Part shown: one piece after another, positions 1-64,000 of the stretch
Layout: each line of letters opens with the position of its first letter
Position numbering within the stretch: position 1 is the stretch's first letter
NCBI GenBank assembly: GCA_964016885.1
Contig: OZ024759.1
Location: forward strand, 4,216,001-4,280,000
Length of the DNA: 64,000 nt
Source of the DNA: Eledone cirrhosa
Taxonomy: Eukaryota
Direction of reading: 5' to 3'
Made by a program: the position numbers and the translations under genes
The notes under the pieces: model-generated
The model's database searches: none
Told to the model about the DNA's origin: nothing
The model's input: only the letters and a program-made list of their open reading frames with translations

Positions 1-355
1 AATACACCCCTGTCCCACTACCCCACCCCATCCACACCACCCCCTTAAATGTGAAGTTATGTTGGTACCACAACATCCAGTCCGAAACAAATGAGGTTGT
101 GTAGGTGTCACAACAGAAAAAACACACAGTCCACGCTGTAATGTGGCCGTGTAGGTAACACGGTAAAAACCTCCCAGTCCACACTGTAAACGTGGTTGGT
201 GTTAGGAAGGGCATCCAGCCATAGAAAACTTGCCAGTCAGTCCTATACGAGCAGGACAACGAATATTGCCTCAAGTGGGAAAACTCCCGTCCAAACCCAT
301 GCAAGCGTGGAAGATGGACGTTAAACGATGATAATGATGATGATGATGATGATGA
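1..355 (+). mobile_element. 3' region of an RTE-family element / RTE-derived bipartite SINE ending in (GAT)n
   Basis: Contains GGTGTTAGGAAGGGCATCCAGCC, the tail CCCGTCCAAACCCATGCAAGCGTGGAAGATGGACGTTAAAC and (GAT)n. Colinear with 31760-32086, which follows an RTE ORF. Confidence 0.75.
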
Positions 356-974
356 AAGAGAGTCATACCTTATATCTGGAAATCATATCTGGCCACCAAG
401 AGTATATATTCAATACATAAACAGAGAAAGCCTTAAGCGATACTCTGACCAACTCCATCTCACTCAACAAACATTAGGATATACCTAAGTATTTTCCTAA
501 TTTAGTGTTTGGGGTGCTAACTAATCAGTATTTCGTGGATAGCTGGTTGTATTATTTTATATGAGACATTATTAACTAAATATCTCTTTCCTTCCAGACG
601 GCCGTTTCCTTATAAGATTTCTACAATTCGGGATAAATAATTTCCAGGTTATGTAGAAACTTGTATATAATCCATAGTTTTATACACAAGCGGGCTCTTA
701 TAAACTCATCAGTGGATGTCCAAATAATATCGATATAAGAATTATATCGACATTAATAGATTAGTGATGGTCTCCCTCAGCGCTAAGAAGATCCAGCGCT
801 TAGAAAATCCAGCAGTCCTCTCAAAGATAAAATACACGCTGTCCCCAAGAGGGTAAGGGGAGGTCATCTTAAAATAAAACAATATACACGCTGGTCATTT
901 AAACCTGTTAGCTATTAACCACGTGTATAAGAACTCAATTGGATATTAAAAGAATAACTATATGTATACACAAT

Positions 975-1036
<62 letters not shown>

Positions 1037-1258
1037 CAAATATTTCAAATATTTCAGATCAGTGGTTGGCGTTGGGAAGGGCATCCAGCCGTAAAAAAAC
1101 AGTCAGAAACTCTCGTATATGAGCGAGACATGGTCACTTGACCCAACATGCCTCTAAATGGGACAACCCTGTCTAACCCATGCTAGCATGGAAGATAGAC
1201 GTTAATTGATGATGATGATGATACATACATATATATATAGCTACATTACACCACTTAC

Positions 1259-1396
1259 CTGTCTGACAGTTGCTACCTTCATAACCAGCAGTACACCCTC
1301 CACTGTAACACACACCTGTCTCTGTGTTACATTTGCTGTTGTCTGCACAGTGACAATTTCTACTACAGCTGGGACCAAACTTTCCTACAGGACACA
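1259..1396 (-). CDS. EGF-like exon (CPVGKFGPSCSRNCHCADNSKCNTETGVCYSGGCTAGYEGSNCQT)
   Basis: 138 bp; acceptor ttttctatag, donor gtaagt; MEGF-type Cys spacing. Confidence 0.9.
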
Positions 1397-1490
1397 CTAT
1401 AGAAAATATTTAAAATTCACTTCTAATATTCACTCACTTTTTTCAGGTAACATGTTTGATGTTTGTAAAACCTATGAAGACCTGCACTAT

Positions 1491-1532
<42 letters not shown>

Positions 1533-1664
1533 TATACATATATATATATACACATATATATACATATATATATATATACACATATATATATACATATATA
1601 CTGAAGTAAAAGTTAAGTGGAAATATCCAAGAGTAAGAGCACTCAGTCCATAGGACGAGTTTAG

Positions 1665-1844
1665 TATAAATAATTACAACAGTGACATAAACAGGTACTC
1701 AAGTTTGAATGGGTTCTGGGCCCCAATTTCTTCAGCCTGTCATGAGATGTTTTCCATTTTCCTCATGACAGGCTGAAGAAATTTGGGGCCGAGAACCCAA
1801 CGAAACTTGAGTACCTGTTTATGTCACTGTTGTAATTATTTATA
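1665..1844. repeat. ~82-bp-arm inverted repeat, each arm carrying a hammerhead-like motif
   Basis: 1665-1746 is the reverse complement of 1762-1844 with a few mismatches; 15-bp spacer. Confidence 0.9.
1768..1818 (+). ncRNA. Minimal type I hammerhead ribozyme-like motif (Penelope-type)
   Basis: ACAGG-CTGAAGA-aatTTGGG gccgagaa CCCAAc-GAAA-CTTGAG-TA-CCTGT: stem I ACAGG/CCTGT, core boxes, near-palindromic stem III. Confidence 0.6.
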
Positions 1845-1986
1845 TCTATATACATATATATATATATATATATATTCAAAATTAATTAAATTAAATTAAA
1901 TTAGATTAAGGGAGTCATGTCCAAGACATGCGCCATATCCACCGTAGAATAAGCTCAAAGATTTCAATGAATAGATCCGAGCATTT

Positions 1987-2314
1987 TATATCAACTAGAA
2001 ATAGATTGACATATATATATATTTAAAATAAACACATGAAACAATGACAGGGTATAATTTGTAAAGTGTGTAATCACACATAGCTAGGTAGGTAACTAAT
2101 TAAAGTTTAACTAGAGCTTCAAATATTTCCTTTTTAAAAAATTAATCATTTTTTAATTATTTTTTAAAAAGGTAATATTTGAAGCTCTAGTTAAACTTTA
2201 ATTAGTTACCTACCTAGCTATGTGTGATTACACACTTTACAAATTATCCCCTGTCATTGTTTCATGTGTTTATTTTAAATATATATCTATGTCAATCTAT
2301 TTCTAGTTGATATA
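1987..2314. repeat. Long near-perfect inverted repeat (arms ~155 bp)
   Basis: tatatcaactagaaatagattgac...ttttaaaaaa mirrored by tttttaaaaagg...caatctatttctagttgatata. Confidence 0.9.
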
Positions 2315-2941
2315 TATATATATATCCAGGGAGTGTAACATGAAGTTACTGTAGGTTCACCCAGGTGAGCACTCAATCTTTAGATTCTCGTCCATCATTA
2401 CAACAGCAGAGGTCCGACGACCTTTTGATTCCTCAGTCTGGCTAGATCAATACTGATCAAACTTTGAGCTGAGCAATAGCAAAACGTGCATCACCAATCA
2501 ATAAATGTAATGAAGGCTTAACAAATCGTCATTGTATTATTATTATTATACACACACACACACATATATATGTATATATAAATATATATATATATATTTA
2601 TATATATATCACAGAAAAAAAGATAGGAAAATCTGCTTCATAGAATCAAAACGTATCTGAGGACCTTGCGATTTTCAGAGTCAGGTTTGATCATCACATC
2701 GATCGTGCCTCGAGCTGGTCGCCAGAGAAACAATTGTAATATGTCCAATAAATTCCATTCGTCGCAACACTGATTCCCTTCTTTTCTGTGACATCATACT
2801 CTGCTCTATGAGAGCATTGAGTGCTCAAATGGCCTACCTCATACGGACACTTTAAGCATCCAACACCAATTATATATATATATATACACACACACATATA
2901 TATACACACCCACACACATATATATATATACACATATGTAT

Positions 2942-2982
<41 letters not shown>

Positions 2983-2996
2983 TATATATACACACC

Positions 2997-3028
<32 letters not shown>

Positions 3029-3067
3029 CATATGTATACACATATATATATATATATATGTACACAC

Positions 3068-4297
3068 CTCATCATCATCAGGTCGAGCTTGCTCGGCTTT
3101 CTACGACACGTTTCCTCCATCCATCTCTGTCTCTCATAGCGTTTGCCAGTTCTTCCGCAGTGCATCCAGTATCATCCTCAAGTTGCTTGACGTATAACAA
3201 CACATCACCTGCTATAACAACACATCACCTGCTATATCTTCCTTGCTGCGCCAACAGTGGCCAGTAAATCTGAGTCTCTGTCCACGTATTGACCTCCTGA
3301 TAGGTGGTATATTGCCATAGAGATCCTTATTTGTTGGGTGTTCCCTCGAAGACACATTTAAAGCAGCGTGGAGCATACGTGTGTATGCCCCGTCTAGCTT
3401 TTTCTCCAGTTTTGACGTTAGCGTCCAAGTGATAGAGCCATAAACAAACACAGACTCCACAGCAGCTCTGAAGAAATTCCTTTTCAGTTTGACCGGCAGG
3501 TTTGATTTCTATATCTTCTCCATTGCATTCAATGCTCCCCAGGCTTTTCCCAGTCTGTTGTTAACATCATGTTCTGTGGAGGCGATATAGCTACCCAGGT
3601 ATTTGAAGTCGTCAACTTGCTTGATTATATCGCCGTTTAGACTTCGCATACCAACTGAGGAGTCTTGGTTCAGGCAAATATATTCTGTTTTGCCTGTGTT
3701 GACATAGAGTCGGATTTCCTTTGCAACTGATTCGATGCTGTGAAGTAGTGATGTTGCATCCTTAAGGTAGTCAGCGAGGACCGCTAAATCATCCGCATAG
3801 TCAGCATCGGTGATTTTCTGAGCTGCATGGCGTCTACACTTTCACTTTGTGAGAGTGAAACCAAGCTCTAAGTTTTCATCCAGGGCTTTTCTCAATACAT
3901 AGTCGAGGCAGATGATAAAAAATGTATGGTGCAAGAGTATCCCCTTGGAGTACTCCTGCAATGATGTCAAAGAAGTTGGTATCTCCATCAGGTGAGCGCA
4001 CCATTGCGCAGGTGTTTTTATATAACATCATGATGGCATTTACTGTTTCCCTTGGCAAGCCGTAGGCTAGAAGTATCTCTCTCATCCTCCCACGATGGAT
4101 GGAATCGAATGCTTTTGAAAAGTCAATAAACAGGAGAGTTGCTGGGAGGTTTGGGCTTTTACACCTTCCAAGATACGCCGAATAGTAAGTATTTGCCCTG
4201 ATGTTGATCTGTTGGTGCGGAAGCCCTTTTGGTTTTTTCTCAGCAAGGGGTCAATGACAGATCTTATTCTGTCAAACAGCATGAGATTGTATATCTT
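3068..4297 (-). mobile_element. 5'-truncated, frameshifted RTE-clade LINE RT fragment (family distinct from the PHD-bearing RTE)
   Basis: Translated pieces LLRKNQKGFR, GVLQGDTLAP, DYADD (~3790-3802), [19 protein letters not shown]; (GAT)n tail at ~3070. Confidence 0.85.
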
Positions 4298-4388
4298 TGC
4301 GTGTGTGTATATATATACACACACACACACATATATATGTATACACACACACACATATATACTGTAATATACATCATAATATACATAC

Positions 4389-4522
4389 CATGGTGACAGT
4401 CAGGTCCCTGGTAACTGGGTTGACAACCTCCACTGGAACACACACCTGTGATGAAGTTGTGGTGACATCAGCACAGTGGCAGGTTTCTTTACAGTTGAGG
4501 CCGTAGTTACCTTGACGACACT
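4389..4522 (-). pseudogene. Frameshifted EGF-like exon (CRQGNYGLNCKETCHCADVT / NFITGVCSSGGCQPSYQGPDCHH)
   Basis: 134 bp versus 138 bp in sister exons; reading frame changes where a Cys is expected; weak acceptor tatttgag, donor gtatgt. Confidence 0.8.
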
Positions 4523-4550
4523 CTCAAATATTGGACATTATGTACCAACA

Positions 4551-5002
4551 TTACCACCACCACCACCACACCATCACCATCATCACCATTGTCCTCCTCA
4601 CAACCACCACCAACATCACCAGCACCACCACCACCACCAGCACCACCACCACCACCATCATCACCACCCCCAGCACCACCACCACCATCATCACCACCAC
4701 CAGCACCACCACCACCACCACCACCATCACCACCCCCATCGCCACCACGATCACCACCACCATCACCACCACCACCACCATCACCACCACCATCACCACC
4801 ACCACCACCACCGCCACCACCACCGCCACCACCACCACCACCACCATCACCACCACCACCACCACCGCCACCACCACCATCACCACCACCACCACCACCA
4901 CCACCATCACCAACACAACCACCACCACCAACACAACCACCACCGCCACCACCGCCACCACCACCGCCACCACCGCCACCACCACCGCCACCACCGCCAC
5001 CA

Positions 5003-5035
<33 letters not shown>

Positions 5036-5437
5036 CCACCACCGCCGCCACCACCACCACCACCACCGCCACCACCACCACCACCACCACCACCACCACC
5101 ACCACCACCATCACCACCACCATCACCACCACCACCACCATCACCACCACCACCACCAACACCACCACCACCACCAAACACCACCACCACCACCACCACC
5201 ACCACCGCCATCACCAACAGCACCACCACCACCACCGCCATCACCACCACCACCACCGCCATCACCAACACCACCACCACCACCACCATCACCACCATCA
5301 TCACCATCACCACCACCACCGCCACCATCACCGCCACCACCGCCACCACCACCATCATCACCACCACCACCACCATCATCATCACCACCACCACCACCAC
5401 CACCACCACCACCACCACCACCATCATCATCACCACC
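4551..5437. repeat. (CAC)n/(CAT)n trinucleotide microsatellite, ~0.9 kb
   Basis: Direct reading; source of the poly-His/Thr/Pro ORFs. Confidence 0.97.
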
Positions 5438-5449
5438 ATCTGCGAGATC

Positions 5450-8400
5450 AAAAATACTGTTGTGGTCCCATTCCATTACTTCACCAATCTTGTAGACTCT
5501 AAATATTGTAATGGTCACTGTCCCTTCTCTTCCACCAATCTGGGAGTCACTAAATACTGTCATGGTTCCTGTTCCTCCCTCCAGTAATCTTGGAGACCCT
5601 AAATACTGTTGTAGTACCTTCCCATTCCTTCCACTAATTTTGGAGACCCTAAATATTGCAATGGGTACTGTCCCTTCCTTCCTTTCCATCAATCTAGGGG
5701 ACCCTAAATACTGTTCTGGTCCCTGTCTCTTCTCTTCCACCAATCAGTGAGTCCCTTAATACTGCCGTGGTCCCTGTCTCTTCTCTTCCACCAATCAGTG
5801 AGTCCCTTAATACTGTTGTGGTCCCTGTCTCTTCTCTTCCACCAATCAGTGAGTCCCTTAATACTGTTGTGGTCCCTGTCTCTTCTCTTCCACCAATCAG
5901 TGAGTCCCTTAATACTGTTGTGGTCCCTGTCTCTTCTCTTCCACCAATCAGTGAGTCCCTAAATACTGTTGTGGTCCCTGTCTCTTCTCTTCCACCAATC
6001 AGTGAGTCCCTTAATACTGTTGTGGTCCCTGTCTCTTCTCTTCCACCAATCAGTGAGTCCCTAAATACTATCATGGTCCCTGTCTCTTCTCTTCCACTAA
6101 TCAGTGAGTCCCTTAATACTGTTGTGGTCCCTGTCTCTTCTCTTCCACCAATCAGTGAGTCCCTAAATACTATCATGGTCCCTGTCTCTTCTCTTCCACC
6201 AATCAGTGAGTCCCTTAATACTGTTGTGGTGCCTGTCTCTTCTCTTCCACCAATCAGTGAGTCCCTTAATACTGCCGTGGTCCCTGTCTCTTCTCTTCCA
6301 CCAATCAGTGAGTCCCTTAATACTGTTGTGGTCCCTGTCTCTTCTCTTCCACCAATCAGTGAGTCCCTTAATACTGTTGTGGTCCCTGTCTCTTCTCTTC
6401 CACCAATCAGTGAGTCGCTAAATACTGTTGTGGTCCCTGTCTCTTCTCTTCCACTAATCAGTGAGTCCCTTAATACTGTTGTGGTCCCTGTCTCTTCTCT
6501 TCCACCAATCAGTGAGTCCCTAAATACTATCATGGTCCCTGTCTCTTCTCTTCCACCAATCAGTGAGTCCCTTAATACTGTTGTGGTCCCTGTCTCTTCT
6601 CTTCCACCAATCAGTGAGTCCCTTAATACTGGTGTGGTCCCTGTCTCTTCTCTTCCACCAATCAGTGAGTCCCTTAATACTGTCGTGGTCCCTGTCTCTT
6701 CTCTTCCACCAATCAGTGAGTCCCTTAATACTGTTGTGGTCCCTGTCTCTTCTCTTCCACCAATCAGTAAGTCCCTTAATACTGTTGTGGTGCCTGTCTC
6801 TTCTCTTCCACCAATCACTGAGTCCCTTAATACTGTTGTGGTCCCTGTCTCTTTTCTTCCACCAATCAGTGAGTCCCTTAATACTGTCATGGTCCCTGTC
6901 TCTTCTCTTCCACCAATCAGTGAGTCCCTTAATACTGTCGTGGTCCCTGTCTCTTCTCTTCCACCAATCAGTGAGTCCCTTAATATTGTCATGGTCCCTG
7001 TCTCTTCTCTTCCACCAATCAGTGAGTTCCTTAATACTGTTGTGGTCCCTGTGTCTTCTCTTCCACCAATCAGTGAGTCCCATAATACTGTCGTGGTCCC
7101 TGTCTCTTCTCTTCCACCAATCAGTGAGTCCCTTAATACTGTTGTGGTCCCTGTCTCTTCTCTTCCACCAATCAGTGAGTCCCTTAATACTGTCGTGGTC
7201 CCTGTCTCTATCTTCCACCAATCAGTGAGTCCCTAAATACTGTTGTGGTCCCTGTCGCTTCTCTTCCACCAATCAGTGAGTCTCTTAATACTGTCGTGGT
7301 CCCTGTCTCTATCTTCCACCAATCAGTGAGTCCCTAAATACTGTTGTGGTCCCTGTCTCTTCTCTTCCACCAATCAGTGAGTCCCTTAATACTGTTGTGG
7401 TCCCTGTCTCTATCTTCCACCAATCAGTGAGTCCCTAAATACTGTTGTGGTCCCTGTCTCTTCTCTTCCACCAATCAGTGAGTCCCTAAATACTGTTGTG
7501 GTCCCTGTCTCTTCTCTTCCACCAATCAGTGAGTCCCTTAATACTGTCGTGGTCCCTGTCTCTTCCACCAATCAGTGAGTCCCTAAATACTGTTGTGGTC
7601 CCTGTCTCTTCTCTTCCACCAATCAGTGAGTCCCTAAATACTGTTGTGGTCCCTGTCTCTTCTCTTCCACCAATCAGTGAGTCCCTTAATACTGTCGTGG
7701 TCCCTGTCTCTTCTCTTCCACCAATCAGTGAGTCTCTTAATACTGTTGTGGTCCCTGTCTCTTCTCTTCCACCAATCAGTGAGTCCCTAAATACTGTTGT
7801 GGTCCCTGTCTCTTCTCTTCCACCAATCAGTGAGTCCCTAAATACTATCATTGTCCCTGTCTCTTCTCTTCCACCAATCAGTGAGTCCCTTAATACTGTC
7901 GTTGTCCCTGTCTCTTCTCTTCCACCAATCAGTGAGTCTCTTAATACTGTTGTGGTTCCTGTCTCTTCTCTTCCACCAATCAGTGAGTCCCTAAATACTA
8001 TCATTGTCCCTGTCTCTTCTCTTCCACCAATCAGTGAGTCCCTTAATACTGTCGTTGTCCCTGTCTCTTCTCTTCCACCAATCAGTGAGTCCCTAAATAC
8101 TGTTGTGGTCCCTGTCTCTTCTCTTCCACCAATCAGTGAGTCCCTTAATACTGTCGTGGGCCCTGTCTCTATCTTCCACCAATCAGTGAGTCTCTTAATA
8201 CTGTCGTGGTCCCTGTCTCTTCTCTTACACCAATCAGTGAGTCCCTAAACACTGTTGTGGTCCCTGTCTCTTCTCTTCCACCAATCAGTGAGTCCCTTAA
8301 TACTGTTGTGGTCCCTGTCTCTTCTCTTCCACCAATCAGTGAGTCCCTAAATACTGTTGTGGTCCCTGTCTCTTCTCTTCCACCAATCAGTGAGTCCCTT

Positions 8401-8990
8401 AATACTGTTGTGGTCCCTGTCTCTTCTCTTCCACCAATCAGTGAGTCTCTTAATACTGTCGTGGTCCCTGTCTCTTCTCTTACACCAATCAGTGAGTCCC
8501 TAAATACTGTTGTGGTCCCTGTCTCGTCTCATCCACCAATCATTGAGTCCCTTAATACTGTCATGGTCCCTGTCTCTTCTCTTCCACCAATCAGTGAGTC
8601 CCTAAATACTGTCGTGGTCCCTGTCACTTCTCTTCCACCAATCAGTGAGTCCCTTAATACTGTTGTGGTCCCTGTCTCTTCTCTTCCACCAATCAGTGAG
8701 TCCCTTAATACTGTTGTGGTCCCTGTCTCTTCTCTTCCACCAATCAGTGAGTCCCTAAATACTGTTGAGTTCCCTGTCTCTTCTCTTCCACCAATCAGTG
8801 AGTCCCTAAATACTGTCGTGGTCCCTGTCTCTTCTCTTCCAGCAATCAGTGAGTCATAAATACTATCATGGTCCCTGTCTCTTCTTTTCCACCAATCAGT
8901 GAGTCCCTTAATACTGTCGTGGTCCCTGTCTCTTCTCTTCCACCAATCAGTGAGTCCCTAAATACTATCATGGTCCCTGTCCCTTCCCTC
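5450..8990. repeat. 51-bp minisatellite (AATACTGTTGTGGTCCCTGTCTCTTCTCTTCCACCAATCAGTGAGTCCCTT), roughly 65-70 copies, intronic
   Basis: Homogeneous 5.7-9.0 kb, degenerate copies at 5450-5700, occasional 49-bp variants. Confidence 0.97.
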
Positions 8991-9018
8991 TCTAAAGGGT
9001 AAACAGATAAAAACTTAC

Positions 9019-9156
9019 TTGACTGGCAGCTGTGTCCCCTGTGACCAGGTGAGCACCTTCCATGGATGCAGATACCATTGTCAGAGTAACATTTGCCATT
9101 ATTCAGACAGTGGCACTCCTTCACACAGTTGACACCAAACATGCCATGGGCACATC
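9019..9156 (-). CDS. EGF-like exon (CAHGMFGVNCVKECHCLNNGKCYSDNGICIHGRCSPGHRGHSCQS)
   Basis: 138 bp; acceptor ttttctcag, donor gtaagt. Confidence 0.9.
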
Positions 9157-9184
9157 CTGAGAAAACAACTTCAATATGTAATTA

Positions 9185-9757
9185 CTGTATTTCCTGACGC
9201 CGAAGACACTTCGTCCTCGAGGACACACCCTAATTCTGACAACCAAAAATTTGAAAAAAAATAATTGTTTCTACTTTTGGCACAAGGCCAGTAATTATCC
9301 CAGTGTATTACTGGTACTTTATTTTATCGACCCCCGTAAGGATGAATGGCAAAGTTAACCTCGGCGGGATTTGAACTCAGACCATAAAGGGACGTAACTC
9401 TTTGCTGCAAAGCATGGCGTCAGACCGATACTGCCAATCCACTGCTCTTTGAATTTGAAGAAAAATAATTGTTTCTACTATTGGCACAAGGCCAGCAATC
9501 ACCCAGTACATTACTGGTACTTTATTTTATCGACTCCGTAAGGATGAAAGGCAATGTTAACCTTGGCGGGATTTGAACTCAGAATGGCAAGTGCTGTAAC
9601 TCTATGCGTCAAAGCATGGCGTCCGACCCTCTACCGATACTGCCAATTCACTGCCCTTTGAAGAAAAATAATAAACAACTTTCGGCCTCCAGGATGCATG
9701 GTAGATTTTTGAGACTTATTTTAGTAAAAGTAGCGTCTTTGACGCCGGGAAATACGG
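9185..9757. mobile_element. pogo/Tigger-like MITE interrupted by two tandem SINEs
   Basis: Imperfect TIRs CTGTATTTCCTGACGCCGAAGAC / GTCTTTGACGCCGGGAAATACGG after TA; a related SINE-free copy lies at 43571-43704. Confidence 0.7.
9263..9655 (-). mobile_element. Two tandem tRNA-derived SINEs (family with core CTTTCATCCTTACGGGGTCGATAAAATAAAGTACCAG)
   Basis: B-box-like GAGTTCAAATCC and the shared core, repeated more than ten times in the window. Confidence 0.8.
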
Positions 9758-9930
9758 TGAGTTTAATTAATTCAAATTTCAGAGTTGTTATCTTTCATCC
9801 TTTGAGTGTATCCCATTTACAATAGTAACTCTATAACCCTGCATGTTGTAGAAAGAGCCTAAAATAGTTTGGCATCAAGAAGGGCATCCAGCAGCAAAAT
9901 AATGCCTCAATACTATATATCATCATCATC

Positions 9931-10323
9931 ATTGGATGCGCAATGTCAATGTGCATGAATGAGCAAGCATAGACGAGTTGAGAAAGAAATTGTGTATAAT
10001 AGGGATAAGCTGTAGTGTGTGGGAGAGAAGACTGCGTTGGTATAGACATATGATGTGCATGGAGGATGACTGCTGGGTAAAGAAGTGCCAAGAAATCCCA
10101 GTAGAAAGAAGATGCAGTAGAGGAAGACCACGAAAATCATGGACGAAGGTGGTGAGATCTGACCTCAGATTGCTGAAGCTCATGGAGGAGATGACGAAAG
10201 ACTGTGATGAATGGAGAGATGCTGTGCTGTATAGGACCCATCCCACCCTTGCAAGCAGGGAAAAGCGGACGTAAAATGATGATGATGATCATCATCATGG
10301 TTATCATCATCATCATCATCATT
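9931..10323 (+). mobile_element. RTE LINE 3' fragment
   Basis: ORF 9978-10274 matches the C-terminus of the intact RTE (ERRLRWY...GRPRKSW...PTLASREKRT), followed by a (GAT)n tail. Confidence 0.9.
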
Positions 10324-11366
10324 GTTTAACATCCATCTTCCACACTAGTCTGGATAAGATGGTTTTGTTCCACTTGAGGTGAGATTGGTCTGGAGACTGT
10401 GTCTTGCTTGTACAGAACTGTCTTTGGTAGGTTTTTTACCCCTGGAGGCCCTTCCTAACACCAACCACATTTACAGTGTACATCTTCTGTTTATTACATA
10501 ATTCTGTTATACGTATTTCGAAGATGTCAGAGTGGTTGCATAACTTTGACATGTTCTCTTCAGACAAGTTGAAATTTGTGTTCTTTTATTTTGTTTTTGA
10601 TATGCTACCAAGGAGTGGGGGTTAGAGTTGTGTTTGCATTCCTGTCCAGTTGTTATATGGTTTGGATGGCTATTCTAGTAGGCAGATATGAAGCAGGAGG
10701 TGCTATTGTTGCTGACATACTAGGGATGCTAAGTAGGTTAAGGTATCAAATTACCAGAGGGGTAAGTCATCACCCCACCCCCCGTTCATATATGTTAAAG
10801 AATTTGTTCGAATAATCTACTTATTTTTTTGTTTATTTGAACTTTGTTTATTTGTTTGAACTACATAGCTATATATCCAGGCTGTGTATTATTAGAGAAG
10901 GTGATTCTTGTGTAACTATGTAAGGATGCATTAAATGTATAGATTTAGTCATTATGTTCAGCTCTAGGTGGAAGTTAGCATGGAACGTGTTAACTATCTA
11001 ATCTAAGGAAAGTTTTAGATATTTTATGCATACAAGTATTAACTCTTTAGCATTTACATTACTCTGTAATGTATTTTCTCTGTAAAGTCTTTACCTCACA
11101 TAATAATCTCACATAATATCAAATCCACAAGATTTTGATATTATTTATTTTGAGAACAATACCTTAACAAAAGTATGAGCAGCCAGTTACGGCTGGTTTG
11201 AACAGAAAAAGCACCACCTACACTCCACTCCCACTATAACCATGACAGCCACCTCCACTCCACCACCACCTCCACTCCACTCCCACTATAACCACGACAG
11301 CCACCAACACTCCACTCCCACTATAACCATGACAACCACCTACACTCCACCCCCACCACCACTCAC

Positions 11367-11501
11367 CTTTACAAGTGTTATTCACATCAATATATCCATC
11401 TTTACATCCAGTCACACATTTGCCAGTCAATTGATCACATGTCTTTCTGCAGTTGTTGCACTCTTCTTTACAATTTCTTCCATAGAATCCAGGGAGACAT
11501 T
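11367..11501 (-). CDS. EGF-like exon (CLPGFYGRNCKEECNNCRKTCDQLTGKCVTGCKDGYIDVNNTCK)
   Basis: 135 bp; acceptor tctttctag, donor gtgagt. Confidence 0.9.
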
Positions 11502-11539
11502 CTAGAAAGACAAACAATCTTAGTCATTATTTCAATCTA

Positions 11540-11920
11540 GGGCAGTGGATTGGCAGAATCGGTGGAGCATCGAACACCATGCTTTGCGGCATAAAGTTAT
11601 GGCCCTTTATGATCTGAGTTCCAATCCCGCCGAGGGTAACTTTGCTTTTCATCCTTACGGGGTCTTGTGCCTATATAAGGAACCATTATTTTAATCAAGG
11701 GCGGTGGATTGGCAGTATCGTTAGAGTGTCGAACACCATGCTTTGCGGTATTGAGTTACGACCCTTTCCATTCTGAGTTCAAAACCCGCCAAAGTTAGCT
11801 TGGCCTTTCATCCTTACGGGGTCGATAAAATAAAGTACCAGTCACACACTGGGGTCATTTAAATCGACTTTCCCCCTTCCCTTCAAATTGCTGGCCTTGT
11901 GCCAACAGTAGAAACAATTA
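11540..11920 (+). mobile_element. Two tandem tRNA-derived SINEs
   Basis: Heads GGCGGTGGATTGGCAGTATCG (A-box-like) and GAGTTCAAAACCC (B-box-like), plus the shared core. Confidence 0.8.
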
Positions 11921-11956
11921 TTTCAATCTGCACTTTGACAATGCTGTTTATTTTAA

Positions 11957-14567
11957 CCCTTTAGCATTTACATTACCCTGTATTTACTATTGTATTTTCA
12001 TGGTAAAGGCTTTACCTCACATAATTATCTCACGTAGCATTTACATTACTCTGCATTTACTATTGTATTTTAATGGTAAAGGCTTTACCTCACATAACAT
12101 TTACATTACCCTGTATTTACTATTGTATTTTCATGGTAAAGGCTTTACCTCACATAATTATCTCATAACATTTACATTACTCTGTATTTACTATTGTATT
12201 TTCATGGTAAAGGCTTTACCTCACATAATTATCTCACATAACATTTACATTACCCTGTATTTACTATTGTATTTTCATGGTAAAGGTTTTACCTCACATA
12301 ATTATCTCATAACATTTAAATTACTCTGTATTTACTATTGTATTTTCATGGTAAAGGCTTTACCTCACATAATTATCTCACATAACATTTACATTACCCT
12401 GTATTTACTATTGTATTTTCATGGTAAAGGCTTTACCTCACATAATTATCTCATAACATTTACATTACCCTGTATTTACTATTGTATTTTCATGGTAAAG
12501 GCTTTACCTCACATAACATTTACATTACTCTGTATTTACTATTGTATTTTCATGGTAAAGGCTTTACCTCACATAATTATCTCACATAACATTTACATTA
12601 CTCTGTATTTACTATTGTATTTTCATGGTAAAGGCTTTACCTCACATAATTATCTCACATAGCATTTACATTACTCTGTATTTACTATTGTATTTTCATG
12701 GTAAAAGCTTTACCTCACATAATTATCTCATAACATTTACATTACTCTGTATTTACTATTGTATTTTCATGGTAAAGGCTTTACCTCACATAATTATCTC
12801 ACATAACATTTACATTACCCTGTATTTACTATTGTATTTTCATGGTAAAGGCTTTACCTCACATAATTATCTCACATAACATTTACATTACCCTGTATTT
12901 ACTATTGTATTTTCATGGTAAAGGCTTTACCTCACATAATTATCTCATAACATTTACATTACTCTGTATTTACTATTGTATTTTCATGGTAAAGGCTTTA
13001 CCTCACATAACATTTACATTACTCTGTATTTACTATTGTATTTTCATGTTAAAGGCTTTACCTCACATAATTCTCATAACATTTACATTACTCTGTATTT
13101 ACTATTGTATTTTCATGGTAAAGGCTTTACCTCACATAATTATCTCACATAACATTTACATTACTCTGTATTTACTATTGTATTTTCATGGTAAAGGCTT
13201 TACCTCACATAATTATCTCACATAACATTTACATTACTCTGTATTTACTATTGTATTTTCATGGTAAAGGCTTTACCTCACATAATTATCTCACGTAACA
13301 TTTACATTACCCTGTATTTACTATTGTATTTTCATGGTAAAGGCTTTACCTCACATAATTATCTCACATAACATTTACATTACTCTGTATTTACTATTGT
13401 ATTTTCATGGTAAAGGCTTTACCTCACATAATATCTCACATAACATTTACATTACCCTGTATTTACTATTGTATTTTCATGGTAAAGGCTTTACCTCACA
13501 TAACATTTACATTACCCTGTATTTACTATTGTATTTTCATGGTAAAGGCTTTACCTCACATAATATCTCACATAACATTTACATTACTCTGTATTTACTA
13601 TTGTATTTTCATGGTAAAGGCTTTACCTCACATAACATTTACATTACTCTCTATTTACTATTGTATTTTCATGGTAAAGGCTTTACCTCACATAATTATC
13701 TCACATAACATTTACATTACCCTGTATTTACTATTGTATTTTCATGGTAAAGGCTTTACCTCACATAATTATCTCACATAACATTTACATTACTCTGTAT
13801 TTACTATTGTATTTTCATGGTAAAGGCTTTACCTCACATAATATCTCACATAACATTTACATTACCCTGTATTTACTATTGTATCTTCATGGTAAAGGCT
13901 TTACCTCACATAATATCTCACATAATATTTACATTACCCTGTATTTACTATTGTATTTTCATGGTAAAGGCTTTACCTCACATAATATCTCATAACATTT
14001 ACATTACTCTGTATTTACTATTGTATTTTCATGGTAAAGGCTTTACCTCACATAATTATCTCACATAACATTTACATTACCCTGTATTTACTATTGTATT
14101 TTCATGGTAAAGGCTTTACCTCACATAATATCTCACATAACATTTACATTACTCTGTATTTACTATTGTATTTTCATGGTAAAGGCTTTACCTCACATAA
14201 TACCTCACATAACATTTACATTACTCTCTATTTACTATTGTATTTTCATGGTAAAGGCTTTACCTCACATAATTATCTCACATAACATTTACCTTACTCT
14301 GTATTTACTATTGCATTTTCATGGTAAAGGCTTTACCTCACATAATTATCTCACATAACATTTACATTACTCTGTATTTACTATTGTATTTTCATGGTAA
14401 AGGCTTTACCTCACATAATTATCTCACATAATATTGAATCTACAAGATTTTAATATTATTTATTTTGAGAAGAAAACCTTAACATCAGTATGAGTGGCCA
14501 GTTGCAGCTGATTTGAACAGAGGTTAGAGAATTCTGGCCGGATATGGCCAGTTTAAATGCTAAAGGG
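11957..14567 (-). mobile_element. piggyBac-like TTAA MITE with an internal satellite (~35 units of 60/71/73 bp)
   Basis: TTAA|CCCTTTAGCATTTA ... TAAATGCTAAAGGG|TTAA; same body as the 221-bp copy at 24113-24333, opposite orientation (strand is relative to that copy). Confidence 0.9.
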
Positions 14568-15029
14568 TTAAACTGTTTACATTCCATTATAATTTCATGT
14601 AAGAACCTTTGTTAAGTTATATTCCAAACCACCTGAACTGCCCCAGGTTCTATGCTACAAAATTGTTTATTCCAAAGCCTTTATATTATCTAAAAATCTT
14701 CCATCTAATTTCATGTAAGAACCTTTGTTAAGTTACATTCCAAACCACCTGAAACTGCCCTTATTCCACTTTAAGTTTACGGTTCATTTCTTTTTCATTT
14801 AGAATTGTCTCCTGCAAGAACATAGATGAAAATGAATGAAAATGCACAAAAATTCAAACTGGTTATAATCAACAAGTAAAATCTTATTCATTTTTTTTTT
14901 TTTGGCATGGCATTGGAAAAGCATCACACTGTCTAAAAACGTCTGTCTTAAACCAGAAGGCTTGTTAGGCCAATGCTTATCTCGGTTTCATGGCATGAAG
15001 CAACTTGAAGTACAAGACACCTTGCTGTG

Positions 15030-16125
15030 AAGGCACATGTCTTAGTGGTTAGAGCATTGGGTTTGCAATCGAAAGGTTGTGAGTTCAATTCTCGGACCAG
15101 GTGATGTGTTGTTTCCTTGAGCAAGACACTTTATTTCACATTGCTCCAGTTTACTCAGCTGTAGAAATGAAATGATAGGACTGGGGTCCGTATCATTAAA
15201 TTACCCTAGACACCTCCAACGAGATATACCTTGGAGGAGGCCAGCTAAACCTGCATATGTGTGAGCTGTAACAACAACAACCTCGCTGGACAGGACACCA
15301 GTCCATCACAGTGTTAAACCTCCAGCTATTACTGGTACTCATTTTCAGCTATATAATACAATATATTTTTCGTTACGCTGGTGCTTATCTCTGGGAGTAC
15401 AAGTATCGACTGGGAGTACAAGATTCCCCCTGGACAGGACACCAGTCCATCACAGGGTTAAACCTCCAGCTATTACTGGTACTCATTTTCAGCTGAGTAT
15501 ACTGGAGCAATGTGAAGTGAAGTGTTTTGCTCAAGAACACAACATGTAACCCAGCTCAGGAATCGAACCCATGACATTATGATTCTAAGTCCAACACCCT
15601 TACCACTAGGCAATGCACCAAACTGTGCAACTCCTAAATATTTTTGTATCTCCTCGTGTTTGTGTTTTTGTAGTTTTTATGTCAAATGAATTCAGAGCAT
15701 AATCGACATGAGATGATTTCAACTAAAACCTGTTTCCCTATAAATATGAAACACCCTAATATATATGTATATATGTTAAAGGTATATTATAAAGAGAAAG
15801 GACCTGCTGGCTGAGCTCTTGCTCTTTATAAAATAGCCATGCTCTACTACCGCGGGCTTTGTGTTGTGTTCTTGAGCAAGACACTTTATTTCACGTTGTT
15901 CCAGATCACTCAGCTGTGGAAATGGGTTGCGATGTCACTGGTGCCAAGCTGTATCGGCCATTGCCTTTCCCTTGGACAATATCAGTGGCATAGAGAGGGG
16001 AGGCTGTTATGCATGGGCTACTGCTGGTCTTCTACAAAACAACCTTGCCCAGACTTGTGCCTTGGAGGGGAACTTTCTAGACTCAAATTCTATGGTCATT
16101 CGTGACCGAAGGATCTCTTTACCTT
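15030..16125. mobile_element. Cluster of CORE-like tRNA SINE copies and fragments on both strands
   Basis: tRNA head (TAGTGGTTAGAGCA...GAGTTCAATTC) followed by CCTTGAGCAAGACACTTTATTTCACATTGCTCCAGT; reverse copy ~15380-15620. Confidence 0.7.
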
Positions 16126-16236
16126 TTACCCTTACTAACCCATGTATCGAATACTCTGTTCAGTAATGGTCTAACTAGTTTTAAACTGGTTCTATCCTGA
16201 TTTATGTTAAAGGTATAAAGGTATCTATATACTTAT

Positions 16237-16425
16237 GAAAGACCTCCACTTCACACATGCTAAGGCTAGGTCCTGACAGCAGAATTATTGTGATTTTGTT
16301 GCCCTTAACAGGACTAGAACATTGCACATCAATAACTTTTGTCTTCTCTAGATTGGAAATCTTCTCACATATTCTGTGTTTTTTGTCTTTTGATACCAAC
16401 ACTATTATTGAGAATTTATTTTGTG
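16237..16425 (-). CDS. F-type lectin (FTP) domain, C-terminal exon (QNKFSIIVLVSK...VQCSSPVKGNKITIILLSGPSLSMCEVEVF), non-canonical AT donor
   Basis: 189 bp; acceptor ttttctgcag; the CEVEV motif ends at C|ataagt, which would join CLPG as EVEVFQCLPG. Confidence 0.8.
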
Positions 16426-17705
16426 CTGCAGAAAAACATGGTAAGAAAGTTAAAACAAAAAACAATTAGCAATGGTATTTGGTGGTGGTGGTAGTGGGGA
16501 TGGTGGTGAGGAGGAGGGAGATTTGGGTAAAGTTTAGTCAAAAACTGATTGGCAAACATGGGCTTGGACGAGTGCAAGATTTAGGGCACATGAAGCCCTG
16601 TGCTAGTTATGTTATGAGGCCTCTTACTCGTAAAAAATTCATCATAAAAAATTGTGCCAAATTTAGAATTAACCCTTTAGCATTTAAACCGGTTGTATTC
16701 GGCCAGAATTTTCTCAACTCTTTCTATTCAAACTGGCTGTAACTGGACACTCATACTTATATTAAGGTATTGTTCTCAAAATAAATAACATCAAAATCTC
16801 ATAGATTCGATATTATGTGAGATAATTATGAGGGCGGTGGTTTGGCAGTATCGGTAGAGGGTCGGACGCCATGCTTTGCCGCATAGAGTTACGGCCCTTT
16901 ATGATTTTAGTTCAATCCCGCCGAGGTTAACTTTGCCTTTCATCCTTATGGGGTTGATAAAATAAAGTACCAGTCACTCACTAGGGTCGATTTAATCGAC
17001 GTTCGCCTACCCCAAAATTGCTGGCCTTGTGCCTATATAAAAAACCATTATGTGAGATATTATGTGAGGTAAAGCTTTTACTGTGTAAATACAATAGTAT
17101 ATATAGAGTAATGTAAATGTTATGTGAGGTATTATGTGAGGTAAAGCCTTTACTGTGACAATACAATAGTATATATAGAGTAATGTAAATGTTATGTGAG
17201 ATATTATGTGAGGTAAAGCCTTTACTGTGACGATACAATAGTATATATAGAGTAATGTAAATGTTATGTGAGGTATTATGTGAGGTAAAGCCTTTACTGT
17301 GACAATACAATAGTATATATAGAGTAATGTAAATGTTATGTGAGATATTATGTGAGGTAAAGCCTTTACTGTGAAAATACAATAGTATATATAGAGTAAT
17401 GTAAATGTTATGTGAGATATTATGTGAGGTAAAGCCTTTACTGTGAACATACAATAGTATATATAGAGTGGTTTCTTTATTTGCCACTAGGGCACAAAAG
17501 GTAGGGACAGATACAAGGGGGGATGTTTACATATAATTAACGAGTACAAAAATATAACAATGAAATAACAACAACAAACGAAGTCCTCAATAGGGAGGGG
17601 GCATTAACATGGGTCGCACACACCCCGGAAAAATGTGCAACCCTTCTCCTCAGGAGCACAAAGAGTAGGTGATTCCCTCGTCTCCTCTTTTTCCTCTTCT
17701 TTCAC

Positions 17706-20700
17706 CTACAGGCTGATATAGAGAGAAGACCCATTCACTCTGGTCATTCTCCCTACTTTCACCCACCTTTCATAAAACTTGCTGGGGTAGAGCACCTCTC
17801 TCTCCATTCTGATCCTTCTTTTAAAATGGTATTTGAAAAAGGGGACCAGTTGTTGGCCGGAGAGATAGGTGTCTGACCTCAGCCCTTTCAGCCTCGTCCA
17901 CCATACAACTTCTTTAGCCATGGCTATCACACAGAGAAAAACCGCCTCTCCTTCGTTTTTGAAAGGGGGAGGCGGTTTGATTGTGACAATGGACTCGGTG
18001 GTCAACCGGATTGGTCCCACCTTCGACAGTAGTCGTTCCACATAGCCCCACAGGTCAGCAATGCCTGGGCAGTGTACGAATGCGTGCGCAACCATTTCGT
18101 CATCATGCACGCATCTCGGACAGATCTTATTCAAAGGATCCCTACCCAAGCTCCCATGCCTGGAGCTTGTCTCGAACGGGTAGAGCCCCTCGGTAGCACT
18201 GCCAAGCCAGGGACTTTTGGATGTTGTCCATCGGTCCAGGGCCAAACGTCCTACCGAACAGACTGGCCAGTTCATCTTCCTCCATGCCTAGAGCTTCTCC
18301 GAGAGCATCGTCGCACCTGCTGCGTACCAACCCTCTATAGAATGTCGAGGTGGAGTCTCCACTGATTGCCGGGTCCGCTTTCCAGAGGGCCGTGAGCGCC
18401 TGGGCACATTCAATGTGCCAGTCGCCCACTTTTCTCGGTCTTTGCTTGACCCATGATTGCAGCTCGGTGAGCGAGACGAGTCTGGGAAAGGCTCGCCTCA
18501 CAAACGGGGCCCACACCGGTTGACCGGTGAGGAATACCTGGAGGTGCCGTAGCCTTAATGCGTGTTTACGCATCTGTAGCCATGGCATCCCCAGCCCTCC
18601 TTTCGAAGGGTGTTGACAGCAGATGGATCTCCTCCCCAAAGGGGTCCGCTTGTTCCAAAGAAATTGGAACAGCGCGCACTCCATTTTGGCGAGTCTTTTC
18701 ACTGGGCAAGGCACGACGGTCAAGCGGTAGTAGATGACGGATGCTATATAAGTATTCGCCACCTCCGCTCGACCTTTCAGGGATAGTTTGCACTGGGCCC
18801 ACACCCTGGCCGTTACCTTGTTCCAGTTTTTCTCCACCTGGAGGTCTGGTCCGAACGAGACCCCAAGCAGCTTCACCGGGCCCTCTGTCCAGCGTCCGAC
18901 GACCTCGTTGGAGGGCATCGGTTTGCCTCTCCATGTTCCGAGTTGCAAACCGACGGACTTGTCCCGGTTCAGCTTGGCTCCTGTAAACCTTTCATATTCC
19001 TCCAGTAAGGTGCCAATTTGCGAGGTTTTCGACACCATTACTGTCACGTCATCGGCGTAGGCCGACGCCGCTTTCTGCAATCCCGGTTCCAAAGTGATGC
19101 CCTGCAACCGCTCCAACTTCCGCAGTAGTGGCTCAAGAGCCAGCACATACAGAAGGGAGGAGAGAGGGCATCCCTGTCCGATGGATCGCATGATTTGGAA
19201 CGGCTCCGAGAGGTGGCCGTTCACCTTGACCCTTGAGCAGACGTTGCTGCTGTGCATCGCAGCAATCCAACCCCTGAAAACGGGTCCGAAGTCTGCCGCC
19301 GTGAGCACCGCATCCAGGTAACGATGGTCAACCCTATCGAAAGCTTTAGATTGATCCAAGTTGATCAGGGCCCCACTAAAGCCGGGTTCATTCCCTACCC
19401 TCTCTATGATGTATCGCATAAGGTGGAGATTGTCGTGAATGGACCTGGACGGGATTGCGCATGTCTGCGCTTCTCCCACCAGGTTTCCGACGACAAGCGC
19501 CAACCTCTTCGCTAACACCTTGGCCAAAATCTTTAACTCTGTATTTAGCAGAGTTATGGGCCTGAAGTTACTTATGTCATCCCCCTTGTTCTCACCCTCC
19601 TCACCAGCGTAACTACGCCCTTGGTCACAGAACTGGGAATTCTCCCGTTCTGCTGCCAGTTGCAGTAGACCGCTTCGAGGATATCAGAGAACAAGTCCGG
19701 CATCGCTACATATAGCTCGTAAGGTAGACCATCGACACCCGGGGATTTGCGTTTGCCGCTTTGGCTCAGCGCCGCCCCTATCTCAGCAGCTGAAATCGGC
19801 CTTTCGCAGGACTTCGCCTCCGCGTCCGAGAGGCGCGGCAGACCGTCGAGGTATGGATTGAAATCCATAGGCTCACCCGGCGCGCCGCCCCTCTCGAACA
19901 GTCATGCAAAGTGCCACTGAAAGGCCGCACACATCTGCCCAGGTTCAAGGATCACACGCCCATCCTGGTCCTTCAAAGACCGAATCGTGGACTTGTTACC
20001 ACTTTTTGCCTCTGTCACTCGGGCCCAGCTAACAGCTTTGGCTCCCTCATTACCCAGAGCACGTATTTTACTCCTGACAACGCAGCCTTCATGCTTCACC
20101 TCAAAGAACTGGTCTAAGGCCATTCTTGATGCCAGCACGCTGGCTACATTGCCACTCCTAATCGCCTCATCTACTCTATCTACTAATTCCCTTTCCGTCT
20201 TGTTCCTATCCCTTGCTAATTCCTGACTAAAACCTATCGATTCTATTCTAATTGCTCTCTTAAGAGAGATCCACCACCTGTTGTTGACAATTGCCCCTGT
20301 CAAACTCTGCTTAACTAACGTGCTAATCCATTTACTGTAAGCTTTGCTTGTCGGTAAGGACAAGTTCAGCTTCCAGTAACCGGGTCCCTGTCTATGGGTT
20401 CTATCAAGGTTGGCTATGCAGGTCACTAACTTGTGATCCGAATAGTCAACCATGAACATTTTTGGACAGCTAAATGTGTCCCTATCCTTCTCTCTAACTA
20501 GGATCCTATCTAGGTACGACCTAGAGCCGCTGCGATTGGTCCACGTCCATAGTGGTACAGTCGGAAAATCTAGTCGATATCTATCGGCCAGGTCAAATCG
20601 GCCAATTAACCGTTTGAGGCTTTTACACCCCTCTGTATTGGCACATGCCCCTACATAGTCCCAACGTGCATCCAGGATACCATTCCAGTCCCCCACTAAA

Positions 20701-21110
20701 AGCAAGGAGCTGGACGTTCCCAGAAAAGTTTCCAGATGTTGGAAGTATTCCGGCCGTGCTGCCCAAAAAGGGGCGTACGCAGCAATTAGTCTAAGGGCTC
20801 CACTTTCACTACTGCCGACTTCTAAAACCACCAGTCGACCCTCCGGGTCCAGGTGCACCTTCTGTATGGTGAGGCTCAGGTATTTTCGCAGCAGAACGAC
20901 AACTCCACCCCCACCCCCCGGTTGACAGAGAGATGCGAAGATCTCAAAGTCGTCGAAGAGGGGCGCCAGTTGGCGCTCGCTGCTGATCCTGGACTCGCAA
21001 ATAGCCATTACATCCATTCTATGCGACCTGAGATCGTTTAAAAGTTTGCCTTGTTTCCAAGACAGTCCCAGGCCGCGTACATTCAGACACCCAACTCTTA
21101 TATCAGCCAT
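17706..21110 (-). pseudogene. Tx1 ORF2: APE endonuclease + reverse transcriptase + C-terminal CxxC..H..C motif, disrupted
   Basis: LNVRGL, GDWNG, SYLDR, YSDH, GPGYWKLN, KSPGVDGLPYE, DQSKAFDRV, GQGCPLS, AYADD, GGLGMP, CPRC..E..HAFVHC; breaks at ~19902, ~19590 and ~18170. Confidence 0.9.
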
Positions 21111-21115
21111 GTTGG

Positions 21116-22879
21116 TTAAAAGAGGAAGGACCTACCTGTTCGGCTCCTGAGGAGCAGGTTGCACAATATCCATGGGCGTATTGGAGGGATTGTTTGGTGG
21201 GGTGTTGTTTTGTGGTGGGGTGGGGTGGGGGTGTTTGGTGAGGTGTGGGTGGGGAAACGTTTCAAGAGGACGCGGTTATAGGGTCGAGTACATGTTTTCC
21301 CCACGTCCTCAGGAAAGTTCTCTCTTAGTTTTGCATAGGTGTCCATTGGGAGTCTTATCATTTTTAAATGCGGTTTGTTGGCCGCGCTTGCAAAGAATTG
21401 CCCTTCAGTTTCCACCGAAGGGTCTTTGTGTATTGTTTTTACTAGTTCTCTGTTATTTGTGTTAATGTATGTATACTGTTTTATTTGTGTTGTGTTTGTT
21501 TGTTGTTCTTGTGTGTGCTTGCGTTTTGTTGTATGTGTTATGTTTTGGGGCGGGGCGGATTTTGTTTGTTCTGTTTGTTTTGTTTTTGTTGGTGGTTGTG
21601 TGTTTCTTTCATTTATGTTCGAGTGGTGCTTTCTTTTTTTCCTTTTTACAGGTTGGAAGGGTCCCCCCCTCTTCGTCACTAGGTGCTATTTCAGCTGGGT
21701 CCTCGTCCGTGCTGTCGGGTAGTGGTGTATTTTGGGGTTTTGTTGTGTTTGTGTGTGTTTTTGGAGTTGTTTTGGGTGGGGCCGTGTCTTGTGTTATTTT
21801 TCCGTGTTGTTTTTTGTTGTTGTTGTGGTGGTGGTAGTGGTGGTGGTGGCGGTGGTAGTGTGTGGGGTGTAGGCAAAAGAGCCTTTTTTTTGTCAATTGA
21901 GGGCAGGCAGCCCTTAGATGACCCCTGCTTGAACAGTAGTAACATATGGGCCTCCTACCCTGGGCTGAAATGTATATAAATGTTTCTCCATCGAGGGACA
22001 CCCTCTGTGGTATTCTAGCTATTCGTTCTGGTCTCATTTGGACCAGAACCTCCACGCTCAAACCGCAGAAAACGTCTGTGGTGACTTCTCCTACTGAAAG
22101 GATTCCGTCCTCGTCTTCTAAAAATCCTGTTAGTACCCAGGAAATGCATTAATTTGGCCGGATTCCGGAGACTCTTATTTTCTGCGTTCTTTTCCCCAAA
22201 TATGTGGGGAGAAATGTGTGTAGCTTGGAAACAATTGGCGACACAGAGTATTTCCTGGCCGTCAATTGATCCTTCATTAGCACCGTTATATTCCCATAGA
22301 GTGGCCCTTTTTGTATGAACGATATATCACTCCACACACTTTTTAGGACCAGCTCAATTTCTTTTGGGATAATTGAGCTGGTTTCCTTGTTATGTTGGAA
22401 ATTGTTCTGAAAGATATCGTTCTTAGTGTCGTGTCTCTTTTGATTTCTTGTGGGGAGGTGATTGTGAAGTCTCCTCCTTCTTTGAAAGTTACATACTGTT
22501 TTGCTTCCTTCATCTTTTCTCTCAGAGTTGTAATGTCCAGTTGCTTGCAGGTCTGTGTTTTCCGGACCGCCTGTGCAAAGGAGGCACCAGTAGTGGGTTT
22601 GCTTTGTTTGGTGTTATCGTTATTTTTTCCTTGGTTGGTGTTGTGACTATTGCTGTTGTTGATCATGCTGTTATTGTCATTGTTGTTTTTGTCTGCGTTT
22701 ATGTGACTTTCTGGGTTTTCACCCATTTTTACAAATTTTTCTTTTAATTCCGTGTTCCATGTTTCTTTATCAGAAGTGAGGAGGGAAGACTTAGAGCCTT
22801 GTGCTTCTAGCTTCTCTGTATCACCTTTCTTAGGGGGCGTGGCTTTCTTGTTAGGATGAGATGTGAAAATTCCGTCCAT
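21116..22879 (-). pseudogene. Tx1 ORF1 (gag-like, single zinc knuckle), frameshifted
   Basis: CYYCSSRGHLRAAC knuckle, SFAQAV motif, low-complexity linkers; split across ORFs 22343-22972, 22149-22337, 21609-22061 and 21116-21679. Confidence 0.75.
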
Positions 22880-23906
22880 TTCTATCAGTTTGCCGTAATA
22901 AATATTTAAAAGGAAAATTCGCCCCAAAAAGGGGCGAAAATAAATAAACTCAAAGTTTGACGACCAAGGCAAGGGGTTAACGTATATTACAGTATAAAAA
23001 AATTAATCAAAACTCACTTTTGAGTAAGTAAATCCAACTCGGTAGCCGAGCTTGTTCACACACGTCAACACACGTCTCTCGTATACGAGATGTTATGTGA
23101 GATATTATGTGAGGTAAAGCCTTTACTGTGAAAATACAATAGTATATATAGAGTAATGTAAATGTTATGTGAGATATTATGTGAGGTAAAGCCTTTACTG
23201 TGAAAATACAATAGTATATATAGAGGAATGTAAATGTTACGTGAGATATTATGTGAGGTAAAGCCTTTACTGTGAAAATACAATAGTATATATAGAGTAA
23301 TGTAAATGTTACGTGAGATATTATGTGAGGTAACGCCTTTACTGTGAAAATACAATAGTATATATAGAGTAATGTAAATGTTATGTGAGGTATTATGTGA
23401 GGTAAAGCCTTTACCACAAAAATACAATAGTATATATAGAGTAATGTAAATGTTATGTGAGGTATTATGTGAGGTAAAGCCTTTACTGTGAAAATACAAT
23501 AGTATATATAGAGTAATGTAAATGTTATATGAGGTATTATGTGAAGTAAAGCCTTTACTGTGAAAATACAATAGTATATATAGAGTAATGTAAATGTTAT
23601 GTGAGGTATTATGTGAGGTAAAGCCTTTACCACAAAAATACAATAGTATATATAGAGTAATGTAAATGTTATGTGAGAGATATTGTGAGGTAAAGCCTTT
23701 ACTGTGAAAATACAATAGTATATATAGAGTAATGTAAATGTTACGTGAGGTATTATGTGAGGTAAAGCCTTTACTGTGACAATACAATAGTATATATAGA
23801 GTAATGTAAATGCTAAAGAGTTAAAACATAACTTAACAAATGTTCTTACATAAAGTTAGGATAGAAGGTTTTAAGATAGTTATAAACATTTTATCATAAA
23901 CTAAGA

Positions 23907-24450
23907 TGCGTGGCTCTGTGTTTAGAGTATTCGCCTCACAATCGTAAGGTCATGAGTTTGTTTACCAGCGGAGTGTTGTGTCCTTGAGCAAGACACTTTA
24001 TTTCATATTATTCCAGTTCACTCAGCTGGCAAAAATGAGTTGTACCTGTAATTCAAAGGGTCAGCCTTGTCACACTCTGTGTCATGCTGAATCTCCCTGA
24101 GAGCTATGTTAACCCTTTAGCATTTAAACTGGCCATATCCGGCCAGAATTCTCTCACATCTTTCTGTTCAAACCAGCCATAACTGGCTGCTCATACTTAT
24201 GTGAAGGTATTGTTCTCAAAATATATAATATCAAAATCTCATAGATTTGATATTATGTGAGATAATTATGTAAGATAAAGCCTTTACCACAAAAATGTAA
24301 TATTAGATATGGAGTAATGTAAATGCTAAAGGGTTAAGGGTATGCATGTCTGTGGAATACTCAGCCACTTGCACGTTAATTTCATGAACAGGCTGTTCCA
24401 GTAATAGTGTCAACTGGAACACTCATTGTTGTAACCGACAGTGCCAGTTC
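23907..24450 (+). mobile_element. CORE-like SINE split by a TTAA MITE
   Basis: TGTCCTTGAGCAAGACACTTTATTTC core; the flanks ccctgagagctatg/gggtatgcatgtc align with the uninterrupted copy at ~56870-56910. Confidence 0.75.
24113..24333 (+). mobile_element. 221-bp monomeric piggyBac-like MITE
   Basis: 14-bp TIR CCCTTTAGCATTTA with TTAA on both sides. Confidence 0.92.
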
Positions 24451-24570
24451 AAGTTCAAGGGGTAGAGTTGATTCAGACAGTTTGGTATCCAAACAGTTAA
24501 ACAATTAGGAACATGTGTGTTTCATGCCAATTATAAATAAATGTCTTTAGTAAATGGTGACATTCTAGAA

Positions 24571-25750
24571 CAGAGGTTCTCAAACTTTTTCGGGCCATCG
24601 CCCCCCACACGGCCTTGTAATACCCTCTAAAACACCACACCTATTTCCAGAGAGACCTACCTACAAGCAAATTGTAAATAATATAAAAAAAAGGAACGAT
24701 TGACTTTCGTCAAATCGGACCGAGGAAACAATGTTTCCGTTGGTCTTTCCAATTGCTAATACTATCTATCGGTCGCAACTCCAGGTCGAAGGAGCAACGT
24801 GAAATAAAGTAAATAATATATAATACATAAAATGGTTGATATATAATAAATAATTCTTTCTACTTTTGGCACAAGGCCAGCAATTACTCCAGTGTATTAC
24901 TGGTACTGTATTTTATCGACCCAGTAAAGGTGAAAGGCAAAATTAACCTAGGAGGGATTTAAACTCAGATAATAAAGGGCCGTAACTCTATGCTGCAAAG
25001 CATGGTGTCCTACCTTCTATAATATATCGACAGTCGATCAACTTCCATCAAATTGGACCACGGAATCAATGCTTCCATTGGTCTTTCCAATTGCTAATAC
25101 TATCTATCAGTTGCAACTCCAGGTAGAAAGAACAACCTCACAACCTCACGATTGCAAATCCGATTCGCTAATCACTCAGCCTTCACTATCATCATCATTA
25201 TCATCATTTTACATCCGCTTTTCCCTGCTTGTAAGGGTGGGACAGGTCTTATTAAACACAGCATCTCTCCATTTGTCACGGTTCCTTGTCATCTCCTCCA
25301 TGAGCTTCAGTGATCTGAGGTCTGCTCTCACCACCTCTGCCCATGTTTTTCGTGATCTTCCTCTACTGTGTCTTCCTTCTACTGTGATTTCTTGGCAGTT
25401 CTTTACCCAGCTGTCATCCACCATGCGCATCACATGTCCATACCAACACAGTCTTCTCTCCCACACACTACAACTTATCCCTCTTATACACAGTTTCTCT
25501 CTCAACTCGTCTATACTTTGTCGTTCACACACATTGACATCACACATGCAACAGCATATACTTGCTTCATTTCTATCCACTATATAATATATACTATGTA
25601 TCAATAAATATCATATACTTTTTTTATTTTACTATATTTATATATAAAATTTATCATTTGATATTTGATATACTATTATATCCTCTCCACCCCCATCCTT
25701 AAGCCCCAGCACCCCTCTTGGGGCAGTAGCACCCACTTTGAGAACCTCTG
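24571..25750. mobile_element. hAT (Charlie-like) non-autonomous element with a nested SINE and an RTE 3' fragment (~25190-25580, minus)
   Basis: TIR CAGAGGTTCTCAAA / TTTGAGAACCTCTG; 8-bp TSD TTCTAGAA/TTCTAGAG (NTCTAGAN). Confidence 0.88.
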
Positions 25751-25829
25751 TTCTAGAGGGAAGTGAAATTGTAAAGTGTAACAGGCAAGAAGACAACATT
25801 TTTCCAAACAAACAAAAAAACCAACTTAC

Positions 25830-26087
25830 TATCAATATAGTTATAATATATCCTTAGTTGGGAAATATCGTATGTTTGTCTGAGTTCAAGAGTCCACAAT
25901 GATGTTGGAGAGCTCATTGTATGAGAACAAGATCTGTGTTGTGGGTTTTGATCGAAGTTACCATCTACAGCCAGGTTAGCTGACATTGAGTACATTTCAT
26001 TGCGACAAACATTGTTTTTCATTAGAATTACACTGCTTGTTTTGTCTGTCGTGGTTTGTGTAGCTACTTTACCAATAGCTATATTTC
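25830..26087 (-). CDS. F-type lectin (FTP) domain, N-terminal exon (NIAIGKVATQTTT...ANLAVDGNFDQNPQHRSCSHT...WTLELRQTYDISQLRIYYNYID)
   Basis: 258 bp open; acceptor tctttttcag, donor gtaagt; NxAxGKxA, AVDG, CSHT and WxxxL hallmarks. Confidence 0.9.
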
Positions 26088-26257
26088 CTGAAAAAGAATG
26101 AAAGAAAATTTAATGAAAGTCAATTACTATGAAATGAAATGGATCTCAGTCAGTTGAAACGATGATTGATCCAGTGGGAAAAGACAAATTGTTTTCTATA
26201 TACTAAACTTTTGAAATATCTTTTACGTTATCTCTAAATTATTCCATATTTCCAGTA

Positions 26258-26655
26258 GAGGCATGTGGCCTAGTGTTAAGTGTGTTGGACTTACAATCAT
26301 AATGTCATGGGTTCGATTTCTGGGGTGGGTTGTGTGTTGTGTTCTTGAGCAAAACACTTCATTTCACGTTGCTCCAGTATACTCTGCTGAAAATGAGCAC
26401 CAGCAATAACTGTGGAGGGTGTAACCCTGCAATGGACTGATGTCCTGTCCAGGAGGAAGTCTTGTACTCACAGTCGCTTTATGCCATGAAACCAGGATAA
26501 GCATTGGCCTAATGAGCCTTCAGGCTTGAGACAGTATAGTCCTATACGAACGAGACACGGTCACCCGACCAATCTTGCCTCAATTGGGACAACTCCTGAC
26601 TAACCCATGCTAGCATGGAAGATAGATGTAAACGATGATGATGATGATGATGATA
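26258..26655 (+). mobile_element. CORE-like tRNA SINE followed by an RTE-type tail and (GAT)n
   Basis: GGTTCGATT B-box, GTTCTTGAGCAAAACACTTCATTTCAC core, tail CCCATGCTAGCATGGAAGATAGATG. Confidence 0.72.
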
Positions 26656-26718
26656 TAGCAACCTCAGCCTCAACAGCGACAGCAACAACAACGGCATGAT
26701 AATTAGAAATCTACTTAC

Positions 26719-26862
26719 TATAGGTTTTTACTTGGCAATCCGGTCCGGTCCATCCTTCTTCACAGCCATATGGGCAAGCCCCAGTTTGTTGATGGCAGTC
26801 AGCATCGTTTAAACAATGGCATTGCTTGTTACAAGTATATCCATACCATTGAGATGCACAAC
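26719..26862 (-). CDS. EGF-like exon (CASQWYGYTCNKQCHCLNDADCHQQTGACPYGCEEGWTGPDCQVKTY)
   Basis: 144 bp; acceptor aacatag, donor gtaagt; absent from the ORF track, translated by hand. Confidence 0.9.
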
Positions 26863-26931
26863 CTATGTTAAAAGTTAGAATTTATCACACTGATGGACTA
26901 CATTTCCACAGTTCTCTCTCATCTACAGTTA

Positions 26932-27920
26932 ATTGTTTCTACTATTTGGCACAAGGTACCAGTAATACACAGGGGTAATTGCTGAATTACCTCAGTGCAT
27001 TACTGGAACTTTATTTTATTGACCCCCCCATAAGAATGAAAGGCAAACCTTGGCGGGTTTGAAATCAGAACGTAAAGGTCCATAACTCTATGCTGCAAAG
27101 CATGGTGTCTGACACTCTACGGATTACTGCCAATCCAATAATAATAATTGTTTCTACTTTTGGCATAAGGCCAGCCAGCAATTACCCCCAGTGCATTACT
27201 GGTACTTTATTTTATCGACCTCCGTAAGAATGAAAGGCAAAGCTAACTTCAGCAGGATTTGAACTCAGAACGTAAAGGGCCATAATTCTATGCTGCAAAA
27301 CATGGTGTCTGATGCTCTACGGATTACTGCCAGTCCAATCCAGCAATTACCCCCAGTGCATTACTGGTACTTTATTTTATCGACCCCTGTAAGGATGAAA
27401 GGCAAAGTTAACCTCGGCGGGATTTGAACTCAGAACATAAAGGGCCGTAAACATGATGTCTGACACTCTACCGATTACTGCCAGTCTCACATAATTATCT
27501 CACCTAATATTATGGTCTGAGTTCAAATCCCGTCAAGGATAACTTTACCATTCATCCTTACGGGGGTCGATAAAATAAAGTACCAGTAATACACTAGGGT
27601 ATTTGCTGGTCTTGTGCCCCCAAAAGTAGAAACATAATATTGAATATATTAGATTTTGATATTATCTATTTTGAGAACATTATCTTAACATTAATAAGGG
27701 CGGTGGGTTGGCAGTATCGGTGGAGGGTCGGACGCCATGCTTTCCAGCATAGAGTTACGGCCCTTTACGATCTGAGTAATGCACTGGGTCATTGCTGGCC
27801 TTGTGCCCAAAGTAGAAACAATTATCTTAACATTAATATGAACGGCTGGTTACAGCCAGTTTGAACAGAAAGAGGTGAGAGAATTCTGGCCAGATACAGT
27901 CGCTTTAAATGCTAAAGGGT
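26932..27920. mobile_element. Pile-up of about five tRNA-SINE copies in both orientations, plus a broken TTAA MITE ending at ~27919
   Basis: Repeated GGTACTTTATTTTATCGACCCC cores; MITE end TTTAAATGCTAAAGGGTTAA. Confidence 0.75.
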
Positions 27921-27980
27921 TAACAGTCACAGTTTGTAGAGATTAACAACTAAAGTTTGAATGAATAAAGATCAACAGAC

Positions 27981-28130
27981 CTGATAATGATAATGTTTCG
28001 ATACAGGTACCCTCTCCTTTTATAGAAATAGACCAAGCGTTTACATCCCCTGAACAGCTCAAAGGTCTGGTTGTACATATTGATTTACAAAAGGGTTCCT
28101 TAGATTTGTCAAAAAATACCAAAACTGTCT
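27981..28130 (-). CDS. Cys-containing exon upstream of the first EGF (TVLVFFDKSKEPFCKSICTTRPLSCSGDVNAWSISIKGEGTCIETLSLSG)
   Basis: 150 bp open, phase 1-1; acceptor ctcatttcag, donor gtctgt; joins in frame to CASQWYG. Confidence 0.75.
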
Positions 28131-28560
28131 CTGAAATGAGAAGTGTAAATATATATATATATATATATATATATCATCATCATCATCATCAACGTTTAAC
28201 GTCCGTGTTCCACGCTTGCATGGGTTTGGACGGGGGTATTCCCACTTGAGGCAAGAGTGATTGTCTTGCTCGCATAGGACTGTCTGGCAGGTTTTCTACA
28301 GTTGGATGCCCTTCCTAACACCAACCACATTTACAGTGTGGGACTGGGAGGTTTTTACCGTAATATACATATATAATATATATATAATATATATATAATA
28401 TATATATATAATATACATATATAATATATATATATAATATATATATATATAATATACATATATAATATATATATAATATATATATATAATATATATATAT
28501 AATATACATATATAATATATATATAATATATATATATAATAGATATATAATATATATATA

Positions 28561-29867
28561 TCTATACTATAAAGCTGATGGCCGTATGTAGGTACAAACT
28601 TTCCGCCAAACGGCTAGACCAAACAGCACCAAATTTGCTCCATAGATGTAACTTTTTCCAAGTAAAAAAGTGAGGGTATTTTTGTCTACTGAATGATTAA
28701 AGACATTATTTAAATATTCACTTTTTTAAAATTTCAAACATCAACACTTCCGGTTATACGTCATTCCTCAATTTTCTTATGACGTCACACAACATTCCCC
28801 TCTTTTTCTTAGTCTGTATGTCTGGCTGTCTGCATTAGATAACGTTTTTCGAAATATTTACTTCTGCGTTCACAGACTGATATTTTTAGTTTCAGAAGAT
28901 CCCGTTAAGGGTGAAAGCAGCGATTCTTTGCTTAAACTTTAATCTGTTATTTTAATATATATATTCGTGTACAGATATTTTTGCATACACAAAAACAAAA
29001 ACCTATTTATTTCATGAAAGCACAGACGGCTTATCGTCATTGTTACTGTTCGAGGTTAGAGGACCACAGTCTTTCCAAGATCTGAGAACCATCAATGGCC
29101 ATCAATGTTCCACTTACTGTTAGGCTTGCCAGATGCGTGGTATGTTACATGATGACAGCCATTGACACCTCACCCTGCTAAATAGCTAAAGTCCCTTCTC
29201 AGCTGCGAAAACCTTTTGCTATTATGCTGCACAACTGCGATATCGCCGACCCTCTCGCACTGTGGAACAACCACTGCGAAAGTCTAGCTGAGGACATCCT
29301 CCACCGCACACACAGACAATGTCGTTTTCAATGAGGCGCTCATTTGTCTTGAAAACAGAGTCCTGGAGATTGGTGGTCGGCCTCTAGGCCACTACAGCTT
29401 ACCTGCTCCTGACAGGAGTGTCCAGAGGTCAACGTCTACAGAGCTTCTTTGCGAGACGAGCTACGAAATCAGTGATTCTCCCATGGTCAATTGTATGTAG
29501 GATGCTCTAGGGTTAGCTCACCAAACAATCTTTGCTCCGGAGGGCTGAACAAAAAATATTTTATACTCTGAGGCTCTAACAATGTAATTTAAATATTTTC
29601 TGTTACTTGGAATTTCCATTATGGTTGTACAAATTATTGTTTGTTAAAAAATGTGTTCTCTGTTCAGCCTTTATTGTTGTAACTATCAATTTTCTTTAAT
29701 GTACTGGCTGCTGAAGTGGGGAATCTTAAAAACTATTGAAACCCAACACCAGAGCACATTAACCCCCCCAACCCCCTCTCGCTTACTTGAGAGGGCATGC
29801 GGTATCTTTCCTGAAAAGATAAAATGCCGGTATACTTAGCCAGGCACCAGCCGGAAAGGCCAGCTAG
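28561..29867 (+). mobile_element. Internally deleted non-autonomous Helitron
   Basis: A|TCTATACTATAAAG start; RepHel remnants LLFEVRGPQSFQDLRTING and FSHGQLYVGCSRV; GC-rich subterminal hairpin followed by CTAG|T. Confidence 0.85.
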
Positions 29868-29944
29868 TAATATATATATATAATAAATATATAATATATA
29901 TATAATTGTTTCTACTTTTGGCACAAGGCCAGCAATGATAATGT

Positions 29945-32086
29945 CCGTAATGATAATGGTGTACTTGCGCTCACTGATACTGATAAGCCTGGAAGTGTCA
30001 CTACGAGAGACTATTAAATGAGGAGAAAAAGTGGGAAAAAGATAGTCTGCCCCAAATCGATCCAATGGTGCAAGGTAAAGGTAGTATAATAAGTAAGGCA
30101 ATCAAAGATATGAAGACAGGCAAGGCAGCTGGGCCTTCGGAGGTAGTTGCTGAGATGTTGAAGGCATCTGGTATGGCGGGACACACTATGGTCACCCGTA
30201 TAGTTAACCAAGTAATACAGAATGGGGTCATACCGAAAGACTGGCGTAGCAGCATCATCATTAACTGCTACAAGGGTAAAGGGGATGCTCTAGATAGGGA
30301 AACTATAGAGGCATTAAGTTAGTTGACCAGGTCATGAAGGTCACAGAAAGAGTAATAGCACAACTAATCAGAGAGCGAATTGATCTAGATGAAATGCAGT
30401 TTGGGTTTGTGTCAGGTAAAAGTACCACAGACGCTCTTTTCCTTGTACGACAACTACAAGGGAAGTACCTAGCTAAAAGTAAACCCCTCTACTTAGCTTT
30501 TGTAGACTTGAAGAAAGCTTTTGACAGAGTCCCCCACTCCATTATCTGGTGGGCTCTTAGAAAACTAGGTGTAGATGAATGGCTGGTGAGAGCTATACAA
30601 GCTATGTATAATGAAACAGTCAGTAAGGTTAGAATTAACAATGAATATTGTGAAGAATTTAGTGTAAAAGTTGGCGTTCATCAAGGCTCTGTCCTTAGCC
30701 CCCTCTTATTTATTATTGCCCTTCAGGCTATAACAGAGGAGTTCAAGACCGGCTGCCCATGGGAACTCCTATACGCAGATGATCTAACGCTCATAGTTGA
30801 ATCAATGGCTGAACTAGAGAAGAAATTCAAAGCATGGCCTAGAATCAAAAGGCCTTAAAGTTAACTTGTCTAAGACTAAAGTTCTAGTTTGTAGAAAGGA
30901 AAATAGGGCACCAGTCCCATCTGGGAAATGGCCATGCTCAGTGTGTAGGAAAGGAGTAGGCAGAAATTCCATTTTATGTCCCAAATGCAAAGTATGGGTA
31001 CATAAAAGATGTAGTGGGATCACAGGTAAACTATCTAAGAACGTAGACTTTATATGTGGCCAATGCTCAGGTGCAATAAGTAGCAAGTGTCCAAAGGATA
31101 CTAGCTCCTTCCATTGCCCAGATGGTTCTATAGAAATAGTAGACACTTTCCGTTACCTGGGTGACGAAATCAGCAGTGGTGGAGGGTCTTCTGGAAGTAT
31201 AGTAGCCAGAGTCAGAACGGGATGGAAAAAGTTCAGAGAGCTTATACCGCTGTTGGCCACTAAAGGTTTCTCTCTAAAAATGAAAGGCAGATTGTATGAT
31301 GCCTGTATACGAACAGCAATGCTACATGGCAGTGAGGCATGGGCATTACGTGCAGAGGACCTGCGTAGGCTGGAAAGGAACGAAGCTTGCATGCTCCGTT
31401 GGATGTGTAATAGTAATATGCGTGAACAGCAAAGCATATATGAACTAAGTGAGAAATTAGGAATAAGAGGGATCAGATGCTGTTTACTTGAGAGAAGACT
31501 ATGTTGGTATGGCCACGTGATGCTCATGAAAGACGTCAGTTGTATAAAAAAGTGCAGGGCGATCAAAATTGATGGTAGTTACGGAGTAGGTAAACCCAGA
31601 AAAACCTGGGATGATCTGATAAATTCCGACCTTACACACTTACATCTCTCTAAGTCAATGTCTCTGGGCCGAGATCTTTGGTGCTATGCAGTAATACAGA
31701 AGACCCGCCTTGCCTATGCACAAAGCGAAACCTACAGTCAGTAGGCACCTCTTAACCAAATATACACCCCAATCTACTACCCCTACCCTATCCTCCCACT
31801 CCCACCAACAGCATGAGAAAATGAAATCGAGTTTGTGTAGGTGTCACGGAAAAAAAAACACACAGTCCACGCTGTAATGTGGTCGTGTAGGTAACACGGT
31901 AAAAAGTTCCCAGTTCCACACTGTAAATGTGGTTGGTGTTAGGAAGGGCATCCAGCCGTAGAAAAAGTTAGTTCTATATGAGTGAGACACGGTCACCCGA
32001 CCAGCCTTGCCTCAACTCCCGTCTAACCCATGCTAGCGTGGAAAATGGACGTTAAACGAAGATGATGATGATGATGATGATGATGA
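29945..32086 (+). mobile_element. 5'-truncated, frameshifted RTE LINE (RT + PHD) with extended 3' region and (GAT)n tail
   Basis: ORFs 30065-30322, 30334-30858 (LYADD) and 30866-31744 (PHD, FRYLG) are homologous to the intact element. Confidence 0.9.
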
Positions 32087-32557
32087 TATATATAGGAAAA
32101 TGTATGACCCCGACGGTAGAGCTCAAGCCGTTTCGACGGCTATTTCTGGACTAAATTAGAATTTTTAGCCTGGTAAATAAATAGCCGAACTTTTCAAGGG
32201 GTACTTCCTTATATGGGAAGATTGTAGCTGTCAAGAGGATTGGTCAAAAATTCCTGGTAAACACAATTAAGTCTATCATGGCAGTGGGTGGGAGGTGGGG
32301 ATGGCTGAACTTGCCTGTAGAGCAATGAGGGAGTGGGTGGAGCCGGTCAAGCGTTGAAAGTGAAATCTAAACAGCAAATTCTAAGGATTGTGTATGAAAG
32401 TAGGCCAACTTTCATACTTTCCACCATGGCGATTGGACTGCATACCCTGCTTTCCAGGTTACCCTTTGCCACTGATATATATATATTTATATATTGAGTA
32501 CTCTGGTGCATTATGGTCCTTCTGGTTCCTTACCACACCTCCTTTGTTATATATATA

Positions 32558-32959
32558 TATAACGGCGGCGAAGATTGGAAACCGAATCTGAGCTTTCCCA
32601 CCTCTGGGACAAGCCGTGGTAAGTTGTTTACGCTCAAGAGACTAACCCCTGGGGGATGTTAAACACAGGTCAGAGGTGTTTAAGCCTGACAGAAAATAGG
32701 TCAGAGGATATATCCATCTTTCTGAGTTGTTTACGCTTGGCAAAATAATCCCTTGGGAGACTCTAACCAAAGTTCAGAGGATATATCTATCCTTCTAACT
32801 TCAACTCTTATAAATACAGGGGTTGTTTACGCCCCGACAGAAAAGAAGTGATATACAGACAACACAAGTGGCCTTTACAAGCTCTCGTCACGAAATACCA
32901 GTCCGTCACTAATTTCCACTCCTGCCTGGCTGATCGATACAACCACATATTCCGTTACA
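32558..32959 (+). repeat. 5' LTR
   Basis: TaTAACGG...CCGTTACA inverted termini; TATAAATA box at ~32809; homologous to 36151-36792. Confidence 0.75.
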
Positions 32960-32961
32960 AC

Positions 32962-32972
32962 TGGTGACCCCG
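32962..32972 (+). promoter_or_regulatory. Primer-binding site complementary to the tRNA-Trp 3' end
   Basis: TGGTGACCCCG two bases after the LTR end. Confidence 0.8.
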
Positions 32973-33109
32973 TAAAACAGACACACAACTTCTGATCATC
33001 CACTACAAACGATGTCTCTAGCACACGACGATTCATCTACAGCAGAAATGGCAGTGAGGGCGGCATTTACATTAAGAATTCCACCATTCTGGGTGCACGA
33101 TCTAACACT

Positions 33110-35759
33110 GTGGTTCGCGCACATCGAAGCGCAGTTCGCATAATAACACACGGCCCACCTGTTGCTGCACGACCTAGAAGGCTACCACCAGACCGGCTGA
33201 AGTCCGTCAAACAAGAATTTCAGCACATGCTGGATATCGGCATCATACGTCCGTCCAGCAGCAACTGGTCCTCACCCATACACTGTGTACCCAAGAAGTC
33301 GTCAAACGACTGGCGAATCTGTGGCGACTACCGTGCACTGAACAACTGCACCGTTCCTAACTCTTATCCAGTGCCTCATCTACAGGACTTCTCTAGCTCG
33401 CTGCACGGGGCTCGCATATTTTCGAAGATCGATCTTGTGCGAGCTTACAATCAGATACCCGTTGAGCCCGCAGATATTCCAAAGACCGCCGTCACAACAC
33501 CCTTTGGAATGTTCGAATTTCTGCATATGCCTTTCGGTTTGCGAAATGCAGCGCAAACATTCCAGCGATTCATCGATACAGTCACCAGGGGTTTACCTTT
33601 TGTATACGCATACATTGACGACTTACTGGTGGCCAGCAGCTCCCACGAAGGACATGAGAAACACCTGGATCTCCTATTCACACGTTTGCGTGAATATGGA
33701 ATTGTTATCAACCCCAGCAAATGTGAGTTCGGAGTTGCGTCCCTTCATTTTCTGGGACACATCATTGACAAAGATGGTATTCGCCCACTTAAGGAGAAAG
33801 TCAAATCCATCATTGATTTTCCACAACCTATATCTCTCCGCAAACTGCGAGAATTTCTTGGCCTGGTAAACTTCTACGGAAGATTTATACCCCACTGTGC
33901 AGAGACAGCCCAACCACTCACAGATTTGCTGCGGCAGCGTACAACCAAAAACGCAAACATCAAGCTCAGTGAAAAAGAATATACCGCTTTCGCTGAGTTG
34001 AAGAAAATGTTGTCCGAGGCTACAATGCTGAGTTACCCCAAACCTGACGCCCCAATGTGTTTATTGACTGATGCATCCGATTTCGGAGGTGGAGGTGTGC
34101 TTCAACAACTCTCTGGCGATATTTGGCGACCTGTATCTTTTTTCTCTAAGCGATTAAAACCCGCTGAAACTAAGTACAGCACATTCAGTCATGAATTATT
34201 GGCAGCATACCTTGCTGTCAAGCATTTTCGACACATGCTAGAAGGTCGTGTGTTCTCTATATACACCGACCACAAACCACTAGTGTACGCGTTCAATGCC
34301 AAGCCTGACCGACACTCACCCAGGGAGGTCCGACATCTGGACTTCATTTCTCAGTACACTACTGATATTCGGTACATTAAGGGTGCCACCAACTCAGCAG
34401 CTTATGCCCTATCGCGCATGGAGCTTAAGGCAATCCACACCACTGCCACTATCGACCTCCAGAAGATTCCAGCGGATCAACAGAATGACGAGGAACTGCT
34501 GCAACTCCGGAAATCATCCTTGAAATTGAAGGAATGCCCGCTGCCCTCTTCTTCGGGTTATATTTGGTCTGACATCTCCACAGGCCGCGAGCGCCCATAC
34601 GTGCCCCGGAAACATCGACGCGACGTTTTCTCGGCACTGCATTCTCTGGCACATCCTGGCGTCCGCGCCACGCAGAAACTGATGGTTGCCCGCTTTGTGT
34701 GGCCCAACATCAACAAGGACACCCGTGAATGGGCTAGGAACTGAATCGTGTGCAAGAAGACGAAAATTCACCGGCACATCAAAGCCCCGATCGGTTCTTT
34801 CGCAACACCTGATGCACGGTTCCAACATGTGCATATAGACATAGTTGGACCTTTGCGTCCTTCTCAAAACTACACTCAACTTCTCACCTGTGTCGACCGA
34901 TTTTCTCGCTGGCCAGAAGCTTTTCCCCTGACGGATATTACTGCGGAAACTGTCGCCAAAACGCTAGTGTTTCACTGGGTTTCGTGTTTCGGCACACCCG
35001 CGACCATCACTACGGATAGAGGACGTCAGTTCGATTCGAACCTATTTACCGAGCTGACTCGTCTCCTCGGGTGCAAACGCATCCGTACAACAGCGTATCA
35101 CCCTGCCGCTAACGGCATGGTAGAACGCTTACACCGCCAGCTAAAATCATCTATCAAGGCTTACGAAGACTCCACTAACTGGTTCGACTACCTCCCACTC
35201 ATTCTTCTTGGTATTCGTTCCACTGTTAAAGAGGGAGTCGGACATTCTCCGGCTGAAATGGTGTATGGCACCGTACTCACTCTACCCGGACAAATGATCA
35301 CTCCTGTTTCGCCACAAGAACTTCCAGACCCTACAAAATATGTGCACCGTTTACGGTCATCAATGTCGCATCTGTCTCCTTCAGCCCCTAAACAACAGCA
35401 CGTTACTTCACACATACCAAAAAGCATCGATACATGGACGCATGTTTTCGTTAGAAATGACGGTATTCCATCGCAACTTCGTCCGCCGTATTCCGTCCGG
35501 GCCCTACAAGGTGATACAGAAATGCTCTAAGTATTTCGTCTTCGACTTGAACGGGAAGCGAAATACCGTCTCCATTGATCGTTTAAAAAAAGCGTTCATA
35601 CAACAGGAATTGCCACCAGTACCCACCGTTTCTCCAGCAGACTCACCAACAACTTTGCCCGACACAAACACGGCAAATTCTGCACAACCCCGACACACCA
35701 AATCCGGAAGAACAGTCCGATGGCCCACGCCATGGGATACGTACAAGTTTATCGGGTAA
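33110..35759 (+). pseudogene. Gypsy pol: RT (YIDD), RNase H (TDAS, YTDHKPL), integrase (HHCC, HIDIVG, TDRG, GMVERLH)
   Basis: ORFs 33110-34744, 34748-35530 and 35340-35759; TGA within the HHCC motif and a frameshift at ~35497. Confidence 0.92.
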
Positions 35760-36150
35760 GTACAAATTATGCATCTGGTCGACATTTTGGCTAATTTGTA
35801 CATTTCAACGAATCGGCCAATTTCTGTGGTCATGAACTATTGCTACACACAAATCAATTAACTCTGTGCATCACCCACATCAAAAGAACAGACAAAAGAA
35901 CATTTTCCCGTTTCTATGAAATGAACGAACTTTTAATCAACAAACTTTTCGTACGAACATTTTCAATATTATGTAACATCACAGTACATTTTCCTGCATG
36001 TAAATTTCTTTTGGTTTGCATGTTTTCTTTCATGTCTCCTGTTTGTAAATGACTTTCATGTGTTTTTTTATTTTTACTGATTTTCTTCAACAACACACCT
36101 AGTCATACCTATCTTCATTTCACATGCACCTAGATCGTTCAATCTTAACT

Positions 36151-36792
36151 TGTTTACGCTCAAGAGACTAACCCCTTGGGAGAGGCTAAACGCAGGTCAG
36201 AGGTGTTTATGCCTGACAGAAAATAGGTCAGAGGATATATCCATCTTTATGACTTGTTTACGCTTGGCAAACTAATCCCTTGGGAGACTAACCAAAGTTT
36301 AGAGGATATATCTATCCTTCTAAATTCTACTCTTATAAATACAGGGATTGTTTACGCCAAAAACAGAAAAGAAGTGGGATACAGACAAGACAAGACGTTT
36401 TACAAGCTCTCGTCACGAAAAAACAGTCTACCACTTATTCTCACCTTCCTGGCTGATCGCTGACTCCTGCAATACAAATAAGTAAATATACTGATACGCC
36501 GCACACACACATTCATAGTGAGTCCAGCATTTGTACACGTATCATTCATTTCTGTTTACACGTATTATAATCGTATTCTGTGATATTTGAATTTACGTGG
36601 CTTGAAGAGCCACCAAATTATTGTATGAATATTTTGTGTCAATTATTTTATCATTCAATATTCAAATTGAATATTGTTGTAATAAAATAAACTTTGTAAC
36701 AACACTCCTGGTATTTTTCTTTACACCGAAACCACCATACCAACAGTTACATCCATCGTTGTCGTTACAACCACACATAATATTCCGTTACA
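36151..36792 (+). repeat. 3' LTR-like copy (5'-truncated, ~300 bp longer internally)
   Basis: TGTTTACGCTCAAGAGACTAACCCC matches 32625 onward; ends TATTCCGTTACA like the 5' LTR. Confidence 0.75.
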
Positions 36793-36933
36793 CCTCCGTC
36801 TATATTTCAACCACTGGAACAACCTCACACAAGAAACAGTTGTCGCACCTTCAGTCAACATTTTAATGTCAAACATCGAAATAAATGTTATGAGTGTATA
36901 TAGATAGATGTATATTGTGTGTGTGTATATATA

Positions 36934-37090
36934 CAGTAATCCCCCGCTATATCGCGGTTCACTTTTCACGGTCCCGTTACATAGCGGATATTTCTTTGGA
37001 ACGTATCTAATTTCCTATCGCGGTAATCCTCGCCACATCGCGGATTATTCGTTAGAACATATCTATTTTCTTATCGCGGTACGTCTGAGT
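36934..37090 (+). mobile_element. Tigger/pogo-like terminal fragment
   Basis: TA|CAGTAATCCCCCGCTATATCGCGG with repeated TATCGCGG subterminal motifs; no partner TIR found. Confidence 0.55.
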
Positions 37091-37529
37091 AAAAAGTGTT
37101 TAAAATTTAAACTTATTAAATAAGTTTCGATGTTATTAAAGAGTATATCGTAAGGAAGGGACATCTTAAGGCTTTAATTATGAACAAATGTTTATATTTT
37201 CATTCCATTATTGTTTTACTGATTGTGTTTTGCTCTAATCTACTATAAACCCTTCATAGATTGGTCTCTCTGTAACATGGTTGTTTCTGGAACGTATCAT
37301 GGCTTAGTGGTTAAAGCATTGGGCTTGCAATCTAAAGGTTGTGAGTTCGATTCTCGGACAGGGTGTTGTGTTGTGTCCTTGAGCAAGACACTTTATTTCG
37401 CGTTACTCCAGTTTACTCAGCTGTAGAAATGAGTTGTGATGTCACTGGTGCCAAGCTATATCAGTCATAACCTTTCTCTTGGACATATATATAGTGTATA
37501 TATACTGTACACAGTGTATATATATGTAT

Positions 37530-39170
37530 ATCATCATCACTGTTTTACGTCCCTTCTTCCATGGTAGTATGGGTTAGACAGGTTGTCCTGTTGTGGGCAG
37601 TGCCAGGTAGGGTGACCTTGTCTTGCTCAGATGGGAACCGATTTAGGCTTGATTTCTACAGCTGGATGCCCTTCCTAACACCAACCTCACAGTGAGTGAT
37701 GGGTGCTTTTTTGTTGTGACACCTCCACGGCCACTTTACAGTGAGTGGGCTGGGGCATATTGTCTATCTGCTTCAGCTTGTACCCAGGGGCTACAACACA
37801 ACCTCCTCTGCTGCACACAGCATTTGATTCCTCTTATGTTCAGTCTCTCTCTCAATTTGTTAATGCTTTACCATTCGCGTATATTACTATTACACGTCCA
37901 TCGGAGCATGCAAGCTTCGTTTCTTTCTAATCTACGCAAGTCTTCTACAGACAGTGCCCAGGTCTCACTACCATGTAGCATTGCTGTTCGTATGCACGCA
38001 TCATACTGTCTGCCTTTCATTTTGAGGGAAAAGCCTTTTGCAGCTAGCAATGGCAGTAGCTCCCTAAACTTCTTCAATCCTGTTACTGTACTTTCAGAAC
38101 ACCCACCTCCGCTGCTCATTTCGTCACCTAGGTGGCAAAAGCAGTCTACTGTTTCTACAGATCTCTCCCAGAGTTTGGTGGTGCTTGTTTCTTTAGTTCT
38201 GCCATAGATTCAGCTATAAGTGTAAGATCATCCGCATATAGGAGTTCCTATGGGCATCAGGTCGTAAACTCCTCTGTTATAGCCTGCATTACTATTATAA
38301 ACAGAAGAAGGTTAAGAACAGAGCCCTGGTGGACACCGACCTGTATGCTAAATTCCCCGCTATAGTCATTGTTAACTCTTTGCTGACTGCTCCCCTATAC
38401 ATGGCTTGTACAGCTTTCACAAGCCACTAATCTACTCTTAGTTTTCTAAGAGCCCACCAGATTATAGCACGGAGCACTCTGTTGAAGAACTTTTCCTTAT
38501 CGACAAGAGCCAGGTAGAGCGGCTTGCTTTTAGCTAGGTACTTTACCTGTAACTGCCTCACAAGGAAGAGAGCATCAGTGGTGCTTTTTCCTGGCACAAG
38601 CCCAAACTGCATCTCACCTAGTTTTACCCACTCCCTGATCAACTGTGCTATGACTCTTTCGATTACTTTCATGACCTGGTCCATCAGCTTCATACCTCTA
38701 TAGTTTATTCTATCTAGTGCATCTACTTTACCCTTGTAGCAGTTGACGATGATGTGCTGCACCAATCATTTGGTATGACACCCTCCAGTATTACCTGGTT
38801 AACAATATGTGTGGTTATTCCTTTATCTACCCATTTGTCAGCTAATAGTATACCTACACCACCCATCCCATTGTCATTTCCCACCCAGAAAAATTTATAG
38901 CACTAACTTTTGCCTACAAGGACTCTAGCGAACTCTCCTCTCCACCTAGTCTCTTGCACACAGCATACGTCAATATCCTTTCACTCTAGCATGTCTATAA
39001 TTTCTCCTTCCCTTCCTTTCATTGTGCTTATGTTGATGCTGCCGACTCAGAGTTTTGGACATTTGCCATCATTTGTGGGAAAAGGTGAATTTTTGCAGGG
39101 GAGTGTGTATGCTTCCTGTCTCTGAATTAAAGCTTTGCATGGGTGCTTGGTAACTCGCGGATTCATATTC
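37530..39170 (-). mobile_element. Degenerate, multiply deleted RTE LINE with bipartite-SINE-type 3' end
   Basis: ORFs 38427-38765 and 37868-38119 match RTE RT; endonuclease remnants ~38820-39050; (GAT)n tail at ~37530. Confidence 0.85.
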
Positions 39171-39199
39171 ATTTATTTATTCGGGTTGTTCCATTTATC

Positions 39200-39911
39200 C
39201 TTCGCTTCTCCATACATAACAGTAATCAAGTATACTTTGGTGCAGGGCTAGAAGGACAGTAGTAGTAATGACAGAGTTTGTTGGGGTTGGTAACGGCTAG
39301 AAGGACAGTAGTAGAAATGGCAGAGTTTGTTGGGGCTGGTAAGGGCTAGAAGGAGAGTAGTAGTAATGGCAGTGTTTGTTGGGGCTGGTAAGGGGTAGAA
39401 GGACAGTAGTAGTAATGACAGAGTTTGTTGGGGCTGGTAAGGGCTAGAAGGACAGTAGTAGTAATGGCAGTGTTTGTTGGGGCTGGTAAGGGCTAGAAGG
39501 ACAGTAGTAGTAATGGCAGAGTTTGTTGGGGCTGGTAATGGCTAGAAGGACAGTAGTAGTAATGGCAGAGTTTGTTGGGGCTGGTAAGGGCTAGAAGGAC
39601 AGTAGTAATAATGGCAGAGTTTGTTGGGGCTGGTAAGGGCTAGAAGGACAGAAGTAATAATGGCAGAGTTTGTTGGGGCTGGTAACGGCTAGAAGGACAG
39701 TAGTAGTAATGGCAAAGTTTGTTGGGGCTGGTAATGGGTAAGGACATGTTGCTGAGGTTTGATTGGTCAAATAGCCAATGGTGGTGAGTGGGAAATTGTG
39801 AGATAGGTAGCCATCATGACATATATCATCACAGGAGATTCGGGGGAAATAAGCAGATATAAGTAGGCATATTAGAAAAGGCAGATATGCAAGAATTTCG
39901 AAGATTGTCAC
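39200..39911 (-). CDS. Candidate signal-peptide/N-terminal exon (VTIFEILAYLPFLICLLISAYFPRISC-DDICHDGY...), interrupted by a 49-bp minisatellite
   Basis: Strong acceptor tcctttctttcaaagctag; hydrophobic leader followed by Cys/N-glycosylation-type sequence; same strand as and upstream of the lectin-EGF exons. Donor and start ATG not identified. Confidence 0.45.
39246..39735. repeat. 49-bp minisatellite, 10 copies
   Basis: Unit starts at 39246, 39295, 39344 ... 39687, exact 49-bp spacing. Confidence 0.95.
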
Positions 39912-40616
39912 CTAGCTTTGAAAGAAAGGAGAGGTAATTGCAGGGGTTAGGGATGAGTTTGTAGAGAAAGACACAATGTCCAACATAGTTTATATCAAAA
40001 CAAGGTCGAAGTATATACATTGTGGAAACAAGTGAATGATAATAATAATAATAATGTAAACAGAACATTTTGAAATTGGGGAAGAGAGATAGCTGTAGAA
40101 TAGAAATAATCTATGGAAGTCTGGGATATAAGTTATATATATATATGTTGTGATGTCACTTGTGCCAAGCTGTATCAGCCATTGCCTTTCCCTTGGACAA
40201 CATATATAGCGTATAATATATATTGTACACATCGTATATATACTATATATATTGTGTATATATACTGTAGACAGTGTATATATGATATATATATAGTATA
40301 TATATATGTAGTGATGTAACTGGTACCAAGCTGTATCAGCTATTACCTTTCCCTTGGACAACATCGGTGGCGTGGAGAGGGTAGACTGGTATACTTGGGT
40401 GACTGCTGGACTTGTGTCTCAGAAGGGAACTTTCTAGTTGCAAATCACATGGTCATTCTTGACCGACAGAGGTCTTCGATATGTTAGGTGTGTATATATA
40501 GATGTGTATTGATGTCCATGTGGGAGTCATTGATACCAATGCTAGGGATGGCTGGTCTTCTATATTACTGTATAACACCAAAGATCTCGATCCTGTGTCA
40601 TTGTCTTAGAGAAGTG

Positions 40617-42205
40617 CAATTGTGTGAGGTCAGCTGTTATCACCTCATCCCAGGTCTTCCTACTTCATATCTTCCATCAATTGTGTGAGGTCAGCTTTTA
40701 TCACCTCATCCCAGGTCTTCCTACTTCATAGCTTCCATCAATTGTGTCAGCTCAGCTATTATCACCTCATCCCAGGTCTTCCTACTCCATAGCTTCCATC
40801 AATTGTGTCAGGTCAGCTGTTATCACCTCATCCCAGGTCTTCCTACTTCATAGCTTCCATCAATTGTGTGAGGTCAGCTATTATCACCTCATCCCAGGTC
40901 TTCCTACTCTATAGCTTCCATCAATTGTGTCAGGTCAGCTTTTATCACCTCATCCTAGGTCTTCCTACTTCATAGCTTCCATCAATTGTGTGAGGTCAGC
41001 TTTTATCACCTCATCCCAGGTCTTCCTACTTCATAGCTTCCATCAATTGTGTCAGGTCAGCTGTTATCAACCCATCCCAGGTCTTCCTTCTCTATAGCTT
41101 CCATCAATTGTGTCAGGTCAGCTTTTATCACCTCATCCCAGGTCTTCCTACTTCATAGCTTCCATCAATTGTGTTAGGTTAGCTTTTATCACCTCATCCC
41201 AAGTCTTCCTTCTCTATAGCTTCCATCAATTGTGTCAGGTCAGCTTTTATCACCTCATCCTAGGTCTTCCTACTTCATAGCTTCCATCAATTGTGTCAGG
41301 TCAGCTTTTATCACCTCATCCCAGGTCTTCCTACTTCATAGCTTCCATCAATTGTGTAAGGTCAGCTTTTATCACCTCCTCCCAGGTCTTCCTACTTCAT
41401 AGCTTCCATCAATTGTGTGAAGTCAGCTTTTATCACCTCAGACTAGGTATTTTTACTCCATAGCTTCCATCAGTTGTGTGAGGTCAGCTTTTATCACCTC
41501 ATCCCAGGTCTTCCTACTCCATAACTTCCATCAATTGTGTGAGGTCAGCTTTTATCACCTCAAACTAGGTCTTCCTACTTCATAGCTTCCATCAATTGTG
41601 TAAGGTCAGCTTTTATCACCTCATCCCAGGTCTTCCTACTCCATAGCTTCAATCAATTGTGTCAGGTCAGCTTTTATCACCTCATCCCAGGTCTTCCTAC
41701 TTCATAGCTTCCATCAATTGTGTCAGGTCAGCTTTTATCACCTCATCCCAGGTCTTCCTACTCTATAGCTTCCATCAATTGTGTAAAGTCAGCTTTTATC
41801 ACCTCATCCCAGGTCTTCCTACTTCATAGCTTCCATCAATTGTGTGAAGTCAGCTTTTATCACCTCAGACTAGGTCTTCGTACTCTATAGCTTCCATCAA
41901 TTGTGTCAGGTCAGCTTTTATCACCTCAAACTAGGTCTTCCTACTCCATAGCTTCCATCAATTGTGTGAGGTCAGCTTTTATCACCTCAAACCAGGTCTT
42001 TTTACTCCATAGGTTCCATCAATTGTGTAAGGTCAGCTTTTATCACCTCATCCCAAGTCTTCCTACTTCATTGCTTCCATCAATTGTGTCAGGTCAGCTT
42101 TTATCACCTCATCCCAGGTCTTCCTACTTCATAGCTTCCATCAATTGTGTCAGGTCAGCTATTATCACCTCATCCCAGGTCTTCCTACTTCATAGCTTCC
42201 ATCAA
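40617..42205. repeat. 61-bp satellite (~26 copies) derived from the RTE ORF C-terminal region
   Basis: Unit CAATTGTGTCAGGTCAGCTTTTATCACCTCATCCCAGGTCTTCCTACTTCATAGCTTCCAT; reverse strand reads RKTWDEVIKADLTQL; flank 40530-40617 continues the RTE sequence. Confidence 0.92.
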
Positions 42206-42308
42206 ATTTATAAAATGCTTGAAAACAACTTAGAAAAAATGTTACTCAAAATCAAAATTTAATCCCAAAGAGAGGAAATTGGAACATTATCCACTGAAAG
42301 TTGCTTAA

Positions 42309-42777
42309 CCCTTTAGTGTCCAAACCAGCCAAAACTGGCCAGAATTCTCTACCTCTTTCTGTTGAAACTGGCTGTAACTGGTCGCTCAGACTGATGTTAA
42401 GGTATTGTTCTCAAAATAAATACTTTCAAAATCTGATAGATTCAATATTATGTGAGATAAAGCCTTTACCATGAAAATATAATAGTATATATAAAATAAT
42501 GTGAATGCTAAAGGGTTAACCCTTTAACATTTAAACCGGCAATAACTGGCCAGAGTTCTGTCCTCTTTTTCTTTTTAAACCACTCGTAACTGGCCACTCA
42601 TACTGATGTTAAAGTATTGTTCTCAATATAAATAATATCAGATTCGATATTATGTGAGGTAAAGACTTTGCCATGGAAATATAATAGTATATATAGAGTA
42701 ATGTAAATGTTATGTGAGATAAAGACATTACCATGGAAATATAATAGTATATATAGAATAATGTAAATGTTAAAGGC
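42309..42777 (+). mobile_element. Two tandem TTAA MITEs sharing one TTAA (monomer 42309-42515; copy 42520-42777 with the 60-bp unit doubled)
   Basis: TTAA|CCCTTTAG...GCTAAAGGG|TTAA|CCCTTTAACATTTAAA...GTTAAAGGC|TTAA. Confidence 0.85.
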
Positions 42778-43570
42778 TTAAACCCTGAAGAAAGGACTTT
42801 TAGGTCCCGAAATATTGGACAGATAAAAGAACAACAACAAAAAAACAAAACAAAGATTACCAGGTAACTTTTACTTTTCCTTACCTCATCTTATTGTCCA
42901 TTTTGCATTGTTTAGCCTTCTATCTCTTTCAACGTTATATTTTATATAGAATGCTTCAAACAAACTACAACATTTAATTATATATCATCATCATCATCTT
43001 CAATTAACGTCCATCTTCCACACTAGCATGTGTTAGACGGGTCCCATTTAGAGGCAAGTGTGGGCTGGATGCTTTTTTGCTGTCTTCTACACGTCCAGTG
43101 TGGGTGAGATATATATATATGTGTATGTATATATCATCACCATTTAGCGTCCATTTTTCCATTCTTGCATGGGTTAGACGGGTCATCCACGCCAGGAGGC
43201 AAGTCTGGCCAGGGTTGGCCATGTGTCGCACCTTGCTCAGGTGAGGTCTGTAAATTTGGTGGGGTACATTACAGCTGGATTCCCTTCCTAACATCAACCA
43301 TGTTTACAGTGTGGAACTGGATGGCTCTGTTATGAGGAGGGACAGGCCAGTTGGCTGCACTGAACTCGTCTCACAGTGGAACTATAATTTTGGGGGCCTG
43401 GTACTGGGTGGTACCACTGTGAGGAGGGGTAGCCAGTCAGCTGCTCCAAACTCATCTCACGAGGTTACCACAGTTTTGGGGCCCTGTACTAGGGGCTATA
43501 GTGATGGTGTAGCTAGTTTATATGAATAAGTAAATCTGACGCAGGTATATTTCTACAGTTTACCAATGTA

Positions 43571-43704
43571 CCGTACTTACTGGCGCCAATGACGACCAAT
43601 TTTTGAAAAAAAATAATAATCAACCTTCGGCCTCCAGGACATATGGTAGATATTTTGGACTTATATTAGGGAAAAAGTAATGTCTTCGATGCTAGGAAAT
43701 ATGG
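43571..43704. mobile_element. pogo-like MITE (short relative of 9185-9757)
   Basis: Shares TTCGGCCTCCAGGA..ATGGTAGAT and degenerate TIRs. Confidence 0.6.
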
Positions 43705-44370
43705 TGAAAATGTAAAATTTCCACTGTTAAATCTATCCCTGCATTTTAAGTATTCTCTATTATCTCATACTGTTACTTTCTTATAAGTCCTATAAGAATG
43801 CAATTTTTGCTAAACTGCCATAGAGCAGACCTCTGAAGTGATAGAAGGATATAATTTATAGAGCATGCTGGAATACCACTGCTTACATTGGAGAGAATTT
43901 CTCTGGACAGAATGTTGATATCTACAGTTTACCAATATAGAAATATAACATTTCCACTGTTAAATCTATCTCTGCTTCTAAAGTATTCTCTATTATCTCA
44001 TACTGTTTCTTTCTTATTTCAGAATATCAGATGACATTGGGATAAATTATTATTTTCAATCTTGGATACATCATCTCTATTTATCATCATTTGAAGACTA
44101 AAACCTTCTAAACAGAACTTATATAACACTGTTTATATAAATCTATAGTTCAATTACTGTGAAATATTTCCTCAAAACTGAGTTTATTTTCTTCACTATA
44201 AGATGGTTTTGTATTTTAACTAAACTTGGATGAAACAGAAGTTTGTATTATCTTCAGATATTAACTGAAATCACAGTTGAGGGAAATATAGAAGAATATT
44301 TTATAAGAAATATAATATAAAAAATATTACAAGAAAAACATCTGTATATTCTGTTGAAGAAGAAATCATT

Positions 44371-45090
44371 ATGCCAAATAAATTGACAAAGAAGATTAAA
44401 TGTGAAACACAATCTAAAGTGTTTAGTATTGCTGGTGAGATGACAAAGGTTAGAGAAAAGAAGCCATATCACTGTGATATCTGTGATAAATCATTCTCTC
44501 AAAGTGGTACCTTAACTACTCACAAACGTATACATACAGGAGACAAGCCATATCACTGTGATATCTGTGGTATATCATTCTCTGGGAAAAGTAGCCTAAC
44601 TACTCACAAATGTATACATGCAGAAGAGAAATCATAATGCATTGACATCAGTGATAAATCCTTCTCTCAAATTTGTGAATTAATGAGAATACAAATACAT
44701 ATCATTGTAACATCTTAGGGAAATCCTTCTCTTTGAATGTTACATTAACTACACACACACATATACATACAGCTGGGAAGCCATATCACTTTGATATATT
44801 TGGTACATCATTCTCTAAATGTTGTGGCTTCACTAGACACCAACATCTACAGGAGAGGAACCATATCACTGTGATGTCTGTGATAAATCCTTCTCTAAAT
44901 GTTGTGGTTTCACTAGACACCAACATATACATACAGGAGAGGAACCATATCACTGTGATGTCTGTGATAAATCCTTCTCTAAATGTTGTGGTTTAATTAG
45001 ACACTAACATATACAGGAGAGGAACTATATCACTGTGATGTCTGTGGTACATCTTTCTCTTATAAAGATTACTTAATGCAACACAATTAG
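44371..45090 (+). pseudogene. Decayed tandem C2H2 zinc-finger gene (two intact fingers, then a stop and about six damaged or frameshifted fingers)
   Basis: [41 protein letters not shown]..., TAA at 44635-44637; likely acceptor tttcttatttcag at ~44022. Confidence 0.85.
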
Positions 45091-45184
45091 ATAAAAACCA
45101 TGTCACTCACCTAAAATAGTGCCATCAATGTTGTTAATATTTTGAATAAACCTGTTTTACTAAGAAATTCTCCTTTCATTTTAT

Positions 45185-46300
45185 GTCTGTACAAACACAG
45201 TCTTCTCTCTTACACACCACTTCAGCTCACTCTTAAACCCAGCTTCTTCTTCAACTTGTCCAAGCTCTCCCTTTCTCTCACACTTACACAACATATCCTA
45301 CAAAGCATGGTTGTTTCATATCTCTCCAGTCTACATAACCTCTGCAGTCACAGCCCTTATTTCGTTACCATGCATCATTGCATATCACCCACATGTGTCA
45401 TACAGTTGTCCTTTTGTACAGAGAGAGAGAAACCTTTTGTGGTCAACTGTTGCAGTAGCTCTCTAAACTTTTTCCATCCTATCCTTATTCTAGCTATACA
45501 TCTTTCAGAGCAGCCCCCTCCACTTCTAATTAACTCACCTAGATTGCAAAATATATTTGTCAGCATACTTTATGAAGGGTCTGTTTGGAAGTGCCTCGCC
45601 TAATAAACAATGGTGCCATAACTGGACTCAGAAACCAATGGTCACACATACATGGTAAGTTAGCTAAGAACGTAGGTTTTACATTGGTTCACTGCGCTGG
45701 AGAAGTAAGCAGCAATCAAGTTTAGGAGACAAGCTCTATCAAATATTTAAAGGGTTCCATAGAAGCAGTTGACAGTTTCTGTTACCTGGGGTATCAAATA
45801 AGCAGTGGAGGTAGGTGTTCTGAAAGTACAGTAACAAGAGTAAGAACAAGATGGCAGAGGTTTAGGGTGTTACTACTGCTGCTAGCTACAAAAGGTTGTT
45901 TCACCAAATTGATGTGTGCATATAAACAGCAATGCTGCATTGCAGTGAGGACCCCAGAAGATTGGATAGAAATGAAGCTTGAATTCTCCGATGGATGTGT
46001 AATATTAATATACATGAAGGGGAAAGTGTAAATAAACTGAGAGAGAACCTGGGCATGAGAGGGAAAAGATACAGTATGCAGGAGAGGAGATTGCTGTGGT
46101 ATGGACATGTGATGTGTATGAAGGTAGAGATGCTGTATAAAAGGTTGACCACTTGAAATTGATGGAAGAGGAAGACCTAGGAATGCTTGGGATGTGGAGG
46201 TAAAAACTGACCTGACACCATTGTACCTCTCAAAGGTGATGACACAGGATTGAAATCTCTGGCATTATACAGTACTGCAGGAGACCTGCATTCCCATGTG
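45185..46300. mobile_element. Two old RTE 3' fragments (minus ~45185-45600, plus ~45770-46300)
   Basis: SGGGCSE..IARIRIGWKKFRELL-type peptides on both strands. Confidence 0.75.
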
Positions 46301-47814
46301 CACGGGTTGACACAACATTTAGTGGTTTGAAGTATGCTCCAATTTTCCTCCCTTTCACATCTTAACACTCCACCCCCTTACCAGCTAAGTACACCACCCT
46401 GACCTACCTCTCCAATCCCCACTCTACATACACACAACCCCACCCCCACTTTCACATCTGATACACCTCTCTTGACCAACCCATGTATACAAGTAAGGAA
46501 AGCTTAACATTATCTCCTCCAATGCTGCTGAAATGGCTAAAAGCCCTCAGGCAACCCTGTAAGGTGGTCATGCAGGTGTCATGACAAAAGAACACTGAGT
46601 CCTCTCTGTTAGGTAACATGACAAAAGAACACCTAACCCTCCCTGCAAGGTAGTCATGCTGATGACATGACAAATAAGCACCCAGTCCACCCTGTGAGGT
46701 AGACATGACAGAAGGCCCCTAGCCCACTCTGTAAAGTAGTCATGCTAGTGGCAAGACTGAAGGGACCCGAAGCACCCTTCAAAGTGATCAAATTGGTGAC
46801 ATGACTTGACACCATTTTTTAGTTTACTTCTAAAATATCTCATTTTTATTTTACTTCTAAACTATCTCATATATTTAAAAATTACTTTTTAAAGATTATT
46901 TAAAATTTTTTAATATTTTTTAATATTTTTTAAATATTTTTAAACATTTTAAATAGTTTAAGTACTTTTTAAGTATTTTATTTTGTTAAAAGGGTTTTTT
47001 GAGTATCTTCTGAGATTAAAAAAAATTTTTTTTTTTATTTTTCCAGAAATTTTTTCCAGAACTTTTAATATTTTAATATTTTTAATATTTTTTAATTATT
47101 TAATATTAGAGTTATAACCAATAACTAATTCTGGCTATATATATCTTTCAACATTTATATCTTCGTCAAAATGGTCTCATACTAACTAATAAATAAACAA
47201 AGCTGGGTTTTTCAGTATCTTCCTAATTTAAAACATTAAAAACATATAAATAATCTTATTAACTCAGTTAATTTAATTACTTACACTAAATATAAACCAG
47301 TATCCCTCATAACTTATTAAAACAATTATCTATAACATGATATAGCCATTTATCCACTCATATATCTATTCTTCTATCTATTGATTCTCCTATTTTCTAC
47401 TTTATATCTATTTATTTTCAATTTATTATTCAATGTCTTTATATATATTTATTTTTTCTATATATCTATTTTTCTATATACTTATAATAGTAAATATTAT
47501 ATTGTATTATATTAGAATTCTAACAATAATTAGTAAATATACGTAACATTAATATAAACGTAATACTTATTTACGTTACATGAGTTCATAAATGTCTTTC
47601 TTCTCTCTATCTCTCTATCTATCTCATAACAGTAATTTTTTTCTCTCTCTTTCTTCTCTTTCTTCCCTATCTTTCCCCAGCGTAATTTAAATAAACGGTT
47701 GTTTTTTCAATTTTTCATACATTCATTTGCATATTCACACATAACTTTGAATTACCCCTAATAAGTTTCCCCTATCCAGCGAATTTCCGACCGTTATTTA
47801 TAAAACAAATTTTG

Positions 47815-47879
47815 TATTTTATCTGATGAAAGAGCACCAAGATTGACTTGGTCGCCCTTGAAATATATATAATAAAATA
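47815..47879 (+). ncRNA. Minimal type I hammerhead ribozyme, copy 1
   Basis: TATTTTAT-CTGATGA-AAGaGCACCAAG attga CTTGGTcGCcCTT-GAAA-TATATA-TA-ATAAAATA; 8-bp stem I; predicted cut after 47871. Confidence 0.75.
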
Positions 47880-49035
47880 AATATGCAAAAGTTCTATTTA
47901 AATTGTTGGGATACAACAAGCAAATATGTTTATAACTGATATAAAGCACTCAACAAGTATTTGGAATAAACATACGATATTAACAATCCTTTTGTATTTT
48001 ATGTACTCAATTATATTATGTACTATATTGATTTATACTTCTCTCTATATGTGAGTATATATGTATATGTGTATATTGACATACATGTACATGCGTTCTA
48101 TGCATTTTTATGAATATATTGACATACATGTACATGCGTTCTATGCATTTTTATGAATATATGTCTGTCTGTATGTATGCATGCGTGACGCGAATCTACC
48201 AATTGGCTGAGGATGCACACACATGTATATATATGTATATGTAAGAATTGTGTGTGTACATGTACATGTATACCCATACAATTTGATTGCAGATAGACAT
48301 TACTAACAGCCATAAATGCATACCAGCTAATCTTATATATTTATATATATATATTAAAAACATTTTTTATAAAAAATATTTTATTTAATGACACAAAGGA
48401 TGGATAACATTAAATTAAAAATTCATTTATGCTTTGTATGTATATATTATATACGTGGTTAGATATGGTGTGTATTTTGTGAGTGTGTGTGTATATATAT
48501 ATTTATGTGTATTTTTGCGTGTGTGTACGTGTTATATGATATGTAGTTCTCTAGCAATATATAGATTTCTTAATGTTTAGATTCCAAGTTTTAATATATT
48601 GATCTCAATTTTTAAACTAAATATCTAATCATAGTTAAACAATGATTAATTTCTCATATTATGTATGTATATTCCATTCATGATTATTAATATTTCTAAT
48701 TTTATTTATTCATTTCATCTCAATTGTTAAGTTAACTTAATATGACATGACTTAATGTGTTCATTCTTTCCCCCTCTCTCTATCTCTATATTTTTCTCTC
48801 TGTCTGGTGTTTTGATATATCTCTCTCGTTTTTCTCTCCTTTTTCTTTTTTCTTGTTTTCTTTCTTTCTTTCTCCCTTTTCTCTCTCTCCGTCCTTTTCC
48901 TTATCTGTAACACAACGACTTATTTTAAAAATACTAATATAAGTAAACAACTCCACTATCCCTGAGTCTTCCAAAAGTAACGGTTGCATTTTGTAAGGGT
49001 ATGTCAATATTTATTTATAAAACTGTTATATATTG

Positions 49036-49100
49036 TATTTTGTCTGATGAAAGCATACCATAATTTAACATGGTATCCTTGAAATATGTATAATGAAATA
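49036..49100 (+). ncRNA. Minimal type I hammerhead ribozyme, copy 2
   Basis: TATTTTGT-CTGATGA-AAGcATACCAT aatttaac ATGGTATcCTT-GAAA-TATGTA-TA-ATGAAATA; predicted cut after 49092. Confidence 0.75.
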
Positions 49101-49168
49101 GATATGGTTTTATAAATATAGTTTCCATTTGTTAATATCGTATAATAAAATAAATATAATTTTATAAA

Positions 49169-49480
49169 TCATCATCACCGTTTTACGTCCGTTCTTCCAT
49201 GCTAGCATGGGTTAGACGGGTTGTCCTGTTGTGGGCAGTGTCTGGTCGGCTGACCATGCCTTGCTCATACAGGAACTGATTTTGGCTTTTCTACAGCCGG
49301 ATGCCCTTCCTAACACCAACCTCATTTACAGTGAGTGTTGGGTGCTTTTTTCCGTGGCGCCTATACGTCCACTTTACAGTGTGGGCTGGGTGCTTTTTTT
49401 GTGTGGCACCTCCACGACCACTTTGCAGTGGGAGGGTGTGGGGTCATATTGTCTATATGCTTCAGCTTGAACCCATGGGA
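49169..49480 (-). mobile_element. RTE-derived bipartite SINE-like element
   Basis: GGTGTTAGGAAGGGCATCCGGCTG plus the RTE tail CCCGTCTAACCCATGCTAGCATGGAAGAACGGACGTAAAAC; similar copies at ~1060-1222, ~28172-28362 and ~42985-43310. Confidence 0.75.
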
Positions 49481-49758
49481 GGTCGGGTACTCTGTATTAC
49501 TGCGTGACGCCAGAGGTCACGGTCGTGTGTCATCGCCTTTGAGAGGTGTGTGTTTATATATATATATATACAAATAAATTATCGAGAATCGGAATCTCGG
49601 CCCATGAAATAATGAAACACAATCAAAGTGCTCAATAGTTTGGATAAACCAGAGCTATAACTAACGTTTAAATACCAACACACTGAGATAATGCTTAAAA
49701 TCATTCGCACAGCCGAAAAAAACGACCAAGAAAATTCGGGTCAGACAAATAATAAATA

Positions 49759-52700
49759 TATCATCATCATCATCATCATCATCATCATTTTACGTCCGCT
49801 TTTCCCTGCTTGCAAGGGTGGGACGGGTCTTATTCAGCACAGCATCTCTCCACTCGTCACGGTCCCTCGTCATCTCCACCGTGAGCTTCAATGATCTGAG
49901 GTCTGTTCTCACCACCTCCGCCCATGTTTTTCGTGGTCTACCTCTACTACGTCTTCCTTCAACTGGCATTTCCTGGCACTTCTTCACCCATCGGTCATCC
50001 TCCATGCGCATCACATGTCCATACCACCTCAGTCTCCTCTCCCGTACACTACATTCTATCCTTCTCAGACACAGTTTCTCTCTCAACACATTTATGCTGG
50101 GTCGTTCACGCACATTTACACTGCACATCCAACGGAGCATGCTTGCCTCATTTCTCTCCAGCCGTCGCATATCTTCTGCGGTAGCTGCCCATGTCTCACT
50201 ACCATGCAGCATCGCGCTCCTCACACAGGCATCATACAACCGGCCTTTCGTATGCAGGGAGAAACCCTTCTTCGTCAACAGAGGAAGCAGCTCCCTAAAC
50301 TTCTTCCAACCCGTCCTTATTCTAGATACTATGGCCTCGGAACACCCTCCTCCCATGCTAATCTGATCTCCTAGGTACCGGAAGCTATCCACCACTTCTA
50401 TAGCGCCCTCTCGCATTTGAAAAATGTGTCTATCAGTGCGACTTCTACTGTCTAATTTCCCTGTACATCTACTGCATACATATTTCTCCCTACCTGTTAG
50501 TTTGCCTGCTATCCCGCTACATCTCTTGTGTACCCAGGACCTACATTGTGTGCATTTTATAGAATTTATGCCAGTTCCTTTTCTGCATATCGAACATGGC
50601 CATTTCCCTGACGGAATCAGGGTTTTGTCCTCTTTTCTACTCATCAACACTTTTGTCTTAGCTAGATTTACTCTCAGTCCTCTTGCTTCCAACTGCTGTT
50701 TCCATAGCCGGAATTTATTCTCTAGCTCCTCTACTGATTCTGCCATAAGAGCCAGATCGTCAGCATAGAGAAGTTCCCATGGACAGCCAGTCTTAAACTC
50801 CTCTGTTATGGCTTGGAGGACTATAATGAACAAGAGCGGGCTGAGGACCGAACCCTGATGTACTCCTACTTGTATCTGGAATTCCTCACTAAACTCCATT
50901 CCTACCCTGACTTTACTGAGAGTACCTCTGTACAAAGTTTGCACTGTCCTTACAAGCCATTCCTCAACACCCAGCTTCCTTAGGGACCACCAGATGACAG
51001 ATCGGGGTACCCTATCAAAGGCCTTCTCTAGGTCAACAAAGGCCAAGTATAGTGGCTTATTCTTCTCTAAGAACCTCTCTTGCATTTGTCTCACCAAGAA
51101 GAGGGCATCTGTTGTACTCTTCCCAGGCACAAAACCAAACTGCATCTCATCTAGTTTGACCCTTTCTCTAATTAGTTGTGCTAAAATCCTTTCTGCCACT
51201 TTCATAACCTGATCTATCAGTTTTATACCCCTATAATTGCTCCTCTCCAAAGCATCCCCTTTACCTTTGTAGCAATTTATGAGAATACTGCTGCACCAGT
51301 CTTTGGGTATGACACCACCATATATAGCCTGATTGATTATGCGTGCAACCAGTTTAGTGCCTACGTCCCCTGATGCCTTCAGCATCTCAGCAACTATTCC
51401 CGATGGTCCGGCCGCCTTACCATTTTTCATTTCCCTAATCGCCTCTTGGACCCTATATTCGTCAATCTCAATAGCTGGTCCCTCTGTCGGATCTACCAAG
51501 GGTAATTTCTCTCTCTCCCATTCGTTCTCCACATTCATCAGTCTCTCATAATGGCATTTCCAGGCCTCCTTTTTCTGGTCATTCGTGACACTAAGTACAC
51601 CGGCATCATCCCGGACACATTTATCACCAACAACATCCTGATTTGCATTGACACACTGCCTTGCAATGTGGAACACCGCACGCCTCTGATCTTCCCGTCG
51701 CAGAACATTGGCAAACCTCCTACTCTCTGCCTCCCTGCGTGCTAAGTACACCTGACGTCTAGCTTCTCTCTTAGTGGCTGTATATTCTTCCCTACTCCCA
51801 CCCTTATTCCAAGCCTTCCATGCTAGTCTTTTGTCTCTAATAGCCTTATCTACACTGCTGTTCCACCACCAGGTCACTCTCTGTCTGGTTGGGGCTCTGC
51901 TCCAGCCACAAGTTTCATCAGTAGCCTTCAGCAAGTTGTCACGTAAGAACTTCCAGTTATTATCTATGTCATACGTCTCTAAATCGTCTTCTTTTTCGTC
52001 ATATACATCTTGAAGGGCTTTCCTAAATTTGAATTTTAGTGAAAGGTCTTTTAGCTTCCAGACCTTTCTTCTCCACACCTTCCTATATGGCTCATTCCAT
52101 CTCTTGCTTACTGAGATATCACTAACAACTAACCTATGCTGTGGGGTACATTCTTCCCCAGGGTATGCCTTGGTATTAGACACTATCTGCCTGTCCCGCT
52201 GCCTAACTAGCAGGAAGTCAATCTGGCTTATGTGCTCACCAGATTTGTAGGTTATTAGGTGATTGGCAGGTTTCTGGAAGTTTGTGTTGCAAATAGTCAA
52301 TGTACTTGCATCACAAAATTCAAGAAGTCTCACTCCTTCTTCATTTCTTGAACCGTAACCATGCCCACCATGTACCCCAGTGTAACCATTCTGGAGCTGT
52401 CCAACATGACCATTGAAGTCTCCTGCTAGCATAACGATGTCTCCGTCCTCTGTCATTGTGGTTGTTTGCAAAAGTTGCTCATAAAAGCAGTCTTTCTCAT
52501 CTTTGCCTAGGCCTGCTTGGGGAGCATAGACCGAGATGATTGTCAGTAGTCTCCTACCTACAACTAATCTAAGCTTAATTATTCGATTACTAACTCGAAC
52601 TACCTCTATTGTCTTATTGATCCATTTCTCAGCCAGGAAAATGCCTACTCCCCCTAACCCATCATCCTTACCTACCCAGAATAGCTTATAGCTAAGACGC

Positions 52701-53053
52701 TTGCCTACGACTAGTCTCGCAGAGGCACCTCTCCATCTCACCTCTTGCACGCAGCACACATCCACCTGCCTTCTCTCCAGCATCTCCGCTATTTCAGCAG
52801 ATCTACCTCTGAGAGTGCCAACATTAAGTGTTGCAACTCTGAGATGCGACGTCTTCATATTTTTTTCTATGCTGTTTTGTTGCTGTGCTGATAAGCTTTT
52901 TGGCATTGATACACTGGTTGGATGCCCTTCCTAACACCAGCGCCACTTTACAGCATGGACTGGGTGCTTTTATTTGTGCCACCAGCACTAGAGAGGATGT
53001 CTTACTAGACTCAAGGGCCCTCTCTACCCCTCCATTTTACAGCATGGTCATTT
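49759..53053 (-). mobile_element. Full-length RTE-clade LINE
   Basis: Short 5'UTR, single intact ORF, (GAT)n tail; no TSD recognised. Confidence 0.92.
49790..52906 (-). CDS. RTE ORF: APE endonuclease + reverse transcriptase with inserted PHD finger, 1038 aa, uninterrupted
   Basis: LNVGTL, VQEVRW, YAPQ, GDFNGH, SQIDF, PQH; DLEKAFD, GVHQGSVLSP, LYADD, FRYLG; C4HC3 motif at 50465-50596. Confidence 0.95.
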   Translation of the reverse strand: MPKSLSAQQQNSIEKNMKTSHLRVATLNVGTLRGRSAEIAEMLERRQVDVCCVQEVRWRGASARLVVGKRLSYKLFWVGKDDGLGGVGIFLAEKWINKTIEVVRVSNRIIKLRLVVGRRLLTIISVYAPQAGLGKDEKDCFYEQLLQTTTMTEDGDIVMLAGDFNGHVGQLQNGYTGVHGGHGYGSRNEEGVRLLEFCDASTLTICNTNFQKPANHLITYKSGEHISQIDFLLVRQRDRQIVSNTKAYPGEECTPQHRLVVSDISVSKRWNEPYRKVWRRKVWKLKDLSLKFKFRKALQDVYDEKEDDLETYDIDNNWKFLRDNLLKATDETCGWSRAPTRQRVTWWWNSSVDKAIRDKRLAWKAWNKGGSREEYTATKREARRQVYLARREAESRRFANVLRREDQRRAVFHIARQCVNANQDVVGDKCVRDDAGVLSVTNDQKKEAWKCHYERLMNVENEWEREKLPLVDPTEGPAIEIDEYRVQEAIREMKNGKAAGPSGIVAEMLKASGDVGTKLVARIINQAIYGGVIPKDWCSSILINCYKGKGDALERSNYRGIKLIDQVMKVAERILAQLIRERVKLDEMQFGFVPGKSTTDALFLVRQMQERFLEKNKPLYLAFVDLEKAFDRVPRSVIWWSLRKLGVEEWLVRTVQTLYRGTLSKVRVGMEFSEEFQIQVGVHQGSVLSPLLFIIVLQAITEEFKTGCPWELLYADDLALMAESVEELENKFRLWKQQLEARGLRVNLAKTKVLMSRKEDKTLIPSGKWPCSICRKGTGINSIKCTQCRSWVHKRCSGIAGKLTGREKYVCSRCTGKLDSRSRTDRHIFQMREGAIEVVDSFRYLGDQISMGGGCSEAIVSRIRTGWKKFRELLPLLTKKGFSLHTKGRLYDACVRSAMLHGSETWAATAEDMRRLERNEASMLRWMCSVNVRERPSINVLREKLCLRRIECSVRERRLRWYGHVMRMEDDRWVKKCQEMPVEGRRSRGRPRKTWAEVVRTDLRSLKLTVEMTRDRDEWRDAVLNKTRPTLASREKRT

Positions 53054-53943
53054 AAAAAAAAAAAAAAAAAAAAAACAAACTTATTGACACGACTCACACA
53101 CTAATACTCATGCATACAAACCACAACCACACATACCAACACTCATTCATGCATACAATCACACACACAACTCACAAACACATATATATATATACATATA
53201 TTACCGACAGTTCTGATACAAAATCAAAATCAAAGTCAAAATCGTCAAAATCACTATCATGTCAACTGTTGACCTTTCCCAGTCCAGTTCGGCTTGTATA
53301 TAATAACAATAACAATAATAATTGTTTGTTTACGCTGGTAATGGCGGTGGTGGATGGTGTCAGTGTGGTGGTGGATGGTATCAGCGTGGTGGTGGTGGAT
53401 GGTCAGTGATGGTGGTGACAGTTGTTGGTGCTGTAGTTGTTACTGTTGTTGTTGTCCTTCATTTCACTGCTGCTGTTGCTGCAGACAATGGTGTTGATGC
53501 TGTTATTGCTGTCGCATATATACAAATACATACACACACATTCAACACAGACGATGGTGTTGTTGCTGTTGTTGTTGTTGTTGGTGTTGCTGCTGTTGTT
53601 GTTGTAGTTGTTGCTGTGTTGAAATCTGGTCGCATCCACAGAGATATACACATATACACACACATACACATATGTATATACACATACATACATCAAAAGA
53701 TAGTCAGCAGTATGTCAACAGGGGACAGGACAGCGACCTTAGAGTAATGTGGTGATGGTGGGGAGCGAGTGTAGGCGTTATTGTTATTGTGGTGACGGGG
53801 GGGTCAGTGAGATGTTACAAGTTCATAGATCACTTCTCTCTTTTCCTCTCTCTTCAAAATTTTGAATTTATGGCCTTTTGCAATGGCGGCCAAGTATATA
53901 TAATATATATGAAGCAAAGAAAAGAAAATTTTCACTGATATGA

Positions 53944-54240
53944 AAGATTTCCTGGTAGAAGTTCAGGTGTATTCAGTGATTGGTATCCAGTTTCGGGGTA
54001 TCCAATTAGAAAATCCAACGAATCTTTAAGAGGGGTCCACGCAACCATTGATATATATATCTATATATGTAAAATGCAAGCAGAAATGACAACGAAAGAT
54101 TTCCTGGTAGAAGTTCAGGTGTATTCAGTGTTGGTATCCAGTGTTGGGGTATCCAATTAGAAAATCCAACGAATTTTGAGAGGGGTCCACGCAAGCATAT
54201 ATATAGATATATATATGTATATATGCAAAATGCAAGCAGA
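53944..54240. repeat. Diverged ~150-bp tandem duplication
   Basis: GAAAGATTTCCTGGTAGAAGTTCAGGTGTATTCAGTG...GGGGTCCACGCAA occurs twice. Confidence 0.85.
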
Positions 54241-54521
54241 AATAACAACACATATACTAATGAACATACATTAAACACAGAGGGACTGTAAATGATGATA
54301 GCAATATCTAGATATAAATATATAAATGTACATATCTCTATTGGTCTCATAAATTTTAAATTTTCTCTTTCCTCTTGTGTGTGTGTAGCAACACGTGGTT
54401 GTGTGTTGCTGCTGACTCTAGCAGAGCCCAAGAAAACACGTCTTGCCCTAACAGCTGCTGCTCCCTATATATATATATATATATTTTTTCTTTTAACATA
54501 TATGTGTATATAAAATATATA

Positions 54522-54596
54522 CAGGGTCTCCCCAAAAATGTATACACACTTCAACTACAGTCTATGTAAGTGTGTATACATTTTGGGGGGACACTG
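54522..54596. mobile_element. 75-bp Tc1/mariner-type MITE
   Basis: TA|CAGGGTCTCCCCAAAAATGTATACACACTT ... AAGTGTGTATACATTTTGGGGGGACACTG|TA. Confidence 0.85.
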
Positions 54597-55039
54597 TAAT
54601 ATACATATCATTAAACGTATCTCCTACATGTGTATAAATAAATATACATGTATTTTATTAACAATTTTCTGTAGAATCTGTTAAACATGGAAGAAAATGT
54701 GGAGACTAAATAAAATTAACGTGTTGGTCACATTAACTTAATAATATAACTATATATTAATGAAATATGTCGAAATAAAAGTTGTAATTGTGACAAAAAT
54801 ATTGATTCGGTAGTTTATTATGACCAAGACTACTCATTATCCCACTACATCTTTTGTATACTATATATATACTGTTTATATATATATACACACACACATA
54901 TAATTGCGTATTCACACATTATCTTAGTAATGAAATAATAATTTTAGTAAATTGTTCAAAAGGCAATTCCTTCCTCAATCATTACATAGATGTGTGTATG
55001 TAATAATTATTTTGTATTGTGTGTCTATTTAGGAATATG

Positions 55040-56118
55040 TATGTGTAGATGTGTGTGTGTGTAACACAGTAGATGTGTGTGTATGTAACACAATAGATGT
55101 GTGTGTATGTAACCCAGTAGATGTGTGTGTATGTAACTCAGCAGATGTGTGTGTGTAACACAGTAGATGTGTGTGTATGTAACTCAGCAGATGTGTGTGT
55201 ATGTAACACAGTAGATGTGTGTGTGTAACACAGTATATGTATTTGTATGTAACACACTAGATGTGTGTGTATATATAACACAGTAGATGTGTATGTAACA
55301 CAGTAGATGTGTATATATAACACAGTAGATGTGTGTATATGTAACACAGTAGATGTGTATATATAACACAGTAGATGTGTATGTAACACAGATGTGTATA
55401 TATAACACAGTAGATGTGTGTGTATGTAACACAGATATGTGTGTATGTAACACAGTAGATGTGTATGTAACACAGTAGATGTGTATATATAACATAGTAG
55501 ATGTGTGTGTATGTAACACAGATGTGTGTATGTAACTCAGCAGATGTGTGTGTGTAACACAGTAGATGTGTGTGTATGTAACTCAGCAGATGTGTGTATG
55601 TAACACAGTAGATCAGTAGATGTGTGTGTGTGTGTAACACAGTATATGTATGTGTATGTAACACACTAGATGTGTGTGTATATATAACACAGTAGATGTG
55701 TATGTAACACAGTAGATGTGTGTGTATGTAACACAGTAGATGTGTATATATAACACAGTAGATGTGTATGTAACACAGTAGATGTGTATATATAACACAG
55801 TAGATGTGTGTGTATGTAAACAGATGTGTGTGTATGTAACACAGTACATGTGTGTGTGTAACCCAGTAGATGTGTGTATGTAACACAGTAGATGTGTGTG
55901 TATGTAACACAGTAGATCTGTGTGCATGTAACACAGTAGATGTGTGTGTATGTAACACAGTAGATGTGTGTATGTAACAGTATATGTATGTGTATGTAAC
56001 ACACTAGATGTGTGTGTATATGTAACACAGTAGATGTGTATGTAACACAGTAGATCTGTGTGGATGTAACACAGTACATGTGTGTATGTAACACAGTAGA
56101 TGTGTGTGTATGTAACTA
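55040..56118. repeat. Variable ~20-26-bp minisatellite TAACACAGTAGA(TG)n(TA)n
   Basis: Fixed core with a slipping dinucleotide tract. Confidence 0.92.
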
Positions 56119-57009
56119 AAGTGTAACGTACATTACGAATGGACAACTAAAAGATTTTAACTTGTTTTTTAACAATTCATGGTAGAAAAAAATTTAAATT
56201 GTCTCAATTCAGACCATAAAGGGCCGCAACACATGGTGTTTGACACACTTACCGGCTACATAGCCTCGGGGTCTATTTTACTGAGACCGGCTACATAGCC
56301 TCGGGGTCTATTTTACTGAGACCGGCTACATATCTTCTTCCTAAAATCTTCCAACATAATTTTATACAAGAACCACATGTGAAGTTACTAATAAAATAAT
56401 TAATAATTAAACACTTCAGTAAATCCTTCAAATGATATCTCAGTAATGAAATAATTAATAATTGTTATAAATACCTCAAAATTCCTCATTAATTAAACCC
56501 AAGACAGGTAAAAACTCCAGAGTCTTTCAATCGGACATGAAACAAATTAATTTCTAATGGAAGAAGTAAAGATTTTAAAGTCAGCCAAGGGAGATCACTC
56601 TCAGCGACTTATCGTAATTCTCGTTCCTGAATTAATCCGGATTAAAATATTCCGGTGTATTTTGTGTGGAGGAAACCGGATTTAGGCGGTGATAGCACGC
56701 AGTACATGAACGTATGGTTCGTGAGTTCGAATCCCAGACCGGGTGGTCTGTACGTCGGGGCCTTGAACAAGACACTTTATTTCTCTTTGTTTTATTTTAC
56801 CCAGCTGGCAAAGATAATAAGTTGTAATAATTATAGTGGAAACGTTGTTACATAGAATTGTCACACTGAATCTCCCTGAGAAGAATGTCAACGGTATACG
56901 TGTCAATGAAATACTCAGACACATTATAATATAAGACGGGTTCTACATGTATTTCAAAGGGAAGCCATGCCATACGTCTTACTGAATCTCCCTGAGAACT
57001 ACGTATATA

Positions 57010-58700
57010 CTAGTGACTATCAGACATAGTGTATCTAGGATCACATTATCTAATGTACAGTACAGTAGTTAGTATTAGTGGCTATAAGACATAGTTTATC
57101 TAGGACTACATTATCTAATGTACAGTACAGTAGTTAGTATTAGTGGCTATAAGACATAGTATATCTAGGACTACATTATCTAATGTACAGTATAGTGGCT
57201 ATCAGACATAGTGTATCTAGGACTCCATTATCTAATGTACAGAATAGTGGCTATCAGACATAGTGTACCTAGGACTACATTATCTAATGTACAGTATAGT
57301 GGCTATCAGACATAGTGTACCTAAGACTACATTGTCTAATGTACAGTATAGTGTCTATCAGACATAGTGTATCTAGGACTACATTGTCTAATGTACAGTA
57401 TAGTGGCTATCAGTCATAGTGTACCTAGGACTACATTATCTAATGTACAGTATAGTGGCTATCAGACATAGTGTATCTAGGACTACATTATCTAATGTGC
57501 AGTATAGTGGCTGTAAGACATAGTATATCTAGGACTACATTATCTAATATACAGTATAGTGGCTATCAGACATAGTGTATCTAGGACTACATTATCTAAT
57601 GTACAGTATAGTGGCTGTAAGACATAGTGTATCTAGGACTACATTATCTAATGTACAGTATAGTGGCTATCAGACATAGTGTATCTAGGACTACATTATC
57701 TAATGTACAGTATAGTGGCTATCAGACATAGTGTATCTAGCACTACATTATCTAATGTACAGTATAGTGTCTATCAGACATAGTGTACCTAGGACTACAT
57801 TATCTAATGTACAGTATAGTGGCTATCAGACATAGTGTATCTAGGACTACATTATCTAATGTACAGTATAGTGGCTGTAAGACATAGTATATCTAGGACT
57901 ACATTATCTAATGTACAGTATAGTGGCTATCAGACATAGTGTATCTAGCACTACATTATCTAATGTACAGTATAGTGTCTATCAGACATAGTGTATCTAG
58001 GACTACATTGTCTAATGTACAGTATAGTGGCTATCAGTCATAGTGTACCTAGGACTACATTATCTAATGTACAGTATAGTGGCTATCAGACATAGTGTAT
58101 CTAGGACTACATTATCTAATGTACAGTATAGTGGCTGTAAGACATAGTATATCTAGGACTACATTATCTAATATACAGTATAGTGGCTATCAGACATAGT
58201 GTATCTAGGACTACATTATCTAATGTACAGTATAGTGGCTGTAAGACATAGTGTATCTAGGACTACATTATCTAATGTACAGTATAGTGGCTATCAGACA
58301 TAGTGTATCTAGGACTACATTATCTAATGTACAGTATAGTGGCTATCAGACATAGTGTATCTAGCACTACATTATCTAATGTACAGTATAGTGTCTATCA
58401 GACATAGTGTACCTAGGACTACATTATCTAATGTACAGTATAGTGGCTATCAGACATAGTGTATCTAGGACTACATTATCTAATGTACAGTATAGTGGCT
58501 GTAAGACATAGTATATCTAGGACTACATTATCTAATGTACAGTATAGTGTCTATCAGACATAGTGTATCTAGGACTACATTATCTAACGTACAGTATAGT
58601 GTCTATCAGACATAGTGTACCTAGGACTACATTGTCTAATGTACAGTATAGTGTCTATCAGACATAGTGTACCTAGGACTACATTGTCTAATGTACAGTA
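57010..58700. repeat. 52-bp minisatellite (~32 copies) with a 624-bp higher-order duplication
   Basis: Unit TAGTGGCTATCAGACATAGTGTATCTAGGACTACATTATCTAATGTACAGTA; rare variants recur 624 bp apart. Confidence 0.95.
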
Positions 58701-58739
58701 TAGCAGTTAGTATTTGTGGCTATCATTATTATAGACTTC

Positions 58740-59587
58740 AAGTCGGTAGAGGGTCAGACGCCATGCTTTCCAGCATAGTTACGTCCCTTTACGATCTGAG
58801 TTCAAATCCCGCCGAGGTTGACTTTGCCTTTCATCCTTACGGGGTCGATAAAATAAAGTACCAGTAATGCACTGGGTAATTGCTGGCCTTGTGCCTAAAG
58901 TAGAAATAATTATTATAGACTTCAAGTAAATCTTTGTCAACTTACCTCCTTCACATATAATCAATGTGTTGTGTTGTTAGTTGTTACTAAACAACCAAAG
59001 AAATAATCTCTTTGTTATCAAATTAAAAGTTTCAAAGATGTTATCAGCTTTATTTCACGACATTAACGTTGGTGTATCTTCTTCATCTTTAGTCATGAAT
59101 TGATATCTTGTCAGAATGAAGTAGTGAGGATGACTTTATGTCTTTAGCTACAGATTTGATAGGAAATATATATATATTAGGTTGATATGTGGTCTAAAAT
59201 ATATATATTGTCTATAAATGACTGATAGCAGATGTTCTGGTGAAATAGTAGTTTTACTACTACAGATTGTAATGGAACTCTTAGTAGACACAATTGTAAA
59301 GTAAGAATAGATATGACAGTGTAAGACTGATGTCGGGGAAATAAACTTGTGTATATATATATAATTGTTACACAAGATATAATTAGATTAATTAAAGTTA
59401 TAATTGTTTCTACTTTAGGCACAAGGCCAGCAATTAACCAGTGCATTACTGGTACTTTATTTTATCGACCCCGTAAGGATGAAAGGCAAAGTCAACCTCG
59501 GCAGGATTTGAACTCAGATCGTAAAGGGACGTAACTATGCTGGAAAGCATGGCGTCCGACCCTCTACGAATACTGCCAATTCACCGC
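58740..59587. mobile_element. Inverted pair of tRNA SINEs (plus ~58740-58910, minus ~59403-59587)
   Basis: Near-identical sequences in opposite orientation; ORFs 58779-58964 and 59349-59534 give almost the same peptide. Confidence 0.85.
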
Positions 59588-60481
59588 AATGAAGGCAGCA
59601 GGTACTCGGTGTCGTTGTGCATGTTTCAACTCTCTTCCCGGTGTCATACGTTAAAAGTCCCTGATATAATTTAATACCTTCAGACACAGTTCCAATCGTT
59701 TTTAGTTTATTGTAAATCAGAAAGTATCACTCAATAAAATATCAATTATATATCAATAAGAAAACCTCTAGGTAGTCTCACTGACTGCTAGAAATAGCAG
59801 CGATATTACCCATTACAACTGCTCTCTCTCTCTCTATATATATATATACACACATATATGTACGTATGTATGTATATGTGTATATATGTGTATGAATGAG
59901 TGTGTATGTGTGTATATGTGTACATAGGGTTTTGGTATATGTACGTTTGGTGAACATATGTGTATTTACCTGTATCTATGTGTGAGTGTGCGTTCTATAC
60001 GCATTTATGCGTGTTTATTTATATATGTATTTATAATTATATGTATATATACACACACAAACATATATTTATATGTGTATTTGGTGCATACAATCGTATG
60101 TGTGCGGGTATATGTGTTGCGCCGGTTTACGTCCGTGCGCGCCTGTTTATGTGTACGTATATGTATATGCATGCCGTGAGTTTTCGCATATGCTCGTGTA
60201 TAAATGTGTGTATGTATATATTTAATTATTATTACTTTTATGATTTTAATAACATCTGTCATTTTCGTTCAACTAATTTATTTACATTATTCTGGACTCC
60301 GAAGCCGAGCATCATTCAGTTTCCTTAATAGAATATTAGTCTACGACTCCATTTACACCATAAACGTGGTTTTGTCTTTACGTGTAATTGTTGTCACCGC
60401 TCCACATAACGACGTATTATCTTCTTTTTCCCGTTCATTGCCAGGGAACGTCTTCACGAATCAAAGCATAAATTATTTTCA

Positions 60482-61048
60482 CGAGCTGACGTACCCAGCT
60501 TCGCCCGGGTAAACAGATGATAAAAGAAAAGGTCCCTATTTACTCCCTTCACAACTCTGTATGTTAGACTGACAGACAGGCACACAGACAGATAAACTGC
60601 GTGGCGATTGTGGAACGCCGCACGTATACACACATACACGCACACAAACTTACACACACACCCGTGCACTTACACACACGCACACACTCACACATGTTGA
60701 TAGTTTTTACTTTCTGTGGAACGCTGCACGCACGCACACATACATAAACATACGCGCACGTACATACACACGCACACATGTTAATAGTTATTGCTTTCCT
60801 TCCCCTCTTATTTCCACACACATCACACACACACACACACACACGTCTCTACACTGACACATATACATAGTGTATCCAACACAGCGTTCACTTTGCCTCT
60901 CTCTCGCCTCTCTCTCTCATTGGCATTATACATATTAATTTAAGTTTGGCGTCGTTGAGGTGGGCGGAGTCGTTAGAAACCTATGAACCAATGATAATCG
61001 AGAATTATGACACACGGAATATTGACATTGTTGAAATTAATATATAGA
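60482..61048 (-). mobile_element. Short non-autonomous Helitron
   Basis: Starts TCTATATATTAATT; internal (GT)n; ends ACCCGGGCGAAGCTGGGTACGTCAGCTCG|T, nearly identical to the end of the adjacent large Helitron. Confidence 0.75.
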
Positions 61049-64000
61049 CTAGCTGACGTACCCAGCTTCGCCAGGGTAAACAGATGATAAGAGAAGACAG
61101 GTAAAAGAGAAAATGTCTGTATTGGATGTTTGTCTGGTTACAGTGTGAAGCGAGTCCGTGTTGTCTGTGTGATACAAAAAAACTGTAAAAGAAATCTTCC
61201 AGATATACCAGATTCTTCGTTGTCCGGTTTGTGCATAGTATATGAACAATTCTAGGTGCTCCTACCTAGAATAGTGACCTCTAGGAGATGGTTCCTCTTC
61301 GGCCTGACTGGAAAACGTGTATCATTGCATAGACGTGGTTGTTCCACGTTTCTCAAAAGGATGATGGAAGTTCCAATCTGTTATATTATATGTAGATATA
61401 GATATAGATAATTAATAAAAAAGATGTCCGTCAATGTAAAGAAGGTCCCTATTTACTTGAAATGGTTTATACAAATGCCAAATTAATATGGATATGGATA
61501 ACCTGCTTATCTATAAGTGGTCAGCTATAATAATAAACCAACAAATTATATGACACAAAAATTTATTCAGTAATTTCCAGGCTCTTAGCCACTGAGTAAT
61601 AGACAGTCAATATTGCCCAGATTTCAACTCGGGGAGGTGGCCTGGTTTGAACTCAAAATGGCGGATCCTTCTACTTCGAAAATAGAATGGTTTTTCAATA
61701 TTACTCTAGCCCTGGCCGGCCATAGGCACCAAACTTTTTGCCAGACTCAGCATATGATGAGGTTTTATTACCACTGCAATCAGAAGCGATAAATTTGAAG
61801 GCAATTTCTACCAATACTTGTTGGTTTTTATTGCTCATTATCGACAATAAATGACATTGAACATAAATGATAACTCTGCCAAAGCTCACAATACAGATGA
61901 AAGGAAACCAATGTCCGAATCATATACGTCGCTTATTGATAGCATTAAAGATATGCATACATCAGCTCAAAGCTTCATTATAGACAATATTTAGGTTTGT
62001 TCCTCTGTTAGTGGTATCAATTGCAAATTTTATACCATCAGGATCGCACACTCGAGATGCAGCAACATAGAGTTGCCCATGGCTGGATCATTCAAGCAGA
62101 TACCGACTCGCTTGAAAGTCTGTCCCTGTGCCTTGTTGACAGTCATGGAGAAGGCCAAATTGACGGGAAACTGTCTCCTTTGCCAAATAAATGGCAGCAG
62201 ATCTTCACTTGGTCTCAGCATGATCCTCGGAATGAGAACCGATGCCTCTCTGCCTGGGAGTTTAGCTTCTAAAACTCTTCCGTTAATCAATCTCTCAACA
62301 ATCAATCTGGTACCATTGCAAAGACCCATTTTATGATTGATATTTCTAAGCAATATAATCGGCAAACCCTTTTTCAACCTCAAAATATGTGGGGGAAATC
62401 CGGGTATTTGAAGTGAATTCAGATACTCAGTCGGAACATCCATACTGTTCTGCTGATTAGGCTCCATTGCAGGAAACATTCCGGCTACTTGTGAATTTAT
62501 TTCATCGACCGTTGCATTCGTATGAGTTAGAATAACACGTTCCGATATTCAGGAGATATTCTGCCAAAAAGCATTCAAATTAGGGAACACCCAGTCAATC
62601 AATCAAGCCTTGGCGGTCCAGTGGCATGACCAAATGGTCTGGGATTTATACAGTCTGATTATCACCAGCGTGTGGCAATTCATCGTTTCCCAACTGCATC
62701 AACCATCGGCCGTATGTCTCAGCCTCTTCGTTTTGCCCGAACATAGGAAGTCGCATATTATCGTGTAATCGCAAAACTCTGAAATGGCGCCACAACGGGG
62801 ACTTTTTCAGACATGCATTGACAATTTGTGCTCTTTGAGCATTCCTAACAATTGGTAGCACCTGTCTGAAATCGCCACCAACAACGATAGTCTTACCACT
62901 GAATGGCAGGTCACTACCGCAGATATCTCTCAAAGTTCTGTCCAATGCCTCCAGCAAATATCTGTGTGCCATTGGAGCCTTGTCCCAAATAATCAGAGAC
63001 GTATTGCGTATAAGGCCCGCGAGTTCACTTTGTCCTGTAATATTACAGAAACTCAACTCATCTGGAGCCAATGGAGCCTTGAAGCATGAGTGGAAGGTCC
63101 TTCCACCACTCAGCAAAGTGGCAGCGATGCCCCTGGTGGGCACAGGGAGAGCAATCTTCCTCTGAGCTCTGACTGCCGATAACATAGTGTTGAAACAGAA
63201 TGTCTTTCCGGTGCCTCCTGGAACATCTATGAAAGCACAAAGTTGCTCATTAGTGGAAATCGAGTGGAGAGCGCCATCAACCAATTCTCTGTGAGATTAG
63301 GTCAACATTGGCATACGTTCATCCACAATACGTTGCTTTTCCAGTGGATCAAACTGGAATAGTTCCCTCCGATCGAGTGGCAACCGTCTAAGCTGCAATC
63401 TCATGTTCAATGCTAAGACACGTTGCCGCATTTCTTCATCAGGAATTGGTAAATTGAAATCTGTTAAACATTTCAAATGAACTTCGAGCAGTTGCTCAAT
63501 ATTGAGCAAAACAATAGCTTTCAGCAAATTTTCATCATAGACCTGAAGATGGTGCCTAAAATCATCAGCCATAATTCCCCAATGGCGTTCGAATAACTCT
63601 CTTGGATCGGCAGGATTGCAGAATCCTAGAATCGTGACAAACAACTGCCTTATTCGAGCTGGCATCTGTGTTGTTCCTGCAGCTTCCATGGCGTTATACC
63701 ATTCAGCGTCATCCTGAAGGAGTCCCAGATGCTGACACACAGCCTGGTATCTTTTATATTCCACGCCATTGATTGTTTTCAAATCAGCGAAGCTCTGTTT
63801 ACCTCTCGAAAAATCACTATGCAACAGAACTCGGAGATAAAACACATCACCAGATGCTGGATGGACATTACAAACCCGTCCAATAGTCATGAATCTCAAC
63901 TTTTGTTTTCTATCATTCCATTTCTTTCCCTTCTTATCCCACGTATAGTGCGAAGGGAAATCGCAGTAGAGTTGCTTTTGATCCGGGTTCAAAGCATGTT
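61049..64000 (-). mobile_element. 3' part of a RepHel-encoding Helitron (decayed), extends past the window end
   Basis: Hairpin CCCTGGCGAAGCTGGG followed by CTAG terminus at 61049-61052; helicase ORF pieces upstream. Confidence 0.9.
61970..63992 (-). pseudogene. Helitron RepHel PIF1-like helicase region, disrupted
   Basis: FYLRVLL, GLLQDDAEW, PGGTGKT, IIWDK (DE mutated), GDFRQVLP, CNGTRL, RRQFP..AFSMTVNKAQGQT; stop at 63297 and frameshifts. Confidence 0.9.

What the first reader, a model, noticed from the sequence alone, without database searches (positions are those of the whole stretch)
16231..16425. Lectin exon ends in ATAAGT: a splice donor that A-to-I editing could switch on
Seen: the second half of the F-type lectin domain is open and has a good acceptor. 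It ends exactly where phase-1 splicing would give EVEVFQ-CLPG, but the donor reads C|ATAAGT, a GTAAGT consensus apart from +1. Established: inosine is read as G by the spliceosome, and coleoid cephalopods edit RNA extensively. Inference: either a G>A loss-of-function change (or assembly error), or editing-dependent inclusion controlling whether the lectin domain is completed. Skipping this 189-bp exon preserves the frame.
Basis: partly seen in the sequence, partly recalled or inferred. Interest (0 to 1): 0.75.

Follow-up and report, generated by a model that had tools for sequence, protein, structure and literature searches.

The report
Dead splice donor in duplicated fragments
The odd AT splice signal is real DNA shared by 11 of 24 near-identical copies of this lectin exon, while the other 13, including the intact source gene, have the normal GT; it is most likely an ordinary mutation in broken, end-less gene duplicates rather than an RNA-editing switch.

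Summary
Observation confirmed, interpretation not supported. The 189-nt exon (16425-16237, minus strand) is open and ends in C|ATAAGT. The genome holds 24 copies at 97-100% identity: 11 read AT, 13 read GT in DNA. One GT copy (contig C22) is the full source gene: 55 of 55 EGF/lectin exons found are intact, and it alone has the membrane-anchor exon. The window's copy is a ~76-kb internal fragment of it, in a 1.8-Mb tandem array of ~100-130-kb units. It lacks an N-terminal exon and the anchor exon and has three frameshifted exons, one with a broken acceptor too. The site is a CpG; both decay products occur (C|AT 11 copies, T|GT 2), and CpG transitions run about 5-fold above background here. No duplex for ADAR is predicted, and exon changes look neutral (pN/pS 0.7-1.2, low power). 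Editing is not strictly excluded: no RNA from AT copies was seen, and in one AT unit the donor is the only lesion among 17 exons. Editing-made AT>GT donors are already known in humans. Ordinary decay in a large segmental-duplication array.

The parts
16237..16425 (-). Second half-exon of the F-type-lectin-like domain (189 nt, phase 1-1, open)
16231..16236 (-). Donor ATAAGT; +1 G>A at a CpG (C at 16237); GTAAGT in 13 of 24 copies
16227..16232 (-). Best nearby cryptic donor (4 nt downstream, out of frame; gives a stop 13 codons later if joined to 11501)
   Evidence: score from a matrix of 23 distinct parent donors; rough
16438..16438 (-). Linked marker: ancestral base in all 11 AT copies and in C22; in the 12 other GT copies it creates a new CAG acceptor 12 nt upstream
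16388..16388 (-). Linked exonic marker (K in AT copies and C22; N in the 12 other GT copies)
25830..26087 (-). First half-exon of the lectin-like domain (258 nt), canonical sites
26719..26862 (-). EGF-like exon before the lectin domain (144 nt)
27979..28062 (-). Probable further upstream exon (weak match to an Octopus homologue, E 0.007)
11367..11501 (-). EGF exon following the lectin exon (135 nt)
9019..9156 (-). EGF exon (138 nt); two source-gene EGF exons before it are deleted in this copy (about 2 kb)
4389..4522 (-). Broken EGF exon: acceptor CAG>GAG and 4-bp deletion (13 of 13 array copies that hold it; intact on C22)
1259..1396 (-). EGF exon (138 nt); two exons further on, outside the window (C20:4213452), is a 1-bp deletion with normal splice sites
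18142..21131 (-). LINE (endonuclease and RT frames) inside the intron between the two lectin exons, absent from the source gene
32930..32940 (.). Approximate upstream end of similarity to the source gene (C22:1669018), inside an LTR-like sequence
60482..64000 (-). 3' part of a stop-riddled Helitron (CTAG end at 61049) plus a 0.56-kb mini-Helitron (61048-60482); passengers in the units examined

Best explanation
The A is a genomic variant carried by 11 of 24 duplicated copies of the exon, most likely a CpG-decay G>A mutation that killed the donor in a non-functional internal fragment of a lectin-EGF receptor gene and was then multiplied by segmental duplication. Shown: one copy (C22) is a complete run of intact exons with GT here; the others examined are pieces of its middle, repeated head to tail in ~100-130-kb units, with their own deletions, frameshifts, stops and broken splice sites. 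Inferred: the G is ancestral; with no selection on the fragments, lesions accumulate and spread by unequal exchange and conversion. If an AT copy is transcribed, the exon would likely be skipped in frame or spliced 4 nt downstream out of frame.
For: 24 copies, 11 AT and 13 GT. Source gene on C22: 55 of 55 exon-like hits without lesion; its membrane-anchor exon has one full-length match in the genome (40 of 134 candidates scored); an N-terminal exon at C22:1663975-1664133 lies outside the duplicated segment and has no match in C20:4232000-4290000. Window unit: 4 of 27 exons damaged (AT donor; GAG acceptor with 4-bp deletion; two 1-bp deletions), so rescuing the donor would still meet a frameshift. 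GT copies decay too: 3 of 20, 4 of 28, 2 of 11, 2 of 6 exons. CpG: parent CpG bases show transitions at 63 of 826 versus 158 of 10577 for other C/G, 5.1-fold; the same CpG shows C>T in 2 copies; gene-body CpG methylation is reported in octopus (PMC9476566, passages). pN/pS against the source gene 0.70-1.16 in 6 of 7 units (the seventh had no synonymous change); changes that vary among copies are 37 non-synonymous to 5 synonymous, p = 0.25 against neutrality. No duplex: z -1.14, site unpaired in the best fold, pairing probability 0.05-0.5 in 4 window sizes, best antisense match 9 nt, 18.3 bits, within 25 controls of 16.4-24.3. Run X4 contigs over this exon carry GT-class markers and G.
Against: In the one group-2 AT unit read in full (C20:4.37-4.47 Mb) the AT donor is the only lesion among 17 exons; 4 of the 11 AT copies are of this group and the other 3 were not read in full. 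All exons are phase 1-1, so exons with broken splice sites can be skipped in frame. The neutrality test has low power, and this receptor family may evolve fast anyway. Contigs of run X4 stop at splice sites, which suggests some array copies are transcribed and spliced (inference, the run is not on record as RNA). The polarity G>A rests on the intact copy and on G in a contig of organism B (run X6), not on an annotated orthologue. Copy number could be inflated by assembly of a tandem array. The signal-peptide exon itself was not located.
Confidence: 0.9

Rival explanations
1. A-to-I editing of the +1 A restores the donor in transcripts of AT copies and controls whether the lectin domain is completed.
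For: The mechanism exists: three human AT-AG introns show A>G in poly(A)-minus RNA (PMC4176328, passages and Table 2). The host is probably a coleoid, with extensive editing including a splice-junction class (PMC9068888, passages). The other five donor bases are consensus. One AT unit has no other lesion in 17 exons.
Against: No duplex predicted; the 3' neighbour is U, a poor ADAR context (recalled, not from a call). 13 copies encode G in DNA, so no switch is needed to make the domain. The copies lack both ends of the gene, and the window's copy frameshifts downstream. No contig with AT-class markers was among those listed for X4 at this exon (contigs drop variants).
Confidence: 0.03
2. The array copies are functional: transcribed, truncated lectin-EGF fragments (decoys or regulatory RNAs), and the AT and GT haplotypes are maintained as lectin-minus and lectin-plus forms fixed in DNA.
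For: Two clean haplotype classes of 11 and 12 copies; both exonic alleles occur in RAD reads of three further samples (T at L187:321 in 13 of 32, 27 of 49 and 14 of 21 reads; only 4-6 start places each); X4 suggests splicing of GT-class copies through the new acceptor.
Against: No start or signal exon found inside the segment; lesions in all 5 other lectin-bearing units read, 4 of them GT class; no sign of purifying selection.
Confidence: 0.05
3. The AT donor is used unedited at low level as a non-canonical U2-type AT-AG site.
For: Unedited AT-AG sites are reported in humans, one (ACTR10) recently derived from GT (PMC4176328, passages).
Against: Very rare: none among 79 non-canonical Drosophila introns (PMC4528330, Table 3 passage). 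A GT lies 4 nt downstream and scores higher (4.0 versus 1.0).
Confidence: 0.015
4. The A is a sequencing or assembly error.
For: Contigs of runs X1, X4 and X6 show only G at 16236.
Against: 11 copies on 3 contigs, in two flank groups, perfectly linked to two other markers. Those contigs collapse variants and G is the majority letter. The exonic haplotype linked to A in this genome appears in RAD reads of three samples (the A itself was not read).
Confidence: 0.005

Closest known systems
Duplicated (unprocessed) pseudogene fragments in tandem segmental duplications (general knowledge)
   Same: Introns kept, 94-100% identity to an intact source gene, missing ends, splice-site, frameshift and stop lesions, near-neutral change.
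   Different: Scale: 24 copies of this exon and at least 33 of the segment's last exon on six contigs, with a 1.8-Mb array; some copies appear to be spliced.
Editing-created donors: C14orf37, NUP210, CRYZL1 AT-AG>GT-AG (PMC4176328, passages); Alu-based NARF and GPR107 cases (PMC10648226, passages)
   Same: Genomic AT followed by an otherwise consensus donor.
   Different: Those rest on A>G in RNA; here no RNA evidence, no predicted duplex, and paralogues encode G in DNA.
Molluscan MEGF / galactose-binding-domain single-pass receptors and receptor PTPs (Biomphalaria SudRes1, PMC12297450, passages; Octopus 'draper' XP_029644740.2 and RPTP-T-like CAI9733301.1)
   Same: The source gene has EGF, an F-type-lectin-like domain split in two exons, about 50 EGF exons and a membrane anchor; paralogue-rich clusters are typical.
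   Different: No phosphatase exons were found in 131 kb after the anchor; the copies studied here are fragments without the anchor.
Helitron gene-fragment capture (general knowledge; search listing only)
   Same: The units examined hold a Helitron with TC start and hairpin-CTAG end, in the same direction as the gene fragment.
   Different: Its ends lie inside the unit with identical flanks, its RepHel has shared stops, and the array ends are not at its termini: a passenger.

Membership tests
Editing-created 5' splice site (AT>IT) | Genomic AT with otherwise U2 consensus donor | tested here: met
Editing-created 5' splice site (AT>IT) | Site lies in a double-stranded RNA structure | tested here: not met
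   z -1.14; pairing probability 0.05-0.5; antisense matches at chance level over a 92-kb unit; predictions only
Editing-created 5' splice site (AT>IT) | A>G in unspliced RNA of the same allele | not testable with these tools
   only collapsed contigs; the G seen in X4 is on GT-class markers
Editing-created 5' splice site (AT>IT) | Junction reads from the A allele | tested here: inconclusive
   joint tables were cut to 15 rows of repeat noise
Editing-created 5' splice site (AT>IT) | Host gene otherwise able to make the product | tested here: not met
   window unit has 3 frameshifted exons and lacks both ends; one other AT unit has no further exon lesion but shows no anchor exon either
Duplicated pseudogene fragment | Intact source gene elsewhere | tested here: met
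   C22:1.66-1.79 Mb, 55 of 55 exon-like hits intact; the catalogue was built from intact exons, partial ones were not counted
Duplicated pseudogene fragment | Disabling lesions or missing ends | tested here: met
Duplicated pseudogene fragment | Neutral sequence change | tested here: inconclusive
   pN/pS 0.70-1.16; 37 N to 5 S, p 0.25; few changes
Duplicated pseudogene fragment | No functional product | not testable with these tools
   X4 hints at splicing of GT-class copies
U12-type AT-AC intron | ATATCCT donor and AC acceptor (consensus recalled) | tested here: not met
   donor ATAAGTA, acceptor TAG
Giant Helitron with captured gene | Unit or array ends at Helitron TC / CTAG termini | tested here: not met
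   similarity ends at about C20:5304093 and 3474582; no terminus motif in 100 kb at either end
Giant Helitron with captured gene | Intact RepHel in the unit | tested here: not met
   in-frame stops shared by 3 of 3 units read
MEGF / galactose-binding-domain receptor PTP (source gene) | Lectin-like domain, EGF array, single membrane anchor | tested here: met
MEGF / galactose-binding-domain receptor PTP (source gene) | Intracellular phosphatase domains | tested here: inconclusive
   no hit up to C22:1920000; could lie further on or be absent

The most novel reading that the evidence does not exclude
In the four group-2 AT copies, where (in the one read in full) the AT donor is the only lesion, ADAR editing restores the donor, so an octopod keeps both hard-wired (GT) and editing-gated (AT) versions of a lectin-bearing receptor fragment in one array: the first editing-gated splice donor in a cephalopod that these searches could find.
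Probability: 0.03. Interest if true: 0.65.

Novelty: new member of a known kind. Interest (0 to 1): 0.15.

Why it matters
As found, it matters little: a dead splice site in duplicated fragments. Two useful points remain. It is a trap for editing screens: 13 paralogues at 97-99% identity carry G in DNA, so mapped RNA or DNA reads will show a convincing false A>G at 16236. And the surrounding array (at least 33 units on six contigs, two exon haplotypes, some copies apparently spliced) is a young, large duplication of a recognition-receptor fragment that may be worth its own look. If the editing reading were true, it would give a natural side-by-side test of an encoded versus an edited donor.

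Tried and rejected
No RNA holder listed; this says nothing on expression. RAD runs X10-X12 cover the exon, but no row for the donor (L187:473) was among the 40 shown of 250, so A at +1 in other samples was neither seen nor excluded. 'Only G in X1, X4, X6' was not taken as absence of A, because contigs collapse variants and X1 may be the source of the assembly. Giant-Helitron / rolling-circle reading: raised (a Helitron hit beside most copies, CTAG|TC junction), rejected. U12 AT-AC intron: rejected by sequence. Word-index protein searches with two exons found nothing; the zinc-finger search was uninformative on taxon; the Atlas gave no hit; Pfam did not recognise the 62-aa exon. Signal-peptide scans gave no candidate inside the segment and no convincing one outside. 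The first exon catalogue picked premature donors and was redone. The tree does not make the AT copies one clade (groups of 7 and 4 by flanks); a shared derived base at 16521 favours one origin plus exchange, but two hits at a CpG are not excluded. For pN/pS, source exons between C22:1713000 and 1725500 and two others were left out for unclear orthology. Paper searches (listings only) showed no cephalopod editing-created donor; (F-type lectin, EGF, cephalopod, expansion) listed 0 papers; two searches listed nothing on this array. No supplements were read. Earlier-finding look-ups near the place and by sequence were empty.

Full report
Observation. On the minus strand the exon runs 16425-16237 (189 nt, phase 1-1, open) after a good CAG acceptor and is followed by ATAAGT. 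The upstream half-exon matches solved F-type lectins and Pfam PF22633 below its cut-off. Of 8 relatives looked up, 5 are named Octopus proteins, so a coleoid host is likely.

The exon is multi-copy. Three searches of the window's own genome each gave the same 24 places: 14 on C20, 5 on C27, 3 on C16, 1 each on C22 and C23. Eleven read C|AT, eleven C|GT and two T|GT. All 11 AT copies share the ancestral acceptor and one exonic haplotype; all 12 GT copies other than C22 share a new CAG 12 nt upstream and a K>N change. The AT copies fall in two flank groups of 7 and 4. A random base error cannot give this pattern.

The source gene. The C22 copy lies in a run of 55 EGF and lectin exon hits with no lesion, followed by a membrane-anchor exon at C22:1788775 that has one full-length match in the genome. 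An N-terminal exon at C22:1663975 matches Octopus homologues and has no counterpart upstream of the window's copy. The window's copy matches only C22:1669018 to about 1745300 at 92-99%. It is thus an internal fragment without either end. It repeats head to tail on C20, with spacings of 102-132 kb (three gaps of 167-223 kb) over 1.78 Mb. The segment's last exon has 33 copies at 98-99% on six contigs besides C22 (40 of 150 candidates scored).

Decay. In the window's unit 4 of 27 exons are damaged: this donor, an exon with a GAG acceptor and a 4-bp deletion (window 4522-4389), and two 1-bp deletions. The 4-bp deletion and GAG are in 13 of 13 array copies that hold that exon, 7 AT and 6 GT. GT units are damaged too: 3 of 20, 4 of 28, 2 of 11 and 2 of 6 exons. 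Against this, the one group-2 AT unit read in full has the donor as its only lesion in 17 exons. pN/pS against C22 is 0.70-1.16 in six units and undefined in a seventh; changes varying among copies are 37 non-synonymous to 5 synonymous, not different from neutral (p 0.25, low power).

Mechanism of the change. The last exon base and +1 form a CpG. Both deamination products are present (C|AT 11, T|GT 2). Over 30,079 aligned sites in 18 blocks, CpG bases of the source gene show transitions at 63 of 826 against 158 of 10,577 other C/G (5.1-fold; 3.4-fold read the other way). CpG methylation is concentrated in octopus gene bodies (PMC9476566, passages). That deamination caused this change is inference.

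Editing. The mechanism is known: inosine can create donors (PMC9105294 and PMC10648226, passages), and three human AT-AG introns show it (PMC4176328, passages). Here the fold around the site is no better than shuffles (z -1.14; 15 of 100 shuffles as good), the A is mostly unpaired in four window sizes, and the best antisense match in the 92-kb unit is 9 nt, like 25 controls. Even full editing would not give the window's copy a product, since a frameshifted exon with normal splice sites follows. Without editing the likely outcomes are in-frame skipping or a GT 4 nt downstream, which is out of frame.

Reads. Contigs of X1, X4 and X6 show G at 16236, but they collapse variants. In X4 one contig starts exactly at the new upstream acceptor, with 30 unaligned bases beyond it, and another starts exactly at the next exon's acceptor, where all 24 genomic copies continue identically for 24 bases. 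I read this as spliced RNA of GT-class copies; the run is not on record as RNA and the joints were not displayed. RAD reads of three samples carry both alleles at 16388 and almost only the array allele at 16378 (24 of 24, 44 of 45, 20 of 20 reads; few start places), so the array and the AT-linked haplotype probably exist in other animals; the donor base itself was not shown.

The array's engine. A Helitron hit lies upstream of most copies. Comparison with stand-alone copies set its ends (5.85 kb, A|TC to hairpin-CTAG) and showed a 0.56-kb mini-element behind it. Its flanks are the same in all units read, its RepHel has shared stops, and neither end of the C20 array is at a terminus. It is a passenger; unequal exchange or a similar route is the likelier engine (inference, not tested).

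Verdict. The base is real, the editing switch is very unlikely (about 0.03), and the finding is an ordinary splice-site loss in a large array of end-less receptor-gene fragments (0.9). Interest 0.15.

Noticed in passing
G000:C20:3.47-5.30 Mb; also C27:13.06-15.48 Mb, C16:0.45-0.80 Mb, C19:35.4-39.9 Mb, C18, C26, C23: A family of at least 33 young (about 92-99% identical) segmental-duplication units built from a C22 receptor-gene fragment, an RTE-like LINE, a dead Helitron pair, an LTR element, satellites and a zinc-finger fragment. What drives it is unexplained.
   Followed up: partly
window 16438 (paralogous position): All 12 GT array copies have gained an in-frame CAG acceptor 12 nt upstream of this exon, and a contig of run X4 starts exactly there.
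   Followed up: partly
G000:C22:1663975-1788850: Intact giant single-pass receptor gene with one lectin-like domain and about 50 EGF exons of 138 nt, including a block of near-identical exons at 1713794-1724983; no phosphatase tail found up to 1920000.
   Followed up: partly
window 60482-61048: The mini-Helitron's 3' end reads CTCG|G or CTCG|T in C20 and C19 units but CTAG|T in C18 and C26 units: a lost terminator.
   Followed up: partly
window 11373 (L187:3021): An X4 contig leaves this EGF exon 6 nt before the expected donor, at an in-frame GT, which may be an alternative donor.
   Followed up: no
G000:C20:4189500-4201400 and 4184800-4186300: Satellites of about 54 and 38 bp that resemble the ends of EGF exons, expanded over 12 kb and 1.5 kb in this unit.
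   Followed up: no
window 49793-52930: RTE-type LINE with an unbroken 1046-aa frame; a similar 1040-aa frame at C22:1754288-1757407. Possibly recent insertions.
   Followed up: no
window 44281-45060: Degenerate C2H2 zinc-finger repeats carried in the unit.
   Followed up: partly
window 25830-25860 and 16425-16405: By eye, the lectin domain keeps the His but lacks the first Arg of the F-type fucose-binding motif (motif recalled), so it may not bind fucose.
   Followed up: no

What the first reader, a model, noticed from the sequence alone, without database searches (positions are those of the whole stretch)
47815..49100. Pair of covarying hammerhead ribozymes 1221 nt apart in an AT-rich non-coding tract
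Seen: two same-strand motifs with intact CTGATGA and GAAA boxes, 8-bp stem I, palindromic mini stem III (TATATA/TATGTA) and a UA cleavage site. Stem II differs in sequence but keeps pairing (ACCAAG/CTTGGT versus ATACCAT/ATGGTAT). Both are preceded by TTATTTATAAAAC and a pyrimidine tract. Established: minimal type I hammerheads occur in Penelope-like element repeats and retrozymes and can cleave as dimers. Inference: this may be a non-coding ribozyme-bounded element that releases a ~1.2-kb RNA, possibly circularisable, or two old Penelope pseudo-LTRs.
Basis: partly seen in the sequence, partly recalled or inferred. Interest (0 to 1): 0.72.

Follow-up and report, generated by a model that had tools for sequence, protein, structure and literature searches.

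The report
Two nested Penelope retrotransposon hammerhead ends
The two hammerhead-ribozyme motifs are real, but they are the tail ends of two broken copies of a very common Penelope-type jumping gene, one inserted into the other's ribozyme, so their 1.2-kb spacing is likely an accident rather than a new ribozyme-bounded element.

Summary
They do not bound one element. The motif has at least 19,029 copies in this 3.0-Gb genome. It is the 3' hammerhead of Hydra-clade Penelope-like elements: full copies carry a 742-745-aa ORF with a TERT-like fold and a GIY-YIG-like C-terminus. Motif 2 ends a 5'-truncated copy (B, 47985-49144) that has an inverted 3' tail (47881-47986). B sits inside motif 1, which ends a sister-family copy (A), between two copies of a 17-bp target duplication. 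Five paralogous loci show the empty site. The pair recurs 25 times only inside a segmental array, where it drifts. None of 107 other fetched loci holds both bodies. Cleavage and transcription are untested. A chance A/B dimer that cuts a read-through RNA from an upstream zinc-finger frame is not excluded. This scan has already described this hammerhead family elsewhere in the same genome (e1-10310536, e1-9570883). Verdict: ordinary nested transposon debris.

The parts
46813..47884 (+). Element A: 5'-truncated 3' UTR of a Hydra-clade Penelope-like element (family A), interrupted at its hammerhead by element B
   Evidence: 79-89% BLASTN identity over 0.9-1.3 kb to six dispersed copies, L149-L151 and L154-L156; three of them (L149, L154, L155) carry ORF remnants upstream, 56-75% identical to the family B ORF in the main matches. 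Homology was traced to 46813; the exact 5' truncation point was not fixed.
47815..47879 (+). Hammerhead A (type I): stem I 47815-47822/47872-47879, CUGAUGA 47823-47829, stem II 47830-47859, GAAA 47860-47863, predicted cut after A47871
   Evidence: cleavage untested
47868..47884 (+). Left copy of the target-site duplication (17 bp; 14-17 bp allowing for microhomology), covering hammerhead A's stem III end, cut site and stem I 3' arm
   Evidence: longest shared string of the two flanks; single copy at the empty sites L145, L146, L147, L152, L153
47881..47986 (-). Inverted 3'-terminal piece ('tail') of element B: family positions about +37 to +141 after the hammerhead cut site, ending at the family's long 3' end
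   Evidence: 88-95% identity to the sequence downstream of family B hammerheads, in the opposite orientation
47985..49144 (+). Element B body: 5'-truncated 3' UTR of Hydra-clade family B, ending at the family's short 3' end (about +48)
   Evidence: 76-87% over 0.9-1.25 kb (gapped) to the 3' UTR of ORF-bearing copies L033, L102-L105, L108, L110, L111, L115, L116; 95-96% over a 236-nt core to dispersed copies
49036..49100 (+). Hammerhead B (type I): CUGAUGA 49044-49050, G12 49081, predicted cut after A49092
   Evidence: core and stem II identical to dispersed copies L002, L003, L020, L021; cleavage untested
49141..49157 (+). Right copy of the target-site duplication
49158..49169 (+). Remainder of element A resuming after B, cut off by another repeat at about 49168
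   Evidence: the same continuation and the same flanking repeat at the five empty sites

Best explanation
The two hammerhead motifs are the 3' ends of two 5'-truncated copies of sister families of Hydra-clade Penelope-like retroelements, the second of which lies inside the first one's hammerhead between target-site duplications, so the 1221-nt spacing is likely an accident of nested insertion. Shown: family membership of both 3' UTRs, the inverted tail, the duplication, the empty sites, and the recurrence of the pair only within a segmental array. Inferred mechanism: in a full-length element (pLTR-hammerhead, 186 nt to ATG, 742-745-aa RT plus GIY-YIG ORF, about 1.5-kb 3' UTR, hammerhead) the two hammerheads, 3.7-4.3 kb apart, likely pair through the 8-nt palindromes as a double hammerhead and cut after AUA to free a unit-length RNA. 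The GIY-YIG domain likely nicks (TA)n DNA and the RT primes there, giving a truncated body plus an inverted 3' piece. Element B's endonuclease likely used the TATATATA of hammerhead A's stem III as a minimal (TA)n target, with staggered nicks 14-17 nt apart. Later segmental duplication copied the composite about 25 times. Both copies lack an ORF and are likely dead as retroelements.
For: 19,029 exact motif copies, control 0; 44,881 copies of the 3' half-motif. B body aligns to the 3' UTR of ORF-bearing copies. The ORF has RWR, DKT, YRDD, CxCX5C, CxxC and CxH motifs and one Cys between VVY and YVG, matching the Hydra definition in PMC8557442 section 11. Its AlphaFold model (pLDDT 88) has TERT as top Foldseek hit, E 1.6e-9. 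A sister-family ORF piece hits Pfam GIY-YIG at E 1.5e-4, just under the cut-off. 17-bp duplication. Five of 13 fetched A relatives are empty-site paralogs with the same right flank. 64 of 69 family ends abut TA runs. Among the first 100 motif hits, the 17 neighbours within 5 kb are 11 divergent, 6 same-strand at unrelated spacings (285-4905 nt), none near 1.2 kb. Of 107 loci outside the array, 13 hold the A body, 50 the B body, 0 both (loci were picked by my searches and some overlap). A and B share only the hammerhead region and one 32-nt patch.
Against: No phylogeny with labelled Hydra references was built, so the clade rests on motifs. The units (3.7-4.3 kb) are longer than the 'generally <3 kb' of described Hydra elements, and the tail (about 93 nt) is longer than the 30-40 bp described. 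RWK reads RWR. Full-length ORFs gave no RT or GIY-YIG Pfam hit, and the alignment profile had no PDB sequence hit. Rfam has no match to the motifs. All 24 array copies aligned keep hammerhead B's core boxes and most keep A intact, which also fits recent duplication or selection.
Confidence: 0.92

Rival explanations
1. The pair arose by accident but is now functional. A read-through transcript from the C2H2 zinc-finger frame 3-4 kb upstream (same strand) lets A and B fold as a hetero-double hammerhead, cut at both sites and release a 1221-nt RNA with 5'-OH and 2',3'-cyclic phosphate, which RtcB could close into a circle.
For: The palindromes are compatible: the A/B 8-bp duplex is predicted at -3.2 kcal/mol, equal to A/A. 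Both cores are intact and sense to a zinc-finger frame at 44281-44637. About 25 copies exist. Dimeric cleavage and RtcB circularisation are shown for axolotl and mussel retrozymes (PMC7229834 passages).
Against: The monomer active folds are 2.9 kcal/mol less stable than open stem III, and the AU-only dimer helix must close a 1.2-kb loop. The metazoan PLE hammerheads tested cleave poorly even as dimers (PMC4209133). Five AATAAA lie between the zinc-finger stop and hammerhead A. Among 24 array copies, 9 carry U->C at the base of B's stem II, one (L050) has lost A's cut site, one (L046/L157) has a LINE of about 2.5 kb in the interval, and spacing varies by about 90 nt.
Confidence: 0.05
2. One reading: a mobile, non-coding element bounded by two hammerheads (a long retrozyme of about 1.2 kb) that propagates through its own RNA circle.
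For: Two intact same-strand hammerheads without an ORF between them; the configuration recurs 25 times. Earlier scan notes report true tandem retrozymes with other units in this genome (unchecked here).
Against: All recurrences fall in the segmental array with shared flanks. The interval is internally inverted and bounded by a target duplication, and empty sites exist. The motifs belong to different subfamilies with unrelated 3' UTRs. There is no tandem array, unlike the 150-450-bp repeats of PMC7229834.
Confidence: 0.02
3. The two motifs are the upstream and downstream pseudo-LTRs of one internally deleted Penelope-like element.
For: Full elements do carry two same-strand hammerheads (L031, L105, L106, L108, L109).
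Against: In those elements the two motifs are near-identical and the upstream one is followed by the tail in sense orientation. Here the motifs are 78% alike, the tail is inverted, and a target duplication flanks B.
Confidence: 0.01

Closest known systems
Hydra clade of C-terminal EN+ Penelope-like elements, including Hydra-1_Obim of Octopus bimaculoides (Craig et al. 2021, PMC8557442; read: Introduction, section 11, passages, supplementary file part 2 and search passages)
   Same: Single RT + C-terminal GIY-YIG ORF; DKT, CxCX5C linker, no CCHH, CxxC and CxH near the C-terminus; sense-strand type I hammerhead near the 3' end; (TA)n insertion; pLTRs, inverted 5'-truncated copies, one-sided tail.
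   Different: A different family from Hydra-1_Obim, whose hammerhead (ctgaagag atgtcta...gaa acca a tggt t) is unlike this one by eye. Units are 3.7-4.3 kb with a 3' UTR of about 1.5 kb, against generally <3 kb. The tail is about 93 nt against 30-40 bp. RWR stands for RWK. Stem II is long and interrupted; stem III is AU-only. Tens of thousands of motif copies.
Minimal/dimeric type I hammerheads of metazoan PLEs (Cervera and de la Pena 2014, PMC4209133; read: parts 1-2 of 4)
   Same: Long helix II, palindromic helix III, mostly solitary motifs from truncated copies, close opposite-strand pairs, rare same-strand pairs 3-4 kb apart around an ORF.
   Different: The first pair of stem II is A-U rather than the conserved G10.1-C11.1; stem I is 8 bp rather than 4-5.
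Metazoan non-LTR retrozymes (Cervera and de la Pena 2020, PMC7229834, passages; Li, Clavereau and Pollet bioRxiv 10.64898/2026.07.22.740005, part 1 of 5)
   Same: Type I hammerheads in low-GC non-coding DNA that could in principle cut twice and give a circle.
   Different: No head-to-tail units, two different subfamily motifs, an internal inversion, and direct continuity with protein-coding PLE 3' UTRs.

Membership tests
Type I hammerhead ribozyme | CUGANGA and GAAA boxes with an NUH cut site | tested here: met
   both motifs; AUA in 61 of 66 distinct family strings (strings selected on the two boxes)
Type I hammerhead ribozyme | Three helices round the core, with covariation | tested here: met
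   97.8% of 465 cells paired; 3 of 15 pairs with two-sided changes, all in stem II; 24 such cells against 9.6 shuffled and 0-5 in slid controls. Relatedness inflates these counts; stems I and III show no two-sided change.
Type I hammerhead ribozyme | G10.1-C11.1 pair at the base of stem II | tested here: not met
   A-U in 31 of 31 distinct rows; many Hydra motifs in File S2 of PMC8557442 also deviate here
Type I hammerhead ribozyme | Match to an Rfam hammerhead model | tested here: not met
   none at gathering threshold or at E<=10
Type I hammerhead ribozyme | Self-cleavage as monomer or dimer | not testable with these tools
   energy estimates only
Penelope-like elements (EN+) | Single ORF with a TERT-related RT | tested here: met
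   in full-length relatives, not in the window: 742-745 aa, YRDD, top fold match TERT 3du5_A at E 1.6e-9
Penelope-like elements (EN+) | C-terminal GIY-YIG endonuclease | tested here: met
   VVY...YVG with invariant R646, H650, E705, N717; PF01541 at E 1.5e-4 (22.4 bits, cut-off 22.6) on a sister-family piece and no hit on the full ORFs
Penelope-like elements (EN+) | pLTR partial tandems, inverted 5'-truncated copies and a one-sided tail | tested here: met
   five loci with same-strand spacing 3676-4263 nt; two discrete 3' ends near +48 and +141; 11 of 17 close pairs divergent
Hydra clade | DKT motif, CxCX5C linker, no CCHH, CxxC and CxH around the conserved E and N | tested here: met
   DKT 118, CNCRNKSNC 601, CDLC 699, CRH 726, one Cys between VVY and YVG
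Hydra clade | RWK motif | tested here: inconclusive
   RWR at residue 37, a conservative variant
Hydra clade | Insertion into (TA)n | tested here: met
   64 of 69 ends
Hydra clade | Generally shorter than 3 kb (a tendency, not a strict definition) | tested here: not met
   3.7-4.3-kb units
Hydra clade | Placement in the clade on an RT phylogeny | not tested
   no labelled reference proteins were held as sequences; similarity to Hydra-1_Obim was judged by eye
Metazoan non-LTR retrozyme | Head-to-tail tandem units of 150-450 bp, each with a hammerhead | tested here: not met
   no such array at this locus or among the first 100 motif hits
Metazoan non-LTR retrozyme | The hammerhead-to-hammerhead unit is itself mobile | tested here: not met
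   found only in the segmental array; 0 of 107 other loci hold both bodies
Metazoan non-LTR retrozyme | Accumulates as circular RNA | not testable with these tools
   no RNA data were examined

The most novel reading that the evidence does not exclude
Nested insertion of one Penelope end into another's hammerhead has built a compatible hetero-double hammerhead downstream of a zinc-finger frame. Amplified about 25-fold, it cuts read-through transcripts and releases a 1221-nt circle: a retrozyme-like RNA born by accident, and a ribozyme switch in a cephalopod zinc-finger array.
Probability: 0.05. Interest if true: 0.55.

Novelty: new member of a known kind. Interest (0 to 1): 0.17.

Why it matters
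As a locus it matters little. It warns that, in a genome with tens of thousands of Penelope hammerheads whose own stem III is a TA run, same-strand 'ribozyme-bounded' pairs arise by nesting and can mimic retrozymes. The family itself did not appear in the papers found. It is a high-copy, long-UTR Hydra-clade lineage with uninterrupted ORFs, and so a usable system for the open question of what PLE hammerheads do. This scan has already noted the family elsewhere. If the hetero-dimer did cut a zinc-finger read-through RNA, it would show how retrozymes can start from PLE debris.

Tried and rejected
Rfam at gathering and E-value thresholds: no hammerhead, only microsatellite-driven miRNA noise. Loose hammerhead pattern: not above chance in the window. 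Self-targeting idea, that these elements home into relatives' hammerheads: the junction pattern gives 27 hits, of which 25 are array copies of this one event and 2 are others (not inspected closely), out of 8,008 tail ends. My estimate for uniform chance is 1-2, from 27,000-45,000 sites x 29 nt / 6e9, so no enrichment is shown; the strict pattern could miss events. The 13-bp extended stem I predicted for A was rejected as a family feature, because its outer 3' arm comes from B's inverted tail. Pfam gave no RT or GIY-YIG hit on full ORFs, and PDB sequence searches were blank. Sequencing runs: no RNA holder listed; four contig sets of one study hold the DNA. No read-level check of the junction or of RNA ends was obtained, so expression and circles stay open. 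Earlier-findings look-ups by sequence and by place returned nothing. PMC13282606 (O. vulgaris repeats, passages) lists Penelope families but has no occurrence of 'ribozyme' or 'Hydra' in its main text; its supplements and repeat library were not examined and may contain this family. Supplements of the bioRxiv preprint were not seen.

Full report
Observation. The sequence holds both motifs as described. Hammerhead A has CUGAUGA at 47823, GAAA at 47860 and a predicted cut after A47871. Hammerhead B has CUGAUGA at 49044, GAAA at 49081 and a predicted cut after A49092. The piece between the cuts is 1221 nt and 26% GC. Each motif can form an 8-bp stem I, a long interrupted stem II and a 2-bp stem III over an 8-nt self-complementary stretch. 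Rfam does not recognise them, and a loose pattern is not enriched in the window. The exact family pattern occurs 19,029 times in the 3.0-Gb genome against 0 for the control. A 5' half-pattern occurs 26,097 times and a 3' half-pattern 44,881 times. In 31 distinct copies, 97.8% of cells pair and three stem II pairs change on both sides; the slid controls fall to 41-57% paired. These copies are related, so this shows a conserved fold, not activity.

What the family is. Longer stretches round the motif revealed ORFs. A search with the C-terminal 214 aa returned 150 scored matches at 88-100% identity out of 74,589 first-look candidates. Of 16 loci chosen for long open frames or for carrying the B body, several are full length: hammerhead, 186 nt from the cut site to ATG, a 742-745-aa ORF, about 1.5 kb of 3' UTR and a second hammerhead, with same-strand spacings of 3676-4263 nt in five loci. 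The protein has RWR, DKT, YRDD, a CxCX5C linker, VVY...YVG with a single cysteine between, CxxC and CxH. These are the features by which Craig et al. 2021 define the Hydra clade of Penelope-like elements, with canonical hammerheads and (TA)n insertion; their list includes Hydra-1_Obim from Octopus bimaculoides (PMC8557442). An AlphaFold model from 83 sequences (pLDDT 88.4) has telomerase RT as its best PDB match (E 1.6e-9, TM 0.35), among other RTs. Pfam gave no RT hit and only a borderline GIY-YIG hit on a sister-family piece. Copies end at two fixed points, about 48 and 141 nt after the cut site, and 64 of 69 such ends abut TA runs. The host is likely an octopod; this is inferred from a 39% Argonauta homologue, the zinc-finger arrays and earlier scan notes, and no call names it.

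What the pair is. The segment 47985-49144 aligns along its length to the 3' UTR of ORF-bearing copies (76-87% gapped): element B, 5'-truncated. The segment 47881-47986 is the family's sequence from about +37 to +141 after the cut site, inverted and ending at the long 3' end. This is the inverted, tail-bearing piece that PMC8557442 describes for PLE insertions. The segment 46813-47884 is the 3' UTR of a sister family, A, whose dispersed copies carry ORF remnants of the same kind; A and B share only the hammerhead region and a 32-nt patch. A 17-nt string lies at 47868-47884 and again at 49141-49157, after which A's sequence resumes for 12 nt. Of 13 A relatives fetched, five (L145, L146, L147, L152, L153) are paralogous zinc-finger loci with hammerhead A, one copy of that string and the same right-hand repeat, without B. 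B therefore inserted into A's hammerhead, at the TATATATA of stem III and the cut site.

Why it recurs. A 236-nt piece of B has 24 hits at 99-100% (15 on C20, 7 on C27, 1 each on C19 and C16), and the A/tail junction has 25 such hits. On C20 they are spaced 83-212 kb apart, and the 3-kb loci align across both flanks, so they are segmental copies of one event. The full unit of the array was not aligned. The copies drift: of 24, nine have U->C at the base of B's stem II, one has lost A's cut site and one has a LINE of about 2.5 kb in the interval. Outside the array, of 107 loci fetched (50 array loci set aside), 13 hold A's body, 50 hold B's and none holds both; these loci were chosen by my searches and some overlap. 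Among the first 100 genomic motif hits, 17 neighbours lie within 5 kb: 11 divergent, 6 same-strand at 285-4905 nt, none convergent and none near 1.2 kb. Insertion into hammerheads is not detectably favoured: 3 events among 8,008 tail ends against about 1-2 by my estimate.

How it likely works (inferred). In an intact partial tandem, the two identical hammerheads probably pair through the 8-nt palindromes and cut after AUA, as proposed for PLE hammerheads, whose measured activity is low (PMC4209133). The monomer fold is predicted 2.9 kcal/mol worse than an open stem III, and the 8-bp dimer helices are predicted at -2.2 to -3.2 kcal/mol. Since inserted copies run 48 or 141 nt past the cut site, the template must include sequence beyond a hammerhead, which fits either an uncut 3' motif or a circle; this was not resolved. 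The tail holds a recurrent UUGUUG/CAACAA hairpin in most copies folded, in line with an earlier scan note. The two window copies have no ORF and are likely inert.

What is not excluded. Both cores are intact, their palindromes are compatible, and they lie sense to a two-finger C2H2 frame at 44281-44637. A read-through RNA could be cut twice. Against this stand five AATAAA between that frame and hammerhead A, the weak helix across a 1.2-kb loop, and the drift in the array. No RNA evidence was examined. I give it 5%.

Comparison and verdict. It works like, and on motifs belongs to, the Hydra-clade PLEs; it departs in unit length, tail length and the A-U base of stem II, and no tree was built. 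It is not a retrozyme: there are no tandem units and the interval is not mobile as a unit (PMC7229834; bioRxiv 10.64898/2026.07.22.740005). Four literature searches did not show this family. I reached the Hydra and nesting reading before consulting earlier scan notes (stated); those notes report the same kind of family in this genome and separate tandem retrozymes. New member of a known kind; interest 0.17.

Noticed in passing
G000 C20:3.52-5.30 Mb, C27:13.1-15.4 Mb, C16:0.55-0.68 Mb, C19:39.82 Mb: The window's locus belongs to a segmental array of about 25 copies at 94-100% identity over the 3 kb aligned, spaced 83-212 kb on C20. Older paralogs without element B lie on C18, C28 and C370. The unit size and gene content were not determined; assembly duplication was not excluded.
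   Followed up: partly
window 44281-45095 (+): C2H2 zinc-finger frame of 118 aa with two fingers, followed by degenerate 84-nt finger repeats. Paralogs L144 and L152 have a 410-aa frame with a similar start and the same C-terminus, and L146 and L153 have 322-326 aa: finger-number change within one gene family.
   Followed up: partly
window 49790-52930 (-): Uninterrupted 1046-aa LINE frame with AP endonuclease, RT and a PHD-like finger, ending at an (ATC)n tract; likely a young RTE-type element (the clade label is recalled, not tested).
   Followed up: no
window 49168-49549: A dispersed repeat of about 380 nt, 92-95% identical to copies in L005 and L006, that cut off element A's 3' end; it is present at the empty-site paralogs and so predates element B.
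   Followed up: partly
window 37300-37357 (+): tRNA-like Rfam hit (33.9 bits), likely the head of a tRNA-derived SINE.
   Followed up: no
window 40617-42205, 5453-8986, 11965-14435, 57136-58703: Minisatellite arrays of 61, 51, 72-73 and 52 nt; the 61-nt unit resembles an inverted LINE 3' segment at 46178-46223.
   Followed up: no
L036:6136-7123 (-): A second Hydra-type ORF fragment (FDVAMGSYDSADVCDL) that looks by eye closer to Hydra-1_Obim than the family studied here.
   Followed up: no
family tail; window 47881-47986 (-): A recurrent UUGUUG-N5-CAACAA hairpin about 20-40 nt before the long 3' end, with a variant that keeps pairing in L028.
   Followed up: partly
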